64,000 nt of DNA from Octopus vulgaris. Its lineage: Eukaryota. The notes under the pieces were generated by a model that ran no database searches, was not told where the DNA came from, and saw only the letters and a list, made by a program, of their open reading frames with translations. Positions within the stretch are counted from its first letter, which is position 1, and every line of letters begins with the position of its first letter. The stretch covers positions 42,098,001 through 42,162,000 of the forward strand of contig OX597837.1 in NCBI GenBank assembly GCA_951406725.2. The letters are read 5' to 3'. Below, one piece after another: positions 1-64,000 of the stretch. The translations under genes and the position numbers were made by a program.

Positions 1-74
1 GAACACAGAAAGAAACAAGGAGAGAAAATAAAGAATGTGTAGTGGCTAGCGATCTATCATGGCAATATCATGGC
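1..74 (-). mobile_element. Fragment of Penelope-like terminal repeat (same family as 32128-32320), truncated by window edge
   Basis: Reverse complement of 1-63 (gccatgatagatcgctagccactacacattc...ctctccttgtttctttctgtgttc) aligns with 32132-32191. It is adjacent to a (TA)n tract. Confidence 0.7.
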
Positions 75-241
75 AAAAATATATATATATATATAGTTTA
101 CAGTTTCATTACACAAAAAAAGTACTCCATCTAATGAGAGATAATTATCGTTTAATATACACATTTTACAAAAGAGCTACTAATAGCGTCATGCTTTAGT
201 GACACAGTAAGTTGCTAATCTATATTATAACAACATACCAT

Positions 242-313
242 TTATCTCCAAGTAATCTTTCAAGCCCAGTGCATATCAATCTGCACTGAGCCTGAAAGAT
301 TACTTGGAGATAA
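242..313 (-). other. 72-nt hairpin with 32-bp arms, pre-miRNA-like or MITE remnant
   Basis: 242-273 is the reverse complement of 282-313 with 2 mismatches, both of which become G-U pairs on the minus strand. Loop is 8 nt. Confidence 0.6.
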
Positions 314-361
314 CAATGTTTAATATGAGGGAATGGAAAAGGAGACACTAAGAATGATGAG

Positions 362-665
362 GTGGAGGCACATGGCCTAGTGGTTGAGCAGCAGACTCAT
401 GGTTGAGGGATTGTGGGTTCGAATCTCAGACCGGGCAATGTGTGTGTTTATGAGTGAAACACCTAAGTTCCACGCGGCTCCGGCAGAAGGTAATGGTGAA
501 CTTCTGCTGACTCTTTCCCCACAACTTTCTCTCACTCTTTCCTCCTGCATCTTGCAGCTCACCTGCGACAGACCAGTGTTCCATCCAGGTGGGGAACCTT
601 ATACACCAAGGAAACCAAGAAACCGGCCCTTATGAGCCAGGCATGGCTCGAGAAGGAACAAACAA
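362..665 (+). mobile_element. tRNA-derived SINE (family D-related)
   Basis: A box TGGCCTAGTGG and B box GGTTCGAATC. The 3' part (cctgcgacagaccagtgttccatccagg...gaaaccggccc) resembles the 17590-18099 copies. AACA tail. Confidence 0.8.
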
Positions 666-940
666 GAATGATGAGAGGAAGGTGAACAGTGGATGTAGTT
701 AGTTGCTTTGGATGGGAGTGGCACAACTTGCTTACTAATACTAATAAATGAAGTGAATTAGAATCAGTGCATGTGTTCATTATTGGCATAAAGACCTTCC
801 TGAGAAATAATTTCCAAAGTATGACTGAGAGATTAACCTTTATTTTTTTCCCCACCTAATAATATTTAACAGTTTTTTCAATGAGAGTTCTCTGAAACAC
901 CTTAGCCAGAGGTGGGGGCACTGACCTAATTTTTGTTTTG

Positions 941-1374
941 GGTTGGCTGTGTGGTAAGAAGGTTCCTTCTCAATCACATCGTTTCAGGTTCAGTCACGGT
1001 TTGTGAAACTTTTGATAAGTGTCTTCAACTATAGCCCCAGGCAACCCAAAGCCTTGTGAATGGATTTGGTAGACAGAAACTGAAAGGTATCTGTCATATG
1101 TGTGTGTGTGTGTGTGTATGTGTGTGTGTGTGTGTCTGTGTGTGTTCCACTGTCTCATTTGCTTGATATCACGTGATAGTTCTGAGCGTCACCATCATGC
1201 AAGCATTGACCTCTGTTTCCAATCTTCCAAGATGTCTGGTCATGGAAAAATATTACCTTACTTGGAAATAGGTAGCAGTTGGCAACAGGAAGAGCAGCTA
1301 GCCATAAAAAAAAAGACTTACCTCAACAAATTCTGTTTAATACACATGAGCATAGAAAAGAGAATGTAAAATGC

Positions 1375-1406
<32 letters not shown>

Positions 1407-1428
1407 ATGATTATGATGATGATGATTA
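941..1428 (+). mobile_element. SINE with family-A tRNA head and family-C (RTE-like) tail ending in (GAT)n
   Basis: Head tggctgtgtggtaag...ggttcagtc...aaagccttgtgaatggatttggtagac matches family A. The 3' end gttggcaacaggaagagc...(GAT)n matches family C. Confidence 0.7.
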
Positions 1429-1748
1429 CGTTGAATATAAATAAGTTGATATTTTCTTGAAATGTTGCATGGCAAAAGGTTGATATTTTATAAGTGGAAA
1501 AATTCCTAGGAGCTGTTGGCAGCATTCCAAGATGTCTTGGAATGCTGTTTGAAAAGTCAGAAAAATTTAAAGCCACCAATATTTCATATTTCATGTATGA
1601 ATGCAAGTAAAGCCACGACAAAAGAAGGTGCGGAGCTGAAGGAGACGCTTTATGGAATCTAGTCTGGTGCATCGCATTAGTGCTTGCAAAGTCTGCTTTT
1701 AATGGTTTTTATAAGATCAATAAAATAAACAGTAAAGTTTTTTTTTTT

Positions 1749-1956
1749 TTACTTGTTTCAGTCATTTGACTGCGGCCATGCTGGGGCACCGCCTTTGATC
1801 GAGCAACTCGACCCCCGGGACTTATTCTTTTGTAAGCCCAGTACTTATTCTATCGGTCTCTTTTGCCGAACCGCTAAGTAACGGAGACATAAACACATCA
1901 GCATCGGTTGTCAAGCAATGCTAGGGGGACAAACAGACACACAAACACATACACAC

Positions 1957-2011
<55 letters not shown>

Positions 2012-2176
2012 TACGATGGGCTTCTTTCAGTTTCCGTCTACCAAATCCACTCACAAGGCTTTGGTCGGCCCGAGGCTATAGTAGAAGACACTTGCCCAAG
2101 GTGCCACGCAGTGGGACTGACCTGGAACCATGCGGTTGGTAAACAAGCTACTTACCACACAGCCACTCCTGCGCCT
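1749..2176 (-). mobile_element. SINE family A (tRNA head, internal TA/TG microsatellite, CR1-type tail)
   Basis: Minus strand reads ggcgcaggagtggctgtgtggtaag (A box), then gcaccttgggcaagtgtc (CORE-like), then ggcggtgccccagcatggccgcagtcaaatgactgaaac. More than 10 copies or fragments occur in the window. Confidence 0.9.
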
Positions 2177-2244
2177 ATTGTTTAGTATTCTGAAATGTAT
2201 TGAATCCATTGATCCTAAACTCCGTGCACTAAACAAGGCCTATA

Positions 2245-2476
2245 CCTATTTCTTTACTACCCACAAAGGGGCTAAACACAGAGAGGACAAACAAGGACAG
2301 ACATAGGTATTAAGTCGATTATATTGACCCCAGTGCGTAACTGGTACTTAATTTATCGACCCCGATACGCTGAAAGGCAAAGTCAACCTCGGCGGAATTT
2401 GAACTCAGAACGTAATGGCAGATGAAATATGGCTTCGCATTTCGCCCTGAGTGCTAACGTCTCTGCCATCTCGCTG
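2245..2476 (-). mobile_element. SINE family B
   Basis: Matches 27008-27241: tggcagaaacgttagc, then gagttcaaattcc (B box), then gcctttcatcctttcggggtcgataaattaagtaccag. Confidence 0.85.
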
Positions 2477-2841
2477 CCCTATACCTGAAGTAGTGAAGGA
2501 AGACAATGGTTCAAAATCTGGTGGGGGAACGAAAAGTGATGCAAGTGGAGGGTACAGTGAAAAGTGAACTATGCTCAAATGTTTCTTAGTTAAAAACAAT
2601 ATTTTGCAGATAGAGCGAAAGGTTTGTTTATGATTCGGAGACAATAAACTGATTATTGAAAAACCCTAGCTTCTGTTTTTTTTTTTTCTTTTTTTTTGAT
2701 TTGAAAAAAACCAAAAAAAAAAACCAGAAAGAATTAGCAAGAAGATTGAATATTTTTATGACAAAAAAAACCTTTCTTGCTATGCAAGAACAAAACTCAT
2801 TTAACAGATTATATATGTACAGGTACGTGTGTATATGTGTG

Positions 2842-2899
<58 letters not shown>

Positions 2900-3580
2900 A
2901 ATATGTGTGTGTGTTCTCAGTTTTAAATTTAGTGTTCTTTTGATAAAGACAGGAATATATTTAAGGTAAGATGTCATAAAAACAGTTCGCATAAAACATT
3001 CAGTTACCTGAACATTTTTTTTTATATATATATATATATATAATTATCTTACTTTTTTTTTTTAATAATGTTTTCAGTTTTATTTTTCACCCATTTTCTT
3101 CAGAGATGTTCAATTCTAAAGAATTCAGTTGTGATAAGGTGGGAAGATGTTTTTTTTTTCTTCCTTTTTTTGTTGTTGTTTTAATTTTTTCTTTTCTTTT
3201 CATTCTTACAACCAATAATAGTTCCAGTAAAGGATCATTAATTTTCATCTTATTCCTAATCTCAAGAACCCAAAGAGATACAAAAGTTATGATTATATTC
3301 CTATATATATTTTCAGCTTTTTTTCTTTTATACCTTTCTATATGTGCAACATACAGTTGAAGGAGAAAAAAATGCTAAGTTGAAACTTAGTATTAATGGT
3401 TGGACAATATATATTACATACGCTAGATATGTGCGTTTGTAATATATATATTATTTATGTGTATAGTATATGTATCTATATTATATATGCACACATTATA
3501 CATATATAATATAAATATATTAAAATACACACACATATCATATATATGTGTGTGTGCGTGTATGTGTATATGTGTGTATG

Positions 3581-3589
<9 letters not shown>

Positions 3590-3611
<22 letters not shown>

Positions 3612-3690
3612 ATACAGACATACATATTATATGTGTGTGTGTATATGTGTGAGTATATATATGTATGTATGTTTGTGTATATATATAAAG

Positions 3691-3722
<32 letters not shown>

Positions 3723-4010
3723 CAGACATACATATTATATGTGTGTGTGTGTATATGTGTGAGTATATATATGTATGTATGTTTGTGTATATATATAAAG
3801 GTGTGTATATATATATATATATATAATACAGACATACATATTATATGTGTGTGTGTGTATATGTGTGAGTATATATATGTATGTATGTTTGTGTATATAT
3901 ATAAAGGTGTGTATATATATATATATATATAATACAGACATACATATTATATGTGTGTGTGTGTATATGTGTGAGTATATATATGTATGTATGTTTGTGT
4001 ATATATATAA

Positions 4011-4058
<48 letters not shown>

Positions 4059-4160
4059 CAGACATACATATTATATGTGTGTGTGTATATGTGTGAGTAT
4101 ATATATGTATGTATGTTTGTGTGTATATATAAAGGTGTGTGTATATATATATATATATGT
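3590..4160. repeat. Five-copy minisatellite (~106-124 bp unit) built from TA/TG microsatellites
   Basis: The anchor taatacagacatacatattatatg recurs at ~3610, 3718, 3824, 3930 and 4054. Confidence 0.9.
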
Positions 4161-4212
4161 ATTATATATATGTATGTATATATGTATGTATGTATGTATA
4201 TATATATGTATG

Positions 4213-4254
<42 letters not shown>

Positions 4255-4557
4255 AAATATATAAAAATACAACTGGTGAGAAATAAATTTGGTTTCCATA
4301 TTTTATTTTTTTGCCAACAATTTTTCTGTTTGTTTCGTTTCTGTTATATTTCATTTTTTGTTAATTATGAACCACAATCTTCATGAAGCAGATTGCTTCA
4401 AGGGAACAGATAATCAAGGCATGGAACACTGGAGTTGAAATAAGGTAGTGTTACAAAATAGTCAAATCTTATTAGAATTGCTGTTATTTGCTTGAAACGC
4501 ATTCAACTTGAACAAGCACTCACTCACTCCCTCACACATACATTCACTCAACAACAT

Positions 4558-4605
<48 letters not shown>

Positions 4606-4744
4606 TATTGTAATACAGTTGTCTATCGTAATATTTCACAGCCATTGTAAGTGTCTATATACTTCATTCCTTAAACAAATCGCATTGTCTCATATATAGA
4701 CGCATACATAAGTGTATGTATGTGTGTGAGTGAGAGAATATATA

Positions 4745-5343
4745 CAGGGTGTGATGGGTAAATTGTCGCCATTTTATAGTTTTAATTTTGTGCATGGTCA
4801 GAATTGTAGGGTCAGTTGGGCACCGTCTGAGGAAAACAGTACCATGACGTAATTCACTCTGCCAGAATTTGGAGATGACATGCTGTGCTGGAAGCTCCAA
4901 TATGAACATTTCAGAGTGTCTGGGTGTCAATGTGAGGACAGCGCAGAGGATTCGGAAAGAGTAGGAGGTGCATAATGGTGATTATGAAAGTACGGCAGCT
5001 CAGAAAACTCACTCTGATCATTCTGATAAGAAAACAACTCCTGAATTTGTTGGTGAGATCCAGGCCATGATTGACAAGAATCCTTCCAAGTCAGTGAGGT
5101 CCATCACCAGGGACATGGGTGTGTTTGAATTTCTTATCAGGCAGATAGTGCAATAAGACATTCGGTATTCCTCATACAAGATGAGAGAAAGGGCCAATTT
5201 TTCTCTCAAGCCATCAAGGACAAGAGGAAATATCACACTACGAAGCTTTTAAACAAACCCAAGCATCCCCTCCAACTGAACATGCCTTGGTTTTTTCTCA
5301 GAGGAGAAAATTTTCTGCCAGGATCAGATGGTGAACACACAGA
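4745..5343 (+). mobile_element. Tc1/mariner-superfamily transposon 5' half with degraded transposase (maT/DD37D-like)
   Basis: Left end TA|CAGGGTG. Translation gives TPEFVGEIQAMIDKNPSKSVRSITRDMGV..LIRQIVQ*DIRYSSYKM (HTH region), then, after frameshifts, a WFFS(D)EKIF-like segment around the first catalytic residue. Truncated afterwards. Confidence 0.85.
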
Positions 5344-6980
5344 GGTTGTGAATAATGTTGTTCTGAGTTAGATGCTTTTTGTAAGTAATCAGATTCTTTG
5401 CTGTCACAAGTTAGATTTTTGCAGTTACTGCTCAAGACAGATAATTCCATCTGAACAAATTGATTTGGTCAAGATGGAATAATCCTCATATTCTAAGTTC
5501 AAATACCACCAAGGTCAACTTTACTTTCATCTTTTTGGGATCAATAAATTAAGTACCAGTTGTGTACTAGGGTTGAAAGGATAGGAACAATTAATACAGT
5601 GGACAAAATGTTTTGTGGCATTTCTGCTGGCTCTTTATAATCTGAGTTCAAATCCTTTCAAGGACAAACTTTTCCTTCCATCTGTTCAGGGTTCATAAAA
5701 TAAGTACAGGTCTAGCACAAGGGTTGATCTAATTGGTTTACCCCTATCTCCTTAAAATTGCTGCCCCTGGAGTCCGAAATTTTAAATAATTATTATTCCA
5801 TGACTAGACTGACATCACTGATGCTAACAGCGTCGTTAATTCTTTTTATTTGTTCATATATCTAAAGTCGGTATACACCCCTCATCAATGAAAGAAAAGA
5901 ATGGATGTATACATCGATTAAATTTCTCTTTGACTGATGTCAAGTGCCAATGGAATTATTACAATGGCGACTGGAACGAAATCAAAGATATTTGGAATAA
6001 CTTAAAGGCAAAGATTTATTTGGAATAAATTAAAATTACAAAACGAAATAAACAATTTATATAAAAAAAAGAATAAACGACAAAATATTATTAAAATTGC
6101 ATAAAATTTTCCAAATGAAATGCATGATAATTTTCATAATTTCTTATGCTAATATTACATGGTAAACACCAGTTTTGGATTTAATAACAATAATGAAAGC
6201 CATGTTAAAATAGGAAATAATGACAACGGAAAAAGAAAACACAATGGTTGAACTTCACTGGGGGAATGGTGTGTGTTTGGTTACACGAGTTGCTCATAAC
6301 ACATTCCTCATAACCTCTGATTTATATAAAGTGGTGGTGGTGGTGGTGGTGGTGAGGTACATATACAACGAAAACAAACAAAACAAAAAAAAAAACAGAA
6401 TAAGAGAGAAATAATGAAATAATAGGCAGTTTAGAGGAATGTGTTAAAATGGTGGAGGGTGTGAACAAAAGAGACATTCTGATTGATTTTCATTAATTGC
6501 TTATTAAAACGATGAAAGTGTTTGGAAACTTTCCAAAAGAAATACACTGGAAAATTTTTAATAGAGATTTATTGAAAGTAAAAAGAAAAAAAAAGAGAAA
6601 AAGAATAGGAAAAAAAAAAAAGAGAGAGAGAGAGAAAGAGACAATGGGTGTATAAAGGTAGTCAGGAGGATTGAATATGACTCTGATGTATGGTTGAATT
6701 ATTTCCCAATTGTGACAACATATCAATTAAAAATATTTAAATAAATCCAAAGAAGTTTTTAAAATAAATAAAAAATGAAGAGCAAAAAAAAAAAACCAAA
6801 AGTCTGCCAAGGTATTTTAAGAGTAATTTGAAAGGCACTTGAGTAAAATGCCGGGTGAAAAGAAGTTGAATGGCAGGAATTATGGAGTGGAGCAGGAGTA
6901 AGGGGAAAAAACGAAATGGCATGGAGCTTCCATGGTCAGGAAAATTTCAGGCTGGCTTTAAAAACATAAAGCAGAAGACT

Positions 6981-7312
6981 TCATCATCATCGTTTATTGT
7001 CCATTTTCCATGCTAGCATGGGTTGGATGGTTCGACCGGGGTCTGGGAAGCCAGGAGGCTGCACCAGGCTCCAGTCTGATCTGACAGTGTTTCTACAGCT
7101 GGATGCCCTTTCTAATGCCAACCACTCCATGAGTGTAGTGGTGGTGCTTTTTACATGCCACCAGCACAGGGGCCAGGCAAGGCTAGCAACGGCCATGATC
7201 AGTTGGTCCTTTTTACATGCCACTGGCACGGAATCCAGTCAAGGCAGTGCTGGCAACGGCCACGTTCGGATGGTGCTTTTTACGTGCCACCGGCACAGGT
7301 ATCACAACTTCA
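6981..7312 (-). mobile_element. SINE family C (RTE-related, (GAT)n tail, internal ~55-bp repeats)
   Basis: Minus strand has gttggcattagaaagggcatccagctgtagaaac...catgctagcatggaaaatggac...gatgatga and repeated ggcacgtaaaaagcacc units. Confidence 0.85.
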
Positions 7313-7319
7313 ATTTTCA

Positions 7320-7709
7320 ACTGGCAGCAATAGCCGGCTGTAGTTGTAACTGGGCTTCATGTACCTATGCATGTCGTTTAAGTCCTCCTGCCGAATTACA
7401 CTCTCTTCCACATGCCTGACAGATATGATTAGTATGGTGTGTTACACCACCACCAGTGGCCAGGTTGTCACTCATCTGTCTCGTTTTATGACTACGAAGA
7501 TGACTCTTGAGTCCAGCTTTACTGAGGCAGGGTCTTGCACAGACACTGCATGTCAGCATCATAGGAAGACCCTTCCCATCTGGAAGTGTAACAGCGATGC
7601 CCTTCCTGACATCCTTCCTTACTTTCTCATGCGCAACTCGAGATTTCTCAAAAGTCCCCTCATGCACAATCCTTCTCCACCTGCTATGATCAATAGCTAT
7701 GCCCTCCCA
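7320..7709 (-). mobile_element. RTE-clade LINE ORF C-terminal fragment with two C2H2 zinc fingers
   Basis: WEGIAIDHSRWRRIV matches the RTE WE..A.DR..WR motif. It is followed by CSVCARPCLSKAGLKSHLRSH and CQACGRECNSAGGLKRHA*VH, with an in-frame stop in finger 2. Confidence 0.8.
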
Positions 7710-7783
7710 TGTATGTATGTATGTGTATATATACATACGTACATACATACATATATATATTGAAGAAGAATAGGTTCCTTTAA

Positions 7784-8003
7784 CCCTTTAGCATTCAGAT
7801 TACTGTGTCAAATGCAATTCTCATTTATTCACAATGTTTTGGGTTAATTATGCGACATCTTGTAGCATCAAGGTTTCAAATATATGACTGTTTATTTTTA
7901 GAATGATATTCTAGGGTAGATGTGAGAAACCAGATCTGACCAGTTTGAAAAAAAAAACAGGTTGATATTTTGACCAGATGTGGCTGGTTTAAATGCTAAA
8001 GGG
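7784..8003. mobile_element. TTAA-type (piggyBac-like) MITE, family 1, 220 bp
   Basis: TTAA|CCCTTTAGCATT ... AATGCTAAAGGG|TTGA. Related pieces at 10560-10735, ~20890-21551 and 42692-43335. Confidence 0.8.
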
Positions 8004-9171
8004 TTGAAAGTTCCCAAGGCCAAGTGTTGGGCTTAACTTTGGTAACATATTAAGCTTACAACCTAGAACAGAAATGATCCCTCCAGGAAGCTTCCACACG
8101 GTTTTGGTTAACCAAATTCCACTCACAAATCTTTGGTTGGTCCAAGACTAAAGTAAGACACTTGTCCAAGGTTATGCAGTGGGATGAAACTAGGAATTAC
8201 ATGGTTGCAAAACAAACATCTTAACCAGAGAGCCAACCATAAATTGGCAGCAAGCCTTTTAATTATTATTAGCAACGAAGCCATATGAAAATACATAAGT
8301 AAATAAATAAATAAATACATACATACGAGCATGTCTGAAACTATATACTGGGGCTGAGCCAGTCTATATTCCTATGATGATAGTGCATATTGATAATGTA
8401 GAGCTGATCTAGATGTTTTATAGCCAGATATAAAAGATTACTATCTCATGTTTCTAACCTCAGATCCTGCAGGGGTCAACTTCACCTCATCTCCTTCCAT
8501 TCAGTTGATAAAACTATGTAGTTGCAACATCTTATCATTGATGAGTATATTGACTCTACTCATATATAAATATATTATATACACTGCTCATAAAGAAAAA
8601 ATAAAATTCCTTGTGATCAATGTAGAAATCAATATTAGCTGATATTCCTAAATGTTTCAAATATGTTTGTTATTCATACTGGGATCAATATGTTAGGTTA
8701 TTTAGATTGCTGGTCATTCTATATTCATAATAATGATCCGAAGTCTATGTTGGATGAAGCTCCGACAAGACAACATTGATTTTACAGGCATTTAAACAGC
8801 AATTTCATTAGCAGTCGCAGCACGAAGTCTAGTTTGCTATGGCCTGTTGTGCTTAAATATCATGCATCATCAAAACGGCCGTGAGGGAAAAGGACCGCAG
8901 ACTGGTACTCTGCATACTAAATACATATGCATTAAGATCTCCTACTTAGGTAATACAGTGAATTAGAAAATTGCAATTAACCAAGATTATTCATGTAGTC
9001 AAAAAGACAAAGACTTCCTCTAAGTCGTTTAACCCTTTTGATATCAATCTACCTGAGTCCACCCTTAGTTCTCTAATATAGATTTATCCCTTCAAGGTGA
9101 TCTTTATCTTAACATCCACTTTTTCATGCTCATATGGGTCGGACGATATTTATTGAGGTGAATTCTCTACA

Positions 9172-9400
9172 GGTGGAGAGCTGGCAGAAATGTTAGCACA
9201 CCAGTCGAAATGCGTAGCAGTATTTCGTCTGCTGTTACATTCTGAGTTCAAATTCCACCGAGGTTGGCTTTGCCTTTCATCCTTTCGGGGGCGATTAAAT
9301 AAGTACCAGTTACACACAGGGGTCGATGTAATTGACTTAATCCGCGTGTCTGTCCTTGTTTGTCCCCTCTATGTTTAGCCCCTTGTGGATAATAAAGAAA
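9172..9400 (+). mobile_element. SINE family B
   Basis: ggtggagagctggcagaaatgttagc...gagttcaaattccaccgaggt...tttagccccttgtggataataaagaaa. Confidence 0.85.
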
Positions 9401-9794
9401 CAGGTGGATGTCCTTCCTGTCACCAACCCTTTATCTGTTTCCAAGTAAGGTAATATTTTCCCCCCATGACCAGACATGTTCTCATAGAAGACTGGAAACA
9501 AAAGATACTGCTTGCGTGATGGCGACACACGTTTACAACTGTTACATGAGGCCAAGTCAAGGAGACAGTAACATACACACACAGACAAACACACAAACAC
9601 ACATACATACATACAAACATAGATATATATGTGAATTTGCTGGCCTTGTGCCAAAATATGAAATCATCATCATCATCATCATTATATTATAAAGATTGAC
9701 ATAACTCTTCACAAAGGTAAATAGACAAAGGTAAATAGAATCTCTTTATCTCTCTCTGGCTAGGTCCCAATATTTCTCATTTTTCTAACCTTAA

Positions 9795-10100
9795 CGGTTA
9801 GGGTATTCAAATCCCGACTGTAAGGTCATGGATTTGATCCCCAGTGGCGCATTGTGTCCTTGAGCAAGACACTTCATTTCATGCTGCTCCATGTCACTCA
9901 GCTAGCAAAAATGAGTTGTACGTGTAATTCAAAAGGGCCAGCTTTGTCAAATCCTGTGTCACACTGAATCTCCCTGAGAACTATGTGAATGGTATGCATG
10001 TCTGTGGAGCGCTCAGCCACTTGCATGTTAATTTCACAAGGAGGCAGTTCTGTTGATCAAATCAACAGGAACCCTCATCACTATAGCCAACAGAATGCCA
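9795..10100 (+). mobile_element. tRNA-derived SINE, family-D head with a different 3' half
   Basis: Degenerate tRNA head, then gtgtccttgagcaagacacttcatttc...cactcagctagcaaaaatgagt, shared with family D. Confidence 0.7.
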
Positions 10101-10559
10101 GTTATTTAGGTATATACACACATACACACAACAGGTTTCTTTCAGTTTCAGTCTACCAAATCCACTCACAAGGTTTTGGTCAGTTCAAAGTTATAACAGA
10201 AAACACAAACCAATTTGCCACAATGTGAGACTGAACCAGGAACCATGTTGTTGCAAACAAGCTTCTTACCAAATAGCCATGTCTGCACATCAAAATTAAA
10301 ACCTTTCGTCAAAATTTCAGGTTAATTTAAGCTTCAAAATGACAAAGTTATTTTACTAAATATTTCCAAAATTAACTGAGACAAAAGCAGCTTATTTCAA
10401 CAGAGATACAGAAACAAAAGGGTTAAAATTTAAAAACAAAAACCAAGGGATATAACTCATGTGAAATCAATTGATTGAAATATTTCAAAAATATAGACAT
10501 GAGATTTAGATGAGAATAGATCAAGTTTTTAGTGCCAACAGGTGAAAGCAAAGATATGT

Positions 10560-10735
10560 CTTATCTTCAAATCAGCCACAGCTGGCCTCTCACACATACT
10601 CTACAATGTCATTTTAAAGATAAACAATCACATCATTGAAATCTCAAAGCCACAAGACAATGCATGATTAATTTAAAACAACGTGAATAGATAGGCATTA
10701 CATTTGACAAAGCAATTTGAATGCTAAATGGATAA
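10560..10735. mobile_element. Partial TTAA MITE family 1 (empty-site paralog for the 42821 insertion)
   Basis: Contains ctacaatgtcattttaaagataaacaatcacatcattgaaatctc with a single CACATCATTGAA, and ends aatgctaaatggataa. Confidence 0.75.
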
Positions 10736-11733
10736 GGCATGACAGTTTAGAGCTGTGGTAAGAGACCTTGCTCAAGGTGCCTGCCATGTAGTGGGACTGA
10801 ATCCAAAACCATGTAGTTGCAAAGTACAAACTTCTTAACTACACAAAAATAACAATTTTTTTTAAAAAAAGAAATTCGATAAATTCTGAAACAGGAATGG
10901 TATTTATTTGCAGCCACTTGAAAACATGAGTCTTAAGATTGCCTAGATTTAAAACAAAACAAAATAATAATCTTAAATTGCAAAAAAAAAAAAAAATTTT
11001 TTTTTGAAAAGAAAAAAAAAAAACAACCTATAGTAAAATTTGAACTCTTGAAGATGTAAATTGCAGCCCATCAACTCAACATCAAAACTGCTATGCCTTC
11101 TGACAAATGTTAAAATGAATTCTCTCCTTTACAAGCAGAGATAATGAAAGAAATGAAATATAACCAAAAAAACCCAAAAAAAACTAAATAAACATCAAAC
11201 ACACCCACACACACACAAACACACACACACACACACACACATATACATACACACACACACATATACACACACAAACACACAAATATGAAATAGCAATTCA
11301 GAAAGATTCAGACAGATGATTATTAAAACAAATTTTTCTTTAAATAACAAATCAGTTTTTTTTTTCTTCATCTTCTTCTTCTTCTTCTTCATCATCTTCT
11401 TTTCCTGTTTTGTCTTTTCATTTTACGTTTTTTCTTTCCTCTGATTAAAACCAGACAAAGATCTTTGCCTTTATTTTTTATTTATTTTCTTCTTTTCGGT
11501 GTTTTTTTTTTTTGTCTTTCTTGTTTTTTACTTTTGTTATTTTCTCTCTTTCTTTCCCATTTTGCTGCTGAGATAAAAAAGCACATCTCGATGACTCTTG
11601 AGATATACTTCTTCCCTAGGAAAGAATAGAATTGTTATCACTTTGCTATCATCAACATCACTACCATCATCATCACTTCCACCAACACCAATCCATCACA
11701 ACTATTGTGTAGTCATTTATTACTATCATGGTC

Positions 11734-11775
<42 letters not shown>

Positions 11776-11829
11776 TGATGTTGTTGTTATTGTGGTGGTG
11801 CAATCAGATTAAGCATCTTCCAGTATTTA

Positions 11830-13007
11830 GTTATGTTTCTTTACATTTTGAGTTCAGATCCTGTCGAGCTTAATTTTTGCCATTCGTCCATTCCAAGGTC
11901 AAATACCAGGACTTGATGATAGTCAACTAACTATACACCCTGCCTCACAAAAATATGTGACCTTGAATAAATGTTAGAAAACCTCATCAACACTATCATC
12001 ATCGTCGTTATAATTAAGGTGTTGAACTTCGAAGAATTGTCAGTGGTTTCTTTTTTTTTTAACAACTCTTTAGATTCTCAGTTCAAATCCCACTTTCCCC
12101 TTCACACCTCTAGGGGTCATAAAGTATCAGTCAAGTACTGTGGTTAATGTAATCGACTAATTCCTTACTCACAAGATTGCTGTCCTTGCGCAAAAATTAG
12201 AAATTGTTGTTGTTGTTGTTATAATTATTATTATTATCATTATTAAGGTGGTGAGCTGACAAAATCATTAGCATGCCGGGCAAAATGTTTAGCAGCATTT
12301 CATCTATCCTTACGTTCTGAGTTCAAATTCTGCCAAGGTTGACTTTGCCCTTCATCCTTTCTGGTTCAATAAATTAAGTGCCAGTTGTGTACTGGGGTTG
12401 ATCTAATCGAATGACCCTCTCTCCCAAAATTTTGGGTCTTGTGCTTAGAGTAGAAAATAACAAAATTGAAAGGCGACGAGCTGGCAGAAACCGTTAGCAT
12501 ACCGGGTGAAATACTTAGCGGTATTTCATCTGTCTTTACGTTCTGAGTTCAAATTCCACCGAGGTTGACTGTACCTTTCATTCTTTCGGGTTTGATAAAT
12601 TAAGTACCTGTTGCATACTGAGGGTCATTCTAATTGACTGCCCCCCTCCCCAAAAATTTCAGGCCTTGTACCTAGAGTAAAAAATATTATCAGTATTGAG
12701 TCAGGAAGCTGGCAGAATCATTAGCACATCAGACAATATGCTGAGCAGCATTTCTTCAAGCTCTGTACAGTCTAAGTTCAATTTCTGCTGAGGTCAGCTT
12801 TGCCTTTCACTCTTTTGAGAATGCCGGTGCTGGAGTCAATGAAAGTGGCTAACCTTCTCCCCCAAATTCGCTGGCCTTATGCCAAAATCCAAAACAATTA
12901 TTATTATTATTTGGCCAAGATTGACTTCACCTTTTTTTCCTTTTGGAATCAATAAAATATGTACCAGTTGTGCCAAAATTTGAAAGCATTATTATTATTA
13001 TTATTAT

Positions 13008-13039
<32 letters not shown>

Positions 13040-13260
13040 AGGTGGTGAGCTGGCAAAATCATTAGTATTGCCAGGCAAAATGCTTAGTGGAATTTCATCC
13101 GTCATTATTAAGTTCTGAGTTCAAATGCTGCTGAGGTCGACTTTGCCTTTCATCCCTTTGGGGGTTGATAAAATAAAGTATCAGTTGAGCAGTGGGGTTG
13201 AGGTAATTGACTTACCCACTTCCCTAATTTGGTGGCCTTGTGCCAAAATTTGAAATCATC
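11830..13260 (+). mobile_element. Cluster of ~6-7 co-oriented, variably decayed family-B SINEs separated by (ATT)n
   Basis: Repeated gagttcaaattc...gactttgcctttcatcc...ggccttgtgccaaaa modules at ~11840, 12015, 12246, 12470, 12705, 12915 and 13040. Confidence 0.75.
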
Positions 13261-13407
13261 ATCATCATCGTCATTATATTTTATAAAGATTGACATAACT
13301 CTTCACAAAGGTAAATAGACAATACGAAGAGCGTGACGCGCTTCGCATTTTTGTCCTCCTCCTCCTCCTCCACCACTACTACCACCACTGCTACCGCAGC
13401 CACCACC

Positions 13408-13442
<35 letters not shown>

Positions 13443-13573
13443 TATATAGTAATATACATACATACATATATATATATACATATATAGTAATATACATACA
13501 TACATATATATATATATACATACTATATATATATATATATATATACATATATAGTAATATACATACATACATA

Positions 13574-13844
13574 TACTTTGATACTTTGATAGGTTTCGGC
13601 CATTATTGGCCCAGGCCATGTCTAACTTAATAGCACCACCTGGTGAAGTCTTTCAAGTCAGAATTTGGGCACTATGGCCCACTCAAGTAGAGAGTTATTG
13701 TTTACAGAGACATATCCGGGTGTAGGGGGTTTATCCGGGATTTCTTGAAGGAATCTGTCCAAAGACTTCTTGAACCCTATAGGGTCAGTTTTTGTTTTAA
13801 TGTGTTTTGGTGTAATGTTAAAGAGAGCGGGGCCAATTGAGGTG

Positions 13845-13846
<2 letters not shown>
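13574..13846 (-). mobile_element. CR1-clade LINE 3' end (ORF2 C-terminus, 3' UTR and TCAAAGTA tandem tail)
   Basis: Minus frame FTSIGPALFNITPKHIKTKTDPIGFKKSLDRFLQEIPDKPPTPGYVSVNNNSLLEWAIVPKF* (stop at 13658-13660). Tail is ggtggtgc...catggcctgggccaataatggccgaaacctatcaaagtatcaaagta. Confidence 0.8.
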
Positions 13847-13916
<70 letters not shown>

Positions 13917-14449
13917 ATCTATGTATGTTACTGTATGTAAATATAGATATTGAAATTATCGGTAACTATAAATATTTACTTATGGTGGAACTCTATACTG
14001 TTAGATTGGAATTTATTAATCCTAGAACATTTAGTCTCACCTTCGTGCCAACGTATATCTATGTATGTATGTTACTATATATATACATATAGATATATAT
14101 ACATGTAACAATTACTAAAAGTACTAAAAGAAACCAATGTTAATAGCCTGACTGTCTGGAAACATTTTTTATAAATTCATTTTCTAAGAAATTGCCTATA
14201 ATTTCGATTTCTGAAGTTTATTGAATTTTTTAAACTCCGAATCCTCGCAAATTTAAATATTCATTGCATTCACTGCCTGCAATTCTTCATAAATTTAAAT
14301 ATTCATTGCATTCACTGCGGAACAGATTTTAATGTTTAGTAATAAACACTATTAATTTGTTGAGGGCAACATTTTACATTGTTGTTTGCAGCAGTCTCCC
14401 AGTCTCACTCACCTCTATGTTCGTTAATGATAATTTAATAATAGCTAAA

Positions 14450-14710
14450 TAACTTTGATACGAGACACAATTTGAAAAATATTATCAGTTTCCGGAGTTT
14501 GTTAAATTAATATTTTTGATAAAAACGAAAAATTTTTAATATACAGGTAAAATTTTAAAGTGATTTTGTGTTGAATGAACGCATGCTATTACACAAAATA
14601 CCTGTATAATTTTGATACGAGGCACAATTTCAAGAATATTATCAGTTTCCGGAGTTTGTTAAATGAAAATTTATGATAAAATGAAAATTCTTTAATATAC
14701 AGGTATAATT
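14450..14710. repeat. Direct duplication of ~105 bp with a period of ~157 bp
   Basis: ttgatacgag.cacaattt.aa.aatattatcagtttccggagtttgttaaat...tttaatatacaggta occurs twice. Confidence 0.8.
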
Positions 14711-14861
14711 TTTTTTTTTTTTTTAATGAAGAAGTGATTTTGTTGGTATGGCTACTTGGAACACTATAAGCCTTCCAATAATAACTATGTGATCGCTGCT
14801 ATTTCTAGCACGCTAAACAAGATAGTTTTTAAGGAGCTTTCATTTATATATAATATGCGAT

Positions 14862-15265
14862 TGTGCCCGTTGCCAGCCTCGCCTGGCCTCCATACCGGTG
14901 GCACGTAAAAAGCACCATCCGATCATGGCCATTGCCAGCCTCGCCTGGCCTCCGTCCAAACGTGACCGTTTGCACCATCCAATCGTGGTCATTTGCCAGC
15001 CTCATCTGGCACCTGTGCCGGTGGCACGTAAAAAGCACCATCCGATCCTGGCCGTTTGCCAGCTTCGTCTGACACCTGTGCCGGTGGCATGTAAAAAGCA
15101 CCCACTACACTCCTGGAGTGGTTGGCGTTAGGAAGGGCATCCAGCCGTAGAAACATTGCCAGATCAGACTGGGCCTGGTGCAACCTTCTGGCTTCCCAGA
15201 CCCCAGTTGAACCGTCCAACCCATGCCAGCATGGAAAGCGGACACTAAACGATGATGATGATGAT
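14862..15265 (+). mobile_element. SINE family C with expanded internal ~55-60-bp repeats
   Basis: Units of (g)ccggtggcacgtaaaaagcaccatccgatc.tggcc.ttgccagcctcg, then ggttggcgttaggaagggcatccagccgtag and a (GAT)n tail. Confidence 0.85.
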
Positions 15266-15266
15266 G

Positions 15267-16764
15267 CAACTGAAAAAGAAAATTTAGCAGCAAAGGCACA
15301 ACGGCAGAGAGAAGGACAGGCAACTGAATCAGATGAAACCAGGGCAAAGTGACTGAAACACGCCTGAATATCCACTGAGGTGTAGACATAATTCTGTTTC
15401 CGTTACACACGATTGACTGGTTAGGGTATCACAAGAGGAGAATATTCTCTTGAATGTAATAATGGTGGCAGATTACAAATTGATGCAACACTAAACAAAT
15501 CTTTTCTTTGCGATAATGTGGAAGTGGTGGAGTTGACAACCAATCAAAGACTTCTTACGGAAGGTCATTCTGATGAAAGAGAGTTTGCTAATTACCTTCT
15601 CGATGTAGGAAACGGTAACATTTCTGTGAATTCAAAATCAAACTACCTAATGACCCTTGCCTTGAAAGGGGTACTCTTTCAGATTTATGTGATTTTGTAT
15701 ATGCTGGGCCTCAAAAATAACTTCACAAACCCTGTGTGGCTTGCAAATTGAACCATCGTGACCCCAACAAATGAAGCAGCACAATTTGTGAATGATTTTC
15801 TGTTGACCAGGATCCCTGGTGAGCGAAAAATATACAGAAGCTCAGATACAGCTGATAAAGAAACTCTGTACTTAATTGAGTTAGTCAAAAAACTTACACC
15901 ACCAGGGTTTCCACCACACATTCTCAAACTGGAAAAAAAAATGATGCATAATGGCGCAGGGGTGGCTGTGTGGTAAGTAGCTTGCTTACGAACCACATGG
16001 TTCCGGGTTCAGACCCACTGCGTGGCACCTTGGGCAAGTGTCTTCTACTATAGCCTCAGGCCGACCAAAGCCTTGTGAGTGGATTTGGTAGACGGAAACT
16101 GATAGAAGCCCATCGTATATATGTATATATACATATATGTGTGTGTGTGTGTGTGTATGTGTGTGTGTGTTTGTGTGTCTGTGTTTGTCCCCCTAGCACT
16201 GCTTGACAACCGATGCTGGTGTGCTTATGTCCCCATCACTTAGTGGTTCGGCAAAAGAGACCGATAGAATAAGTACTGGGCTTACAAAAGAATAAATCCT
16301 GGGGTCGAGTTGCTCGACTAAAAGCGGTGCTCCAGCATGGTCGCAGTCAAATGACTGAAACAAGTAAAAGAGTAAAAGAGTAAAGAGAGTAATGGACATT
16401 GCAATGGCATGTACTACATCACTGTCAGTTTACATGATCATGCTATTGAGGTTGGGGTTGCTTCTGGTCCTTATGCAAGATCAACTCTGCTAATCCAAAG
16501 AATACCACATGTATCTCAAGGAATGGAATTTCCATTTTCATTTACATGCAAACAATTTCCTGTCAAGTCAGCTTCTGCCTTGACGTGCAACAGGGCACAG
16601 GAACAGACTTTTGAACAAATTGGAAATATATCTTCTGACACAATTCCTCTCACATAGTCATCTGTGCGTTGCGTTATCCGGAGTTCAAAAAGAAAATATT
16701 GGCTGAGAGAAATGGAAACAATATGATTACTGACAATTGTGTCTACAAGGAGATACTACTTTAA
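15267..16764 (+). mobile_element. Helitron RepHel remnant (Pif1-family helicase C-terminus), degraded and SINE-interrupted
   Basis: Motifs include LTTNQRL..EFANYLLDVGNG, IVTPTNEAAQFVN, PPGFPPHILKL, NGHCNG, IQRIP, FPFSFTCKQFPV..ALTCNRAQEQTF, IYL..FLSHSHLCVALSGV and the terminal TDNCVYKEILL*. A charged repeat, ATEKENLAAKAQRQREGQATESDETRAK, starts at 15267. Confidence 0.9.
15953..16390 (+). mobile_element. SINE family A inserted in the Helitron helicase
   Basis: Full head ggcgcaggggtggctgtgtggtaag through tail gactgaaacaa(gtaaaaga)n. Confidence 0.9.
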
Positions 16765-17589
16765 AGCTAAAATGTGCTTTGTAGCTAGTTTCAGTAGATA
16801 AAATTAACACATAAATTATATGCGAAGTAGCATATATCTGTGTGGAATTAAATTGTTTTGGCATATTTCAGCAGATGCCGAATGAATGATATCATTATTT
16901 TAGATCATTTTGAATTTGGGTATATTTGGAAAACGAAATGTCATTCCCATGTGTCCTCACAGCACCAGACTTTAGTGCATGTGTGTGTGTGTGTGTGTGT
17001 ATCCCTCCCTCCCTCTAACTATCTATCTATCTATCTATATCTATCTATCTCTCTATCTATCTCTCTACCTACCTACCTATCTATCTATCTATCTACCTAC
17101 CTATCTCTCTATCTATCTATCAATATCTATTTATCTGTCTATCAATCTGTTTGTCTATCTATCTATCTATCTATCTATGCACACCTATGTAAGTTCTGCC
17201 AAATATCAATGATAAATATACATAACAGATTGACTCTTTAAAAAGAGAGATTGCGACTGATAAAATAATGAGAGAAATATTTACTAAGCAAGGGAGCACT
17301 ATTATATAAACAAAATAATTAGACGTAAAATATAAAAATTATTAGGATTGGATATCAAATGTGGATATATTATCGAGTGGCTAGCAGAAAACCATCCGGA
17401 GGGCAGTCTTTCTGCTAGAACACATAAGTCAATACAACATATATAATTGATTACTATTAAAGTTTTGTACCACCATTCCCATGCAAAATGCAGGTGTAAC
17501 ACAAATACAACCTACAGATCAGTAAAAACAGTATATCTCTCCCTCTGTCTGTCTGTCTGTCTGTCTCTCTTTATCCATATTATAACGAT

Positions 17590-18099
17590 AAATAAATGTG
17601 CCCTTTTAAAGCCTAGCCAGGCTCATGGGCCCAGTTTCCCGGTTTCTATGGCGTATGTGTTCCCCAGCTGGACGGGACGCCAGTCCATCGCAACGTTACT
17701 CATTTTTGCCAGCTGAGTGGACTGGAGCAATGTAAAATGAAGTGTTTTGCTCAAGAACACAACACGTCACCTGGTCCAAGAATTGAAACCACAAACTTAC
17801 GATCATGATGCTGACACCCTAACCACTAAGCCACGCACCTCCACAAATAAATGCGCCCTTTTAAAGCCTAGCCAGGTTCATGGGCCCAGTTTCCCGGTTT
17901 CTATGGCGTATGTGTTCCCCAGCTGGACGGGGCGCCAGTCCATCGCAGCGTTACTCATTTTTGCCAGCTGAGTGGATTGGAGCAATGTAAAATGAAGTGT
18001 TTTGCTCAAGAACACAACACGTCACCCGGTCCAAGAATCGAAACCACAATCTTACGATCATGATGCTGACATCCTAACCACTAGGCCACACGCCTCCAC
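17590..18099 (-). mobile_element. Head-to-tail dimer of SINE family D (2 x ~255 bp)
   Basis: Two near-identical units. Minus strand reads gtggaggcgtgtggcctagtggttagg, gtttcgattc, gtgttcttgagcaaaacacttc, ctgcgatggactggcg.cccgtccag, catttattt. Confidence 0.9.
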
Positions 18100-19056
18100 T
18101 ATCCATATTATATTACATAATATTTTATTATGATAACCAAGTAATTCAAGTAATATAAAATGGCCTTCCACACGTTGATCAAATTCCACTCCCATAGCAT
18201 TGGTCAAATTGAGGCAATTGTGGAAACGGCTTGTCCAGTTGACCAAGGCACCGTACAGTCTGAACACTGGACTATGTCACTGCAAAACAAATAACCATGC
18301 AGTTCCAAACATATCCTCAGCTAACCCAGGTTTTAAAAAGCTGATGGGACCACACTTGCTGTAACAAATAACATTGTACTCGACACATATTAGGGGAATA
18401 CAAAGGGGGATGAGAGAGAAAGAGAGAAATGGTTATTTCCAGGGCTGGCTGTGAATGGAGAGTTTCAGTTTCGATTCCTGATTACAGCATTTTTATTTTC
18501 ATTCTCCCATCATTACATCACGATTCTCTTTTGTTAAAGTGAAAGATGTGGACACATTACTGAATCTCGTTTATTCTTTTCCTAAAACACACTCAGGCGT
18601 TATGCAGGCTACGTAAGAAATCAATATCCACATATATATATATATATATATACATACATACACACATATAGATATTTATATACATATATAGATACACACA
18701 TATAGATACATATATACATACATACACATATGTATACATACACACACACATATATATACATATATAAACACATATATATATACATACATACATACACACA
18801 TATATTTACATATACACATATATTTACATGTACATATATAAATATATACACGTATATATACACATATATACACACACATATATACACATATATACATACA
18901 TATATATCCGTACACATAAATATATATACATACACTCACATATATACATACATATACACCTCTTACTCCCATATATATGTGTGTATATATATAAACACAC
19001 ACACACACAAAACATTGTCCATTCAACAGACTATATATTTCTGCTATAAAAACAAA

Positions 19057-19137
<81 letters not shown>

Positions 19138-19472
19138 GCTGGGACAGACAAAACAAAACCTGTTTCTGAGCTTCATCAAAACAAATCATTATTAGATATT
19201 TTCTTCTTTCTTTTTTCTTTTTGTTTTTTTTTGTTGAATTATCAATAAAAAAAAAGATAATAAATTGCAATATTACAGATTACTAATAAACATGTTTTCT
19301 TTTTGTCTTCTTTTCTTTTCTCTTCTTCTTCTTTTCTTTTGCTTGTGTGTTTTTATTTTCAGTTTTTTCTTTCTTTCCCTTCTTTGTCCTACTCCACCTA
19401 TTATCTTTCGTTGATGAGGAAAATGTTTTACTCACAAAAGTTTTCCACTGATTTTACTATTATGGCTATTGT

Positions 19473-19507
<35 letters not shown>

Positions 19508-19519
19508 TTATCATTATTA

Positions 19520-19914
19520 GGTAATCATTATTATTATAATCATTATTTTTATTACTACTATTATTATTGTTACAAATATTGCTATTATTATCATCATCAT
19601 CATTATTATTATTATTATTAATTATATCATTATTACTATTATTATTGTTACAAACGTTTCTATTATTATTGTCAAGAAATCAATATTGTTAAAGTTATCA
19701 TTATTAATATTATTTCTGTTACTACTACTACTACTACAACTACTACTGCTTCTAATTATTATTATTATTATTATCAGTATTATTCTTATTAGATAATCAT
19801 TATTATTATAATCATTAATATTATTATTACTATTATTATTATCATTAATATCATTATTTTTTTTATTACTACTATTATTATTGTTACAACTATTGCTATT
19901 ATTATCATCATCAT

Positions 19915-19945
<31 letters not shown>

Positions 19946-20194
19946 ATCATTATTACTATTATTATTGTTACAAACGTTTCTATTATTATTGTTATTAAGA
20001 AATCATTATTGTTAAAGTTATCATTATTAATATTATTTCTGTTACCACCACCACCACCACTATTTATTATTATCATTATCATCATTAGGTAATCATTATT
20101 ATTATAATCATTAATATTATTATTACTATTATTATTATCATATATATCATTGTTATTTTTATTACTACTATTATTATTGTTACAACTATTGCTA

Positions 20195-20228
<34 letters not shown>

Positions 20229-20327
20229 CGACGAAATAACTATTATTATTGTTACAAGCATTTTTTATTATTATTGCTATCAAGAAATCATTATTGTTAA
20301 AGTTATCATTTTTAATATTATTTCTGT

Positions 20328-20365
<38 letters not shown>

Positions 20366-20370
20366 TCATT
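19520..20370. repeat. (ATT/ACT/ATC)n low-complexity array with ~320-bp higher-order repeat
   Basis: attatatcattattactattattattgttacaaacgtttctattattatt at 19621 and 19941, with a partial third copy. Confidence 0.8.
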
Positions 20371-21027
20371 ACTGTTTTGTTTGTTTTAATATTTAGTTTA
20401 CGGTGGGGCTGGGGTGGTGGGAGAAGTGTGCTAGACGAGGAGTGCGAAGAAGAGAGTGGTGGGTGGGGTGGGTGTGCACGAGGGGAGGAGAGGATAGTTT
20501 GTTATAAAATTAAAAATTAACATCCATTAATGTTTCATGATTTCAGCTAAAAATTCCAGTTGATTAAAAGAGACATTTAAGCTGACATTTAAAATGGTAT
20601 TTTTAAAAAAAAAAAAATTCTTTATTGTTTTACATGCCTTGTTCTCCATTTAATAATACAAAAAAAAAAAAAAAATTATAGCCACTATCATTTATACACA
20701 CATACACACACACAACACACACATGCAAACATATACACACACTCTGACATACATATATTCAACAGCACAGCTTGAGATACAGTATGATATCGCGATGAGC
20801 CAGCAGGGGTACCTCTATGAGGGCATTCCACCTACTAGAAATAGAAGCCAAATCTCCCTTAAATTACAATTTCTTCATTTGATTTTAGGGTTTGAAGTAG
20901 CTATATCGGCCCATATATTCTACCTGTTTCATATTCAAACTGGCCAGATTCAACCCCTTGCACCTACCCTACAATGTCATTCTAAGAGTAAGCAGCCATT
21001 GCCATTAAACTCTTGAAGCTACAAGAT

Positions 21028-21245
21028 ACTCTGTTACTCTTTTACTTGTTTCAGTCATTTGACTGTGGCCATGCTGGAGTACCACCTTTAGTCGACCAAA
21101 TTGACCCCAGGACTTATTCTTTGTAAACCCAGTACTTATTTTATTGGTCACTTTTGCCGAACCGCTATGTGACGGGGACGTAAACACACCAGTATCGGTT
21201 GTCAAGCGATGTTGGGGGGACAAACACAGACACACAAACATACAT

Positions 21246-21308
<63 letters not shown>

Positions 21309-21472
21309 TACGATGGGCTTCTTTCTGTTTCCGTCTACCAAATCCACTCACAAGGCTTCGGTCAGCCCAAGGCTATAGTAGAAGACACTTGCCCAAGGTG
21401 CCACGCAGTGGGACTGAACCCAGAACCATGTGGTTGGTAAGCAAGCTACTTACCACACAGCCACTCCTACGC
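21028..21472 (-). mobile_element. SINE family A inserted in a family-1 TTAA MITE
   Basis: Full family-A copy. The flanks rejoin to MITE sequence ending aatgctaaagggttaa at 21551. Confidence 0.85.
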
Positions 21473-21682
21473 CAATGAACAATTAATTCAAAACAATGTG
21501 AATAAACAAGGATTTACTTTTGAAAAGGAAATCTGAATGCTAAAGGGTTAAGAAAAAAGGGACATGTTGGATAATGTAGTGCTAGTTACACAATTACTAA
21601 AGACAAGGTAAGATGGCCCCAGTTGGAAGGCTTTTAATCATGGGTCTGTTTAATCAGGGTTAGTCTGGGATTCAACAACAAC

Positions 21683-21920
21683 ATCATCATCGTTTAACAT
21701 CCGTTTTTTATGCTAGCATGGGTTGGATGGTTCGACCAGGGTCTGGGAAGCCAGGAGGCTACACCAGGCTCCAGTCTGATCTGGCAGTGTTTCTACAGCT
21801 GGATGCCCTTCCTAACGCCAACCACTCTGTGAGTGTAGTGGGTGCTTTTTACGTGCCACCTGCACAGGTGCCAGGCGAGGCTGGCAACAGCCACAATTAG
21901 TTGGTGCTTTTTATGTGCCA
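21683..21920 (-). mobile_element. SINE family C
   Basis: catcatcatcgtttaac...ggatgcccttcctaacgccaaccactc...gtgctttttacgtgccac. Confidence 0.85.
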
Positions 21921-22081
21921 GAAGATGGATTTGGCTGTTTTGGACATAACAAGATAAAGTATTTGGGCCAAATACAACTGGTTTAAATGCCAAGGAGTTA
22001 AGTATTACCAGGCAGTGTATTCGACCTGTTTGAAGTTTGAAATAAATGTCATGTAGATAATACTAATTATGTATCATATAT

Positions 22082-22497
22082 CTTTTACTTATTTCAGCTA
22101 TTAGACTGTGGCCATGCTGGGGCACCACCTTAAAGAATTTTAGTCAAATGAATTGACTCCAGGACTTATTTTTTTTTAAAGCTCTATATTTATTGTAGCA
22201 ATTAAACTTTTTGCGATAAAGCTAAGTTACAGAGAGATAAACACACCAACACCAGGTCTCAGTCAGTTGTGGCAAATATAGACAGACACAGATACACACA
22301 CACACACACACACACACACAGAATGAGCTGCTTTCAGTTTCTGTCTATTACATCTACTCACAAGGCTTTGGCAAGCCCAAGGTTTTGGCAAGCCCAAGGC
22401 TATAGTAAAAGACGCTAACCCTAAGTGCCACACAGTTGAACTGAACCTGGAACCATGTGGTTGGAAAACAAGCTTCTTACCATACAGTCACACCTGT
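22082..22497 (-). mobile_element. Diverged SINE family A
   Basis: Tail and head are alignable to family A. There is an 18-bp internal duplication (caagg.tttggcaagcc). Confidence 0.75.
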
Positions 22498-22599
22498 GTA
22501 TGTGTGTGTGTGCATGCTAGCACGTGCATAGTATCTTACCACCTTGCAGCAATCAAAGGTATCTTATGCCCTTGGCAGAGAAACACTACTTTAATGAAA

Positions 22600-22633
<34 letters not shown>

Positions 22634-24054
22634 AAAGACCTACTTCAATATAATGAAAATCAGAACTGTACATTTTGAGAATGGTGCATAACTAGTATTG
22701 GAGGGTGGGGTGGGGACGGGGAACATTGGCAAAATAAATGCAGATTGATTTAAATAAAAACAAGTCTAAAAACTAAGACTGAACAACAACAAAAAATATA
22801 TAAATAAAAACAAGCGAACCGTGCATGTCTGCAGAAGTATTGTTATAAGTGATATTAATTGCAATCAGCATTTGGTGTCACCAAAGTTGGTACCAAACCC
22901 CCACCCCCATCATACCCCCCCCATACACCCATTGGCTTCTTTTTGTCTGTTACAGATTCCCCTTAAGGTCAATAGAACAGAGCAAGACTAATTAAAAACT
23001 AATGAAAAAATATCGCAAAAATCTTTATACATGTGTATGTGTGTGTGTGTGTGTGTGCATATAAATACACATATAAGTGTATGTATGCATGTGCACACAT
23101 TCAAAAATGTAATGAATGTGCATATATATGTGTGTGTCTGTGTATCCCTATACATGTATACACACACACACATGAAGAAAATTCATATATATAGACATAA
23201 CTAACATTAATTCCAAAGAACACGCACACACACACACAATTACACCACATGTACATATTTTATACATACATATATGTATTTTATACACACGTGTGCATGC
23301 ACACAACACATATCAATTATACACTTTGATAATGTTGATGTGCATATATAAATATTTATCCACGCATGTTCACAAGCCAGTCTCACATAGAAACCCACAC
23401 ACACACTCACAAGCACACTCCCACCCAGAATCACACACACCCACAAGTACACACACACACCCACAAGTAAACACACACATACACACACACATAGACAAGA
23501 TGCCCGTTTATATTAAAACAGAGATTACATTTTTGCCAATGTCACAACAAACAACGGAGAGAGAGACAGACACGACAGAGAAAAAAACCCCCGACAACTA
23601 AAAACACAAATTGACAGTGATGATAGCGATGACAACGACGACAACATCGTTAACGACGATGGGATGGTGATGATGACAATGAATAATGACAAAGCAATAA
23701 GCAAAAGATGTAAGCTACCAAAAAAAAAAACCAAAAAAAAACCCCAAAGAATATAAAAAAGATCAACAGAGTAAAGAACGCAATGCAGGACTAAAAGACA
23801 AATGTTTAATTGTTAATAAATGTGGGACTTCTTTGCTGCTGTCTTGTTCTGACGTTAATAAGGACTCGAAATCAAATAAGAACAATGATGAAACCATCGT
23901 ATCTAGATGACGAGAGTGGAGGTGTGTGATGAGGAGGATGGCAAGGCGAAAATAGATTGGTGATGGTGGTGGCTAGATTATCTGTAAAAAACATATTAAA
24001 TGTAAATTCAGCTATTTCTCCTGTTTGTGTACGTGTGCATGCATGCGCATATAT

Positions 24055-24248
24055 ATATGTGACCGCGTGTGTGCCGTTGGCAATTTTTTTCCTCTTTCTT
24101 CCCTTCTCTAGATCTTTCCTCCTCCTACATTTCCGACGAAGAGCTCCGCTCGAAACGTTAAACCCTCCTTCCTTCCTGAGCGTCAAATAATACTATATTT
24201 GTTCCACGTCCTCGCGTTGTTGTGTTTTTTGTGTTTTCATGTTTGGAT

Positions 24249-24254
<6 letters not shown>
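24055..24254 (+). mobile_element. Penelope-like terminal repeat between TA tracts
   Basis: Pyrimidine-rich ~200-bp unit that carries a hammerhead motif. Its downstream ttcctgagcgtcaaataatac..atttgtt resembles the 32128-32320 element. Confidence 0.6.
24130..24162 (+). ncRNA. Minimal type-I hammerhead ribozyme motif (U4C core variant)
   Basis: TTT-CCGACGA-A-GAGC-TCC-GCTC-GAAA-CGTT-AAA: stem I, core, stem II, GAAA, palindromic ACGU stem III and a GUU triplet. Confidence 0.65.
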
Positions 24255-24284
<30 letters not shown>

Positions 24285-24375
24285 TATGAGTGTGTGTTTA
24301 TGTTGATTACATCAGATAAAAACATTTATATACATGCAAGTATAATACATAGGCTTTAGATTATATATATATATA

Positions 24376-24522
24376 TGGTTGGCGTTAAGAAGGGCATCCA
24401 ACTATAGAAACTCTGCCAGATCAGATTTGAGTCTGGTGCAGCCATCTGGTTCGCCAGTCCTCAGTCAAATCGTCCAACACAATATAGCATGGAAAGCGGA
24501 CACTAAACGATGATGATGATGT
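24376..24522 (+). mobile_element. SINE family C, 3' part
   Basis: tggttggcgttaagaagggcatcca...gcatggaaagcggacactaaacgatgatgatgat. Confidence 0.8.
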
Positions 24523-24645
24523 TGAAGTGAATCTAATGGTTTTTGTGTGTTTCTCAAATGGCTTATAAACACCTTCCACGCTGCAATTGTTTTCGTTCCA
24601 GCACACAATCTCAGATCAGGTCACTTGCTATGCAAGTACATCTCC
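24523..24645 (-). repeat. Dispersed repeat of unknown class (second copy at 49142-49275)
   Basis: Reverse complement matches gagatgtact.gcatagcaagtga..tgatctgagat.gtgtgctggaacgaaaacaattgcagcgtggaaggtgttt at 49142. Confidence 0.8.
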
Positions 24646-25231
24646 ATAAATTTACTACATTATCCTATTATGAGGCCTTCATTTCGTAAGACTATAGGAA
24701 GTGGTTTGAGGTGGATTTATCTAGCATTTATAACTGGACATAAAACTACACCAGGATACACTTGTTGGTTTGTGGTTGAATGCCTTTGGGGAGTGAGTTT
24801 GGTTGCTATCTTTAACTGGGCAAGCGATCATGTAAAGGCCTTTGTGGGGGGGGGATCACAGCTGAGTGGATGGGTGACGGCAGCATAGCCAGGGTGATGG
24901 TCAGCCCCTGGTGATGCTTTTATGGAAGTAAAACTTTTGGGTTTGTTGTATAACTCAATAGAAGCATGGAAAAGTCAGTGCTTAATCAACAGGAAGATGA
25001 TGAAATGGTAATGAGTATTTTTAGAATTACATCAGTCCTTCCTCTTGTTAAAGACAGTTGGATATAATATAAGGAAAACTTGACTGCTGTTTCTAACAGA
25101 TCTCAGGACAATACAGAAGACTTTGTCAGCTCCGTCCAAGCAAGAATAGATACTCTGCCTATTGATAGGTAATTATTCACAGCTGTATTCGCCTTGCTAA
25201 CACTCACAAATCTACTACTCTGAAGTGTTAA

Positions 25232-25451
25232 CCCTTTCGTTACTGTATTTATTTTGAGATGCTCTCTGTTTCTTTCAATTACTTTAAATATAACCAAGAA
25301 TTTAGTAAAATAACTTAGTTATCATTCAGCTAGTGTTAGGAACATAAATTGTGACTAAGGTTTGGTGGAAGATTTTAATTCAAAACTTATGAAAACAAGT
25401 CATTTGTATTCAGAGCCAAGGCCAGTTTCAGTCAGGTTGGTAAGGAAAGGG
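25232..25451. mobile_element. TTAA-type MITE, family 2, intact, 220 bp
   Basis: TTAA|CCCTTTCGTTAC ... GTAAGGAAAGGG|TTAA: perfect TTAA TSD and a 12-bp TIR with 1 mismatch. Confidence 0.85.
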
Positions 25452-25954
25452 TTAATGGTCCATGCTGTGTGTGTGAGAGAGAGGGAGAGGGGAGAGGGAA
25501 GTGGGTAAACAAATATATATATATATCCTAATATTTATAGGGGAGTCTGAACACATGGTGGTTGAATGAAGTATCAGAGTCAGTGACCTATCACCCTAAC
25601 AATTAATCCCTCCAACATCACGGCCACTCCTACCACCTACTCCTTATTAACAAGTTCCTCTCATTAATTAAACATTGTGTTGACAGCCATGGATGGGATA
25701 TTAGGGTCAGTTCGATTGGAATACAAACATTAGCAGGAGTTTGGTTTATATTAGCATCACGACCCCTCTCTCCCTGCTCTCTTTCAGGCTGGCTGTCAGG
25801 AAAATATCCCAGCAGCCTTTAAGTAGGATTGGTCAGATCCAGATAATTACGAAGTTATTAATTAATTACCCTATGAACAAAAACAAAAACAAAAAAAAAG
25901 ACAAAAAATAGAGAGGGGAAAAAGAAAATATTGCTGTGTTTGCATGCAAATGCT

Positions 25955-25992
<38 letters not shown>

Positions 25993-27007
25993 ACACAAAC
26001 TGGATAATTACTGACTCAGCTAATAAAGACCAGCAAATAGCATGTGTCCACAAGGGACTCGTACAATTGCGGGAAATTTTAATACTGACAAATGAGGTCA
26101 GCATAACAGCATAATACCATTTGAAAAGATATTTGTCTAGGAAATTGTATTCATTTCATGCATATTGAAACAAGAATGAAATAGGTAAAGATTTCTGAAC
26201 ATGATTTGCGTAATTAAAAGGTACTTGCAATGTTTTACAAGCTTTGAAAGTGGACTGCTGCCATCTACCTGGCAGACAGGTAGATGAGCAAACAAAAGGA
26301 TGAAGCGCATTGAGTCTTCGTGAGAAGCAGTCAGCGAGCGCTAGATGTTGATTCGTAATGGTAGTAGATCTTGGTGTAGCAATATGAACTCTGATATGAT
26401 GGTCAGTGTTTGCAAACAACCGAGAATAAAATTGCAGAGGAAAGATAGGGGAAAAAAAAAAAAAAAAAAAAAAAGAAAGGAAAGAAAATGTTTGTAAAGC
26501 TACACAGTATGATAGACAGGTAAAACAGCTAAATTGATTAAATCGAAGTCTGTGTTGCTTTGATTATTCAAAAGATGGGGAGGGGAACTCTTGTAAATGC
26601 AGTAGCAATTAGTTTCAGATCATCAGAAATGATTGAACTGCAGAAGAGAAGAGGAGGTGGTAAGGGTGGGGGGAGGAAATGAGTCTCACTGGCGTGGCTG
26701 CAACGAATTGGTTGAATCGGTGGGAACGGAGGTAAGCATACATGATGAAATCAGAGTTGGGAACTGTAACAGGGATTCTGGAGGAATGTTGATGATTGGG
26801 GGTGGGGTGGAGGGGACAACTGTTTGGGTGCTGAGGATTTGACACGGTTGACTGGACATTCAGCTTGTTTTTGGAGGCAGTGCTTTTTTGGAATGGGGGA
26901 AAAAGCACACACATATGCATGTGTGTGTGTGCAGAAATACACACACACACACATATATATATATATAGAGAGAGAGAGGGAGGGAGAGATAATTATTAAT
27001 AGAACAT

Positions 27008-27241
27008 GGGCGGTGAGCTGGCAGAAACGTTAGCACGCCGGGCGAAATGTTTAGCGGTATTTCGTCTACCGCTACGTTCTGAGTTCAAATTCCGCCGAGG
27101 TCGATTTTGCCTTTCATCCTTTCAGGGTCGATTAAATAAGTACCAGTTATGCACTGGGGTCGATATATAATCGACTTAATCCATTTGTCTGTCCTTGTTT
27201 GTCCCCTGTATATTTAGCCCCTTGTGAGTAGTAAAGAAATA
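27008..27241 (+). mobile_element. SINE family B, near-intact
   Basis: gggcggtgagctggcagaaacgttagcacgccgggcgaaat...gagttcaaattccgccgaggtcga...ccccttgtgagtagtaaagaaata. Confidence 0.9.
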
Positions 27242-27469
27242 TATTGATAGAACCTGATTGACAAACATTTTGCTTCACCTCATATACATAAACATAGAGA
27301 CAGACAGACAGATAGAGAGAAATGTTAAAGTAACAGAAATATTGGCTTCAAATTAGGGCTCAAAGCCATCAATTTTCAGGGAAGGTGGAGTGAGTTGATT
27401 ACTGGTACTTATTTTACTGACCCCCAAAGTCGACCTCAACGAAGCTTGAACTCATAACGTAAAGAGGGA

Positions 27470-27610
27470 AGAAATTTCCCCAAGACACCTGATGAAGGCT
27501 GGAGGATATATCAGCCGAAATGTTGTGTTAACAACAAACAAGATGAGGATAAATATCCCTCAAATGTAAATAATGTACATAATTCCTCATCTCTTAAATT
27601 ATAGAACTGT
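27470..27610 (+). mobile_element. Single arm of the hammerhead-bearing Penelope-like repeat (family of 42821-43255)
   Basis: Aligns with 43115-43255, including the end aattcctcatctcttaaa.tatagaactg. Confidence 0.85.
27485..27528 (+). ncRNA. Minimal type-I hammerhead ribozyme motif
   Basis: ACAC-CTGATGA-A-GGCTG-(10 nt)-CAGCC-GAAA-TGTT-GTGT, with a C>T change in stem III. Confidence 0.7.
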
Positions 27611-28306
27611 ATTTACATTTAGTTGAACTTTTCATTTTGCCTTTAATGCAAATTTACACACATAAAATCACTTATCTTTTTAAATAGATAGATGGATGGA
27701 TGGATTGTTTTTATATTTGGATTGTAAGATTCTTGATGTAAGTGTCAGTGTTGGAACAGATATTGTAGCTTGGGAGGGTCATTATGGCTATAATTATCAC
27801 ATGGAATGATTCTAAAAAGTAATAAAAGAAGTGAAACAGAACCAGTGCATGTGTTTATTATTGGCATTATGACCCTCCCAAGATACAATACATACATGTG
27901 TGTGTGTGTGTGTATGAAGGGCAGTTAGGATGTTGCACTCACAATCACATGATTGTGATTTTAATTCCTAGACAGGTGTAGCGTTCTTCATTTCCCCTTG
28001 CTCCACTCCATCCAACAGTAAATGGCTAACCCTGCAACAGACTGGTGCTCTGTTCAGAGGGCATCATTCTAAAGGTACAACAATGCAAAGAAGTGCATTG
28101 TGACCAGCGATGTATAACAACATCCGATTGATACAGTGATATATATGTGCGCACAAAGTGATATATATGTGCGTGGGCATAAAATTTATTCTTGAGGTCT
28201 TCCTTCATCACCTGACATTCTATCAGTTTTATAACATGGCCAATATAAGGGTAGGGGAAAATATTTTCATAAATTTTGTAATATAACACATAAGCACATG
28301 CAATGT

Positions 28307-28344
<38 letters not shown>

Positions 28345-28812
28345 ATAGTTTCCAATATTGAAAAATGCCATTCAACAGAATTTTTGTTTTTTTAAATAGT
28401 AATTTTAGAAAGTGTTAAAATTTCTTTTCTTTTTTTTTGTTTTTGTTTTTCTCTGTTGCGAATAAAAATTCGTAAAATTTTATTAATCTTTTAGAAACAC
28501 AACTTAATTGATTCCTTTAATTAAATTATAGCTTACATCTGAAGAGAGAAAAAGTGAAACACAGTTCACAATGGATTTAAAGGGAAATTAAAAACAAAAA
28601 CAAAAATTTCAACAAAAAATATAAAATAACAGCAGAAAACGACAACAAATGATAAACCTAGGTCGCTTAGGCATTTTGTATTAATTTAGAAATAAATAAG
28701 ATTTCATTTGGAAATTGAAATAAGGTTGTATTTACTTACTGTGTTAAACCTGTTAATCCAAAAATTGAGACATAAGCTAAGAGGACAGCCTGGAAATAAA
28801 ATAAAGAAAATT

Positions 28813-28852
<40 letters not shown>

Positions 28853-29074
28853 TAATAGAAGAATGTGAATTTATTTTTCAAAAATTAAAATTAAGAAAAA
28901 AAAATAACAAATTTTTTTGTTTTTTAAATCAATTTACAAAATCTTAAATCTTTGGGAATTCAGAGTTTGCAAATATTTAGCGATGGAAAATAAGATAAAT
29001 GATTTTAATTTAATTTCGAAAACAGGATGAAAAAAAAAAGTTGTTTTTTTTTTTTTGAAAGAAAAAAAAAATAT

Positions 29075-29110
<36 letters not shown>

Positions 29111-29571
29111 TGATGATAATGTTGATGATTAGAACAAAAACAATTCTTCTTAGCTTTGATGAAAAAATTTTGTTCTTTTCAAAGAAATGTTTTATCATAC
29201 ATACACATTTGTGTGTGTGTGTGTATGAATTTATATATTCATATATATATGTATGTATATGTGTGTATATATTATTTGTGTGGTGTGTGTATGAGTATGT
29301 GTGGTATGTATGTAATGATAAAATATAATTTTAAATAAAGATTTCCAAAAAATAACGGAAAGAAAAAATTGCAACCATCAATATTTTAAGGAGACAATAA
29401 ATGTGGTGGGCAAATATGGATGGGCAAAATAGCACTAATGTGAAAGAATATAGCGTGAACACTTTCTTGGGAATCAGAGGATAATTAGAATGCAGAACAT
29501 GGCAAATATAAAACACTACTTTGATATTTTTAATGATATCTTGTTATTTATAAATAATTCTCCACTTAATG

Positions 29572-29716
29572 CGAGAGAGAGAGAGAGAGAGAGGAAGAGA
29601 GAGAGAAGGAGAGAAAGAGAAGGAGAGAGAGAAAAGGAGAGATAGAGAAAAGGAGAGAGAGAGAGGAGAGTAAGAGGAGAGAGAGAGAAAGAGAGAAAGA
29701 GAGAGAGAGGAGAGAA

Positions 29717-29788
<72 letters not shown>
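29572..29788. repeat. Long (GA)n polypurine tract
   Basis: ~215 bp of almost pure purine on the + strand. Confidence 0.95.
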
Positions 29789-29791
<3 letters not shown>

Positions 29792-30009
29792 GTTTGCATG
29801 TGTTTCCTTATATAAAAGTAAATAATTTATTGATGATTATTTTTGTGTAGCCCCATGGTTAGCTCTGGTCAAGCTGATCTATAGTATGAGGTGTGAGTGA
29901 CCCAAAGACTTGGTTTTCCAGATAACATCCAGTCTCCCGCTATCTGAAGAATTTAGTTATGATGTTGAAGAACTACAAGGAAAATCAGGGTTACAAAATG
30001 ACGGCTTGT

Positions 30010-30670
30010 TGATTAACCAGCATCACAACCGCCAAACAAACATCGCAACAACTAAACCAACATCAAAACAGCTAAGCCAACATCACAATCCAATAAGTAA
30101 GTCAACATCACAACCACCTAACCAATGTTGCAATCACCAATCCAACATCACAACTGTCAAACCAACATCTCAGTTATAAATCAATCATTACGATCACTAA
30201 ACAAGTATCACAACTACTCATCCAACATTACAGCCACCAGTGCTACATCATGACCAGCTAAGCAACGTCACAACCGACAAATCAACATCACAATTGTCAA
30301 ACCAACATCTCAATTATAAATCTAACGTTACAATCACTAAACAAGCATCACAACTACTCATCCAACATTACAGCCACCAGTGCTACATCACGACCAGCTA
30401 AGCAACATCACAACCGACAAATCAACATCACAACCAATAATCTAACATCACAACTGTCAAGCCAACGTCTCAATTATGAATCCAACATTACAATCACTAA
30501 ACAAGCATCACAACTACTCATCCAACTCATCCAACATCACAGCCACCAGTGCTACATCACAACCAGCTAAGCAACATCACAACCAACAAATCAACATCAC
30601 AACCAATAATCCAACATCACAGCTGGTAAACCAGCATCACAACTTAACTAACATCACAACTAATACCACT
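30010..30670. repeat. Degenerate ~15-bp minisatellite (CAACATCACAAC core) with higher-order repeats
   Basis: caactactcatccaac recurs at 30211, 30351 and 30511, and acagccaccagtgctacatca occurs three times. Confidence 0.85.
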
Positions 30671-30948
30671 ATAAATTGTACTGGTATTTTCTCCAAACTC
30701 GTTACCAAAACTAACTTCAGTCGAACAAATGTTTATTATTATAATCAGAAAGCACAAGATATTAATGATGTATTAATTATCTGCTTAATATGGTATGTAT
30801 TATAGTTGTATTAATCTTAACTATGGCATGTAATCAAAGACATGACTGAAATATTTCACTTAATGAAACAAGTTAAAATGTTATGGTTTCAATAATAAGC
30901 TTCGTTATGGAAGGAAATCAAAGACATAATTGAAATCTTTAACATAAT

Positions 30949-31357
30949 GGCGCAGGGGAGGCTGTGTGGCAAGTAGCTTGCTAACCAACCACATGGTTCC
31001 GGGTTCAGTCCGACTGCGTGGCACCTTGGGCAAGTGTCTTCTGCTATAGCCCCGGGCCGACCAAAGCCTTGTGAGTGGATTTGGTAGACGGAAACTGAAA
31101 GAAGCCTGTCGTATATATGCATATATATATATATATGTATGTGTGTGTATATGTTTGTGTGTCTGTGTTTGTCCCCCTAGCATCGCTTGATGACCGATGT
31201 TGGTGTGTTTACGTCCCCGTCACTTAGCGGTTCGGCAAAAAGAGACCGATAGAATAAGTACTGGGCTTACAAAGAATAAGTCCCGGGGTCGATTTGCTCG
31301 ACTAAAGGCGGTGCTCCAGCATGGCCGCAGTCAAATGACTAAGAGTAAAAGAGTAAA
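30949..31357 (+). mobile_element. SINE family A
   Basis: Full head to tail, with a possible short TSD ATAATG. Confidence 0.9.
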
Positions 31358-31437
31358 TAATGAAACAACTTTGAATCTTATAATAAAGTATAGTATAGCT
31401 TAGCTATGGAATGAAGTTGTTGACATAACTGAAATAG

Positions 31438-31833
31438 TTAATATATAGAAGTGAAGTTGTGTGTCTGTCTCCTACGAGTTAGATTCCTAACTACTCCCAC
31501 ATTTTGCGGTGCAGTTTAACCAAAACCGGGTATCTGATAGTCGTGATTCATATCAAGCCCTTTTGGGTATTAGCGCATGTCTACGATGAGTCTACGATTT
31601 AAAAAAAAATTTACCATCATTTTTTTCCATTTTAATGCATTTTTTCGCTATTATATAAGGGAGGTAACTCTCTAAAAATGTCTACGATGAGTCAACGATT
31701 TAAAAAAAAAATTACCATAATTTTTTCCCCATTTTTAATGCATTTTTTTGCTATTTTTTGGCTATAACTCTCTAAAAATGCTTATATAGTTATTTCCCTT
31801 ACAAACCCGAGCAACGCCGGGCGATACTGCTAG
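31438..31833 (+). mobile_element. Non-autonomous Helitron with an internal ~100-bp duplication
   Basis: 3' GC hairpin CCCGAGCAACGCCGGG followed by ...CTAG|T. Homologous to 49939-50247. Confidence 0.85.
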
Positions 31834-32127
31834 TTGCTAATATAATGAAACAATGTTATGAAGGTCTATGGAACAATGTAGAAATAAGAACAATTTAAAA
31901 AATCTGGAATTCCTATAGGTGTCACTTAATTGGTTTAACATGCTCCTTTTCTTTGTCAACGTGGTTTCAATGGGTCCAGCTGTTGTTCTTATTTAATCCC
32001 AAGTCAGTCTCTGAGCTGGCAGACCTGTGATCTAAGAATTCTTTAGCCTTAATCATACCATATCTTTCACATATTTTTCATCGTAGTTCATGTAGTAAAT
32101 ATCATATATACATATATATATATATAC

Positions 32128-32320
32128 AGGACGCCATGATAGATCATTAGCTCCTACACACATTTTTTCTCTCCTTGTTTTTTCTGTGTCCCTTTCTGTC
32201 GAAGAGCGTAGGCTCGAAACGTAAAAGACTTTTTCTATTCCTGAGCACTATACTAATACATTTGTTTGTTTGTACTCCATCTGCCTTCGTCTTTTGTTTA
32301 TTTTCATAAACTTTCCCTTC
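32128..32320 (+). mobile_element. Penelope-like terminal repeat flanked by TA tracts
   Basis: A second copy lies at 1-74. Contains a hammerhead-shaped motif at 32192-32227. Confidence 0.65.
32192..32227 (+). ncRNA. Hammerhead-like motif with non-canonical core (A6U)
   Basis: CTTT-CTGTCGA-A-GAGC-GTAG-GCTC-GAAA-CGTA-AAAG. All stems are intact and the triplet is GUA. Confidence 0.55.
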
Positions 32321-33031
32321 ATATAAATACATATATATATATGTGGATGTGGATGTTTATATTTTTTTGATAACATAATAGGTTAGAGGGGGTGATGTCT
32401 ATATTACAATAACCAATAATACGTTGTACATGTATAGTAATATTACGATCATGAAACTAGCATTAGTTTATCTCACTTTTTCTCATGGTACCCCAGGGGT
32501 CTGGGGAACCCCAGTTGAAAAATGCTGCTCTATCTGCTAGACATAGTAGTTAAATGTCTTTCCTGTATAGTACAACAGAAAACATGAGAGAGAGAGAGAG
32601 AGTATGGAAGGTTAAAAAAAAATTAAGCAATTAACGAATCATCCTCATCATGACTAACATCATGTTCTCACCCTATGCTTGTATCCGTACATCCAAAGAT
32701 CCTACAAGGTATGTAAAAGACAGGTGCACAAAAAAAATGTGATTTTTAAAAAATGCAAATTTTTATTTAAAAAAAACAAAACAAACAAATTGAGAAAATG
32801 TAAGCAGAATTTTCAGATGTGCAATAAACAAGATTGGTATTCTAATTTTACTATTTCTGCGGCAACAATAAAACAATTTCTTTCTCTTTCCTCCCTTTTT
32901 GATGTTACCGAAAATTATTTTCCAGTTAAGCGAACTATTATCCGTTAGCTATGTAACTTCTATTATACTTGCAAACAGATTTCCTTTCTGCAACATAGTT
33001 ACAAAAAAGTAGTTTCCAGGTAACTGTGAAT

Positions 33032-33066
<35 letters not shown>

Positions 33067-33269
33067 GGGAGGTTATTTATTAATGGAAAAAAGGAATTCT
33101 CTCTCTCTCCCTCTGAAACAATGAGTACAGCACTCAGTATGGTGTTCGTGAATTATGTTCTTTTGTAATCAGAAAACTGTTCACAAGAATAAGATAAAAT
33201 ATGGAAAAAAAAGTTACATATTAATGATTTTTTTTTTCTTTTACCATGAATACATATATACAACTATCT

Positions 33270-33300
<31 letters not shown>

Positions 33301-33303
33301 CAC

Positions 33304-33336
<33 letters not shown>

Positions 33337-33482
33337 TATATATATACATGCAAATACACATAACACACCTACACTTATACATACATATATACACATATAC
33401 ACACATGTAACACACCTGTACTTATACATATGTATATACACACATTTATACATACACAAAAAACTATATGTGTATACATATA

Positions 33483-33515
<33 letters not shown>

Positions 33516-34104
33516 GTATGTATATGTATACACATATATTTGTATATGTATATACACATATATATATATATGTATATGTATACAGACACATACACACATA
33601 TATATATATACACACAAAAATATATACATACATATACACACATATATACATACATGTATGTACGCATATTTGTGGCACACAATCTCTCATTCATACCTCT
33701 ACCCCTATAAGCACAATCACGACTACATTCAAATCATAAAAAAAAGGGGTTTAAAAAAGAAAGAAAAAAACCCAAACAACAACACAAAAGAAAAGCAAGA
33801 GTTCTTCTTTGAGACACAGCATATTGAAACATGACTAAAGCGTATTTTTATCACACACTCTCTCGGTATTTTGGAGTCTTGTGTTTCAAATTATACTACT
33901 GGCTGTTTGGCCTTGGCCTACCTCATCTCATGTGTTGTGATGACATTTTCTATCTGATATTGATGACACAAGCTGAAGCTGGAAGCGGTCGGTTCCTGCT
34001 AATGTAGCAGAATTGATAGTTCTGCATTTTGCCTCGTTTTTTTGTGTCTGCTGAAAACTGGGTTATTATTTCTCCTTCTTTTATTTATTCATTATCATTA
34101 CCAC

Positions 34105-34152
<48 letters not shown>

Positions 34153-34447
34153 TGTTCTTTTTTTTGAAAGTAGACAATTTCTACTGTTTTCAATGATTAT
34201 CGCTAATAGATAATTTCGTACGTTTTTTTTTTTTTTGCTTTTTTTTTGGTATTTTTATAGATTTCTCTCTTATTTTTTTTTTCTTTTTTTTCCTTTTTTA
34301 CGTGAACATTCAAAAATACATACAAACGATGCAATCAGACACTGAGTGTGGCTTAGACACGTTTTGCAAATGTAGGTTATATATTCATGTACTACACTCG
34401 TTACTACAACCTGAGATTTTTCATCAAAACAACCGACATAGCATATA

Positions 34448-35043
34448 TATTTCTTTATTGCCCACAAGGGGCTAAACATAGAGGGGACAAACAAGGACAG
34501 ACGAACAGATTAAGTCAATTACATCGACTCCAGTTCGTAACTGGTACTTAATTTATCGACCCCGAAAGGATGAAAGACAAAGTCGACCTCGGCAGAATTT
34601 TAACTCAGAACATAACAGCAGACGAAATACCTATTTCTTTATTGCCCACTAGGGGCTAAACATAGAGGGGACAAACAAGGACAGACGAACAGATTAAGTC
34701 AATTACATCGACTCCAGTGCGTAACTGGTACTTAATTTATCGACCCCGAAAGGATGAAAGACAAAGTCGACCTCGGCAGAATTTGAACTCAGAACGTAAC
34801 AGCAGACGAAATACCTATTTCTTTATTGCCCACAAGGGGCTAAACATAGAGGGGACAAACAAGGACAGACAAATGGATTAAGTCAATTACATTGACTCCA
34901 GTGCGTAACTGGTACTTAATTTATCGACCCCGAAAGGATGTAAGGCAAAGTCGACCTCGGCAGAATTTGAACTCAGAATGTAACGGTAGACGAAATACGG
35001 CTACGCATTTCGCCCGGCGTGCTAACGTTTCTGCCAGCTCGCC
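34448..35043 (-). mobile_element. SINE family B with one 5' end and three tandem ~183-bp bodies
   Basis: Units start at 34448, 34632 and 34815 (tatttctttattgcccac). Only the last extends into the 5' end (...gctaacgtttctgccagctcgcc). Confidence 0.9.
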
Positions 35044-35883
35044 ATATAACTAAAGTGTTGCCTATTCAAACATTATATGAGTGATTGCTTAATCCCAGGT
35101 AAGCCCTGACTAGTTTCTGTTGTGGGTGGGAAGTCATCAAGTATTTAGGACATCAAATGCATTCTTTGTTTCTTTTACAATAAGGTGTAATTAGAGGAAG
35201 ATTTGACAGCTATTGTTTATCAGACTTAGCAAAGCAATAAGCACAGTGCTCAAGACCCTTCACAGGATCTACAAGATGAGTGGCATGATGCAGGGGGGAA
35301 AGTTTTTCTCTAAACTGGAAGCCACACCTGAATGCTAGCAACAGAGTAGACTCCAGTAAAGGCACAAATGGTGCCAGGTGCATTGGAAACTGGTGAGAGT
35401 TGGCAACAGGAAGGGCATCCAGCCACAGAAAGCTGGCCTCATCAAATTCCTTCTAACCCATGCAAGCACTGAAAGGTGGACATATGGTGATGATGATGAC
35501 GATGATGAATAAAAATAGTAGCATGATAGAATGTACCCAGCCCATGCTGTAGATGGTTGGTAATGGGAAAGGTGCCCCTACATATGTAAAAATCATGCCA
35601 GGGAAAGAAGTAACAAAGACGTGGACTATGCAAACTAGAATAAAAGAAACTTGTTTAAGAGAGCAGTAACACTCTGAAAGCTGACATATGGTGGAGGGGA
35701 CTCTTTATTTCTAACATTGATAACCTCTTTAATGCCTATAGCACAGAGGACAGAGAACTTTTATAACCAATTACCCCAAAATTTATTTATCTATACCAAT
35801 GCTACCCCCTCGATTTGAAAGGAAGAAAATCATAGGTTCTTTGAATTCAAAAGGTGTATTGAATCTATTTATTTAGAGAATAA

Positions 35884-35935
35884 TGGCGGTGCCCCAGCAT
35901 GGCCACAGCTCATGAGCTGAAACTAGATGAAAAAA
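35884..35935 (+). mobile_element. Isolated CR1-type 3' tail
   Basis: ggcggtgccccagcatggccacagctcatgagctgaaactag, homologous to 60377-60415. Confidence 0.7.
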
Positions 35936-36397
35936 AAAAGTACAAGTATAAATGTAAAAAGTATAAACAAATGCGATAAAATAAATCAATATCCTCATTA
36001 TGAAACAAAAGGATTTTTCTAGAAACTTTTTCACTTTTGGAGAAATTATGTTTCATTTTTGTTACAATTACATCAAAATTGGGGCATTTTGATGCCAGAG
36101 CAATTTGGAGACAGTCTCTGGGGTCCAATCGATTTTGTTAAAGGGTCGAATTAAATAACTACTCAAATCTACTTCAAGCAAAAATGTGTGTTAAAAAATA
36201 AGGTTAAGGCGAGTAATAGACAACTGATAAATAATATCTGTTTAGTCATTTGATAATGACTTAGTAACCAAATTGTTTGTAGTTCAAAATGGTTTGATGT
36301 CTCCTAAGCATGCCCATTACATTGCGCAGATGCAGTGCTGCTGGAAGAAAAATTTCTGTCGCAACAAGGAACATGTTTTTTTATATAATATTACTTA

Positions 36398-36633
36398 TGT
36401 CGGTGGCACGTAAAAAGCACCATTCGATCGTGGCTGTTTGCAAGCCTCGTCTGGCACGTAAAAAGCACCCACTACACTCATGGAGTGGTTGGCATTAGGA
36501 AGGGCATCCAGCCGTAGAAACACTGCCAGATCAGACTGGGCCTGGTGCAGCCTTCTGGCTTCCCACACCCCAGTTGAACTGTCCAACCAATGCTAGCATG
36601 GAAAACAGACGTTAAACAATGATGATGATGATG
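36398..36633 (+). mobile_element. SINE family C
   Basis: ggtggcacgtaaaaagcacc units, ggttggcattaggaagggcatccagcc and a (GAT)n tail. Confidence 0.85.
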
Positions 36634-37540
36634 AGTCCTCATTACTCATAAAAATTTCATTTTTACCCCACTTGGGGTAGTTTACCCTGGTTTGATGACT
36701 CCTGCTTCATTTGTACCACTGACAAATTCTTTAATGCCAGTAGCACAATAAAACATGCAGGGTAGACATGATATGGGAGGATGAACAGAGCGGAGGAAAA
36801 GTGGGGTGAGTCGGTGAGGAGACAGTGTAATGTGTTGACAAAATATTGGACAATATTTTATAGTTTTAACAGTAAAATAGAAAGTAAAACTCCAAAGGTT
36901 GAAAAGAAAAAAAGACCAGACAATAACTCGACCAAAATAAAACTATAGTCATGCTTTCAAAACACACACACACACACACACACAAATGCATACATTCTCT
37001 CTCCGTACTTATTCTCAGTAAAACTAATTTTTATATAGATTTGCTTTTCCTGAAGATGAAAAAAAAAAAAAAAAAGCAACTACACACACATGTACACAAT
37101 GTATATACACATACATACAGACTTATACAATAAAGTTTTGACTACATCAAATAGTTTTTGTATTTTAAATGTGTTTGTTTGGCAGGTTTTGTAGTTGAGA
37201 CCGTAATATATAAAATTGTCTCATTAAACTGATTGCTTAAAAACTGATAAAATGCGAAGCTATCACAATATATGTTGTTTCAGGTTAAAATGAAATTAAC
37301 ACTCCACACTATACCCATGTATTGAGTTCTTCAAACTTCATTTATTTTTATGTAGATCCATATATGTGTGTGCATGCATGTTTTTATGTCAAGTTACATA
37401 TGAAAACAATAAAGCAATTAAACATTATCATGAAGAACTATTCAATACTTTTCAGTAGACATGTTTGTTCAACTTTTACAAGTAGAGAGGTGACTGACTT
37501 CAAAGTTCTGGCTTGATAGCCTTCATCAGATTGTCCATCA

Positions 37541-37941
37541 TTTACTTACTCTTTTACTTGTTTCAGTGATGTGTGTGTGGCCATGCTGGAGCACCGCCTT
37601 TAGTCGAGCAAATCGACCCCACGACTTATTCTTTGTAAGCCTAGTACTTATTCCATCGGTCTCTTTTGCCGAACCGCTAAGTTACGGGGACGTAAACACA
37701 CCAGCATCGATTGTCAAGCGATGTTGGTGGGGACAAACACAGACACACACACACATATATATACGTATACATGTATACGACGGGCTTCTTTCAGTTTCCG
37801 TCTACCAAATCCACTCACAAGGCTTTGATCGGCTCGAGGCTATAGTAGAAGACACTTTCCCAAGGTGCCATGCAGTGGGACTGAACCTGGAAGCATGTGG
37901 TTGGTAAGCAAGCTACTTACCACACAGCCACTCCTACGCCT
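37541..37941 (-). mobile_element. SINE family A
   Basis: Full-length copy alignable to 1749-2176. Confidence 0.9.
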
Positions 37942-38016
37942 ACTTGTAAAAGTTTAATAATAATAATAATCATTTCTACTGTAGGCACAAGTTCTGAGAT
38001 TTGAAGAATTAATTAT

Positions 38017-38074
<58 letters not shown>

Positions 38075-38614
38075 TGTACGAGCCAGAAAAAAAGAAAGAA
38101 AGAAGCATGGTGATTTAGAAGTATTCTTTTAAACAGAATACTTTCTAATCATTCCTGATCAATGTATTCGAACCACGGAATGGTCTTGCTTCTTCCACCA
38201 TTTCCTAACTGTGTCTGTTCTATCTTTTCAACAATGGCTGTCTCAAAATTTGGAGCACAGCAAAATATAACATAATACATATATTTTATTTTTTTGGCTT
38301 TTGGCTTCATTTGAATTTCATATGAGCTAACGACCACACTGAATTCTTTACCACATCAGGTGACATTCATTAAAATATAGAAAATGAAATATTCTTCAAA
38401 TACATTGAGTAAAACTATATAATTTGATATATGCGGCTTTTAATGAGGATTTTTAATATCTTTATTCATGAAACAAGTGTATATTGTCTGAACAATAAAC
38501 TGTTTTATATTGTGTTTGTTAATCAAGAAGAAATGAGAGAAAGTTAACTTTGTCGACAGTTAATCTGCTTTTAATTGTTTTTTTGTTTTTTTTTTGCTTA
38601 TTTTAATTACTCGT

Positions 38615-39960
38615 ATGCAGGTGCAAGCATGGCTGTGTTATTAATAACTGTGCTTTTTAAATCATGCAGTTCTGAGTTCAATACCTATGTGTGCCACTTC
38701 AGGGGTATGTATTCAACTGTAGCTTTGGATTGACCAATGTTTTGTTAACTTACTCATTTACTTGTTTCAGTCATTTGACTGTGGCCATGCTGGAGCACCG
38801 CCTTTTTTTAGTTGAGGAAATCAACCCCAGGACTTATTCTTTGTAAGCCTAGTACTTATTCAATTGGTCTCTTTTGCCGAACTGCTAAGTTACGGGACTT
38901 GTAAATCATGTAAATGAAACCAGTGTGGAAAACCATTTTGCTATTAATAACTGTGTTTTTTAATCATGCAGTTCTGAGTTTAATACCTATGTGTGCCACC
39001 TCAGGGGTATGTATTCAACTGTAGCTTTGGAGTGACCAATGTTTTGTTAACTTACTCATTTACTCGTTTCAGTCATTTGACTGTGGCCATGCTGGAGCAC
39101 CGCCTTTTTTAGTTGAGGAAATCGACCCCAGGACTTTTTCTTTGTAAGCCTAGTACTTATTCAATTGGTCTCTTTTGCCGAACTGCTAAGTTACGGGGAC
39201 TTGTAAATCTTGTAAATGAAACCAGTGTGGAAAACCATTTTGCTATTAATAACTGTGTTTTTTTAATCATGCAGTTCTGAGTTCAATACTTATGTGTGCC
39301 ACTTCAGGGGTATGAATTCAACTGTAGCTTTGGACAGATCAATGTTTTGTAAACTTGTAAATCTTGTAAATGAAACCAATGAAGAAAACCATTTTGTTTG
39401 TCAGTCTGACTTATTCTATTGGTCTCTTTTGCCGAACTGCTAAGTTACGGGACTTGTAAATCATGTAAATGAAACCAGTGTGGAAAACCATTTTGCTATT
39501 AATAACTGTGTTTTTTAATCATGCAGTTCTGAGTTCAATACCTATGTGTGCCACCTCAGGGGTATGTATTCAACTGTAGCTTTGGATTGACCAATGTTTT
39601 GTTAACTTACTCATTTACTTGTTTCAGTCATTTGACTGTGGCCATGCTAGAGCACCGCCTTTAGTCAAGGAAATCGACCCCAGGTCTTATTCTTTGTAAG
39701 CCTAGTACTTATTCTATTGGTCTCTTTTGCCGAACTGCTAAGTTACAGGGACTTGTAAATCTTGTAAATGAAACCATTGTGGAAAACCATTTTGCTATTA
39801 ATAACTGTGTTTTTTAATCATGCAGTTCTGAGTTCAATACTTATGTGTGCCACTTCAGGGGTATGTATTCGACTGTAGCTTTGGAGTGACGAATGTTTTG
39901 TAAACTTGTAAATCTTGTAAATGAAACCAATGAAGAAAACCATTTTGTTTGTCAGTCTGA
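38615..39960. repeat. Young tandem array of ~250-300-bp chimeric SINE-derived units
   Basis: The anchor attaataactgtg occurs at ~38640, 38944, 39245, 39498 and 39798. Units combine a decayed + strand family-A head with a - strand family-A tail. Confidence 0.9.
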
Positions 39961-40844
39961 CTGTGTGTATGTATGCATGTGTGCATGTGTGTGTATGTAT
40001 GCATGTATAATGACAAAAGCAAGCAGGCCAAAACTGTCAACCCCCATCTACTTTTACCAATTAAAAAATATTTCTGTTGTTTTTGTAAAATCTCAGAAAA
40101 TAATTAAAAATTCACATTTTTTATCAAATTATTTTGTTATATTTGTCTATCTATCCAACTGTAAACATTTTAAATATTTCACTAACTTTTGTTATAACTT
40201 GGTAAAAGGGTATTTAAAAGCATTGAGTAGCTCTTCAGCTTGATGTTTGATTTATATATAAGTAAAAGACAAACACAAATATACACATATACACATGTAT
40301 GTGTGCATGTACAACATGTGTGTATGTACGGGTAGTTAAGATCAATCCACAAAATCGTGGCAAATATTTCCATGATGGCACCTGATACTAGCATCATGTT
40401 TCCGAGATAATGGCAAGTAAATCCCTAAGGTTTCTTACAACAGAAAAAACCATACATTTCCATTATTTCAAACTTACAGATACATCTTAGTTCAACAAAT
40501 CTTATCAGTCACTTAGTCCGGTGGCCAACTGTTTCTGATATTTCTACAAATCTTTAAAAGAATGACAACGACAACTGATTTCCTTTAGAATCAGGGTTTA
40601 ATGTAACCAACCACAAAGGGCCTATATTTTAGAGTAAAAGTAAGAAATGGGATATGGAAATTTTTGTGACCCTTCCCAGGAGGATTAGCCAAGTGTCAGT
40701 CTCAACATAACAGAAGGTTATTTCTCTCTTTATAACACTTAGTAATAATGATTTCTAGGGGTGGATATAAGGCCTCAAATCTGGAGCATCATATTTAATT
40801 ACATCAACCCTAGTGGTTGGTTCGTCAACATTTTTCTGTAAGGA

Positions 40845-41069
40845 GTAAAGAGCTGATTTCCTGGTTCCTCTGGTGTATATATATTCCTCCCTGGACGGGA
40901 TGCCGGTCTGTTGCAGGGTTACTAATTTTTACCAGCTGAGTAGACTGGAGTGATGTGAAATGAAGTGTTTTACTCAAGAACAAAATGCATCGCCTGGTCC
41001 AGAAATTGAAACCACAATCTTACAATCATGAATCTGAACACCCTAACCACTAAGCCATGTGCCTCCACA
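40845..41069 (-). mobile_element. SINE family D
   Basis: Aligns to the 17590-17844 unit (ccctggacggga.gcc.gtc...ccctaaccactaagcca.g.gcctccac). Confidence 0.8.
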
Positions 41070-41452
41070 ACCCCAGTGATTGGTAATTATTTTATCAACC
41101 CTTGAGGGATGAAAAGCAAAGTTGGCCTGCGAGGGATTTCAACTCAGAATAAAAAGAATTAGTGAAAATATTGCATGGCTCTTGCCAATCCACCACGCTA
41201 AGTGTTTATGAAAAATAATTGTTTCATATTTAATAATTTTTTTCTACTGTAGGCAAAGGCTGGGGATTTCTATCTGGGGGAGCTAGTGGATTACCCCAAG
41301 GCCAGTGCTCAACTGGTACTCATTTTATCAGTCCTGAAATGACAAAAGGCAACGTTGACCATGTCAGAATTTGAAATCAGTGTGCAAAGAAGCAAAAGAA
41401 ATGCTGCAAAACATTTTGTCTGATGCACGAACAATTCTGCCAGCTTGTTGCC

Positions 41453-41513
<61 letters not shown>

Positions 41514-41514
<1 letters not shown>

Positions 41515-41720
41515 CCTTTCTGCTAAAGGCACAAGATCTGAAATTTGTGGGGGGAAGGGACTAGTTGATTACATCGACCCCAGTGTTTCACTGGTACTTA
41601 ATTTATCGACCCCGAGAGGATGAAAGGCAAAGTTGAGCTTGGTGGAATTTGAACTTGGAACACTAAGGATTGACACTAAGCATTTCGTCAGGCATGCTAA
41701 TGATTTTGCCAACTCACTGC
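41514..41720 (-). mobile_element. SINE family B (with further decayed copies at 41070-41450)
   Basis: gattacatcgaccccagtgtttcactggtacttaatttatcgaccccgagaggatgaaaggcaaag, flanked by (AAT)n. Confidence 0.75.
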
Positions 41721-41721
41721 C

Positions 41722-41779
<58 letters not shown>

Positions 41780-42431
41780 TAAAAGTAACAACAATAATAA
41801 TAATAATGATAAATATCTAAAACAACTGAAAATTCTCCCTATGACAAAAACTAAAACAAAATTATAATTCATTTTTCGAAAGATTGAAATAAGAGAGAAA
41901 AAGATGACACTCACACCGGCATACTTAAAAACTGAGAAAGTAATAAAATAAAATAAGATAAAATAAAAAGAAATAACAAATATTTTGATGAAAGAAAAAG
42001 AACTCAATAAATACAATAAAAGTTTAAAAAAATAAAAACTAGGGTAAATAGCATGTGAGAGAAGATAATCTAATTAAACAAATGTTAAAAATATTAGATA
42101 ATATACTTAAATTGAATTACTTAATTTATATACAAGCAGTTACTCTGATGGCAACTTTCACTGACATGAATATTAAAAGAAGAAAAAAAAACTAAGATTA
42201 TGTGAAAAGCATCGAGAGATAGAGAGGAGAAGAGGGAAGAAGAGACAGAGTGAAAGAGTGAGAGGAGAAGGAAGAGGAGGAGACAACAAACGGAGAAAAA
42301 GAGAGAGAAATGAAAGAGGCAAAAATCATAATTTATTTATCATAGAAAAAGTTCTTCATGAACAAAGTCTGTTTATCCAACAATTATTATCATTATTATT
42401 ATTATTATTATCATCATTATTATTATTATTA

Positions 42432-42468
<37 letters not shown>

Positions 42469-42867
42469 GATTATTATTATTATCATATGGAAATTTCTGT
42501 TGTCACAAAATATGTGATGCTTGAGTATTCATTCACGGTGAGGGGCAGGCATGGCTGCGTGGTTAAAGAAGGTTGCTTTTTCACAATGTGTCCTGTCTTT
42601 GCTCTTAAAAGACAGTAGGCTGTAATTTGAGGGACATTTGGCTGCTATGTATGCAACAGCTTCAGCAACCATCATTATTACTCGTTATTAACCCTTTAGT
42701 GTTTAAACCAGCCATAACCAGCCCAAATATTCCGTGTGTTTTATACTAAAACTGACCAGATCCAACCTCTTGTACCTACCCTACAATGTCATTCTAAAAA
42801 TAAACAACCACATCATTGAACATTATTTACATTTGACAGATATTTGTCCTCATCTTGTTTGTTGTTA

Positions 42868-42911
42868 ACACAACATTTCGGCTGATATACCCTCCAGCCT
42901 TCTTCAGGTGT
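42868..42911 (-). ncRNA. Minimal type-I hammerhead ribozyme motif
   Basis: Minus strand ACAC-CTGAAGA-A-GGCTG-gagggtatat-CAGCC-GAAA-TGTT-GTGT. Confidence 0.7.
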
Positions 42912-42963
42912 CTTGGGGAAATTTCAAACCTGAGTTCTCATTCCTAAGGTATTTTTCGATGTC

Positions 42964-43018
<55 letters not shown>

Positions 43019-43046
43019 CAAGTTCGATTCCAGGCAGTGACTGAAT

Positions 43047-43082
<36 letters not shown>

Positions 43083-43131
43083 TTTGAAAAATACCTTAGG
43101 AATGAGAACCCAGATTTGAAATTCCCCCAAT

Positions 43132-43175
43132 ACACCTGATGAAGGCTGGAGGGTATATCAGCCGAAACGTTGTGT
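43132..43175 (+). ncRNA. Minimal type-I hammerhead ribozyme motif, canonical core
   Basis: ACAC-CTGATGA-A-GGCTG-gagggtatat-CAGCC-GAAA-CGTT-GTGT. Predicted cleavage is after GUU (43171). Confidence 0.8.
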
Positions 43176-44908
43176 TAACAACAAACAAGATGAGGACAGA
43201 TATCTGTCAAATGTAAATAATGTAAATAATTCCTTGTCTCTTAAATATAAAACTGCACATCATTGAAATCTTGAAAGTAGGAGATAATGCATGATTAATA
43301 AGGTAAGTAAAAAAAACCATTACCTTTGACAAGGTGGTAACCTGGTGCAATTGTAACTATGCCAAACACAATGCTGAGGAGCATTTTTTTTCCAGGTCTT
43401 TACATTCTCAGGTCAAATATCACCAAGGTTGACTTTACCCTTTCATCTTTACAGTTTCAATAAAAGAAGTACCAGTTGAATACTGGGGTTGATGCAATCA
43501 ATCAACTCCCTTCCCCTTAAAATTACTCCCCTTATGCCTAAAATTAGAGAGGATTATTACTCACTGTTGTTTTTTTTTTTGTGGCTGTCAGATTTTCTTT
43601 AGCCCTCCGTCAGCTCTGACCATGCAGACTTGAAATCATGAGCAAAAGCATTTCAGCCATGACCATCCTGTCTTTCTTATTTCTATACACAGACTATATT
43701 TTCTTTGAGGTCTCCTTTCTTTACATAAACCAGTAGCTAGCTGATAATGTAAGGGAAAGTTGGTTGCTATTTCTAGCAAGTTGAATGGCCATATGAGGGC
43801 ACTTCTCTTTGTGGGTGTTATAAATGTGGTACCGAGTTCTTTGGTGAAAAGCAGCATTTCCAATCCAGTTTTAATTTGCAATAATTACTTCGCTCAGCTG
43901 CTACTGTCTCTAAGAAACTGCACAAGCATCCAGTTTCCTATGTCAATCCTTTCCTCTAACTTATAATTCCATCCCACCGAAAAAAAAAAAAAAATAAATA
44001 ATTTTCTGCTTATGTAACAATAGAATAAAATTTTAAAAAATCATCATCATCATCATCATCAATTATTATTGTTATTATAATTATCAGTATCAACCTCTTC
44101 CTAATTATAATCAATACCGTCATCATCATCACTGACTCCACTGCCATTGTCATCAACACCCACACCATCATCGTCAATACCACCATCACCACCACCACCA
44201 CTACTACTGCCATCACCACTACCACTACCACCACCACCACCACCATCCTCGCTGCCACCGCCACCTTTATTACATTATCTACTTTTAACTGAATTCAGTC
44301 AGATCCTTTCCTTTCCTTTCCTTCTTAAATTTATTTAAGCACTGGAATACTTTCCTCTCAAACTGTCAAATCTTTCCCTTCCCGCTTCAGTGCTGCACTG
44401 TCTTTCTCTCTTCTTTCACTTCACACCCTGCTGCCGCCCACCCACACTCTCAGATCTACACCACATACACACACATAAACACGCGCACGCGTGTGTGTAC
44501 ATATGTGCGCACGCGTGCACGTACACGTATACACCTTTGTATGAAAACGCTATTATTAAGTGCTAAGACGTGTTCAGGATTGCCATGAAAGGCCATATGA
44601 AATAATTGAATTATCTGAAAGCTTGTCAACAATGATTATAAATTTCATTTCTTGTCAGATTCCATTCTTGAAGAAAATAGATTCACTGAACAAAAATAAA
44701 AACAAACAAACAAAAACAAACAAAAACAAACAAACAAACAAACAGTCGAATGAATAAATAAATAAATAAATAAATAAGAATCCATTAACAGAATAATTTG
44801 ATTTAGCCTTTCTGATGCCTTGTCAGTTTATATTCCCGTCCTCTGAAAAGGCAACTGTTGCCGCCAAATCTGTTATTCAATGCAATGGGATTCTCGATGG
44901 ATTTCCAC

Positions 44909-44910
<2 letters not shown>

Positions 44911-44964
<54 letters not shown>

Positions 44965-45151
44965 GTATATATATACACACATATATATATATATACATAT
45001 ATACACACATATATATATACATATATATATATATATACATATATATACATATATACACACATAATATATATAATATATATATATATATACATATATACAT
45101 ATATATACATATATACATATATATACATATATACAATATATATATATATAC

Positions 45152-45192
<41 letters not shown>

Positions 45193-45207
45193 CATATATA
45201 TATATAA

Positions 45208-45262
<55 letters not shown>

Positions 45263-45272
45263 CACAAACACA
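44911..45272. repeat. Compound (TA)n/(TACA)n microsatellite (representative; similar tracts at 18630-19135, 33250-33665, 60615-61100)
   Basis: Direct inspection. These tracts are the source of the many spurious IYIY/VCVC ORFs. Confidence 0.95.
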
Positions 45273-46246
45273 CAGATTGATAACTAATAATTATATATAT
45301 ATATTAAACAAAAAATTGATTTATATTTTATAATCACAGATATTTTAATAACAAAATATGAATGTAATCACCCCCCTCTCTCTCTCTCTCTCTCTCTCTT
45401 CTGCATCCACAAATAGAGGTTGCGCGTGTTTGTGTGATTTATTGCTGAAATTCTCCCTTTTCGCTTTCTGTCTCTTTTACATAATACATTAACTACATAA
45501 CAAATCCAGACTGGGAGTCCAACTAAAAGCTGTATTCACACAGAAAGTCCTAAGGACACGCATTAAACATTCATCGCTCTACCTACCTACACTAAACACC
45601 CACTGCTTCATAATGTCACTATTCAGATAATTTCCATATATCTTATATTGTTGCATCTTTACACAAAATGTGAATAATAAAGGTATTAATAATAATAATG
45701 ATAATAATAATAATGGTTTATTTATTAACCATTAACGAGTTTACATAAGGAGCAAGGATGGTACAGGATGATACATAACAATATAAACGTGATGAGGGGT
45801 TACATGAAGGCATGTAAACAGCGAAATAACAAATGTAAGGAAATGGAAAATTCAAACGAGAAAATTCCCCAAAAGTGAATGACCTCCAAGGGCTGCTTGT
45901 GGAAACCTCACAAAACCACGATCAGCCTGATCATTAGCAGGCTTCTTACCACACAGCCATGCCTGTACGTGGAAAATATTATTTTTCCCAATATATTATT
46001 GTTACTTGATTTATCAACTGTTTTCTAGATAGGTTGTTTCACCCCTGGCTAAATTAAAGAATTCCCTTAATCTACTTCAGTTATTTGACAACCACCTTTT
46101 GAGTGGAGAAATATTACCATGGCACCAGCACTAGAGAGGCTGCTTTATCATCAGCAGGGCTAAAACGATCTTTCTGCTCTAAGTAGTTTCCATTTATTTG
46201 CCGACGACTTTATGGAATATACTGGATGAACATTATCATGGCACCA

Positions 46247-46354
46247 TCGCAGGACTGTCGAGCGTGGGCTGCCATAGTACGAGATGCCTCAAGGGTGGTA
46301 GAAGAAGCCGACTCAACTCGCCCAGGGTGAATGTCGCCACAAGTACAATACAAG
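46247..46354 (+). mobile_element. 5'-truncated RTE LINE 3' end with 13-bp TSD
   Basis: SQDCRAWAAIVRDASRVVEEADSTRPG* followed by a caagta-type tandem tail. TATCATGGCACCA at 46234-46246 and 46355-46367. Confidence 0.8.
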
Positions 46355-47795
46355 TATCATGGCACCAGTACTAAAGAGGTAGCCTTGTCACCAGCAACAC
46401 TAAAGAGCTTTCTCTAAGGGTTTGGTTTGTAATGATATTCACTGTGATGACACCTCTAATGCAAGTGGAATCACTTTTGTTGGAGTTGTCACTGGTCCTA
46501 AGGATTTTCTTTTTTATGCCTTAATCAGAAAGAGAAGTACCCAAGACTCTTTTCAGGAACTCTGTTACTGATGGGAGTGATACACAGCTCAGATACTTGG
46601 CCAGAATGCTTGCAAAAGGGAGGATATTACAAACGGTAACCAAGGACCAAGCAGTGTGGTGTTGGAAGCAAGTACTGTAAAATAGGGACATACTACTTTG
46701 TAATACCGGTGACATACATTTTATGCACACCGAAGTCAAAGAAAAATAAATGACGTGCATACATAAAGCTGACTGCTTTTATTTAAATAATTTCTCAAAG
46801 TAAACAAAATTTCACGTCTTAATATCTTAATGTTTTTAGCTGTTTTATTTTATTTTCGATGGTGTTTAAAAATGTCAGATCCAATTTTGCGAAAGTGGAA
46901 GAAAAATAGCGTAAAAACAAGTGTGAGATAACTTGTTTTCCCAGCGGATTCAATTAAAATTTCTTTTTTAATGGCTTTACTGTTTACTTGAAAACTTCAA
47001 CCAATAAATATTCCATTTCAGATCATCTCTAGATAGATGAAAGTGCAGATCAACAGAAATATTTAATCTGTAAGAAAGCTGGTCTTGTCAGCTGAATTTT
47101 AAACTCTTTCCACACAAAGATTGCATTAAAATGCAATTTGCCCTGTCCTGACAGTAATGAGGCAAAAAAAGCAAAAAAAAAGCATAAAAACAAACAGTAA
47201 TATTTTATAAAATTAACGAACAAAATATATTTTGTTGACTGCTGGCAAATTTCATTTGAAGAAATCAATGAAATCAGGCTACATTTTCATCCATCACAAA
47301 TTCGGTAAATAATGAACAGTGACACACTAAATTTCCTGGACCATTCTTTAAAAGACTTGATAAATAGTAAATAAATTTCAATGACTTTCTCAAATTAATT
47401 TTTTTTTTTTTTTTTTTAGCTTCTAAATGAATTACAATAATTGCAAGACTTGTGCAGTTCACAAAATCATCAAACAACAACAGCGAAAAAAAAAGAGAGA
47501 AGCATTCTAATTGACTTGGTACATACATATTGGTAGCAGACGCGAAGGAAGACGCAAAAGTAAATTGGGCCACAAATCTCAACTTTAATTAACAAACCAT
47601 TAGCATTCAACAAAGATTAATTGACAGCAGATAATAAAAATTAAAGTTGGGGAAAGTTTAAATGGTAATTTTTCTTCGTCTAAACTATCTTTGGTACAAT
47701 AGTTTCAACAACCAACAAATTTTATCGATATTTAGAAACTCTAAGAATAACTAAACATAAATATCTCATCACACCACAGCTTATTTTCATTAACC

Positions 47796-47830
<35 letters not shown>

Positions 47831-48720
47831 TAATAATAATAATAATAATGATAATAATAATAGGCTTCTGAGCATATATGAGGTAATGTTAAAAATGAGT
47901 TGTCGTTAGGAAAACTAAAAATGTGATTAAAAAACAAAACAAATAAAAGCATCATTACTTAAATTAGCCTAATTTAGTCTAAACGAAGTGAAAAATATAA
48001 ACAAGACAAGGTTAATAAAGATTGTTGCATCGTGTTTCTTTGATGAAAGAAATTGTAAGGAATAGAGACAAGTTGAACAAACATGAGAGTCAACATGCAT
48101 GAGGGCAAAAGAAGGTGTGCATATATGTATGTATGTGTGCATACATACACACAGACACACATATAAATATATATATATATATATATATACATGAATTTGT
48201 CAGTGTCTCTATGGGTCAATATGAATATGTCTATGTCAGTATCTATGTGAGTCTATGCACATGTGTGTGCGTCTGTATTATTATGCATGTGTGCAGTTGA
48301 AGAGACGATCATATTTTTGGCAAATTTGTTTAACGAACAATTATTAAACCTCTGATGCTGTTCATTTTAAAACAAAATTTCTGTCTGTTTTTTTTGTTTT
48401 TTTTTGGATTTGGTGGTTACACATCAAACAAAAAGCCTTCAATATTTCGAGTGTCGTACATGGTATTATTGAGGATTTTATTCTGAGTTATATACATCAT
48501 TCTAAGAATATAAAATGATAGCTGAAAGCAAGAAAGGTGTTTTTTTTCTCTCTGTTTAGTGACATCAAAGTTGATATGTTATAGATGTCAGAATATATTG
48601 TAAAGGTTGTTGCCATAGAGTCGCAGGCTACGTTTTACAACCTGCTTCTTGTCTAGTGGGAGCAATGAGGTAGTGAATGAATGAATACAAGTCTTTGCTT
48701 ATATGTATGTGTATGAGTAT

Positions 48721-48754
<34 letters not shown>

Positions 48755-49099
48755 GCACACATACATACACTCTCACATACGTTTCGCTTTATATTGTCAC
48801 CTATCAAAGATACTCTCCTTTTAAGCTAACAAGAGAATCACTATACAACCAGACGATCAAACAACTAGCTACAAACAACAGCCAAATGCCCTCTCACACC
48901 ATACTCCACCGTTATTAAACGAGAATACATTGGATAATGTAGTTTATTATAAAAAAAAGATGGGGTGGTCATTAGTGGAATGCCACTGATCAAGACTGAC
49001 CTGAGAGCTAAACAACAACTCCCGAGGTTCAAGAGGTCTAGCTGCAAATATGCAATCATGTGCAATTATATATATTAGTCACACATACTTATGCATGTA

Positions 49100-49141
<42 letters not shown>

Positions 49142-49145
<4 letters not shown>

Positions 49146-49271
49146 TGTACTCGCATAGCAAGTGATTTGATCTGAGATCGTGTGCTGGAACGAAAACAAT
49201 TGCAGCGTGGAAGGTGTTTGTAAGCCATTTAGTGTGTTTCTTAAATGGCTTACAAACACCTTCCACGCTGC

Positions 49272-49275
<4 letters not shown>
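49142..49275 (+). repeat. Dispersed repeat ending in a perfect 34-bp foldback
   Basis: 49198-49231 is the exact reverse complement of 49242-49275. Confidence 0.9.
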
Positions 49276-49307
<32 letters not shown>

Positions 49308-49309
<2 letters not shown>

Positions 49310-49497
49310 CTGTAAATGCAATATGTGACTATTATTCGTTAGCCATGATAAAACTCCGAGTTTCGGATGCCAAGGTGGAACTCGGAGTATTATCATGGCT
49401 ACCGAATAATTGTCACATATTACATTTACAGATAAATTCCTACTATTTACATAATATCGAGGTCTCTTTCATTCTTTTGTTATCTTACTGTTTTTAT

Positions 49498-49500
<3 letters not shown>
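49308..49500. repeat. 55-bp inverted repeat element within a TA tract (possibly a Penelope-like terminus)
   Basis: 49308-49362 versus 49379-49433, 4 mismatches. Confidence 0.75.
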
Positions 49501-49531
<31 letters not shown>

Positions 49532-49894
49532 TCATTGTTTCACAAGAGCCCGGTTAGACAGAAGCCTGCATCAAACTTCTGCGACTGTTTTGGCAGGATT
49601 TTTACAGCTGGATGCCCTTCCTTACACCAACCATTCGGCAGAGTGGACTTGGTGCTTTTAAGTAGCACCTGCACTGACAGGGTCACCAAGTACTTGCAAG
49701 ACAAGGAAAAAAAAATCTTTCAAGGGGGAGGGGGCATTGGCAGAGGTGATCTTGAGTTGGATGATGAAAGGGTATAGTGAAACAGAGAGACAGAAACAGA
49801 TGTCTTGCTATAGAGGAAGTAGAATGTTACCAGGAGAGAGAGAGAGAGAGAGATCAGGAATTAAGACAGAAACAGGTATGATATATATATATAT

Positions 49895-49938
<44 letters not shown>

Positions 49939-49939
<1 letters not shown>

Positions 49940-50247
49940 TAGCAGTATCGCCCGGCGTTGCTCGGGTTTGTAAGGGAAATAACTATATAAGCATTTTTAG
50001 AGAGTTACTTCCCATATATAAACCGAGCAAAAAATGCATTAAAAATGCAGAAAAATGATGGTAATTTTTTTTTTAAATCGTAGACTCATCGTAGACGTGC
50101 GCTAATATCCAGAAGGGCTCGATATGAATCACGACTATAAGATACCCGCTTTTGGTTAAACTGCACCGCAAAATGTGAGAGTAGTTAGGAATCTAAATCG
50201 GAGGAGACAGACTCTCACACACACAACTTCAGTTTTATATATAAAGA
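49939..50247 (-). mobile_element. Non-autonomous Helitron, complete
   Basis: Minus strand A|TCTTTATATATAAAACTGAAGTTG ... CCCGAGCAACGCCGGGCGATACTGCTAG|T: TC start, 3' hairpin, CTAG end, AT target and no TSD. Confidence 0.9.
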
Positions 50248-50446
50248 TATATATATATACTGGTGTCATGAAAAAGCATCCAGTCCATTCTGTATTAGGA
50301 ATGGCATCCATTCATGAAGTGTTTGCCAGTCTAGGAATCAAAATCGTGAGTTTCCAATTGTGAGTGCAACATCCAAACCACAAGGCCATGCATCTTCACA
50401 CACACACACACACATATATATATATTTGTGAGTGTGTGTAAAAATG

Positions 50447-50491
<45 letters not shown>

Positions 50492-50513
50492 ACACACACA
50501 CACACACACATAT

Positions 50514-50918
50514 AGGCGCAGGAGTGGCTGTGTGGTAACCAACCACATGGTTCCGGGTTCAGTCCCACTGCGTGGCATCTTGGGCAAGTGTCTTCTACTG
50601 TAGCCCCGGGCCGACCAAAGCCTTATGAGTGGATTTGGTAGACGGAAACTGAAAGAAGCCTGACGTATATATATGTATATATATGTATATGTATGTATGT
50701 GTATGTGTTTGCGTGTCTGTGTTTGTACCCCTAGCATTGCTTGACAACCGATGCTGGTGTGTTTACGTCCCTGTCACTTAGCGGTTCGGCAAAAGAGACC
50801 GATTGAATAAAAACTGGGCTTACAAAGAATAAGTCCCAGGGTCGATTTGCTCGACTAAAGGCGGTGCTCCAGCATGGCCGCAGTCAAATGACTGAAACAT
50901 GTAAAAGAGTAAAAGAGT
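50514..50918 (+). mobile_element. SINE family A
   Basis: Full copy with a small deletion in the head and a (gtaaaaga)n tail. Confidence 0.9.
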
Positions 50919-52155
50919 ATATGTATTCAACTGTATAATTTTTACAGAAGCAGCACAGTCAAATGAATAATAAGATGATGATAATAAAATCAAATAAAAA
51001 CAGGTGTAAGAGGTAATTGCTGGAAACAAAGAAAGAATGTTTGAAATTTGGGACTAATTTGTCTTTCATTGGAGAGAGAAAAAAGAACGGAGAGAAAAAG
51101 AGCAGAGAATAATTGTGGCTGTGGTACATGTGTTTGAGAGTCAGTAATATATTGCTTGATATACAGGAAGAGAATCAGTTGAAATATTCTTAGGAAACCT
51201 GAAGATATAAGGGTTTTTTTTTTGGTTTTTTTTTGTTTTTTGATTTTTTGTTGTTTTTTTTTTGTATTTTTTTTTTTTGTATTTTTTTTTTTGTTTTTTT
51301 GTATTTTTTTTTGTACTGGTAGTAGTGATAGCTGAGGAAATATTTTGTTGAAGTGAAAAGCAAAAACACCAGAACCACTTCCCACGCCACACCGTTCTTT
51401 TTTTTCTGTAATTAAATCTGGTTAAGGCAGAAACGTTGGTTACATTTTATGCCAGAAAATATATGAAGTGATTGAATGAAAGGGAGGAAACATAAAGCAA
51501 TTCAACAGACAAATGCACAGCAGAATTAACTTACATGAAAGGCTAATTAGAACTGAGCTCAGAAGGTGGTTCATGTATAGCAAGCGGAGGAAGGACGCAG
51601 CTGTGTTGACGTGGACATGGAACGCTAAGAAGGGGAAACCTGCTGATATTCTGAGAACACAATAGAAAATAACTGTGAAGGTGGAAGACTAATAAAGCCC
51701 TGGAAAGCAGTGGTTCAGGTTGGGGGGGGGGGTGAGATCTGTTGAGGCTTTTCACAGACTTAATGATGTAGGATTAAAAGAAATGAAGACGTGGCATATT
51801 TTGGACTAATCCAAATTATACCAGATGAATGGAGTGGGTGGCAGGATGGGGGTGGAAAGAAAAAAAAATAAACACTAAACTGATTATTATTATTATTATT
51901 ATTATTTTGAAGAATAAGGCAACAAACTGGTAAAATTGTCAGCATGTCAGACTAAATGCCTGGTGTCATTTCTTCCAGCTCTTTATGTGCTGAGTTCAAA
52001 TAACACAGAGAGCAACTTTGCCTTTTGTGTTTTTGGAAACGATATAATAAATACCAGTCTGTTACTGGGGTTGATGTAATCACCTAGACCCTTCTTCCTC
52101 TTAAAATTGCTGGCCTTGTGCAAAATTTTGAAACTATTTATTTTAAAGAGTGGAG

Positions 52156-52229
52156 ATAGCCTCAGGCCGACCAAAGCCTTGTGAGTGGATTTGGTAGACA
52201 GAAACTGAAAGAAGCCCATCGTATGTATG

Positions 52230-52304
<75 letters not shown>

Positions 52305-52534
52305 ATGTATGTATGTACATGTGTGTATATGCTTGTGTGTCTGTGTTTGTCTCCCTAACATCACTTGACAACCGATGGTGGTGTGTTTATGTCCCCTTAA
52401 CTTAGCGGTTCAGCAAAAGAGACTGATAGAATAAGTGCTAGGGTTACAAAGACTAAGCCCTGGGATCGATTTGCTCAACTAAAGGCGGTGCTCCAGCATG
52501 GCCACAGTCAAATGACTGAAACAAGTAAAAGAGT
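52156..52534 (+). mobile_element. SINE family A, 5'-truncated
   Basis: Starts atagcctcaggccgaccaaag and ends gactgaaacaagtaaaagagt. Confidence 0.88.
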
Positions 52535-53384
52535 ATTATTCTTAATCTTTCTTCGAGTGTTAGTACATTTTAACCATTTTTAAACTATTAGAAATTTTTT
52601 CCATTTCATCGTTTAACTTTGTCCATCTGACTTATTACTTAGTCACCAATTAATTTATAAAACAATGTACTTTGGGTTTATTTTGTTCCGTATGTTTTAT
52701 TCTTCTTTAAAAATTTCATTTCGTTTATATCAGTTCTGTTACCAACAACACAACCATTAGTTTTACATCTGTTTTCACTTGCTGACATATGTTAAGTGTC
52801 AACTACATAACAAACCTAACCATGTTTTCTACATGTTGTTTATTCTTCAACAGAACCGGCTTTTCTGCAAATCTAGATGTGAATTCTCCACAACTCACCA
52901 ATTTCTCTCTCTCTCTCTCTCTCTTCGTTGTCATCCTACTCTGAATTATTTTCATATAAAATTATTTCCTTGAATTAACTAATCTGCTGTTAGTAAACTG
53001 TTAAACAAATTTTATACTACTACATATTAAAAATACTTAAAAAAGAACAATTTATAATGGTATTAATTTATAATGGTATAAATAATAATTTCAAATTTTG
53101 GAGCAAAACAGCAATTTTAGGAGTTGAGAGTCAATCAATCACACCAGCCCCAGTGTACAGCTGGTATTTATTTCATCGACTCCCAAAGGATGGAAGACAA
53201 AGCCAACTTCAGCTGAGTTTAAACTCAGAACACAGAGCCAACAATAGCAGTAATAATAATGATGATATAGAATTCTGGCACAAGGCCAGCAGTTTTTGGG
53301 AAGGGGCTAAGTCAATTAAATTGACCCCAGTGTTCAACTGGTACTTATTTTATCGACCCCAAAAGGATGAAAGGTAAAACTGAC

Positions 53385-53548
53385 ATATATACGATGGGCT
53401 TCTTCCAGTTTCCGTCTACCAAATCCACTCACAAGGCTTTGGTCGGCCTGAGACTATAGTAGAAGACACTTGCCCAAAGTGCCATGCAGTGGGAATGAAC
53501 CCGGAACCATGTAGCTGGTAAGAAAGCTACTTACCACACAGCCACTCT
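53385..53548 (-). mobile_element. SINE family A, head half
   Basis: acgatgggcttct...cttaccacacagccactc. Confidence 0.85.
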
Positions 53549-53817
53549 TGAAAGCGAAATATCTTTTCATCTGTTCCATTTTCTGACCATCAGAGAAGAG
53601 AAATAGTAAACTTAGTATATATGAAGAAATCATGTGACTTTAACAGTATAGTGTCTCATGTCTAGACTATCCTGCATCTCCAATCCACCACAAGGACTTG
53701 CCCTTGTTGCAGTGCAGTGGCTTGTGCACCTCAATGATCCTGAGATTTATGCCAAACAGAATGCAAATTAACAAAAGAGCTTCCCATGTTGGACAGGCCA
53801 AAGGACAGAGGTCAGAC

Positions 53818-54289
53818 CAGTGTTTCTCACCCATTTTTTGCCCATGGACCCCTTTGATACCCGCTTTATTCCAAGCCATTTGATAATGCTTTAAAAAATC
53901 CTATTATATTTTTATAATGAAATGTCATAAAGAATTGTATTAAATAATTATTCTTTTATTCTTTTAATTTGTTTCAGTCATTTGAGTGCGTCCATGCTGG
54001 AGCACCGCCTTTAGTCGAGCAAATCGACCCCAGGACTTATTCTTTATAAGCCTAGTACTTATTCTATCGGTCTCTCATGCTGAACCGCGAAGTGACGGGG
54101 ACGTAAACACACCAGCATCGGTTGTCAAGCGATGTTGGAGGGACAAACACACACACACATATATATATATGACGGGCTTCTTTCAGTTTCCGTCGTTAAA
54201 ATATTTTGTGCATTGTAAAAGTATAACCAATTCATTGCACGTAAATTTTAACAGTGAAATCTTATGTGGACCCTGGATGAGAATCACTG
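53818..54289. mobile_element. hAT (Charlie-like) MITE interrupted by a family-A SINE tail half (~53955-54195, minus)
   Basis: TIRs CAGTGTTTCTCA / TGAGAATCACTG. The flanking 8-mers GGTCAGAC and GGTTACAC match at 6 of 8 positions. Confidence 0.7.
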
Positions 54290-55403
54290 GGTTACACCAA
54301 TATGAACCACTTCTTCCCGGATGCAAAAATGGATTTGTGTGGGGTCAATACCACTACCCAGAAAAAAAAAAAAAAATTACAGAAGATCAATGACAAATCA
54401 AAACCAACAAGACTGGGAGGAGAGCAGCCCAGGGTTAAAAACAGTGGGAGAAAGTATTTGATGACTGATGCTCTATAGGTGTAAAGAAGAAGAATATCTC
54501 CAATACTCATCTTTTGAACTCATTTTGTCTCCTAAGTTTATAACGTGCACATATATTTAGATCAGTAGATTTGTACAAGATATATTTACAATAAACCATA
54601 CTCTTAAGTATCTTAAGTATTTTGGAAATAGAGAGATGGGAGGCTGTTTCATTTATGTTTTTTCCTATAGAAGTTAGCGAGATAATAAAACTGTTTCTTC
54701 AACAGGTAATTGAAATTGGAGTGTAGATATTAATCAGAAAAAAAAAAAAAAAAGAAAGAAAATAAGGAAAAACAGAAAATTACATTGCATGCAAAGTACA
54801 GAACCATTTAATAATTCTCACTGTTTGCACCAAAGTTCTTTGTGCTAAGTTCTGAGTGAAATATTCTGAGAAAGTCCAAAGATATTTTTGCTCTATGATA
54901 AAGTGAGATTCTGTGAGGTTGTTTGAAGAAATGCAACAACATTTAACTGAACAGTTAATTATAAAGATGAATTTAGCATTTATGCAGACAGACGACCTTC
55001 CTTTCTTACCATTAACAATAGCAGATTTCTAAAGATTAGAATCAAAAGAAGGAAATAATAGGTGAAAGAAGAAGAAGGAAAAAAAAGAAGAAATATTTAA
55101 CAATAAAAAAAAATGGAAATAACAGTGTAAGAAAACATGAATAATATAAAGTGCGTGAGAGTGTATGTGCGTGCGTGCGTGTGTGTGTGTGTGTGTGTGT
55201 GTGGTGTGGTGTGTGTGTGTGTGTGAGGAGATGACACTAAAAAAAAAAGTAGCCATTGAAAATAATTATGGAAAAATAAATCTAACAGATTTCAAACTTG
55301 ATATTACTTAAAAAGAAAAAAAAAATTATAAAAGTTTAATGTTGAAAAAGACAAAAAAAAAAAATTATCTTAAGAATAAATAATAGGAAGACTCTAGAAA
55401 AGT

Positions 55404-55435
<32 letters not shown>

Positions 55436-56744
55436 AAGAAAGAGAAAGGGAGAGAGAGGAAGAGAGAGAGAGAGAGAAGGAAAGAGATACTTAGCGCCAT
55501 ATAACGGTAATGGGTAACGAAATCAATCTTGAGATTAACACTTTCACAAGTATTTTATGTGTATTCTGAAGAAAGTTAACAATTAAATAAATGTAATATA
55601 AATATAAAACTCAAAACTCTAAAAACTGTAACTGAAATTCCCATTCTTCGCATTTCCAAACGTTGTGAAAAATAAAACCACTAATCTACTTTATTTTAAA
55701 ATGATGTTAAGCATAAAATTAATGACAAAGGGGGCCAGACATTGCAATTGAGAATTGCACCAATTGAGTCTGCATCTTTGCAGTATCTTTTTTTTTTTTG
55801 TCTTTTATCTTCGACTGAGTTTACAGGTTTACAAGGTATGCCGACTCTATGTTATCATCTTGTACAGAAGTCATTCTTTTCTTTCCAGTTCTTTTATTCA
55901 ATTCAACAGGGAATTGTACTCAAGCTTCAGCAAACAGCCAAACAATATGGCATTGCTGATTCGCAACAGGAAATGGTTTAATATAATTTCATGTGGAGTG
56001 TGTAGCAGAGAAGAAAAGCTTCCTACAATATGGTGCCACGTGATGATAGAGACATATACATTTGAAGTTGAAAGACTGAAAAGTCTTTAAATTAAATAGT
56101 AATATGTTGGTTTATTTAAATGTTACCTGTTACATGATGTTCTATAATAGATATTAGTCCATTTCTTTTATATCCTGTTGCCGCTATAGTAATAATATCG
56201 AATATCAGATAATATTACATTGATACAATAATTATGATTTTACTTTATTCAAACTTTGAGGTGCTTATTAAAAAAGATAATGAAATGAATACAAATTTCT
56301 AAAATGAAGAATACTTATTAGATTAAAATAAAGTAAAACAGATTTCTAAGTTACGCATCTGAAATAAATACATTATCAATAACAATAATACTGTTTAACT
56401 ATCAATTAATTTCAGATGTAATCACTACTTGATATTTCTAAGAGTGATGGCAATAGTATGTACCAATATTCCTCACATTTAACAAGTAACACACTATTTA
56501 GTGTGCGTGCGCATGTGTGTGTGTGTGTGTGTGTATATACATACATATGTTTTTAATGAGAACATGAAGTATGAATTTTGTATTTCCTTCATTTTACATC
56601 TCATAACAAATGTGTATTTCATATTCTGTAATAAGCCTATATACTACCAGCTCACATTACAGGGGAAGTTTCATGTTAATACTAATAAGAACTGCAACCA
56701 ATACAGAAATTTTGTCACACACTTTGCACATTCATTTCCGCATT

Positions 56745-57252
56745 GATTATCGTTATCAAGTATGGCCATTGCACGAAGCTTAATCAATGTTGTTATCGTG
56801 CAATGCCTGTGCAAGAAGATTTTTTTTTAAAGTGAGGAAAGACTGTGCACTGAGTCAATCCCACTCACTAAGCGACAGCAGTCATAATCCGAAAAGAAGA
56901 ACAAGTCAACATCATCGGTAACCACTGCGCCGCAAGTTTTATGTCAGAGTTATCCCAGTTACCTGAGTTACCTTCTCCTAGAAGGATACCCTAACATAGG
57001 CTAGAAGTCCTTCACTCCCAATGGTTTAACTGTGCAATTGGGTATTCAGTCTGATTATTTCTATGTCTCCGCGCATGATACAGCCTTAATACATTTATTG
57101 GATGGCCGTTGACTCATCCTGCAGGGTGTCCAATAAACACCCTCCTTACCAAGCAAGCTTGGTGGGGTTGCTAGTTTAGTCGCCGACGACCCGACCATGC
57201 AACAGGTTGTACTGGGTTACATGTTACCAGTAGCACTCGAAAGTGACCTGAC
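56745..57252 (-). mobile_element. Probable RTE-derived non-autonomous element (5'-UTR-like, structured)
   Basis: GC-richer, CpG-retaining block with several stem-loops. The segment ttaccttctcctagaagg...aggctagaag resembles reverse RTE 5'-UTR sequence, recognised from memory only. Confidence 0.5.
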
Positions 57253-57948
57253 ACATACATAGATAGAAACACACACATACATACATATACACAGACATGC
57301 ATATTGGTAATCAAGGGAGATAAATCCCTTTAAGACCATTGTTAGCTCTCTTTGTTGGATGGTCAAACAAAGTGAGATATGAAGACACACTGACAGCTAT
57401 GTTAATAGATTTTTAAGTATGACCATTACAAGGAAAAGAATAGCTAGTCTATAGTTAGATGGATGAAAACAAAGGAGCAGCTGGTATACATATTTCTGGA
57501 AAATATATTTGTTGCCACAACCCCCCCTCCCCAGTACAAGGAAAAAAAACATATGACATTATTGACAGAGCATGGGAAGTATTTCATTAAAATAACACAC
57601 CAGAAGCCAAAAAATAAACAAAAGTTAATTAAAAATTCATACCTTCCTGCATGAACCTTTGAATGTATTTATTTTTCCACTCTTGATTAATTAATTAATT
57701 AATTGACAATTAAAGAAGAAAGCTACACTAAATGCTGTCACACACACACACACACACACACACAGAGGTACCTTACAGTTCTGTTTCAAGATTCCATCAG
57801 GGTCTTCATCTCACCAGAGATTAACTCTACCTTCAGGTTCAATAAAATATTACTTGCAATGTATGGAATCAATCTAATTAGATATAATCACTCTCACACA
57901 ACAATCAACAAAATACTGAGCCAAAAGAATTCGTCGTCGTCGTCGTCG

Positions 57949-58029
<81 letters not shown>

Positions 58030-58644
58030 TGGCAATCTGGCAGAATCATCAGCGCATCAGATAAAACGCGAAGTGGAATTTCTTCAGGCTCTTTACATTC
58101 TGAGCTCAGAACCTGCTGAGGTCAACTTTACCTTTTTTTCATTTTTTTTTCCAGAGTTGATGAAATAAATAAGGACAAGTCAAGTATTTACCCCCCCCCA
58201 CCATCAAAATTGCTGGCTTTGTGCCAAAATTAGAAACCATTCTTCAAGATGGTGAACTGACAGAACTGTTAGTATGCTGAATAAAATGCTGTCAAATATT
58301 TTGTCCATTTTCATATACCGAGTTCAAATCCCATCATTCTTTTTGGGGATTGATAAAATAAGACACACACATATATATAGGAATGTGGAATGTTAGGTGA
58401 CATGAAATAAGGCAAAAAAAAATTTTTTTAATTAAAAAATAATAAAAAAACTGCAAGAATTATGAAAAAGTTCATTAAATTTGGTGAAGAATAATAAAAG
58501 TTTAATTTATCAGCCTCACAAAAATCTAATGAAATGGCACTTAATATTTCAACTCATAAATTCACAGACACAAATTAACGAATTAGCAACTCACCTGTAG
58601 TCTGCTTAATTAGAAACATTAAATTGCAATAAAAATACACATAT

Positions 58645-58873
58645 TTAAACCTTTTTTTGTTTCTCTATTTCTGTTGGAAACACGGCTTTTGTTTCAATTA
58701 ATTTTGAAATTGATAAAGAATTTAGTAAAATAAGTTTGTCATTATTAAGTTAATGCTTAACACACAATTTAACATGATATTTTGATGGAAAGCTTCAATT
58801 TAAAGCACTTTAAAACCGGAAGGTTTTGAATACAGAACCAGTGGTATAGCACTAGTTGATAACAAAAGGATTG
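58645..58873. mobile_element. Old TTAA MITE, family 2
   Basis: tttcaattaattttgaaa...aagaatttagtaaaataa...tggaa aligns with 25232-25451. Ends are decayed. Confidence 0.7.
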
Positions 58874-59017
58874 AATAGCATTTTAATTATAAGGTTTAAT
58901 TGAAAACCTAAAATACATTGAAGTGACACTCCAATAAGAGGATGATAGAAGAAATTAAATTTTCAATGCGCCAGGCAAAAAATACCATTACTACACCAGG
59001 TCAGCCTTGATTGAGCT

Positions 59018-59266
59018 CATCATCATCATCATCATCGTTTAACGTCCGTTTTCCATGCTAGCATGGGTTGGACGGTTCAACTGGGGTCTGGGAAGCCAGA
59101 AGGCTGCACCAGGCCCAGTCTGATCTGGCAGTGTTTCTACAGCTGGATGCCCTTCCTAACGCCAACCACTCCGTGAATGTAGTGGGTGCTTTTTACGTGC
59201 CAGACAAGGCTGGCAACGGCCACGATCGGATGGTGCTTTTACGTGCCACCGGCATGGAAGCCAGTC
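59018..59266 (-). mobile_element. SINE family C
   Basis: (CAT)n cgtttaacgtccgttttccatgctagcatggg...ggatgcccttcctaacgccaaccac. Confidence 0.88.
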
Positions 59267-59347
59267 AGCAAATGGACAGCAAATATATATTTAGGGTCAG
59301 ATATATCTAAAGCCTTATCTTTGGTTGAAAAAGAAATTACCGTTATT

Positions 59348-59540
59348 CTTTTCTACTCTAGGTACAAGGCCCGAAATTTTGGGGAAGGGGGCCAGTCAAT
59401 TAGATCAACCCCAGTATGCAACTGGTACCTAATTTATCGACCCTGAAAGGATGAAAGGCAAAGTCGACTTCGGCGGAATTAGAACTCAGAATGTAACAAC
59501 AGACAAAATACCGCTAAGCATTTCGCCTGGCATGCTATAT
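59348..59540 (-). mobile_element. SINE family B
   Basis: tttatcgaccctgaaaggatgaaaggcaaagtcgac...ccgctaagcatttcgcc. Confidence 0.8.
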
Positions 59541-59902
59541 GCCAGGTTCCAACCAGAACAAAAAGAAATTACTACCGGTTTAATTAGTCTCAATATAATA
59601 AAAGGGGTTACCACAGGTATAAGACATGTTGAATGGGCGGGGACCTTCAAAGGGATGTCAAACATCCAAGTCTACCAGTGGAGTCCAAATAAAGAAGATA
59701 TATATAAAAAAATATATATTCAGAATTTGCAAAAACAATAAATGAGGTATAAAGAAAGAAAAAAAATTGTAAGCATAGGCAATCTTTAATTCATAATCCA
59801 AACAGTTTGTAGAATTCATATTGGATCTGTACCAACTTGGATTATGAATAAATTATCATCTACACCTACAATTTTATCCTTTTCTTATACTTCATATATA
59901 TA

Positions 59903-60095
59903 TCATCATCATCATTATCATCATCATCATCGTTTAACGTCCGTTCTCCATGCTAGCATGGGTTGGACGGTTCGACCGGGGATCTGGGAAGCCAGAAGGC
60001 TGCACCAGGCTCCAGTCTGATCTGCAGTGTTTCTACAGCTGGATGCCCTTCCTAACGCCAACCACTCTGTGAGTGTAGTGGGTGCTTTTTACGTG
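59903..60095 (-). mobile_element. SINE family C, 3' part
   Basis: Same diagnostic motifs as the 59018 copy. Confidence 0.88.
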
Positions 60096-60109
60096 ATATA
60101 TATATATGA

Positions 60110-60430
60110 ACTGCATAATACCAAAGATCCCTTCTTCTCCATCTTGAATAAGGACCCAGTACTGCAACAGTTTGGGTTTCAGGGGGCCTCAACTTGTTTA
60201 ACATCCTGCCAAACAACCTCAGAGAATTGCGAAGTGTAGATGAGGAGACCTTCAAAAAGCATCTGGAAAAATTCCTATCTGAAATCGCAGATGAACCCAC
60301 ATTATGACAGAGTGGCTTCGTCCAGTTCACTTCTTCATCAAAAACGGTACAGAGAGAAGACACAAACAAACTGAAAGGCGGTGCCCCAGCATGGCCCCAG
60401 CCTTTGGCTGAAAACAGTAGAAGATAAGAG
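60110..60430 (+). mobile_element. CR1-clade LINE 3' end, putative partner of SINE family A
   Basis: CIIPKIPSSPS*IRTQYCNSLGFRGPQL, a frameshift, then FNILPNNLRELRSVDEETFKKHLEKFLSEIADEPT. Tail is aaaggcggtgccccagcatggccccagcctttggctgaaaac. Confidence 0.85.
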
Positions 60431-60622
60431 AAAAAGATGAAAGATATAATATATACATATATATGTGAGTGTGTGTTTGAGTGTGTGTGTTGTGCTATAT
60501 ATATGGTCTTAATTGATATCTGCCTATGTTGTGATTATTGTTTTGCTGTCACTTACAGAGAATTGTACTAATTATCAATGAAGCACAAAATACACGTACA
60601 AACACACATATACATTCACACA

Positions 60623-60657
<35 letters not shown>

Positions 60658-60775
60658 ATGTGTATATCTATGTACATTTTCATAAATATAAATATGTAAG
60701 CACATACATATATATACATCTATATATATATATACACACATATGTACATGCATACATATACATGTATATATATGT

Positions 60776-60846
<71 letters not shown>

Positions 60847-60925
60847 TACATAAATATGTACATGTATTTATATATACACACACTCACTATATATATATAT
60901 ATACACATATATTAATACATATGTG

Positions 60926-60969
<44 letters not shown>

Positions 60970-61558
60970 TGAACAGAACTAGCCACATATATAAAACAGA
61001 AACAATGTATATATATATATATATATACATACATACATGCACAAATATACAAACACACACATCTATATATATATACACACACACACACATGCACACACAA
61101 ACCTAACCGCATATATAAAACAGAGAAACAATAAAGAAAGTCTTAACCACTACTTAAAATCTAGTTCACATTACAAGAGTTCTGTTCCAATTAATATATT
61201 TTGCCTTTCTCCGTTTCTCTCTGATCTAATTAGTTTGATGGAGAGTACATTGTCAATTAAATGATCTGTCAAGTCCTCAAGAGAGAGAAAGGCAAAGAGA
61301 GAGAGAGGCAAAGAGAGAGAGAGAGAGAGAAAAAGAGAAGCGGGGGGGAGACAGACAGACATTGATTGATTTATTGTTTTATAAAAAGGCCTGTAAAAAA
61401 AAAACCTAAGTCCAATCAATTAAAAACAGTTGATATAATCAATTTGACGAGTGTCACTGTGACTCTTACAAACGCTGGTTCATATTATAATGATATACGG
61501 TGAACTCTATACAGAGTTACAGAACAGAAGACAGGTTCGTAAAATACCAATTATTACT

Positions 61559-61760
61559 ATTTTACTTGTATCAGTCATTTGACTGCGGCCATGCTGGTGC
61601 ACCGCCTTTAGTCGAGCAAATCGACCCCAGGAGTTATTCTTTGTAAGCCTAGTACTTATTCTATCGGTCTCTTTTGCCGAACCGCTAAGTTATGGCGATG
61701 AAAGCACACCAGCATCGGTTGTCAAGTGATGTTGAGGGACAAACACAGACACACAAACAT

Positions 61761-61818
<58 letters not shown>

Positions 61819-61869
61819 CATCACTTGACAACCGATACTGGTGTGTTTATGTCCCCATAACTTAGCAGT

Positions 61870-61916
<47 letters not shown>

Positions 61917-62068
61917 CGGGCTTCTTTTAGTTTCCATCTACCAAATCCACTCACAAGGCTTTGGTCGGCCCGAGGCTATAGTAGAAGACACTTGCGCAAG
62001 GTACCACGCAGTGGGACTGAACCTGGTACCATGTAATTGGTAAGCAAGCTACTTACCACACAGCCACT
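61559..62068 (-). mobile_element. SINE family A with an internal inverted 54-bp segment (61817-61870)
   Basis: Full minus-strand copy. The segment inside the TA tract is the reverse complement of ~61680-61732. Confidence 0.88.
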
Positions 62069-62069
62069 A

Positions 62070-62240
62070 CTAAGGGGATGTGTCGATTACAATGACCCCA
62101 GTGTTCAACTGGTACTTCATTTTTTGACCTTCAAAGGATGAAAGGCAAAGTTGACCTCAGTGGAATTTGAACTCAGAACATAGCAGCAGACAAAATACTG
62201 CTAAGCATTTCGCCAGGCATGTTAACGATTCTGCCAGCTT
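62070..62240 (-). mobile_element. SINE family B
   Basis: gaccccagtgttcaactggtac...aaaggatgaaaggcaaagttgacc...gttaacgattctgccagct. Confidence 0.8.
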
Positions 62241-63008
62241 GATGCCTGGAAGAGGATCACAATGATGATAAAAACTACAGCCGTAACAAATAGGTAAGAT
62301 TTGCTAACATGCTATGCTTTTACTAATTGTTTTATGTGTACATGTAATGGAGAGCCAATATAGATACCCTCTCAACAGAACATCTGGAGGAGAGAGAGCG
62401 AGGGGGTGGGAATAGCAGCGGTGCTTGGCTGGTGAGTATTTCACCTGAGTAGATTGAACTAATGTGAAATGAAGCATTTTGCCCAAAGACACGACGTCCT
62501 CCTTGGTCTAGGAATTGAACTCACAAACATACAATTATGATGCCAACACTTTAACCACTAGGTCGTGAGCTTTCATCTTCTAAATACATATAAGAAAGTA
62601 CAGAGAACACAAACCAAATTCTAGATTAATGTTTAATGCACCAACCAAAAACATTAGTTATTATGGAATATAATTCTACCATGTTCTAGATTAACGTTTA
62701 GTACACAATGTTTATATTTATTTATTCCTTTTTCATAACAAATTGACTTTCTTCTCCTCTCTTTCGCTCCTTCTCTTTCCTTCTCTCTCTCTCTCTCTCG
62801 CTCTCCTTCTCTTTCGCTCTTTCTCGCCTGTGTGCTTTCATGAACACTGATACGAAGAAATGGTTGAAATAAAAAGCTTGAAGTGTTAAAAGCAACTCAT
62901 TTGAAAACCAAATTTATTCTTAAAAGTCAAACATTGCTGTAGTTGTTTGCCAAACTCAAAAACATCTCGAGAAAGATAAAACAGAAAAGAAACTAAACCC
63001 ACACACAT

Positions 63009-63057
<49 letters not shown>

Positions 63058-63527
63058 ATTCCACACACGTCATCATTAATACTGCACATTTGTAGCAGCT
63101 GCCATAACAACAATATATTCATAGTAATTTTTTCCACCTGCTTCATATTTTAATATTTAAAATACGAGATAAGCTCCCTGTTGTTTAGAGAACAGATGGA
63201 GAGGTCATAGAATTGCTTTCTTTATTCAATGCCTCTCCTTGAACAGAATGTCTCATCTCTGTAATTTATCCTTTTCCTTCCGTGTATTTGGAAATAACAA
63301 CTGGATTCTAAGAACGAGATATTTTAATCTCCCTCAAAGCACAGAAGTCTAGCTAGGGACATTTTATCTTTCTCGGAGAATAAAACCAAGCTAGAATAGA
63401 CATCTAAATTAGAGAGGGGTACAACATCCTGAACAGTATAAAGTCAATGGTAGATTTAAGATAATTTACTGTGTTCTATTTATGAGGAAAGTTAAACAAG
63501 AATCCCAGAATTTACTTCATAGGTTTA

Positions 63528-64000
63528 CCAGCAGAGATACCCGGCGTTGCTCAGGATTTAAACGGCATAGTTTATATATATGGTCAGTCTAATCCCTTGA
63601 GAACGGTTGACACAAATATGCGATCACACTATTGCTTGCCTACCCGCGGTTAACGTAAATATACGATGTAGATCTGCCCTACATCTATCACGGTCTTTTT
63701 AGTGGCTGACATATGTTTACGTTTGCTATCATGTACTTTATCTCTTGAGGTGCGTGCACTTGCCATCCGTGCATTATCTTAGCTATTTTAGGTTACGTTC
63801 AAGTGATGAGACTAGCAGTAGACCAATGACATGCGGATACTTTACATGCATATAATACCGTGTTTTGAGTTGTACCACACGCAAGCTATTTTTTTAACTT
63901 GAGCAGAATAACTCGTGCATATCATATTATGATAAATAGCTTCACATAGTTCGTTTTCATAAACCGGTAGACGTAAATGTACGGCGCTATGTTACAGTAA
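63528..64000 (-). mobile_element. Helitron 3' end (different family), probably continuing beyond the window
   Basis: Minus strand ...TCCTGAGCAACGCCGGGTATCTCTGCTGG|T. It has the same hairpin as the 31438 and 49939 elements, a CTRR end and an unrelated interior. Confidence 0.7.

What the first reader, a model, noticed from the sequence alone, without database searches (positions are those of the whole stretch)
24130..43175. At least three repeat families share one minimal hammerhead architecture with covarying stems
Seen: motifs at 24130, 27485, 32192, 42868 and 43132 all read stemI-CYGWNGA-A-stemII-GAAA-YGTW-stemI'. Stem I varies (TTT/AAA, CTTT/AAAG, ACAC/GTGT) and stem II varies (GAGC/GCTC, GGCTG/CAGCC), yet pairing is always kept. 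All have an extra A after A9 and a loopless ACGU-type stem III. Inference: structure is conserved across divergent families, and five to six motifs in 64 kb would imply a very large genomic hammerhead population if this window is typical.
Basis: partly seen in the sequence, partly recalled or inferred. Interest (0 to 1): 0.75.

Follow-up and report, generated by a model that had tools for sequence, protein, structure and literature searches.

The report
Penelope retroelement ends carrying minimal hammerheads
The five motifs are real copies of a known small hammerhead RNA fold that sits at the ends of Penelope-type jumping genes and occurs at over 50,000 places in this animal genome; the one unusual point is that two of the three families carry a changed catalytic-core letter, which likely makes them slow cutters, though cutting is untested.

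Summary
All five motifs are real: 5 hits, against 0 of 300 global and 1 of 300 block shuffles with any hit. The layout (extra base after A9, loopless palindromic stem III, covarying stems, many families) is the minimal type I hammerhead that Cervera and De la Pena (2014) described in Penelope-like element (PLE) ends. The motifs come from four insertions of three families. 42907 and 43136 are one inverted pair inside a 12-bp target duplication. Each family is the 3' end of a coding PLE: A is Poseidon-like, B and C are related and Neptune-like. The genome holds 52,903 pattern matches against 56 in the control, so the window is about four times denser than average. Of 90 copies picked by their tail, 84 run through the ribozyme and 1 starts at the cut site, so inserted RNA was mostly uncut. 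Unusual: A6U (16,723 copies) marks nearly all of family C and U4C (about 6,600) dominates family B, while the rest of the fold is kept. Activity is untested. This scan noted the same elements, and A6U, before on other DNA.

The parts
24059..24250 (+). Family B copy: about 190-nt 3' end (pLTR) of a Neptune-like PLE, lodged in (TA)n
   Evidence: Profile match 24054-24259, E 5e-62. Family links to an RT/GIY-YIG ORF 1.9-3.4 kb upstream of the hammerhead in L350.
24130..24162 (+). Minimal type I hammerhead, core CCGACGA (U4C), predicted cut after 24159
   Evidence: C4 in 26 of 29 tail-selected copies that have the core.
27471..27609 (+). Family A copy, 5'-truncated 18 nt before the core, with the full 3' tail
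27484..27529 (+). Minimal type I hammerhead, canonical core CUGAUGA, stem III AUGU (likely CpG decay), predicted cut after 27524
32129..32318 (+). Family C copy: about 190-nt 3' end (pLTR) of a Neptune-like PLE, lodged in (TA)n
   Evidence: Profile match E 8e-47. Family links to an RT-CxxxxCxxC-GIY-YIG ORF in L169.
32192..32227 (+). Minimal type I hammerhead, core CUGUCGA (A6U), predicted cut after 32223
   Evidence: U6 in 29 of 29 tail-selected copies that have the position, one ambiguous.
42809..42820 (+). Target-site duplication, left copy (CACATCATTGAA)
   Evidence: The rebuilt empty site matches an uninterrupted repeat copy near 10585-10672.
42821..43017 (-). Family A inverted copy, 5'-truncated within (AAT)n, lacking the last 30-nt tail
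   Evidence: (arm pair I16, 93% complementary)
42867..42912 (-). Minimal type I hammerhead, core CUGAAGA, predicted cut after 42872
43018..43255 (+). Family A copy: B-box half of a tRNA-like head, (AAT)n, body, hammerhead, full tail; 3' end of a Poseidon-like PLE
43022..43031 (+). B-box-like motif (GTTCGATTCC) of the family's tRNA-like head; box consensus recalled
   Evidence: The full head with an A box is seen in other copies. No tRNA call by ARAGORN or Rfam.
43132..43175 (+). Minimal type I hammerhead, canonical core CUGAUGA, predicted cut after 43171
   Evidence: 955 exact copies of this 44-mer versus 0 control.
43256..43267 (+). Target-site duplication, right copy
1..65 (-). Leader of a further family C copy whose hammerhead (CUGUGGA) lies just beyond the window edge

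Best explanation
The five motifs are minimal type I hammerhead folds carried in the 3' ends (pseudo-LTRs) of three families of Penelope-like retrotransposons, left as short truncated copies that likely cannot cut on their own. Shown: each family links to a reverse transcriptase plus GIY-YIG coding region in longer copies; the 42.8-43.3 kb pair is one insertion with a target duplication; inserted copies mostly run through the ribozyme. Inferred: the element's protein nicks AT-rich DNA, starts reverse transcription in the tail about 90-110 nt past the cut site, and copies an uncut RNA backwards. In B and C the copy usually stops about 100-115 nt upstream of the cut site, probably at the RNA's start. 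Inferred: cutting needs two same-family hammerheads paired through the ACGU palindrome, as in tandem transcripts, probably with help from the element's protein, and trims long precursor RNAs. Selection acts on the few master elements; most genomic copies are passengers. The U4C and A6U cores are most likely slowed but still constrained versions.
For: Architecture matches the 2014 minimal hammerhead point by point. Family A: a GIY-YIG-type ORF end stops 7 nt before the shared 50-nt stretch leading into the tRNA-like head in 6 of 30 loci (L135, L137, L139, L140, L156, L157), with further ORF pieces in L024 and L013 and RVT_1 at E 1.2e-9 in L161. Family C: L169 holds RT motif, CxxxxCxxC linker, GIY-YIG, a 0.8-kb UTR and the hammerhead, as a partial tandem (GIY-YIG E 4.9e-4, under cut-off). 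Family B: L350 matches the C protein at E 8e-37, 1.9-2.6 kb upstream of the hammerhead. PLE hallmarks: an inverted upstream copy in 12 of 30 family A loci, tail at one end only and a 12-bp duplication in the window, (TA)n targets for B and C. 84 of 90 tail-selected copies extend upstream of the core and 1 of 90 starts within 3 nt of the cut. This fits the anole PLE, where uncut RNA is the main template and cutting needs protein (PMC11167929). Constraint in the A6U lineage: four subfamilies differ at 95 of 755 flank positions but only at N7 and N17 in the 36-nt motif; G17 is 135 versus 16,723.
Against: No cleavage was measured, and no raw RNA reads were on hand. I found no full pLTR-ORF-pLTR copy for any of the three families, so the 5' pile-up as a transcription start is inferred. 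Clade names rest on one linker motif (PMC8557442), not on a tree with reference proteins. Pfam gave no hit on the two L350 frames or on a shorter L169 piece. Same-strand neighbours within 1.5 kb are rare (0 of 32 B/C loci; 1 of 30 A loci), so cis dimers are possible only in few loci. Mutations in the CUGA turn gave low activity in a mutational scan (PMC9901934), so the variant cores may be dead. Most copies in the constraint test were found with patterns that fix much of the motif, which inflates its apparent conservation.
Confidence: 0.82

Rival explanations
1. The fold is kept as a binding or positioning site for the PLE protein and no longer needs to cut. A6U and U4C are loss-of-catalysis changes, and uncut RNA is the better template.
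For: Catalytic mutants did not reduce insertion in vitro (PMC11167929). 86% of B/C matches have a variant core (23,290 of 26,997). U4C sits in the youngest B subfamily, nested among canonical ones. Copies are made from uncut RNA.
Against: G8, G12, C3, the A15.1-U16.1 pair and the ban on G17 are all kept in the A6U lineage while N7 varies freely, which is the pattern of a cutting hammerhead. A canonical-core group of 3 copies is nested within the A6U lineage. U4C supports viroid infectivity (PMC3088659). This rival concerns the function step only; it shares the PLE origin.
Confidence: 0.3
2. The short copies are independent non-autonomous elements (SINE-like or retrozyme-like) with their own promoter, mobilised in trans by PLE proteins.
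For: Sharp 5' ends in B (21 of 30 between -114 and -101) and C (15 of 30 between -116 and -102). In family A, about 10 distinct loci of the 19 rows with a full head (60 rows examined) begin at the tRNA-like head (reclassified by eye).
Against: The same sequences continue into coding PLEs. No head-to-tail arrays in 32 B/C loci. No tRNA call. At most a subset of family A behaves as a SINE.
Confidence: 0.12
3. The motifs are host-domesticated regulatory ribozymes that cut host transcripts, alone or as cross-family dimers.
For: High density; family C is held by contigs of runs guessed to be RNA.
Against: Copies decay at CpG sites like neutral repeats (CpG columns 4-19% mismatch). Stem I arms do not match across A and B/C. 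The inverted pair would fold back over about 180 bp and hide its hammerhead. No host gene was recognised in 17 of the window's 101 long frames that I scanned.
Confidence: 0.04
4. Chance matches in low-complexity DNA.
For: The window is rich in microsatellites.
Against: Shuffles and the genome control, 56 versus 52,903.
Confidence: 0.01

Closest known systems
Minimal type I hammerheads in pLTRs of animal PLEs (Cervera and De la Pena 2014, PMC4209133; read parts 1-2 of 4 and supplement PDF parts 1-2 of 3)
   Same: Type I, extra base between 9 and 10.1, G10.1-C11.1, palindromic 15.2-16.2 with no loop, short stem I, many covarying families per genome, mostly solo truncated copies, inverted pairs 100-700 bp apart.
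   Different: None of the representatives that I read in their Fig. S3 (the text of the 56-row alignment) has A6U or U4C, though their descriptor fixed the core. Counts here (over 50,000) exceed their 2,000-9,000 per genome. No cephalopod is listed.
Poseidon_Ac of the green anole (Frangieh et al. 2024, PMC11167929; read parts 1-2 of 4)
   Same: Hammerhead in the pLTR, internal start of reverse transcription, tail at some ends only, AT-rich targets, uncut RNA as main template, no RNA reads ending at the cut site.
   Different: Tested in vitro; these families are not. Family A has a tRNA-like head and (AAT)n. B and C are Neptune-like with variant cores.
Neptune/Nematis PLE clades (Craig et al. 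2021, PMC8557442; passages)
   Same: CX2-5CxxC linker before GIY-YIG, microsatellite targets, heavy 5' truncation, hammerhead near the 3' end.
   Different: Clade not confirmed by a tree. Core variants are not mentioned in the passages seen.
Natural core variants U4C (viroid) and A6C (phage Bcep176) (Perreault et al. 2011, PMC3088659; section 8 and passages)
   Same: Same positions; low but detectable activity reported.
   Different: Those are single RNAs. Here the variants mark thousands of copies, and the change at 6 is to U.
Animal non-LTR retrozymes (PMC7229834, passages; bioRxiv 10.64898/2026.07.22.740005, part 1 of 5 and passages)
   Same: Type I hammerheads in high copy (126,247 in axolotl), linked to PLEs.
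   Different: Retrozymes are non-coding tandem units with circular RNAs. These families are dispersed ends of coding elements.

Membership tests
Minimal type I hammerhead of PLE pLTRs | Type I order: stem I, core, stem II, GAAA, stem III, N17, stem I | tested here: met
   5 of 5 motifs
Minimal type I hammerhead of PLE pLTRs | Loopless palindromic stem III; extra base before 10.1; G10.1-C11.1 | tested here: met
   5 of 5; two have AUGU, which pairs with G-U wobbles
Minimal type I hammerhead of PLE pLTRs | Core CUGANGA (or U3-A8) | tested here: inconclusive
   Met by the 3 family A motifs. Not met by B (U4C) or C (A6U), where the change is family-wide. B and C are core variants, not strict members.
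Minimal type I hammerhead of PLE pLTRs | Stem pairing kept across families with different letters | tested here: met
   41 of 42 versus 102 of 252; 2 of 5040 permutations; 7 of 10 clusters used; R-scape not available
Minimal type I hammerhead of PLE pLTRs | Self-cleavage as a dimer | not testable with these tools
   Needs a bench assay
EN+ Penelope-like element | RT followed by C-terminal GIY-YIG upstream of the terminal repeat | tested here: met
   A. C. B. Seen in other genomic copies, not in the window (tblastn of 6 PLE protein pieces against the window gave nothing).
EN+ Penelope-like element | 5' truncation, inverted 5' copies, partial tandems, tail at one end | tested here: met
EN+ Penelope-like element | Full pLTR-ORF-pLTR unit | tested here: inconclusive
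   Only truncated or frameshifted copies among the long stretches fetched
Neptune/Nematis clade (B, C) versus Penelope/Poseidon (A) | CX2-5CxxC linker present or absent | tested here: met
   Present in L169 and L350; absent before the GIY-YIG-type motif of A
Neptune/Nematis clade (B, C) versus Penelope/Poseidon (A) | RT phylogeny with reference elements | not tested
   No reference PLE proteins were fetched
Non-LTR retrozyme | Non-coding head-to-tail tandem units | tested here: not met
   0 of 32 B/C and 1 of 30 A loci have a same-strand copy within 1.5 kb; families continue into ORFs
tRNA-derived SINE (family A) | tRNA-related head with A and B boxes | tested here: inconclusive
   A box in 12 and B box in 18 of 30 loci (box consensus recalled). 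ARAGORN 0 of 13 loci; no Rfam tRNA match in L305.
tRNA-derived SINE (family A) | Independent of a coding element | tested here: not met
   The head follows the ORF stop directly in coding copies

The most novel reading that the evidence does not exclude
A6U is a naturally working, deliberately slow hammerhead core. A Neptune-like lineage has kept it through at least four subfamily radiations and in several related species, under selection for cutting. Slowed cores (A6U, and U4C in the sister lineage) let most RNA stay uncut for reverse transcription, which helped these subfamilies outnumber canonical-core relatives about six to one. Standard CUGANGA searches would then miss most of this lineage's ribozymes.
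Probability: 0.3. Interest if true: 0.6.

Novelty: new member of a known kind. Interest (0 to 1): 0.3.

Why it matters
The finding as posed is a rediscovery of a 2014 result in a new genome. What it adds is a ready test set for an open question, namely what PLE hammerheads do. Sister subfamilies with canonical, U4C and A6U cores exist in one genome in thousands of copies, so cutting rate can be set against copy number and age. It also shows that core-fixed searches undercount: 86% of the B/C matches have a variant core.

Tried and rejected
Rfam: no match at gathering. The E-value scan of the whole window listed only microsatellite-driven families among the 150 of 323 rows shown. Repeat finder on the whole window was swamped by microsatellites. 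GIY-YIG search: the 30 loci fetched were mostly other PLE families, with no A, B or C hammerhead linked to their ORFs. L043 looked like a coding C copy, but its GIY-YIG piece belongs to another PLE and is separated from the C end; dropped as evidence. Long upstream matches in L015, L020 and L025 are ends of other retroelements sharing an (AAT)n junction. Sequencing runs: no RNA holder listed on record, contigs only, so no start, end or cut site could be seen. The MAFFT alignment misplaced stem II, so pairs were counted by script. Minimum-energy folds give stem II and often stem I, never stem III, as expected for a loopless motif. The pile-up of family A 5' ends at -109 is an alignment break at (AAT)n and was not counted as a real end. 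No clear target duplication for the 24133, 27489 and 32196 copies, which lie in (TA)n or at a truncation. Literature: A6U/U4C search, CUGU-word search (15 of 56 listed), octopus searches and a PLE-SINE search showed no report of A6U in PLE hammerheads or of these families. Lunse et al. 2017 (PMC5785218), the paper most likely to list such variants, is not held; I saw only its title in reference lists.
Full report
Observation. The five motifs are at the stated places. A descriptor for a loopless type I hammerhead found exactly these five. 0 of 300 global and 1 of 300 block shuffles gave any hit. Rfam reported nothing at gathering scores. The window is G000:C24:42098001-42162000 in a 2.8-Gb genome. 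Its repeat make-up is what I recall of octopus; no call established that.

Known architecture. Cervera and De la Pena 2014 (PMC4209133; main text parts 1-2 of 4, supplement parts 1-2 of 3) define a minimal hammerhead in PLE terminal repeats. They also report mostly single truncated copies and opposite-strand pairs 100-700 bp apart. A monomer did not cut and dimers cut weakly.

How many families. 27489, 42907 and 43136 are one family, A (90-95% identical). 42907 and 43136 are one insertion: a head-to-head pair between two copies of CACATCATTGAA (42809-42820 and 43256-43267), with the last 30-nt tail on one arm only. The rebuilt empty site matches an uninterrupted repeat near 10585-10672. 24133 (B) and 32196 (C) are distant relatives: same stem II, tails about 55% alike, weak cross-matches of their profiles. 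So the window holds four insertions, three families and two lineages.

What the families are. Family A: copies run upstream through (AAT)n and a tRNA-like head into a GIY-YIG-type ORF end. The frame stops 7 nt before the 50-nt stretch that leads into the head in 6 of 30 loci. L161 gives RVT_1 at E 1.2e-9. There is no cysteine linker, which points to Penelope/Poseidon. An earlier scan note (e1-8669850) moved me from a SINE reading to this one; I tested it. Family C: L169 holds an RT motif, a CxxxxCxxC linker, GIY-YIG, a 0.8-kb pyrimidine-rich UTR and the A6U hammerhead, followed by a second truncated unit. Family B: in L350 a frameshifted ORF that matches the C protein (E 8e-37) lies 1.9-3.4 kb upstream of the U4C hammerhead; L349 and L352 show parts of the same. 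The linker marks Neptune or Nematis according to Craig et al. 2021 (PMC8557442, passages). I built no tree with reference proteins and found no full-length copy.

Genome-wide number. The pattern CYGWNGAAG-N8-22-CGAAAYGTH has 52,903 matches against 56 for the reversed control, or 18.9 per Mb. All of the first 100 listed matches belong to the A, B or C lineages; 33 are A by my count. Sampled stretches gave 4 in 400 kb, 2 in 120 kb and 1 in 76 kb beside the window. The count is a lower bound for decayed copies and omits other hammerhead families. It is large but not without precedent: 126,247 type I motifs in axolotl (PMC7229834, passages).

Covariation. A pattern with no pairing demand gave 307 hits in 1.46 Mb of fetched DNA (heavily enriched for A, B and C), forming 10 clusters of two or more copies and 32 singletons. 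I took one real copy from 7 clusters and left out 3: a sibling of one family, a cluster with a 2-pair stem II and an unpaired 2-copy cluster. Own-family arms pair at 41 of 42 positions, cross-family arms at 102 of 252, and 2 of 5040 permutations reach the observed score. This supports structure, but it rests on few independent lineages and is not R-scape.

Is the RNA cut before insertion? I picked 30 copies per family by tail sequence only. 84 of 90 extend upstream of the core and 1 of 90 starts within 3 nt of the cut site. In B, 21 of 30 5' ends lie 101-114 nt upstream of the cut; in C, 15 of 30 lie 102-116 nt upstream. Ends come from local alignments and are approximate. This fits Frangieh et al. 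2024 (PMC11167929, parts 1-2 of 4): reverse transcription starts inside the RNA past the hammerhead, uncut RNA is the main template, and the hammerhead cuts only with protein. I infer that the short B and C copies are copies of the 5' terminal repeat, running from the tail to the RNA's start.

Dimers. In a double hammerhead the 5' arm of stem I of one RNA pairs with the 3' arm of the other (geometry inferred from the published scheme). Same-family pairs give 3-5 base pairs, B with C gives 3, and A with B or C gives 0-1. Same-strand neighbours are rare. In the inverted pair only one hammerhead is in sense on any transcript, and the arms are 93% complementary over 180 nt. The window's copies are probably inert passengers.

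Variant cores. Of 26,997 B/C matches, 16,723 have U6, 3,707 are canonical and 6,567 have C4 by subtraction. In tail-selected copies, C4 is in 26 of 29 B copies and U6 in 29 of 29 C copies, one ambiguous. Contigs of public runs, laid at 85% likeness, show no listed change at position 6 of C (6 rows not shown). In B the only listed change inside the motif is C4 to U, at 10-28% of depth. Depth there is no copy number. Four coded species hold family C. On a flank-only tree of 92 of 154 copies (bootstrap not settled), U4C lies in the youngest B group among canonical sisters, and A6U covers nearly all of C with 3 canonical copies nested inside. Tail clusters recover groups with one N7 letter (8 of 8, 28 of 31, 6 of 7). 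Grouped by N7, four A6U subfamilies differ at 95 of 755 flank positions but only at N7 and N17 in the motif. G17 occurs 135 times, spread over all N7 types, which looks like decay. Against this: most of those copies were found by patterns that fix much of the motif. Published data say changes in the CUGA turn lower activity (PMC9901934, passages), with low but detectable activity for A6C and in vivo sufficiency for U4C (PMC3088659, section 8 and passages). I found no report of A6U in PLE hammerheads, but Lunse et al. 2017 is not held and may list it.

Earlier scan notes. e1-8663237 describes the same kind of elements elsewhere in this genome. e1-9559914 describes a fixed A6U core in another genome. 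They are unchecked AI notes and not independent support.

Verdict. These are new members of a known kind. The residual interest lies in the family-wide A6U and U4C cores, whose activity is untested.

Noticed in passing
L107, L112, L163 and the list: A young Neptune-like PLE with an open 781-aa frame in at least 17 of 148 listed matches; some copies carry a U3-A8 hammerhead (UUGAUAA, stem III ACAUGU) 0.4-0.9 kb past the stop.
   Followed up: partly
L079, L085 and three more loci: Another minimal hammerhead family with a U3-A8 core (UUGAAAA), an extra G and an AAUU stem III.
   Followed up: no
L061:3082, 3435, 4153 (+): Three identical type I hammerheads with 353- and 718-nt spacing and a CCGG stem III insert: a retrozyme-like tandem.
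   Followed up: no
window 43018-43045; L024, L029, L305: Family A's terminal repeat starts with a degenerate tRNA-like head right after the ORF stop; many copies begin at this head, often against an inverted copy, which suggests Pol III transcripts.
   Followed up: partly
window 43100-43255: In family A a reading frame appears to start at an ATG upstream of the hammerhead and stay open through it and the tail (read by eye), as the anole element's ORF overlaps its hammerhead; the motif may be partly coding.
   Followed up: no
L038, L045/L046: Tail-to-tail inverted pairs of B or C copies sharing one (TA)n run.
   Followed up: no
window 29990-30670: Degenerate 20-nt-period tandem array (family D16).
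   Followed up: no
window 2247-2479, 9172-9405, 27009-27244, 34445-35044 and others: Abundant dispersed SINE-like repeat of about 230 nt, with a three-unit tandem at 34445-35044.
   Followed up: no
G000:C1, first 5 Mb versus 5-10 Mb (listing): B/C matches are about four times denser near the chromosome end (about 80 versus 20 of the first 100 listed).
   Followed up: no
L118 (G000:C30:5219680-5222829): A GIY-YIG exon that looks like a host SLX1-type nuclease (name recalled), not a PLE.
   Followed up: no

Follow-up and report, generated by a model that had tools for sequence, protein, structure and literature searches.

A palindromic double-hammerhead insertion in Octopus vulgaris is very probably a truncated Penelope-type retrotransposon with a tRNA-derived module

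Background

tRNA-derived SINEs combine a head at the 5' end that resembles a tRNA and has A and B boxes with a 3' part that comes from a retroelement. Schistosome SINE-like repeats with hammerheads are a comparison case among them (PMC5993326, available in part). An inverted 5' copy, a tail of 30-40 nt and junction palindromes are typical of Penelope elements, according to the accessible parts of Craig 2021 (PMC8557442) and Arkhipova 2013 (PMC3846280). The minimal hammerhead has low activity as a dimer, and hammerhead pairs on opposite strands 100-700 bp apart were considered probable truncated PLEs (Cervera and de la Pena 2014, PMC4209133). The Poseidon protein of the green anole nicks and extends both strands in vitro, its reverse transcriptase (RT) starts at two internal sites bounding the tail, and the protein requires the first 172 nt of the ORF on the template; the Poseidon hammerhead cleaves only with the protein and is dispensable for insertion in vitro (Frangieh 2024, PMC11167929). 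The inverted 5' copy, the tail, the duplication and the minimal hammerhead are already published Penelope features.

We analysed a window of 64,000 nucleotides (the whole stretch of DNA considered here), in which the initial annotation had described a palindrome at 42809..43267 as a distinct non-autonomous SINE- or retrozyme-like unit. The comparison with related copies makes it very likely that the palindrome arose when an abundant Penelope/Poseidon-type retrotransposon inserted in 5'-truncated form, with the inverted second copy, the tail and the 12-nt duplication that are usual in its family. The locus is unremarkable as a member of its class, and 'truncated Penelope insertion', not SINE, is the annotation it should carry.

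Anatomy of the locus

The features of the locus are as follows (pLTR, terminal repeat of the element).

42809..42820, plus strand: target-site duplication, left copy, 12 nt (family duplications mostly 9-16 nt, mode 12)
42821..42964, minus strand: inverted pLTR arm without tail, ending at about arm position 141-144
42868..42911, minus strand: left minimal hammerhead, 11 core bases kept, stem III CpG changed from C to T
42965..43017, minus strand: (AAT)n of the inverted copy, reading as (ATT)n
43015..43042, plus strand: 3' part of the tRNA-derived module (positions 46-72 of 75), B box at 43022-43031, A box gone
43044..43082, plus strand: (AAT)n of the direct copy
43083..43255, plus strand: direct pLTR arm, the 5' end of a Penelope-type ORF, ATG at 43102, one stop in the window copy
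43131..43176, plus strand: right minimal type-I hammerhead within the ORF start, predicted cut after 43171
43224..43255, plus strand: 'tail' of about 32 nt, right arm only (Craig 2021, available in part; Frangieh 2024)
43256..43267, plus strand: target-site duplication, right copy
42688..43299, plus strand: host MITE copy split by the insertion, right end decayed
27471..27610, plus strand: second copy of the arm, solo, 5'-truncated, with tail

Alignment confirmed the inverted arms, the (ATT)n and (AAT)n tracts and the core with the B-box-like GTTCGATTCC (43022-43031) at the places given by the initial annotation. With the microsatellites counted in, the arms (42820-42999 and 43044-43223) are 93% complementary over 180 nt; the unique arm parts, 42820-42957 on the minus and 43086-43223 on the plus strand, are 94.9% identical over 138 nt. 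The arms had been taken as equal, but the right one extends about 32 nt further, to 43255.

The 12-mer CACATCATTGAA flanks the palindrome at 42809 and 43256 and occurs once, at 10629, in a MITE paralog, as had been reported; the chance probability of this 12-mer at a given place is 1.3e-7. When the flanks are fused across one 12-mer, they align to the paralog (about 10586-10672) without a gap at the site, which upholds the proposed single-event insertion of the palindrome, the empty site being known from this paralogous MITE copy and not from an allele at 42809..43267. An intact copy of the host MITE, having 17-nt terminal inverted repeats that begin with TTAA-like sites, lies at 7779-8008; other copies in the window are at 20884-20998 and 10586-10672. 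Another insertion of the window's Penelope family into the same MITE family was observed in locus L006.

At the centre of the palindrome, the first four nucleotides of the module remnant (ATTC, from 43015) fit both copies and form a microhomology junction. The 435-nt unit is predicted to fold into one hairpin (-255 kcal/mol); the built-in dsRNA that had been suggested is thus predicted, but it merely follows from the inverted form that insertions of this kind usually take. Because the window copy has neither an A box nor ORF sequence beyond the tail, it was most likely dead on arrival.

No Rfam family reached the gathering score across the 64-kb window. At the locus itself no hammerhead or tRNA family was seen at E<=10, the only matches being sub-cut-off, hairpin-driven ones to miRNA models; no hammerhead or tRNA family was seen at E<=10 in one family copy (L046 2000-2400) either. 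ARAGORN found no tRNA in the 64-kb window.

The parent element

When the right arm was searched against the genome, 40 scored candidates yielded 41 matches; 30 loci were taken. In most of these 30 loci the arm is preceded by all or part of a 75-nt module and (AAT)n, and in L017 by coding sequence. The EN-region DNA of L017, used as a query, yielded 30 loci in which the order is mostly EN, a spacer of about 27 nt, module, (AAT)n and arm. In 29 loci collected with a 5' ORF query the arm lies directly upstream in most cases, and the module is upstream of the arm in five (L271, L276, L292, L293, L296). The repeating unit is a tRNA-like module (75 nt), (AAT)n, the ORF, a spacer of about 27 nt and the next module, in partial tandem. 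The ORF contains the hammerhead in its first 70 nt, then the RT, then a GIY-YIG-like end. The arm, (AAT)n and the module core form the pLTR of this autonomous element, and the arm is the first 51 codons of its ORF.

At about 2.6 kb, locus L062 is nearly full length; it has an inverted arm at the 5' end as well as a target duplication. RVT_1 scored above the Pfam cut-off in L062 and L061, and the EN region of L062 aligns to the Pfam GIY-YIG region of protein P0066 (E 2e-13). Pfam gave no match on the EN fragments themselves or on the N-terminal fragments, which are short. The translated arm resembles the N-terminus of the full-length relative P0019 (847 aa), and its frame is open in L128. P0019 is among the closest relatives (P0001-P0022), whose identity is 55-69%. 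The family thus has an RT with a C-terminal GIY-YIG, a pLTR lying over the ORF start in partial tandem or inverted arrangement, a tail of 30-40 nt and a minimal type-I hammerhead. An extra zinc-finger-like motif in the RT-EN linker is a feature of Neptune and Nematis in the available part of Craig 2021 (PMC8557442); by inspection against that definition, the linker translation contains none, in keeping with the Penelope/Poseidon clade.

These observations bear out the suggested mobilisation by Penelope-like machinery: the arm is contiguous with the RT and GIY-YIG-like ORF of the family and occurs both after the EN region and at the ORF start, the ends at which the initial annotation had proposed to look for it. 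The unit had been described as non-coding, but in origin the arm is a retroelement ORF start, which one stop breaks in the window copy. No intact copy was found, and the ORF is broken in every long copy inspected. Other RT-like long open frames lie beside Penelope copies at L061:4398-5282, L061:8635-9900, L062:8710-9900 and L063:110-2017.

As a same-host control, an unrelated Penelope protein was used as a query in the same genome; all 30 loci taken belonged to the window family, and no other Penelope family was found among them. In 60 blindly placed 10-kb stretches (600 kb) there were 12 loci with 17 arm, 8 module and 3 ORF segments, which extrapolates to about 56,000 loci in the 2.8-Gb genome (Poisson 95% range 29,000-98,000). 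The 13 arms of this blind sample differ from the majority by a mean of 6.7% at non-CpG sites.

The (AAT)n tract has often grown into a long microsatellite and received secondary insertions (L011, L020, L023, L024, L037, L057, L059); since it expands and takes in other repeats, the family seeds microsatellites and landing sites. Four loci of the set L045, L048, L049, L053 and L065 are nearly identical, with common flanks and the same deletion in the arm; they are apparently segmental duplications and were counted once.

Candidate hammerheads

The right hammerhead has stem I of 4 bp, stem II of 6 bp and a palindromic stem III, CG. A complete hammerhead had been claimed for each arm. This is correct for the right arm, in which all stems pair, and not for the left one, where the C-to-T change at the stem III CpG makes the same pattern fail.

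Conservation over genomic copies is no test of hammerhead function, whereas cross-species comparison is informative. Among 80 related loci from metagenome contigs, 34 contain the ORF end and at least 400 nt downstream. The same hammerhead core with different yet paired stems was found in 12 of these 34 (including two near-identical pairs), while the antisense control gave 0 in the 34, with 0.0 expected from shuffles. The minimal type-I hammerhead is therefore real as a motif, and its cleavage is predicted from the sequence. Within the genome, the 11 core bases are intact in 75 of 126 arms, and in 38 the stem III pair survives as well. Non-CpG change is 2.4% in the core against 4.1% in the rest of the arm, the pattern being mixed by base.

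In a read-through transcript from either strand the antisense arm would come first; folded into a single hairpin of about 180 bp, such a transcript is predicted to bury the ribozyme. The two window hammerheads lie on opposite strands, and thus no cis dimer is possible. The pattern CTGA-N-GA...GAAAC also occurs at window positions 15570-15613 and 28539-28560 without evident stems, probably by chance.

Inverted shape and insertion

The shape of the insertions was considered in 57 arm-anchored loci (59 minus two duplicates). An inverted arm is present upstream in 39 of the 57, and in 37 of these 39 it stops at arm positions 138-150. The direct arm ends at about position 173, and the duplications are mostly 9-16 nt. 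The palindrome centres vary among loci, with short microhomologies at the junctions, so the palindrome does not replicate as a unit.

With the tail set on the right, intact head-to-head junctions gave 15 matches of the 2-nt loop: six GT, two AC, six AT (ambiguous after CpG decay) and one AG. Fold-back of the tailed cDNA alone predicts only the AC loop. At L297, the copy without a tail reaches 1.9 kb into the ORF, whereas the tailed one begins exactly at module base 1. This junction geometry favours two separately primed cDNAs. The two fixed arm ends and the duplication of about 12 nt fit priming at a staggered cut, and the two-strand nicking and the two internal RT starts seen in vitro (Frangieh 2024, PMC11167929) support such a scheme. 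The endonuclease would cut the two strands about 12 nt apart, and RT would start at two internal RNA sites, at arm 138-150 and at arm ~173, which would yield one tail-less and one tailed arm. Both cDNAs would then extend to the RNA 5' end, often at the module start, and join at a short self-complementary stretch; in the window copy this stretch may have been ATTC, with most of the module lost. On the other hand, the uneven centres and the GT loops could result from later deletion or spacer inversion within palindromes.

A further point against the two-cDNA scheme is that derived non-CpG changes common to paired arms number 24, against a shuffled mean of 11.2 (maximum of 300 shuffles, 21). Such an excess would be expected from a common template, but equally from a common subfamily. 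At N7, the free position of the hammerhead, 31 arm pairs read TT, 7 AT and one AA, which fits independent templates, although recurrent mutation would give the same pattern.

The tRNA-derived module

In the majority module both boxes are perfect, the A box at 8 and the B box at 53 (tRNA numbering), and the cloverleaf fold of its stems is lost. The tRNA-type box of the initial annotation stands as far as the B box is concerned, whereas the A box, perfect in the family majority, has been lost from the window copy. Among 27 distinct host tRNAs, which come from 30 loci and do not form a complete set, Arg matches the module best (z 7-8 against shuffles). ARAGORN with a lowered threshold called one of three module copies. 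A pattern combining A and B boxes, which recognises 30 of 30 host tRNA loci, was found in 14 of 26 family loci. Among 34 relatives it scored once, where chance would give 1.4, and the match in that relative, L185, lies in flanking DNA without a hammerhead. A first, stricter pattern missed the family's own box (0/29 in the control), hence its blanks were void and it was replaced. Mutation among copies is similar in the A and B boxes and in the rest of the module (4.7% and 5.4%). In 12 loci chosen by the module, (AAT)n follows in all 12 and the arm after it in nine, with no other body observed. Window positions 366-440 contain another SINE-like head of tRNA type, which has both boxes and aligns to the module with a score of 62; it is possibly a relative of the module's source.

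Anchored loci contain 67 module segments, and 32 of these reach +3 or beyond. Their ends fall at -8..+3 in 26 cases and at -14..-9 in four, and two run into the ORF. In the blind sample, two of the four segments reaching +3 run into the ORF. A native hairpin is predicted over -14..+10 (-11.6 kcal/mol).

Three raw RNA-seq runs labelled as the same species cover the pLTR deeply. Between 68 and 73% of reads continue into unlike sequence, and the depth is equal on both strands. No site where many molecules start or stop and no pile-up of read ends was seen in the three runs. Loose ends cluster at -7, arm ~141 and arm ~173-175, that is, at the three boundaries of genomic copies. Since the reads run on and the strands are equal, these data represent read-through of scattered copies and are silent on start, cleavage and editing. 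In L051:1780-2100, run X21 has several linked variants at about half of RNA reads that are near zero in the X15 DNA contigs, which points either to strong transcription of a single ORF-bearing copy or to a difference between species.

TTTT shortage in the ORF

The ORF majority, derived from a multiple alignment of 62 segments, is an open frame of 783 codons without TTTT. The shuffle means are 4.1 for base shuffling (P 0.014) and 2.6 for synonymous codon shuffling (P 0.04). Reference-anchored majorities contain one TTTT, with P 0.04-0.37, and suffer from thin coverage or broken frames, so the multiple-alignment majority was preferred. In 30 family copies (44 kb) there are 15 TTTT, or 0.34 per kb. 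Related ORFs were compared, with the same way of counting, in 62 loci with a span of 1.2-3.2 kb, 18 of the 80 being excluded by length; they have 5.0 TTTT per kb, and only one of the 62 has none. For the 35 of them with T<=0.25 the figure is 2.8 per kb. Some relatives are also T4-poor, e.g. L162 with one TTTT in 2346 nt.

Alternative explanations

The perfect boxes, the concentration of module ends at -8..+3 and the lack of TTTT bear on how the element is transcribed. Tentatively, and judging by sequence features, this may be an autonomous coding Penelope with a captured tRNA-type promoter: Pol III would transcribe the whole unit, the ORF would have been purged of TTTT, and the short copies would be paired-primed reverse transcripts of the RNA 5' end. 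The module at the head of each unit would make the template RNA, whose start would be mapped by the short copies, and the avoidance of TTTT would let Pol III read the 2.7-kb unit into the next ORF start. The intact boxes in a module with decayed stems point in this direction, as do the 26 of 32 ends together with the loose-end cluster at -7, the TTTT frequency far below that of relatives, and the occurrence of the A and B box pattern in many family loci but, beyond chance, not in relatives. However, the native hairpin could itself halt RT or seed joining, the boxes mutate as fast as the remaining sequence, two of four blind segments pass into the ORF, and RNA-seq has no common start or end site and equal strands; moreover, one family is one data point, several relatives are T4-poor too, and the translation of an uncapped Pol III RNA is unaccounted for. 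A passenger origin of the module has about even probability: a SINE head of the host would have landed in the 3' end of a master copy and been amplified with it, transcription being by Pol II and the hairpin causing the 5' pile-up. The alignment scores of the module, 62 to the head near 366-440 and 63 to host tRNA-Arg, agree with that, and Penelope pLTRs were reported to have Pol II-type promoter motifs (Arkhipova 2013, PMC3846280, available in part). Against a passenger speak the perfect boxes over decayed stems and the T4 shortage across the ORF; moreover, none of the junctions has the 2-nt bulge expected from extension to -14. Pol III read-through would account for boxes, 5' pile-up and lack of TTTT, while a passenger head with the hairpin accounts only for the first two; because of the latter, and because T4-poor relatives exist, Pol III transcription is regarded as doubtful. 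It extends the truncated-Penelope explanation and does not exclude it.

An independent non-autonomous SINE or retrozyme family, with the palindrome or the module plus arm as its unit, is improbable. It would agree with the excess of short over ORF-bearing copies in the blind sample (17 arm and 8 module segments against 3 ORF segments) and with small internally deleted units, including three insertions with different flanks and one common ORF-start/module junction. However, the autonomous element accounts for all parts of the palindrome (module, (AAT)n and arm), the centre junctions vary by locus, the module never precedes another body in the 12 loci picked by it, and the short copies lack the ORF stretch required on the template by the anole Poseidon protein. 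A distinct SINE or retrozyme is for these reasons not supported. As for the tRNA-derived SINE class in particular, the A/B-box head exists in the family majority, but it is part of the autonomous unit rather than of a family of its own. The internally deleted mini-units (L327, L328, L329, L330, L331), of about 370-400 nt, consist of the arm, the first ~106-122 nt after it and the module; L327-L329 (= L005, L029 and one more) have different flanks and one junction, and L330 and L331 have similar, independent junctions. They are the nearest thing to a true non-autonomous, retrozyme-like subfamily. The initial annotation had also named the possibility of a DNA transposon (MITE) with the arms as its terminal inverted repeats, and the inverted ends and the target duplication speak for it. 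The probability of this reading is negligible: the ends differ by about 30 nt, duplication length and centres vary, and the arm is continuous with the RT ORF.

Implications

Many of the approximately 56,000 family loci would receive wrong tRNA-SINE or MITE labels. The family copies bear on the origin of Penelope inverted ends and tail, as their fixed ends, stagger of about 12 nt and junction geometry can be compared with the anole Poseidon in vitro system. If the Pol III promoter works, this would be a coding retrotransposon with a SINE-type promoter, blurring the divide between SINEs and autonomous elements; if Pol III does transcribe it, how the element's RNA gets translated becomes a question.

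Comparison with known systems

A literature search found no description of a Penelope pLTR with a module that derives from a tRNA or is of Pol III type; Repbase, Dfam, subscription journals and supplements were outside its scope and may hold the element. The available parts of two cephalopod repeat papers (PMC13282606, PMC8967140) do not contain the word 'hammerhead', those of a retrozyme preprint (10.64898/2026.07.22.740005) contain neither 'tRNA' nor 'polymerase III', and those of PMC7229834 mention tRNA only with regard to ligases and general background. The 75-nt A/B-box module, the 5' ends at the module and the TTTT-free ORF majority, which together suggest Pol III, were not found in print.

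The closest system is the Penelope/Poseidon clade (anole Poseidon, PMC11167929; Adineta vaga Pen2a, PMC3846280, available in part). The window family is like it in having one ORF with RT followed by a GIY-YIG-like domain, a pLTR overlapping the ORF start, a minimal hammerhead in the ORF start, an inverted 5' copy, a one-end tail of 30-40 nt, duplications of ~9-16 nt and junction palindromes. It differs in the tRNA-derived A/B-box module and (AAT)n in the pLTR, the 5' ends at the module and the nearly TTTT-free ORF. The type-I hammerheads of metazoan PLEs (PMC4209133) have the same CUGANGA/GAAAC-GUH core, palindromic stem III and extra base before stem II; there is no essential difference, cleavage being predicted in the octopus element.

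Non-LTR retrozymes, in the available text of PMC7229834 and bioRxiv 10.64898/2026.07.22.740005, are likewise non-coding, hammerhead-bearing, PLE-derived and 170-400 nt long. However, they form head-to-tail tandems giving circular RNA, whereas the window locus is head-to-head with hammerheads on opposite strands, and was therefore rejected as a retrozyme; only the rare deletion units L327-L331, which include the tandem mini-units, resemble them. Compared with tRNA-derived SINEs, the head here is owned by an autonomous element, the window copy is without an A box, and no separate SINE consensus was found. The Cassandra, Helenus and Ajax TRIMs (Kojima 2024, PMC10886601, whose available part does not mention 'Penelope') also contain sequence derived from a small-RNA gene in the terminal repeat, but these are non-autonomous LTR elements.
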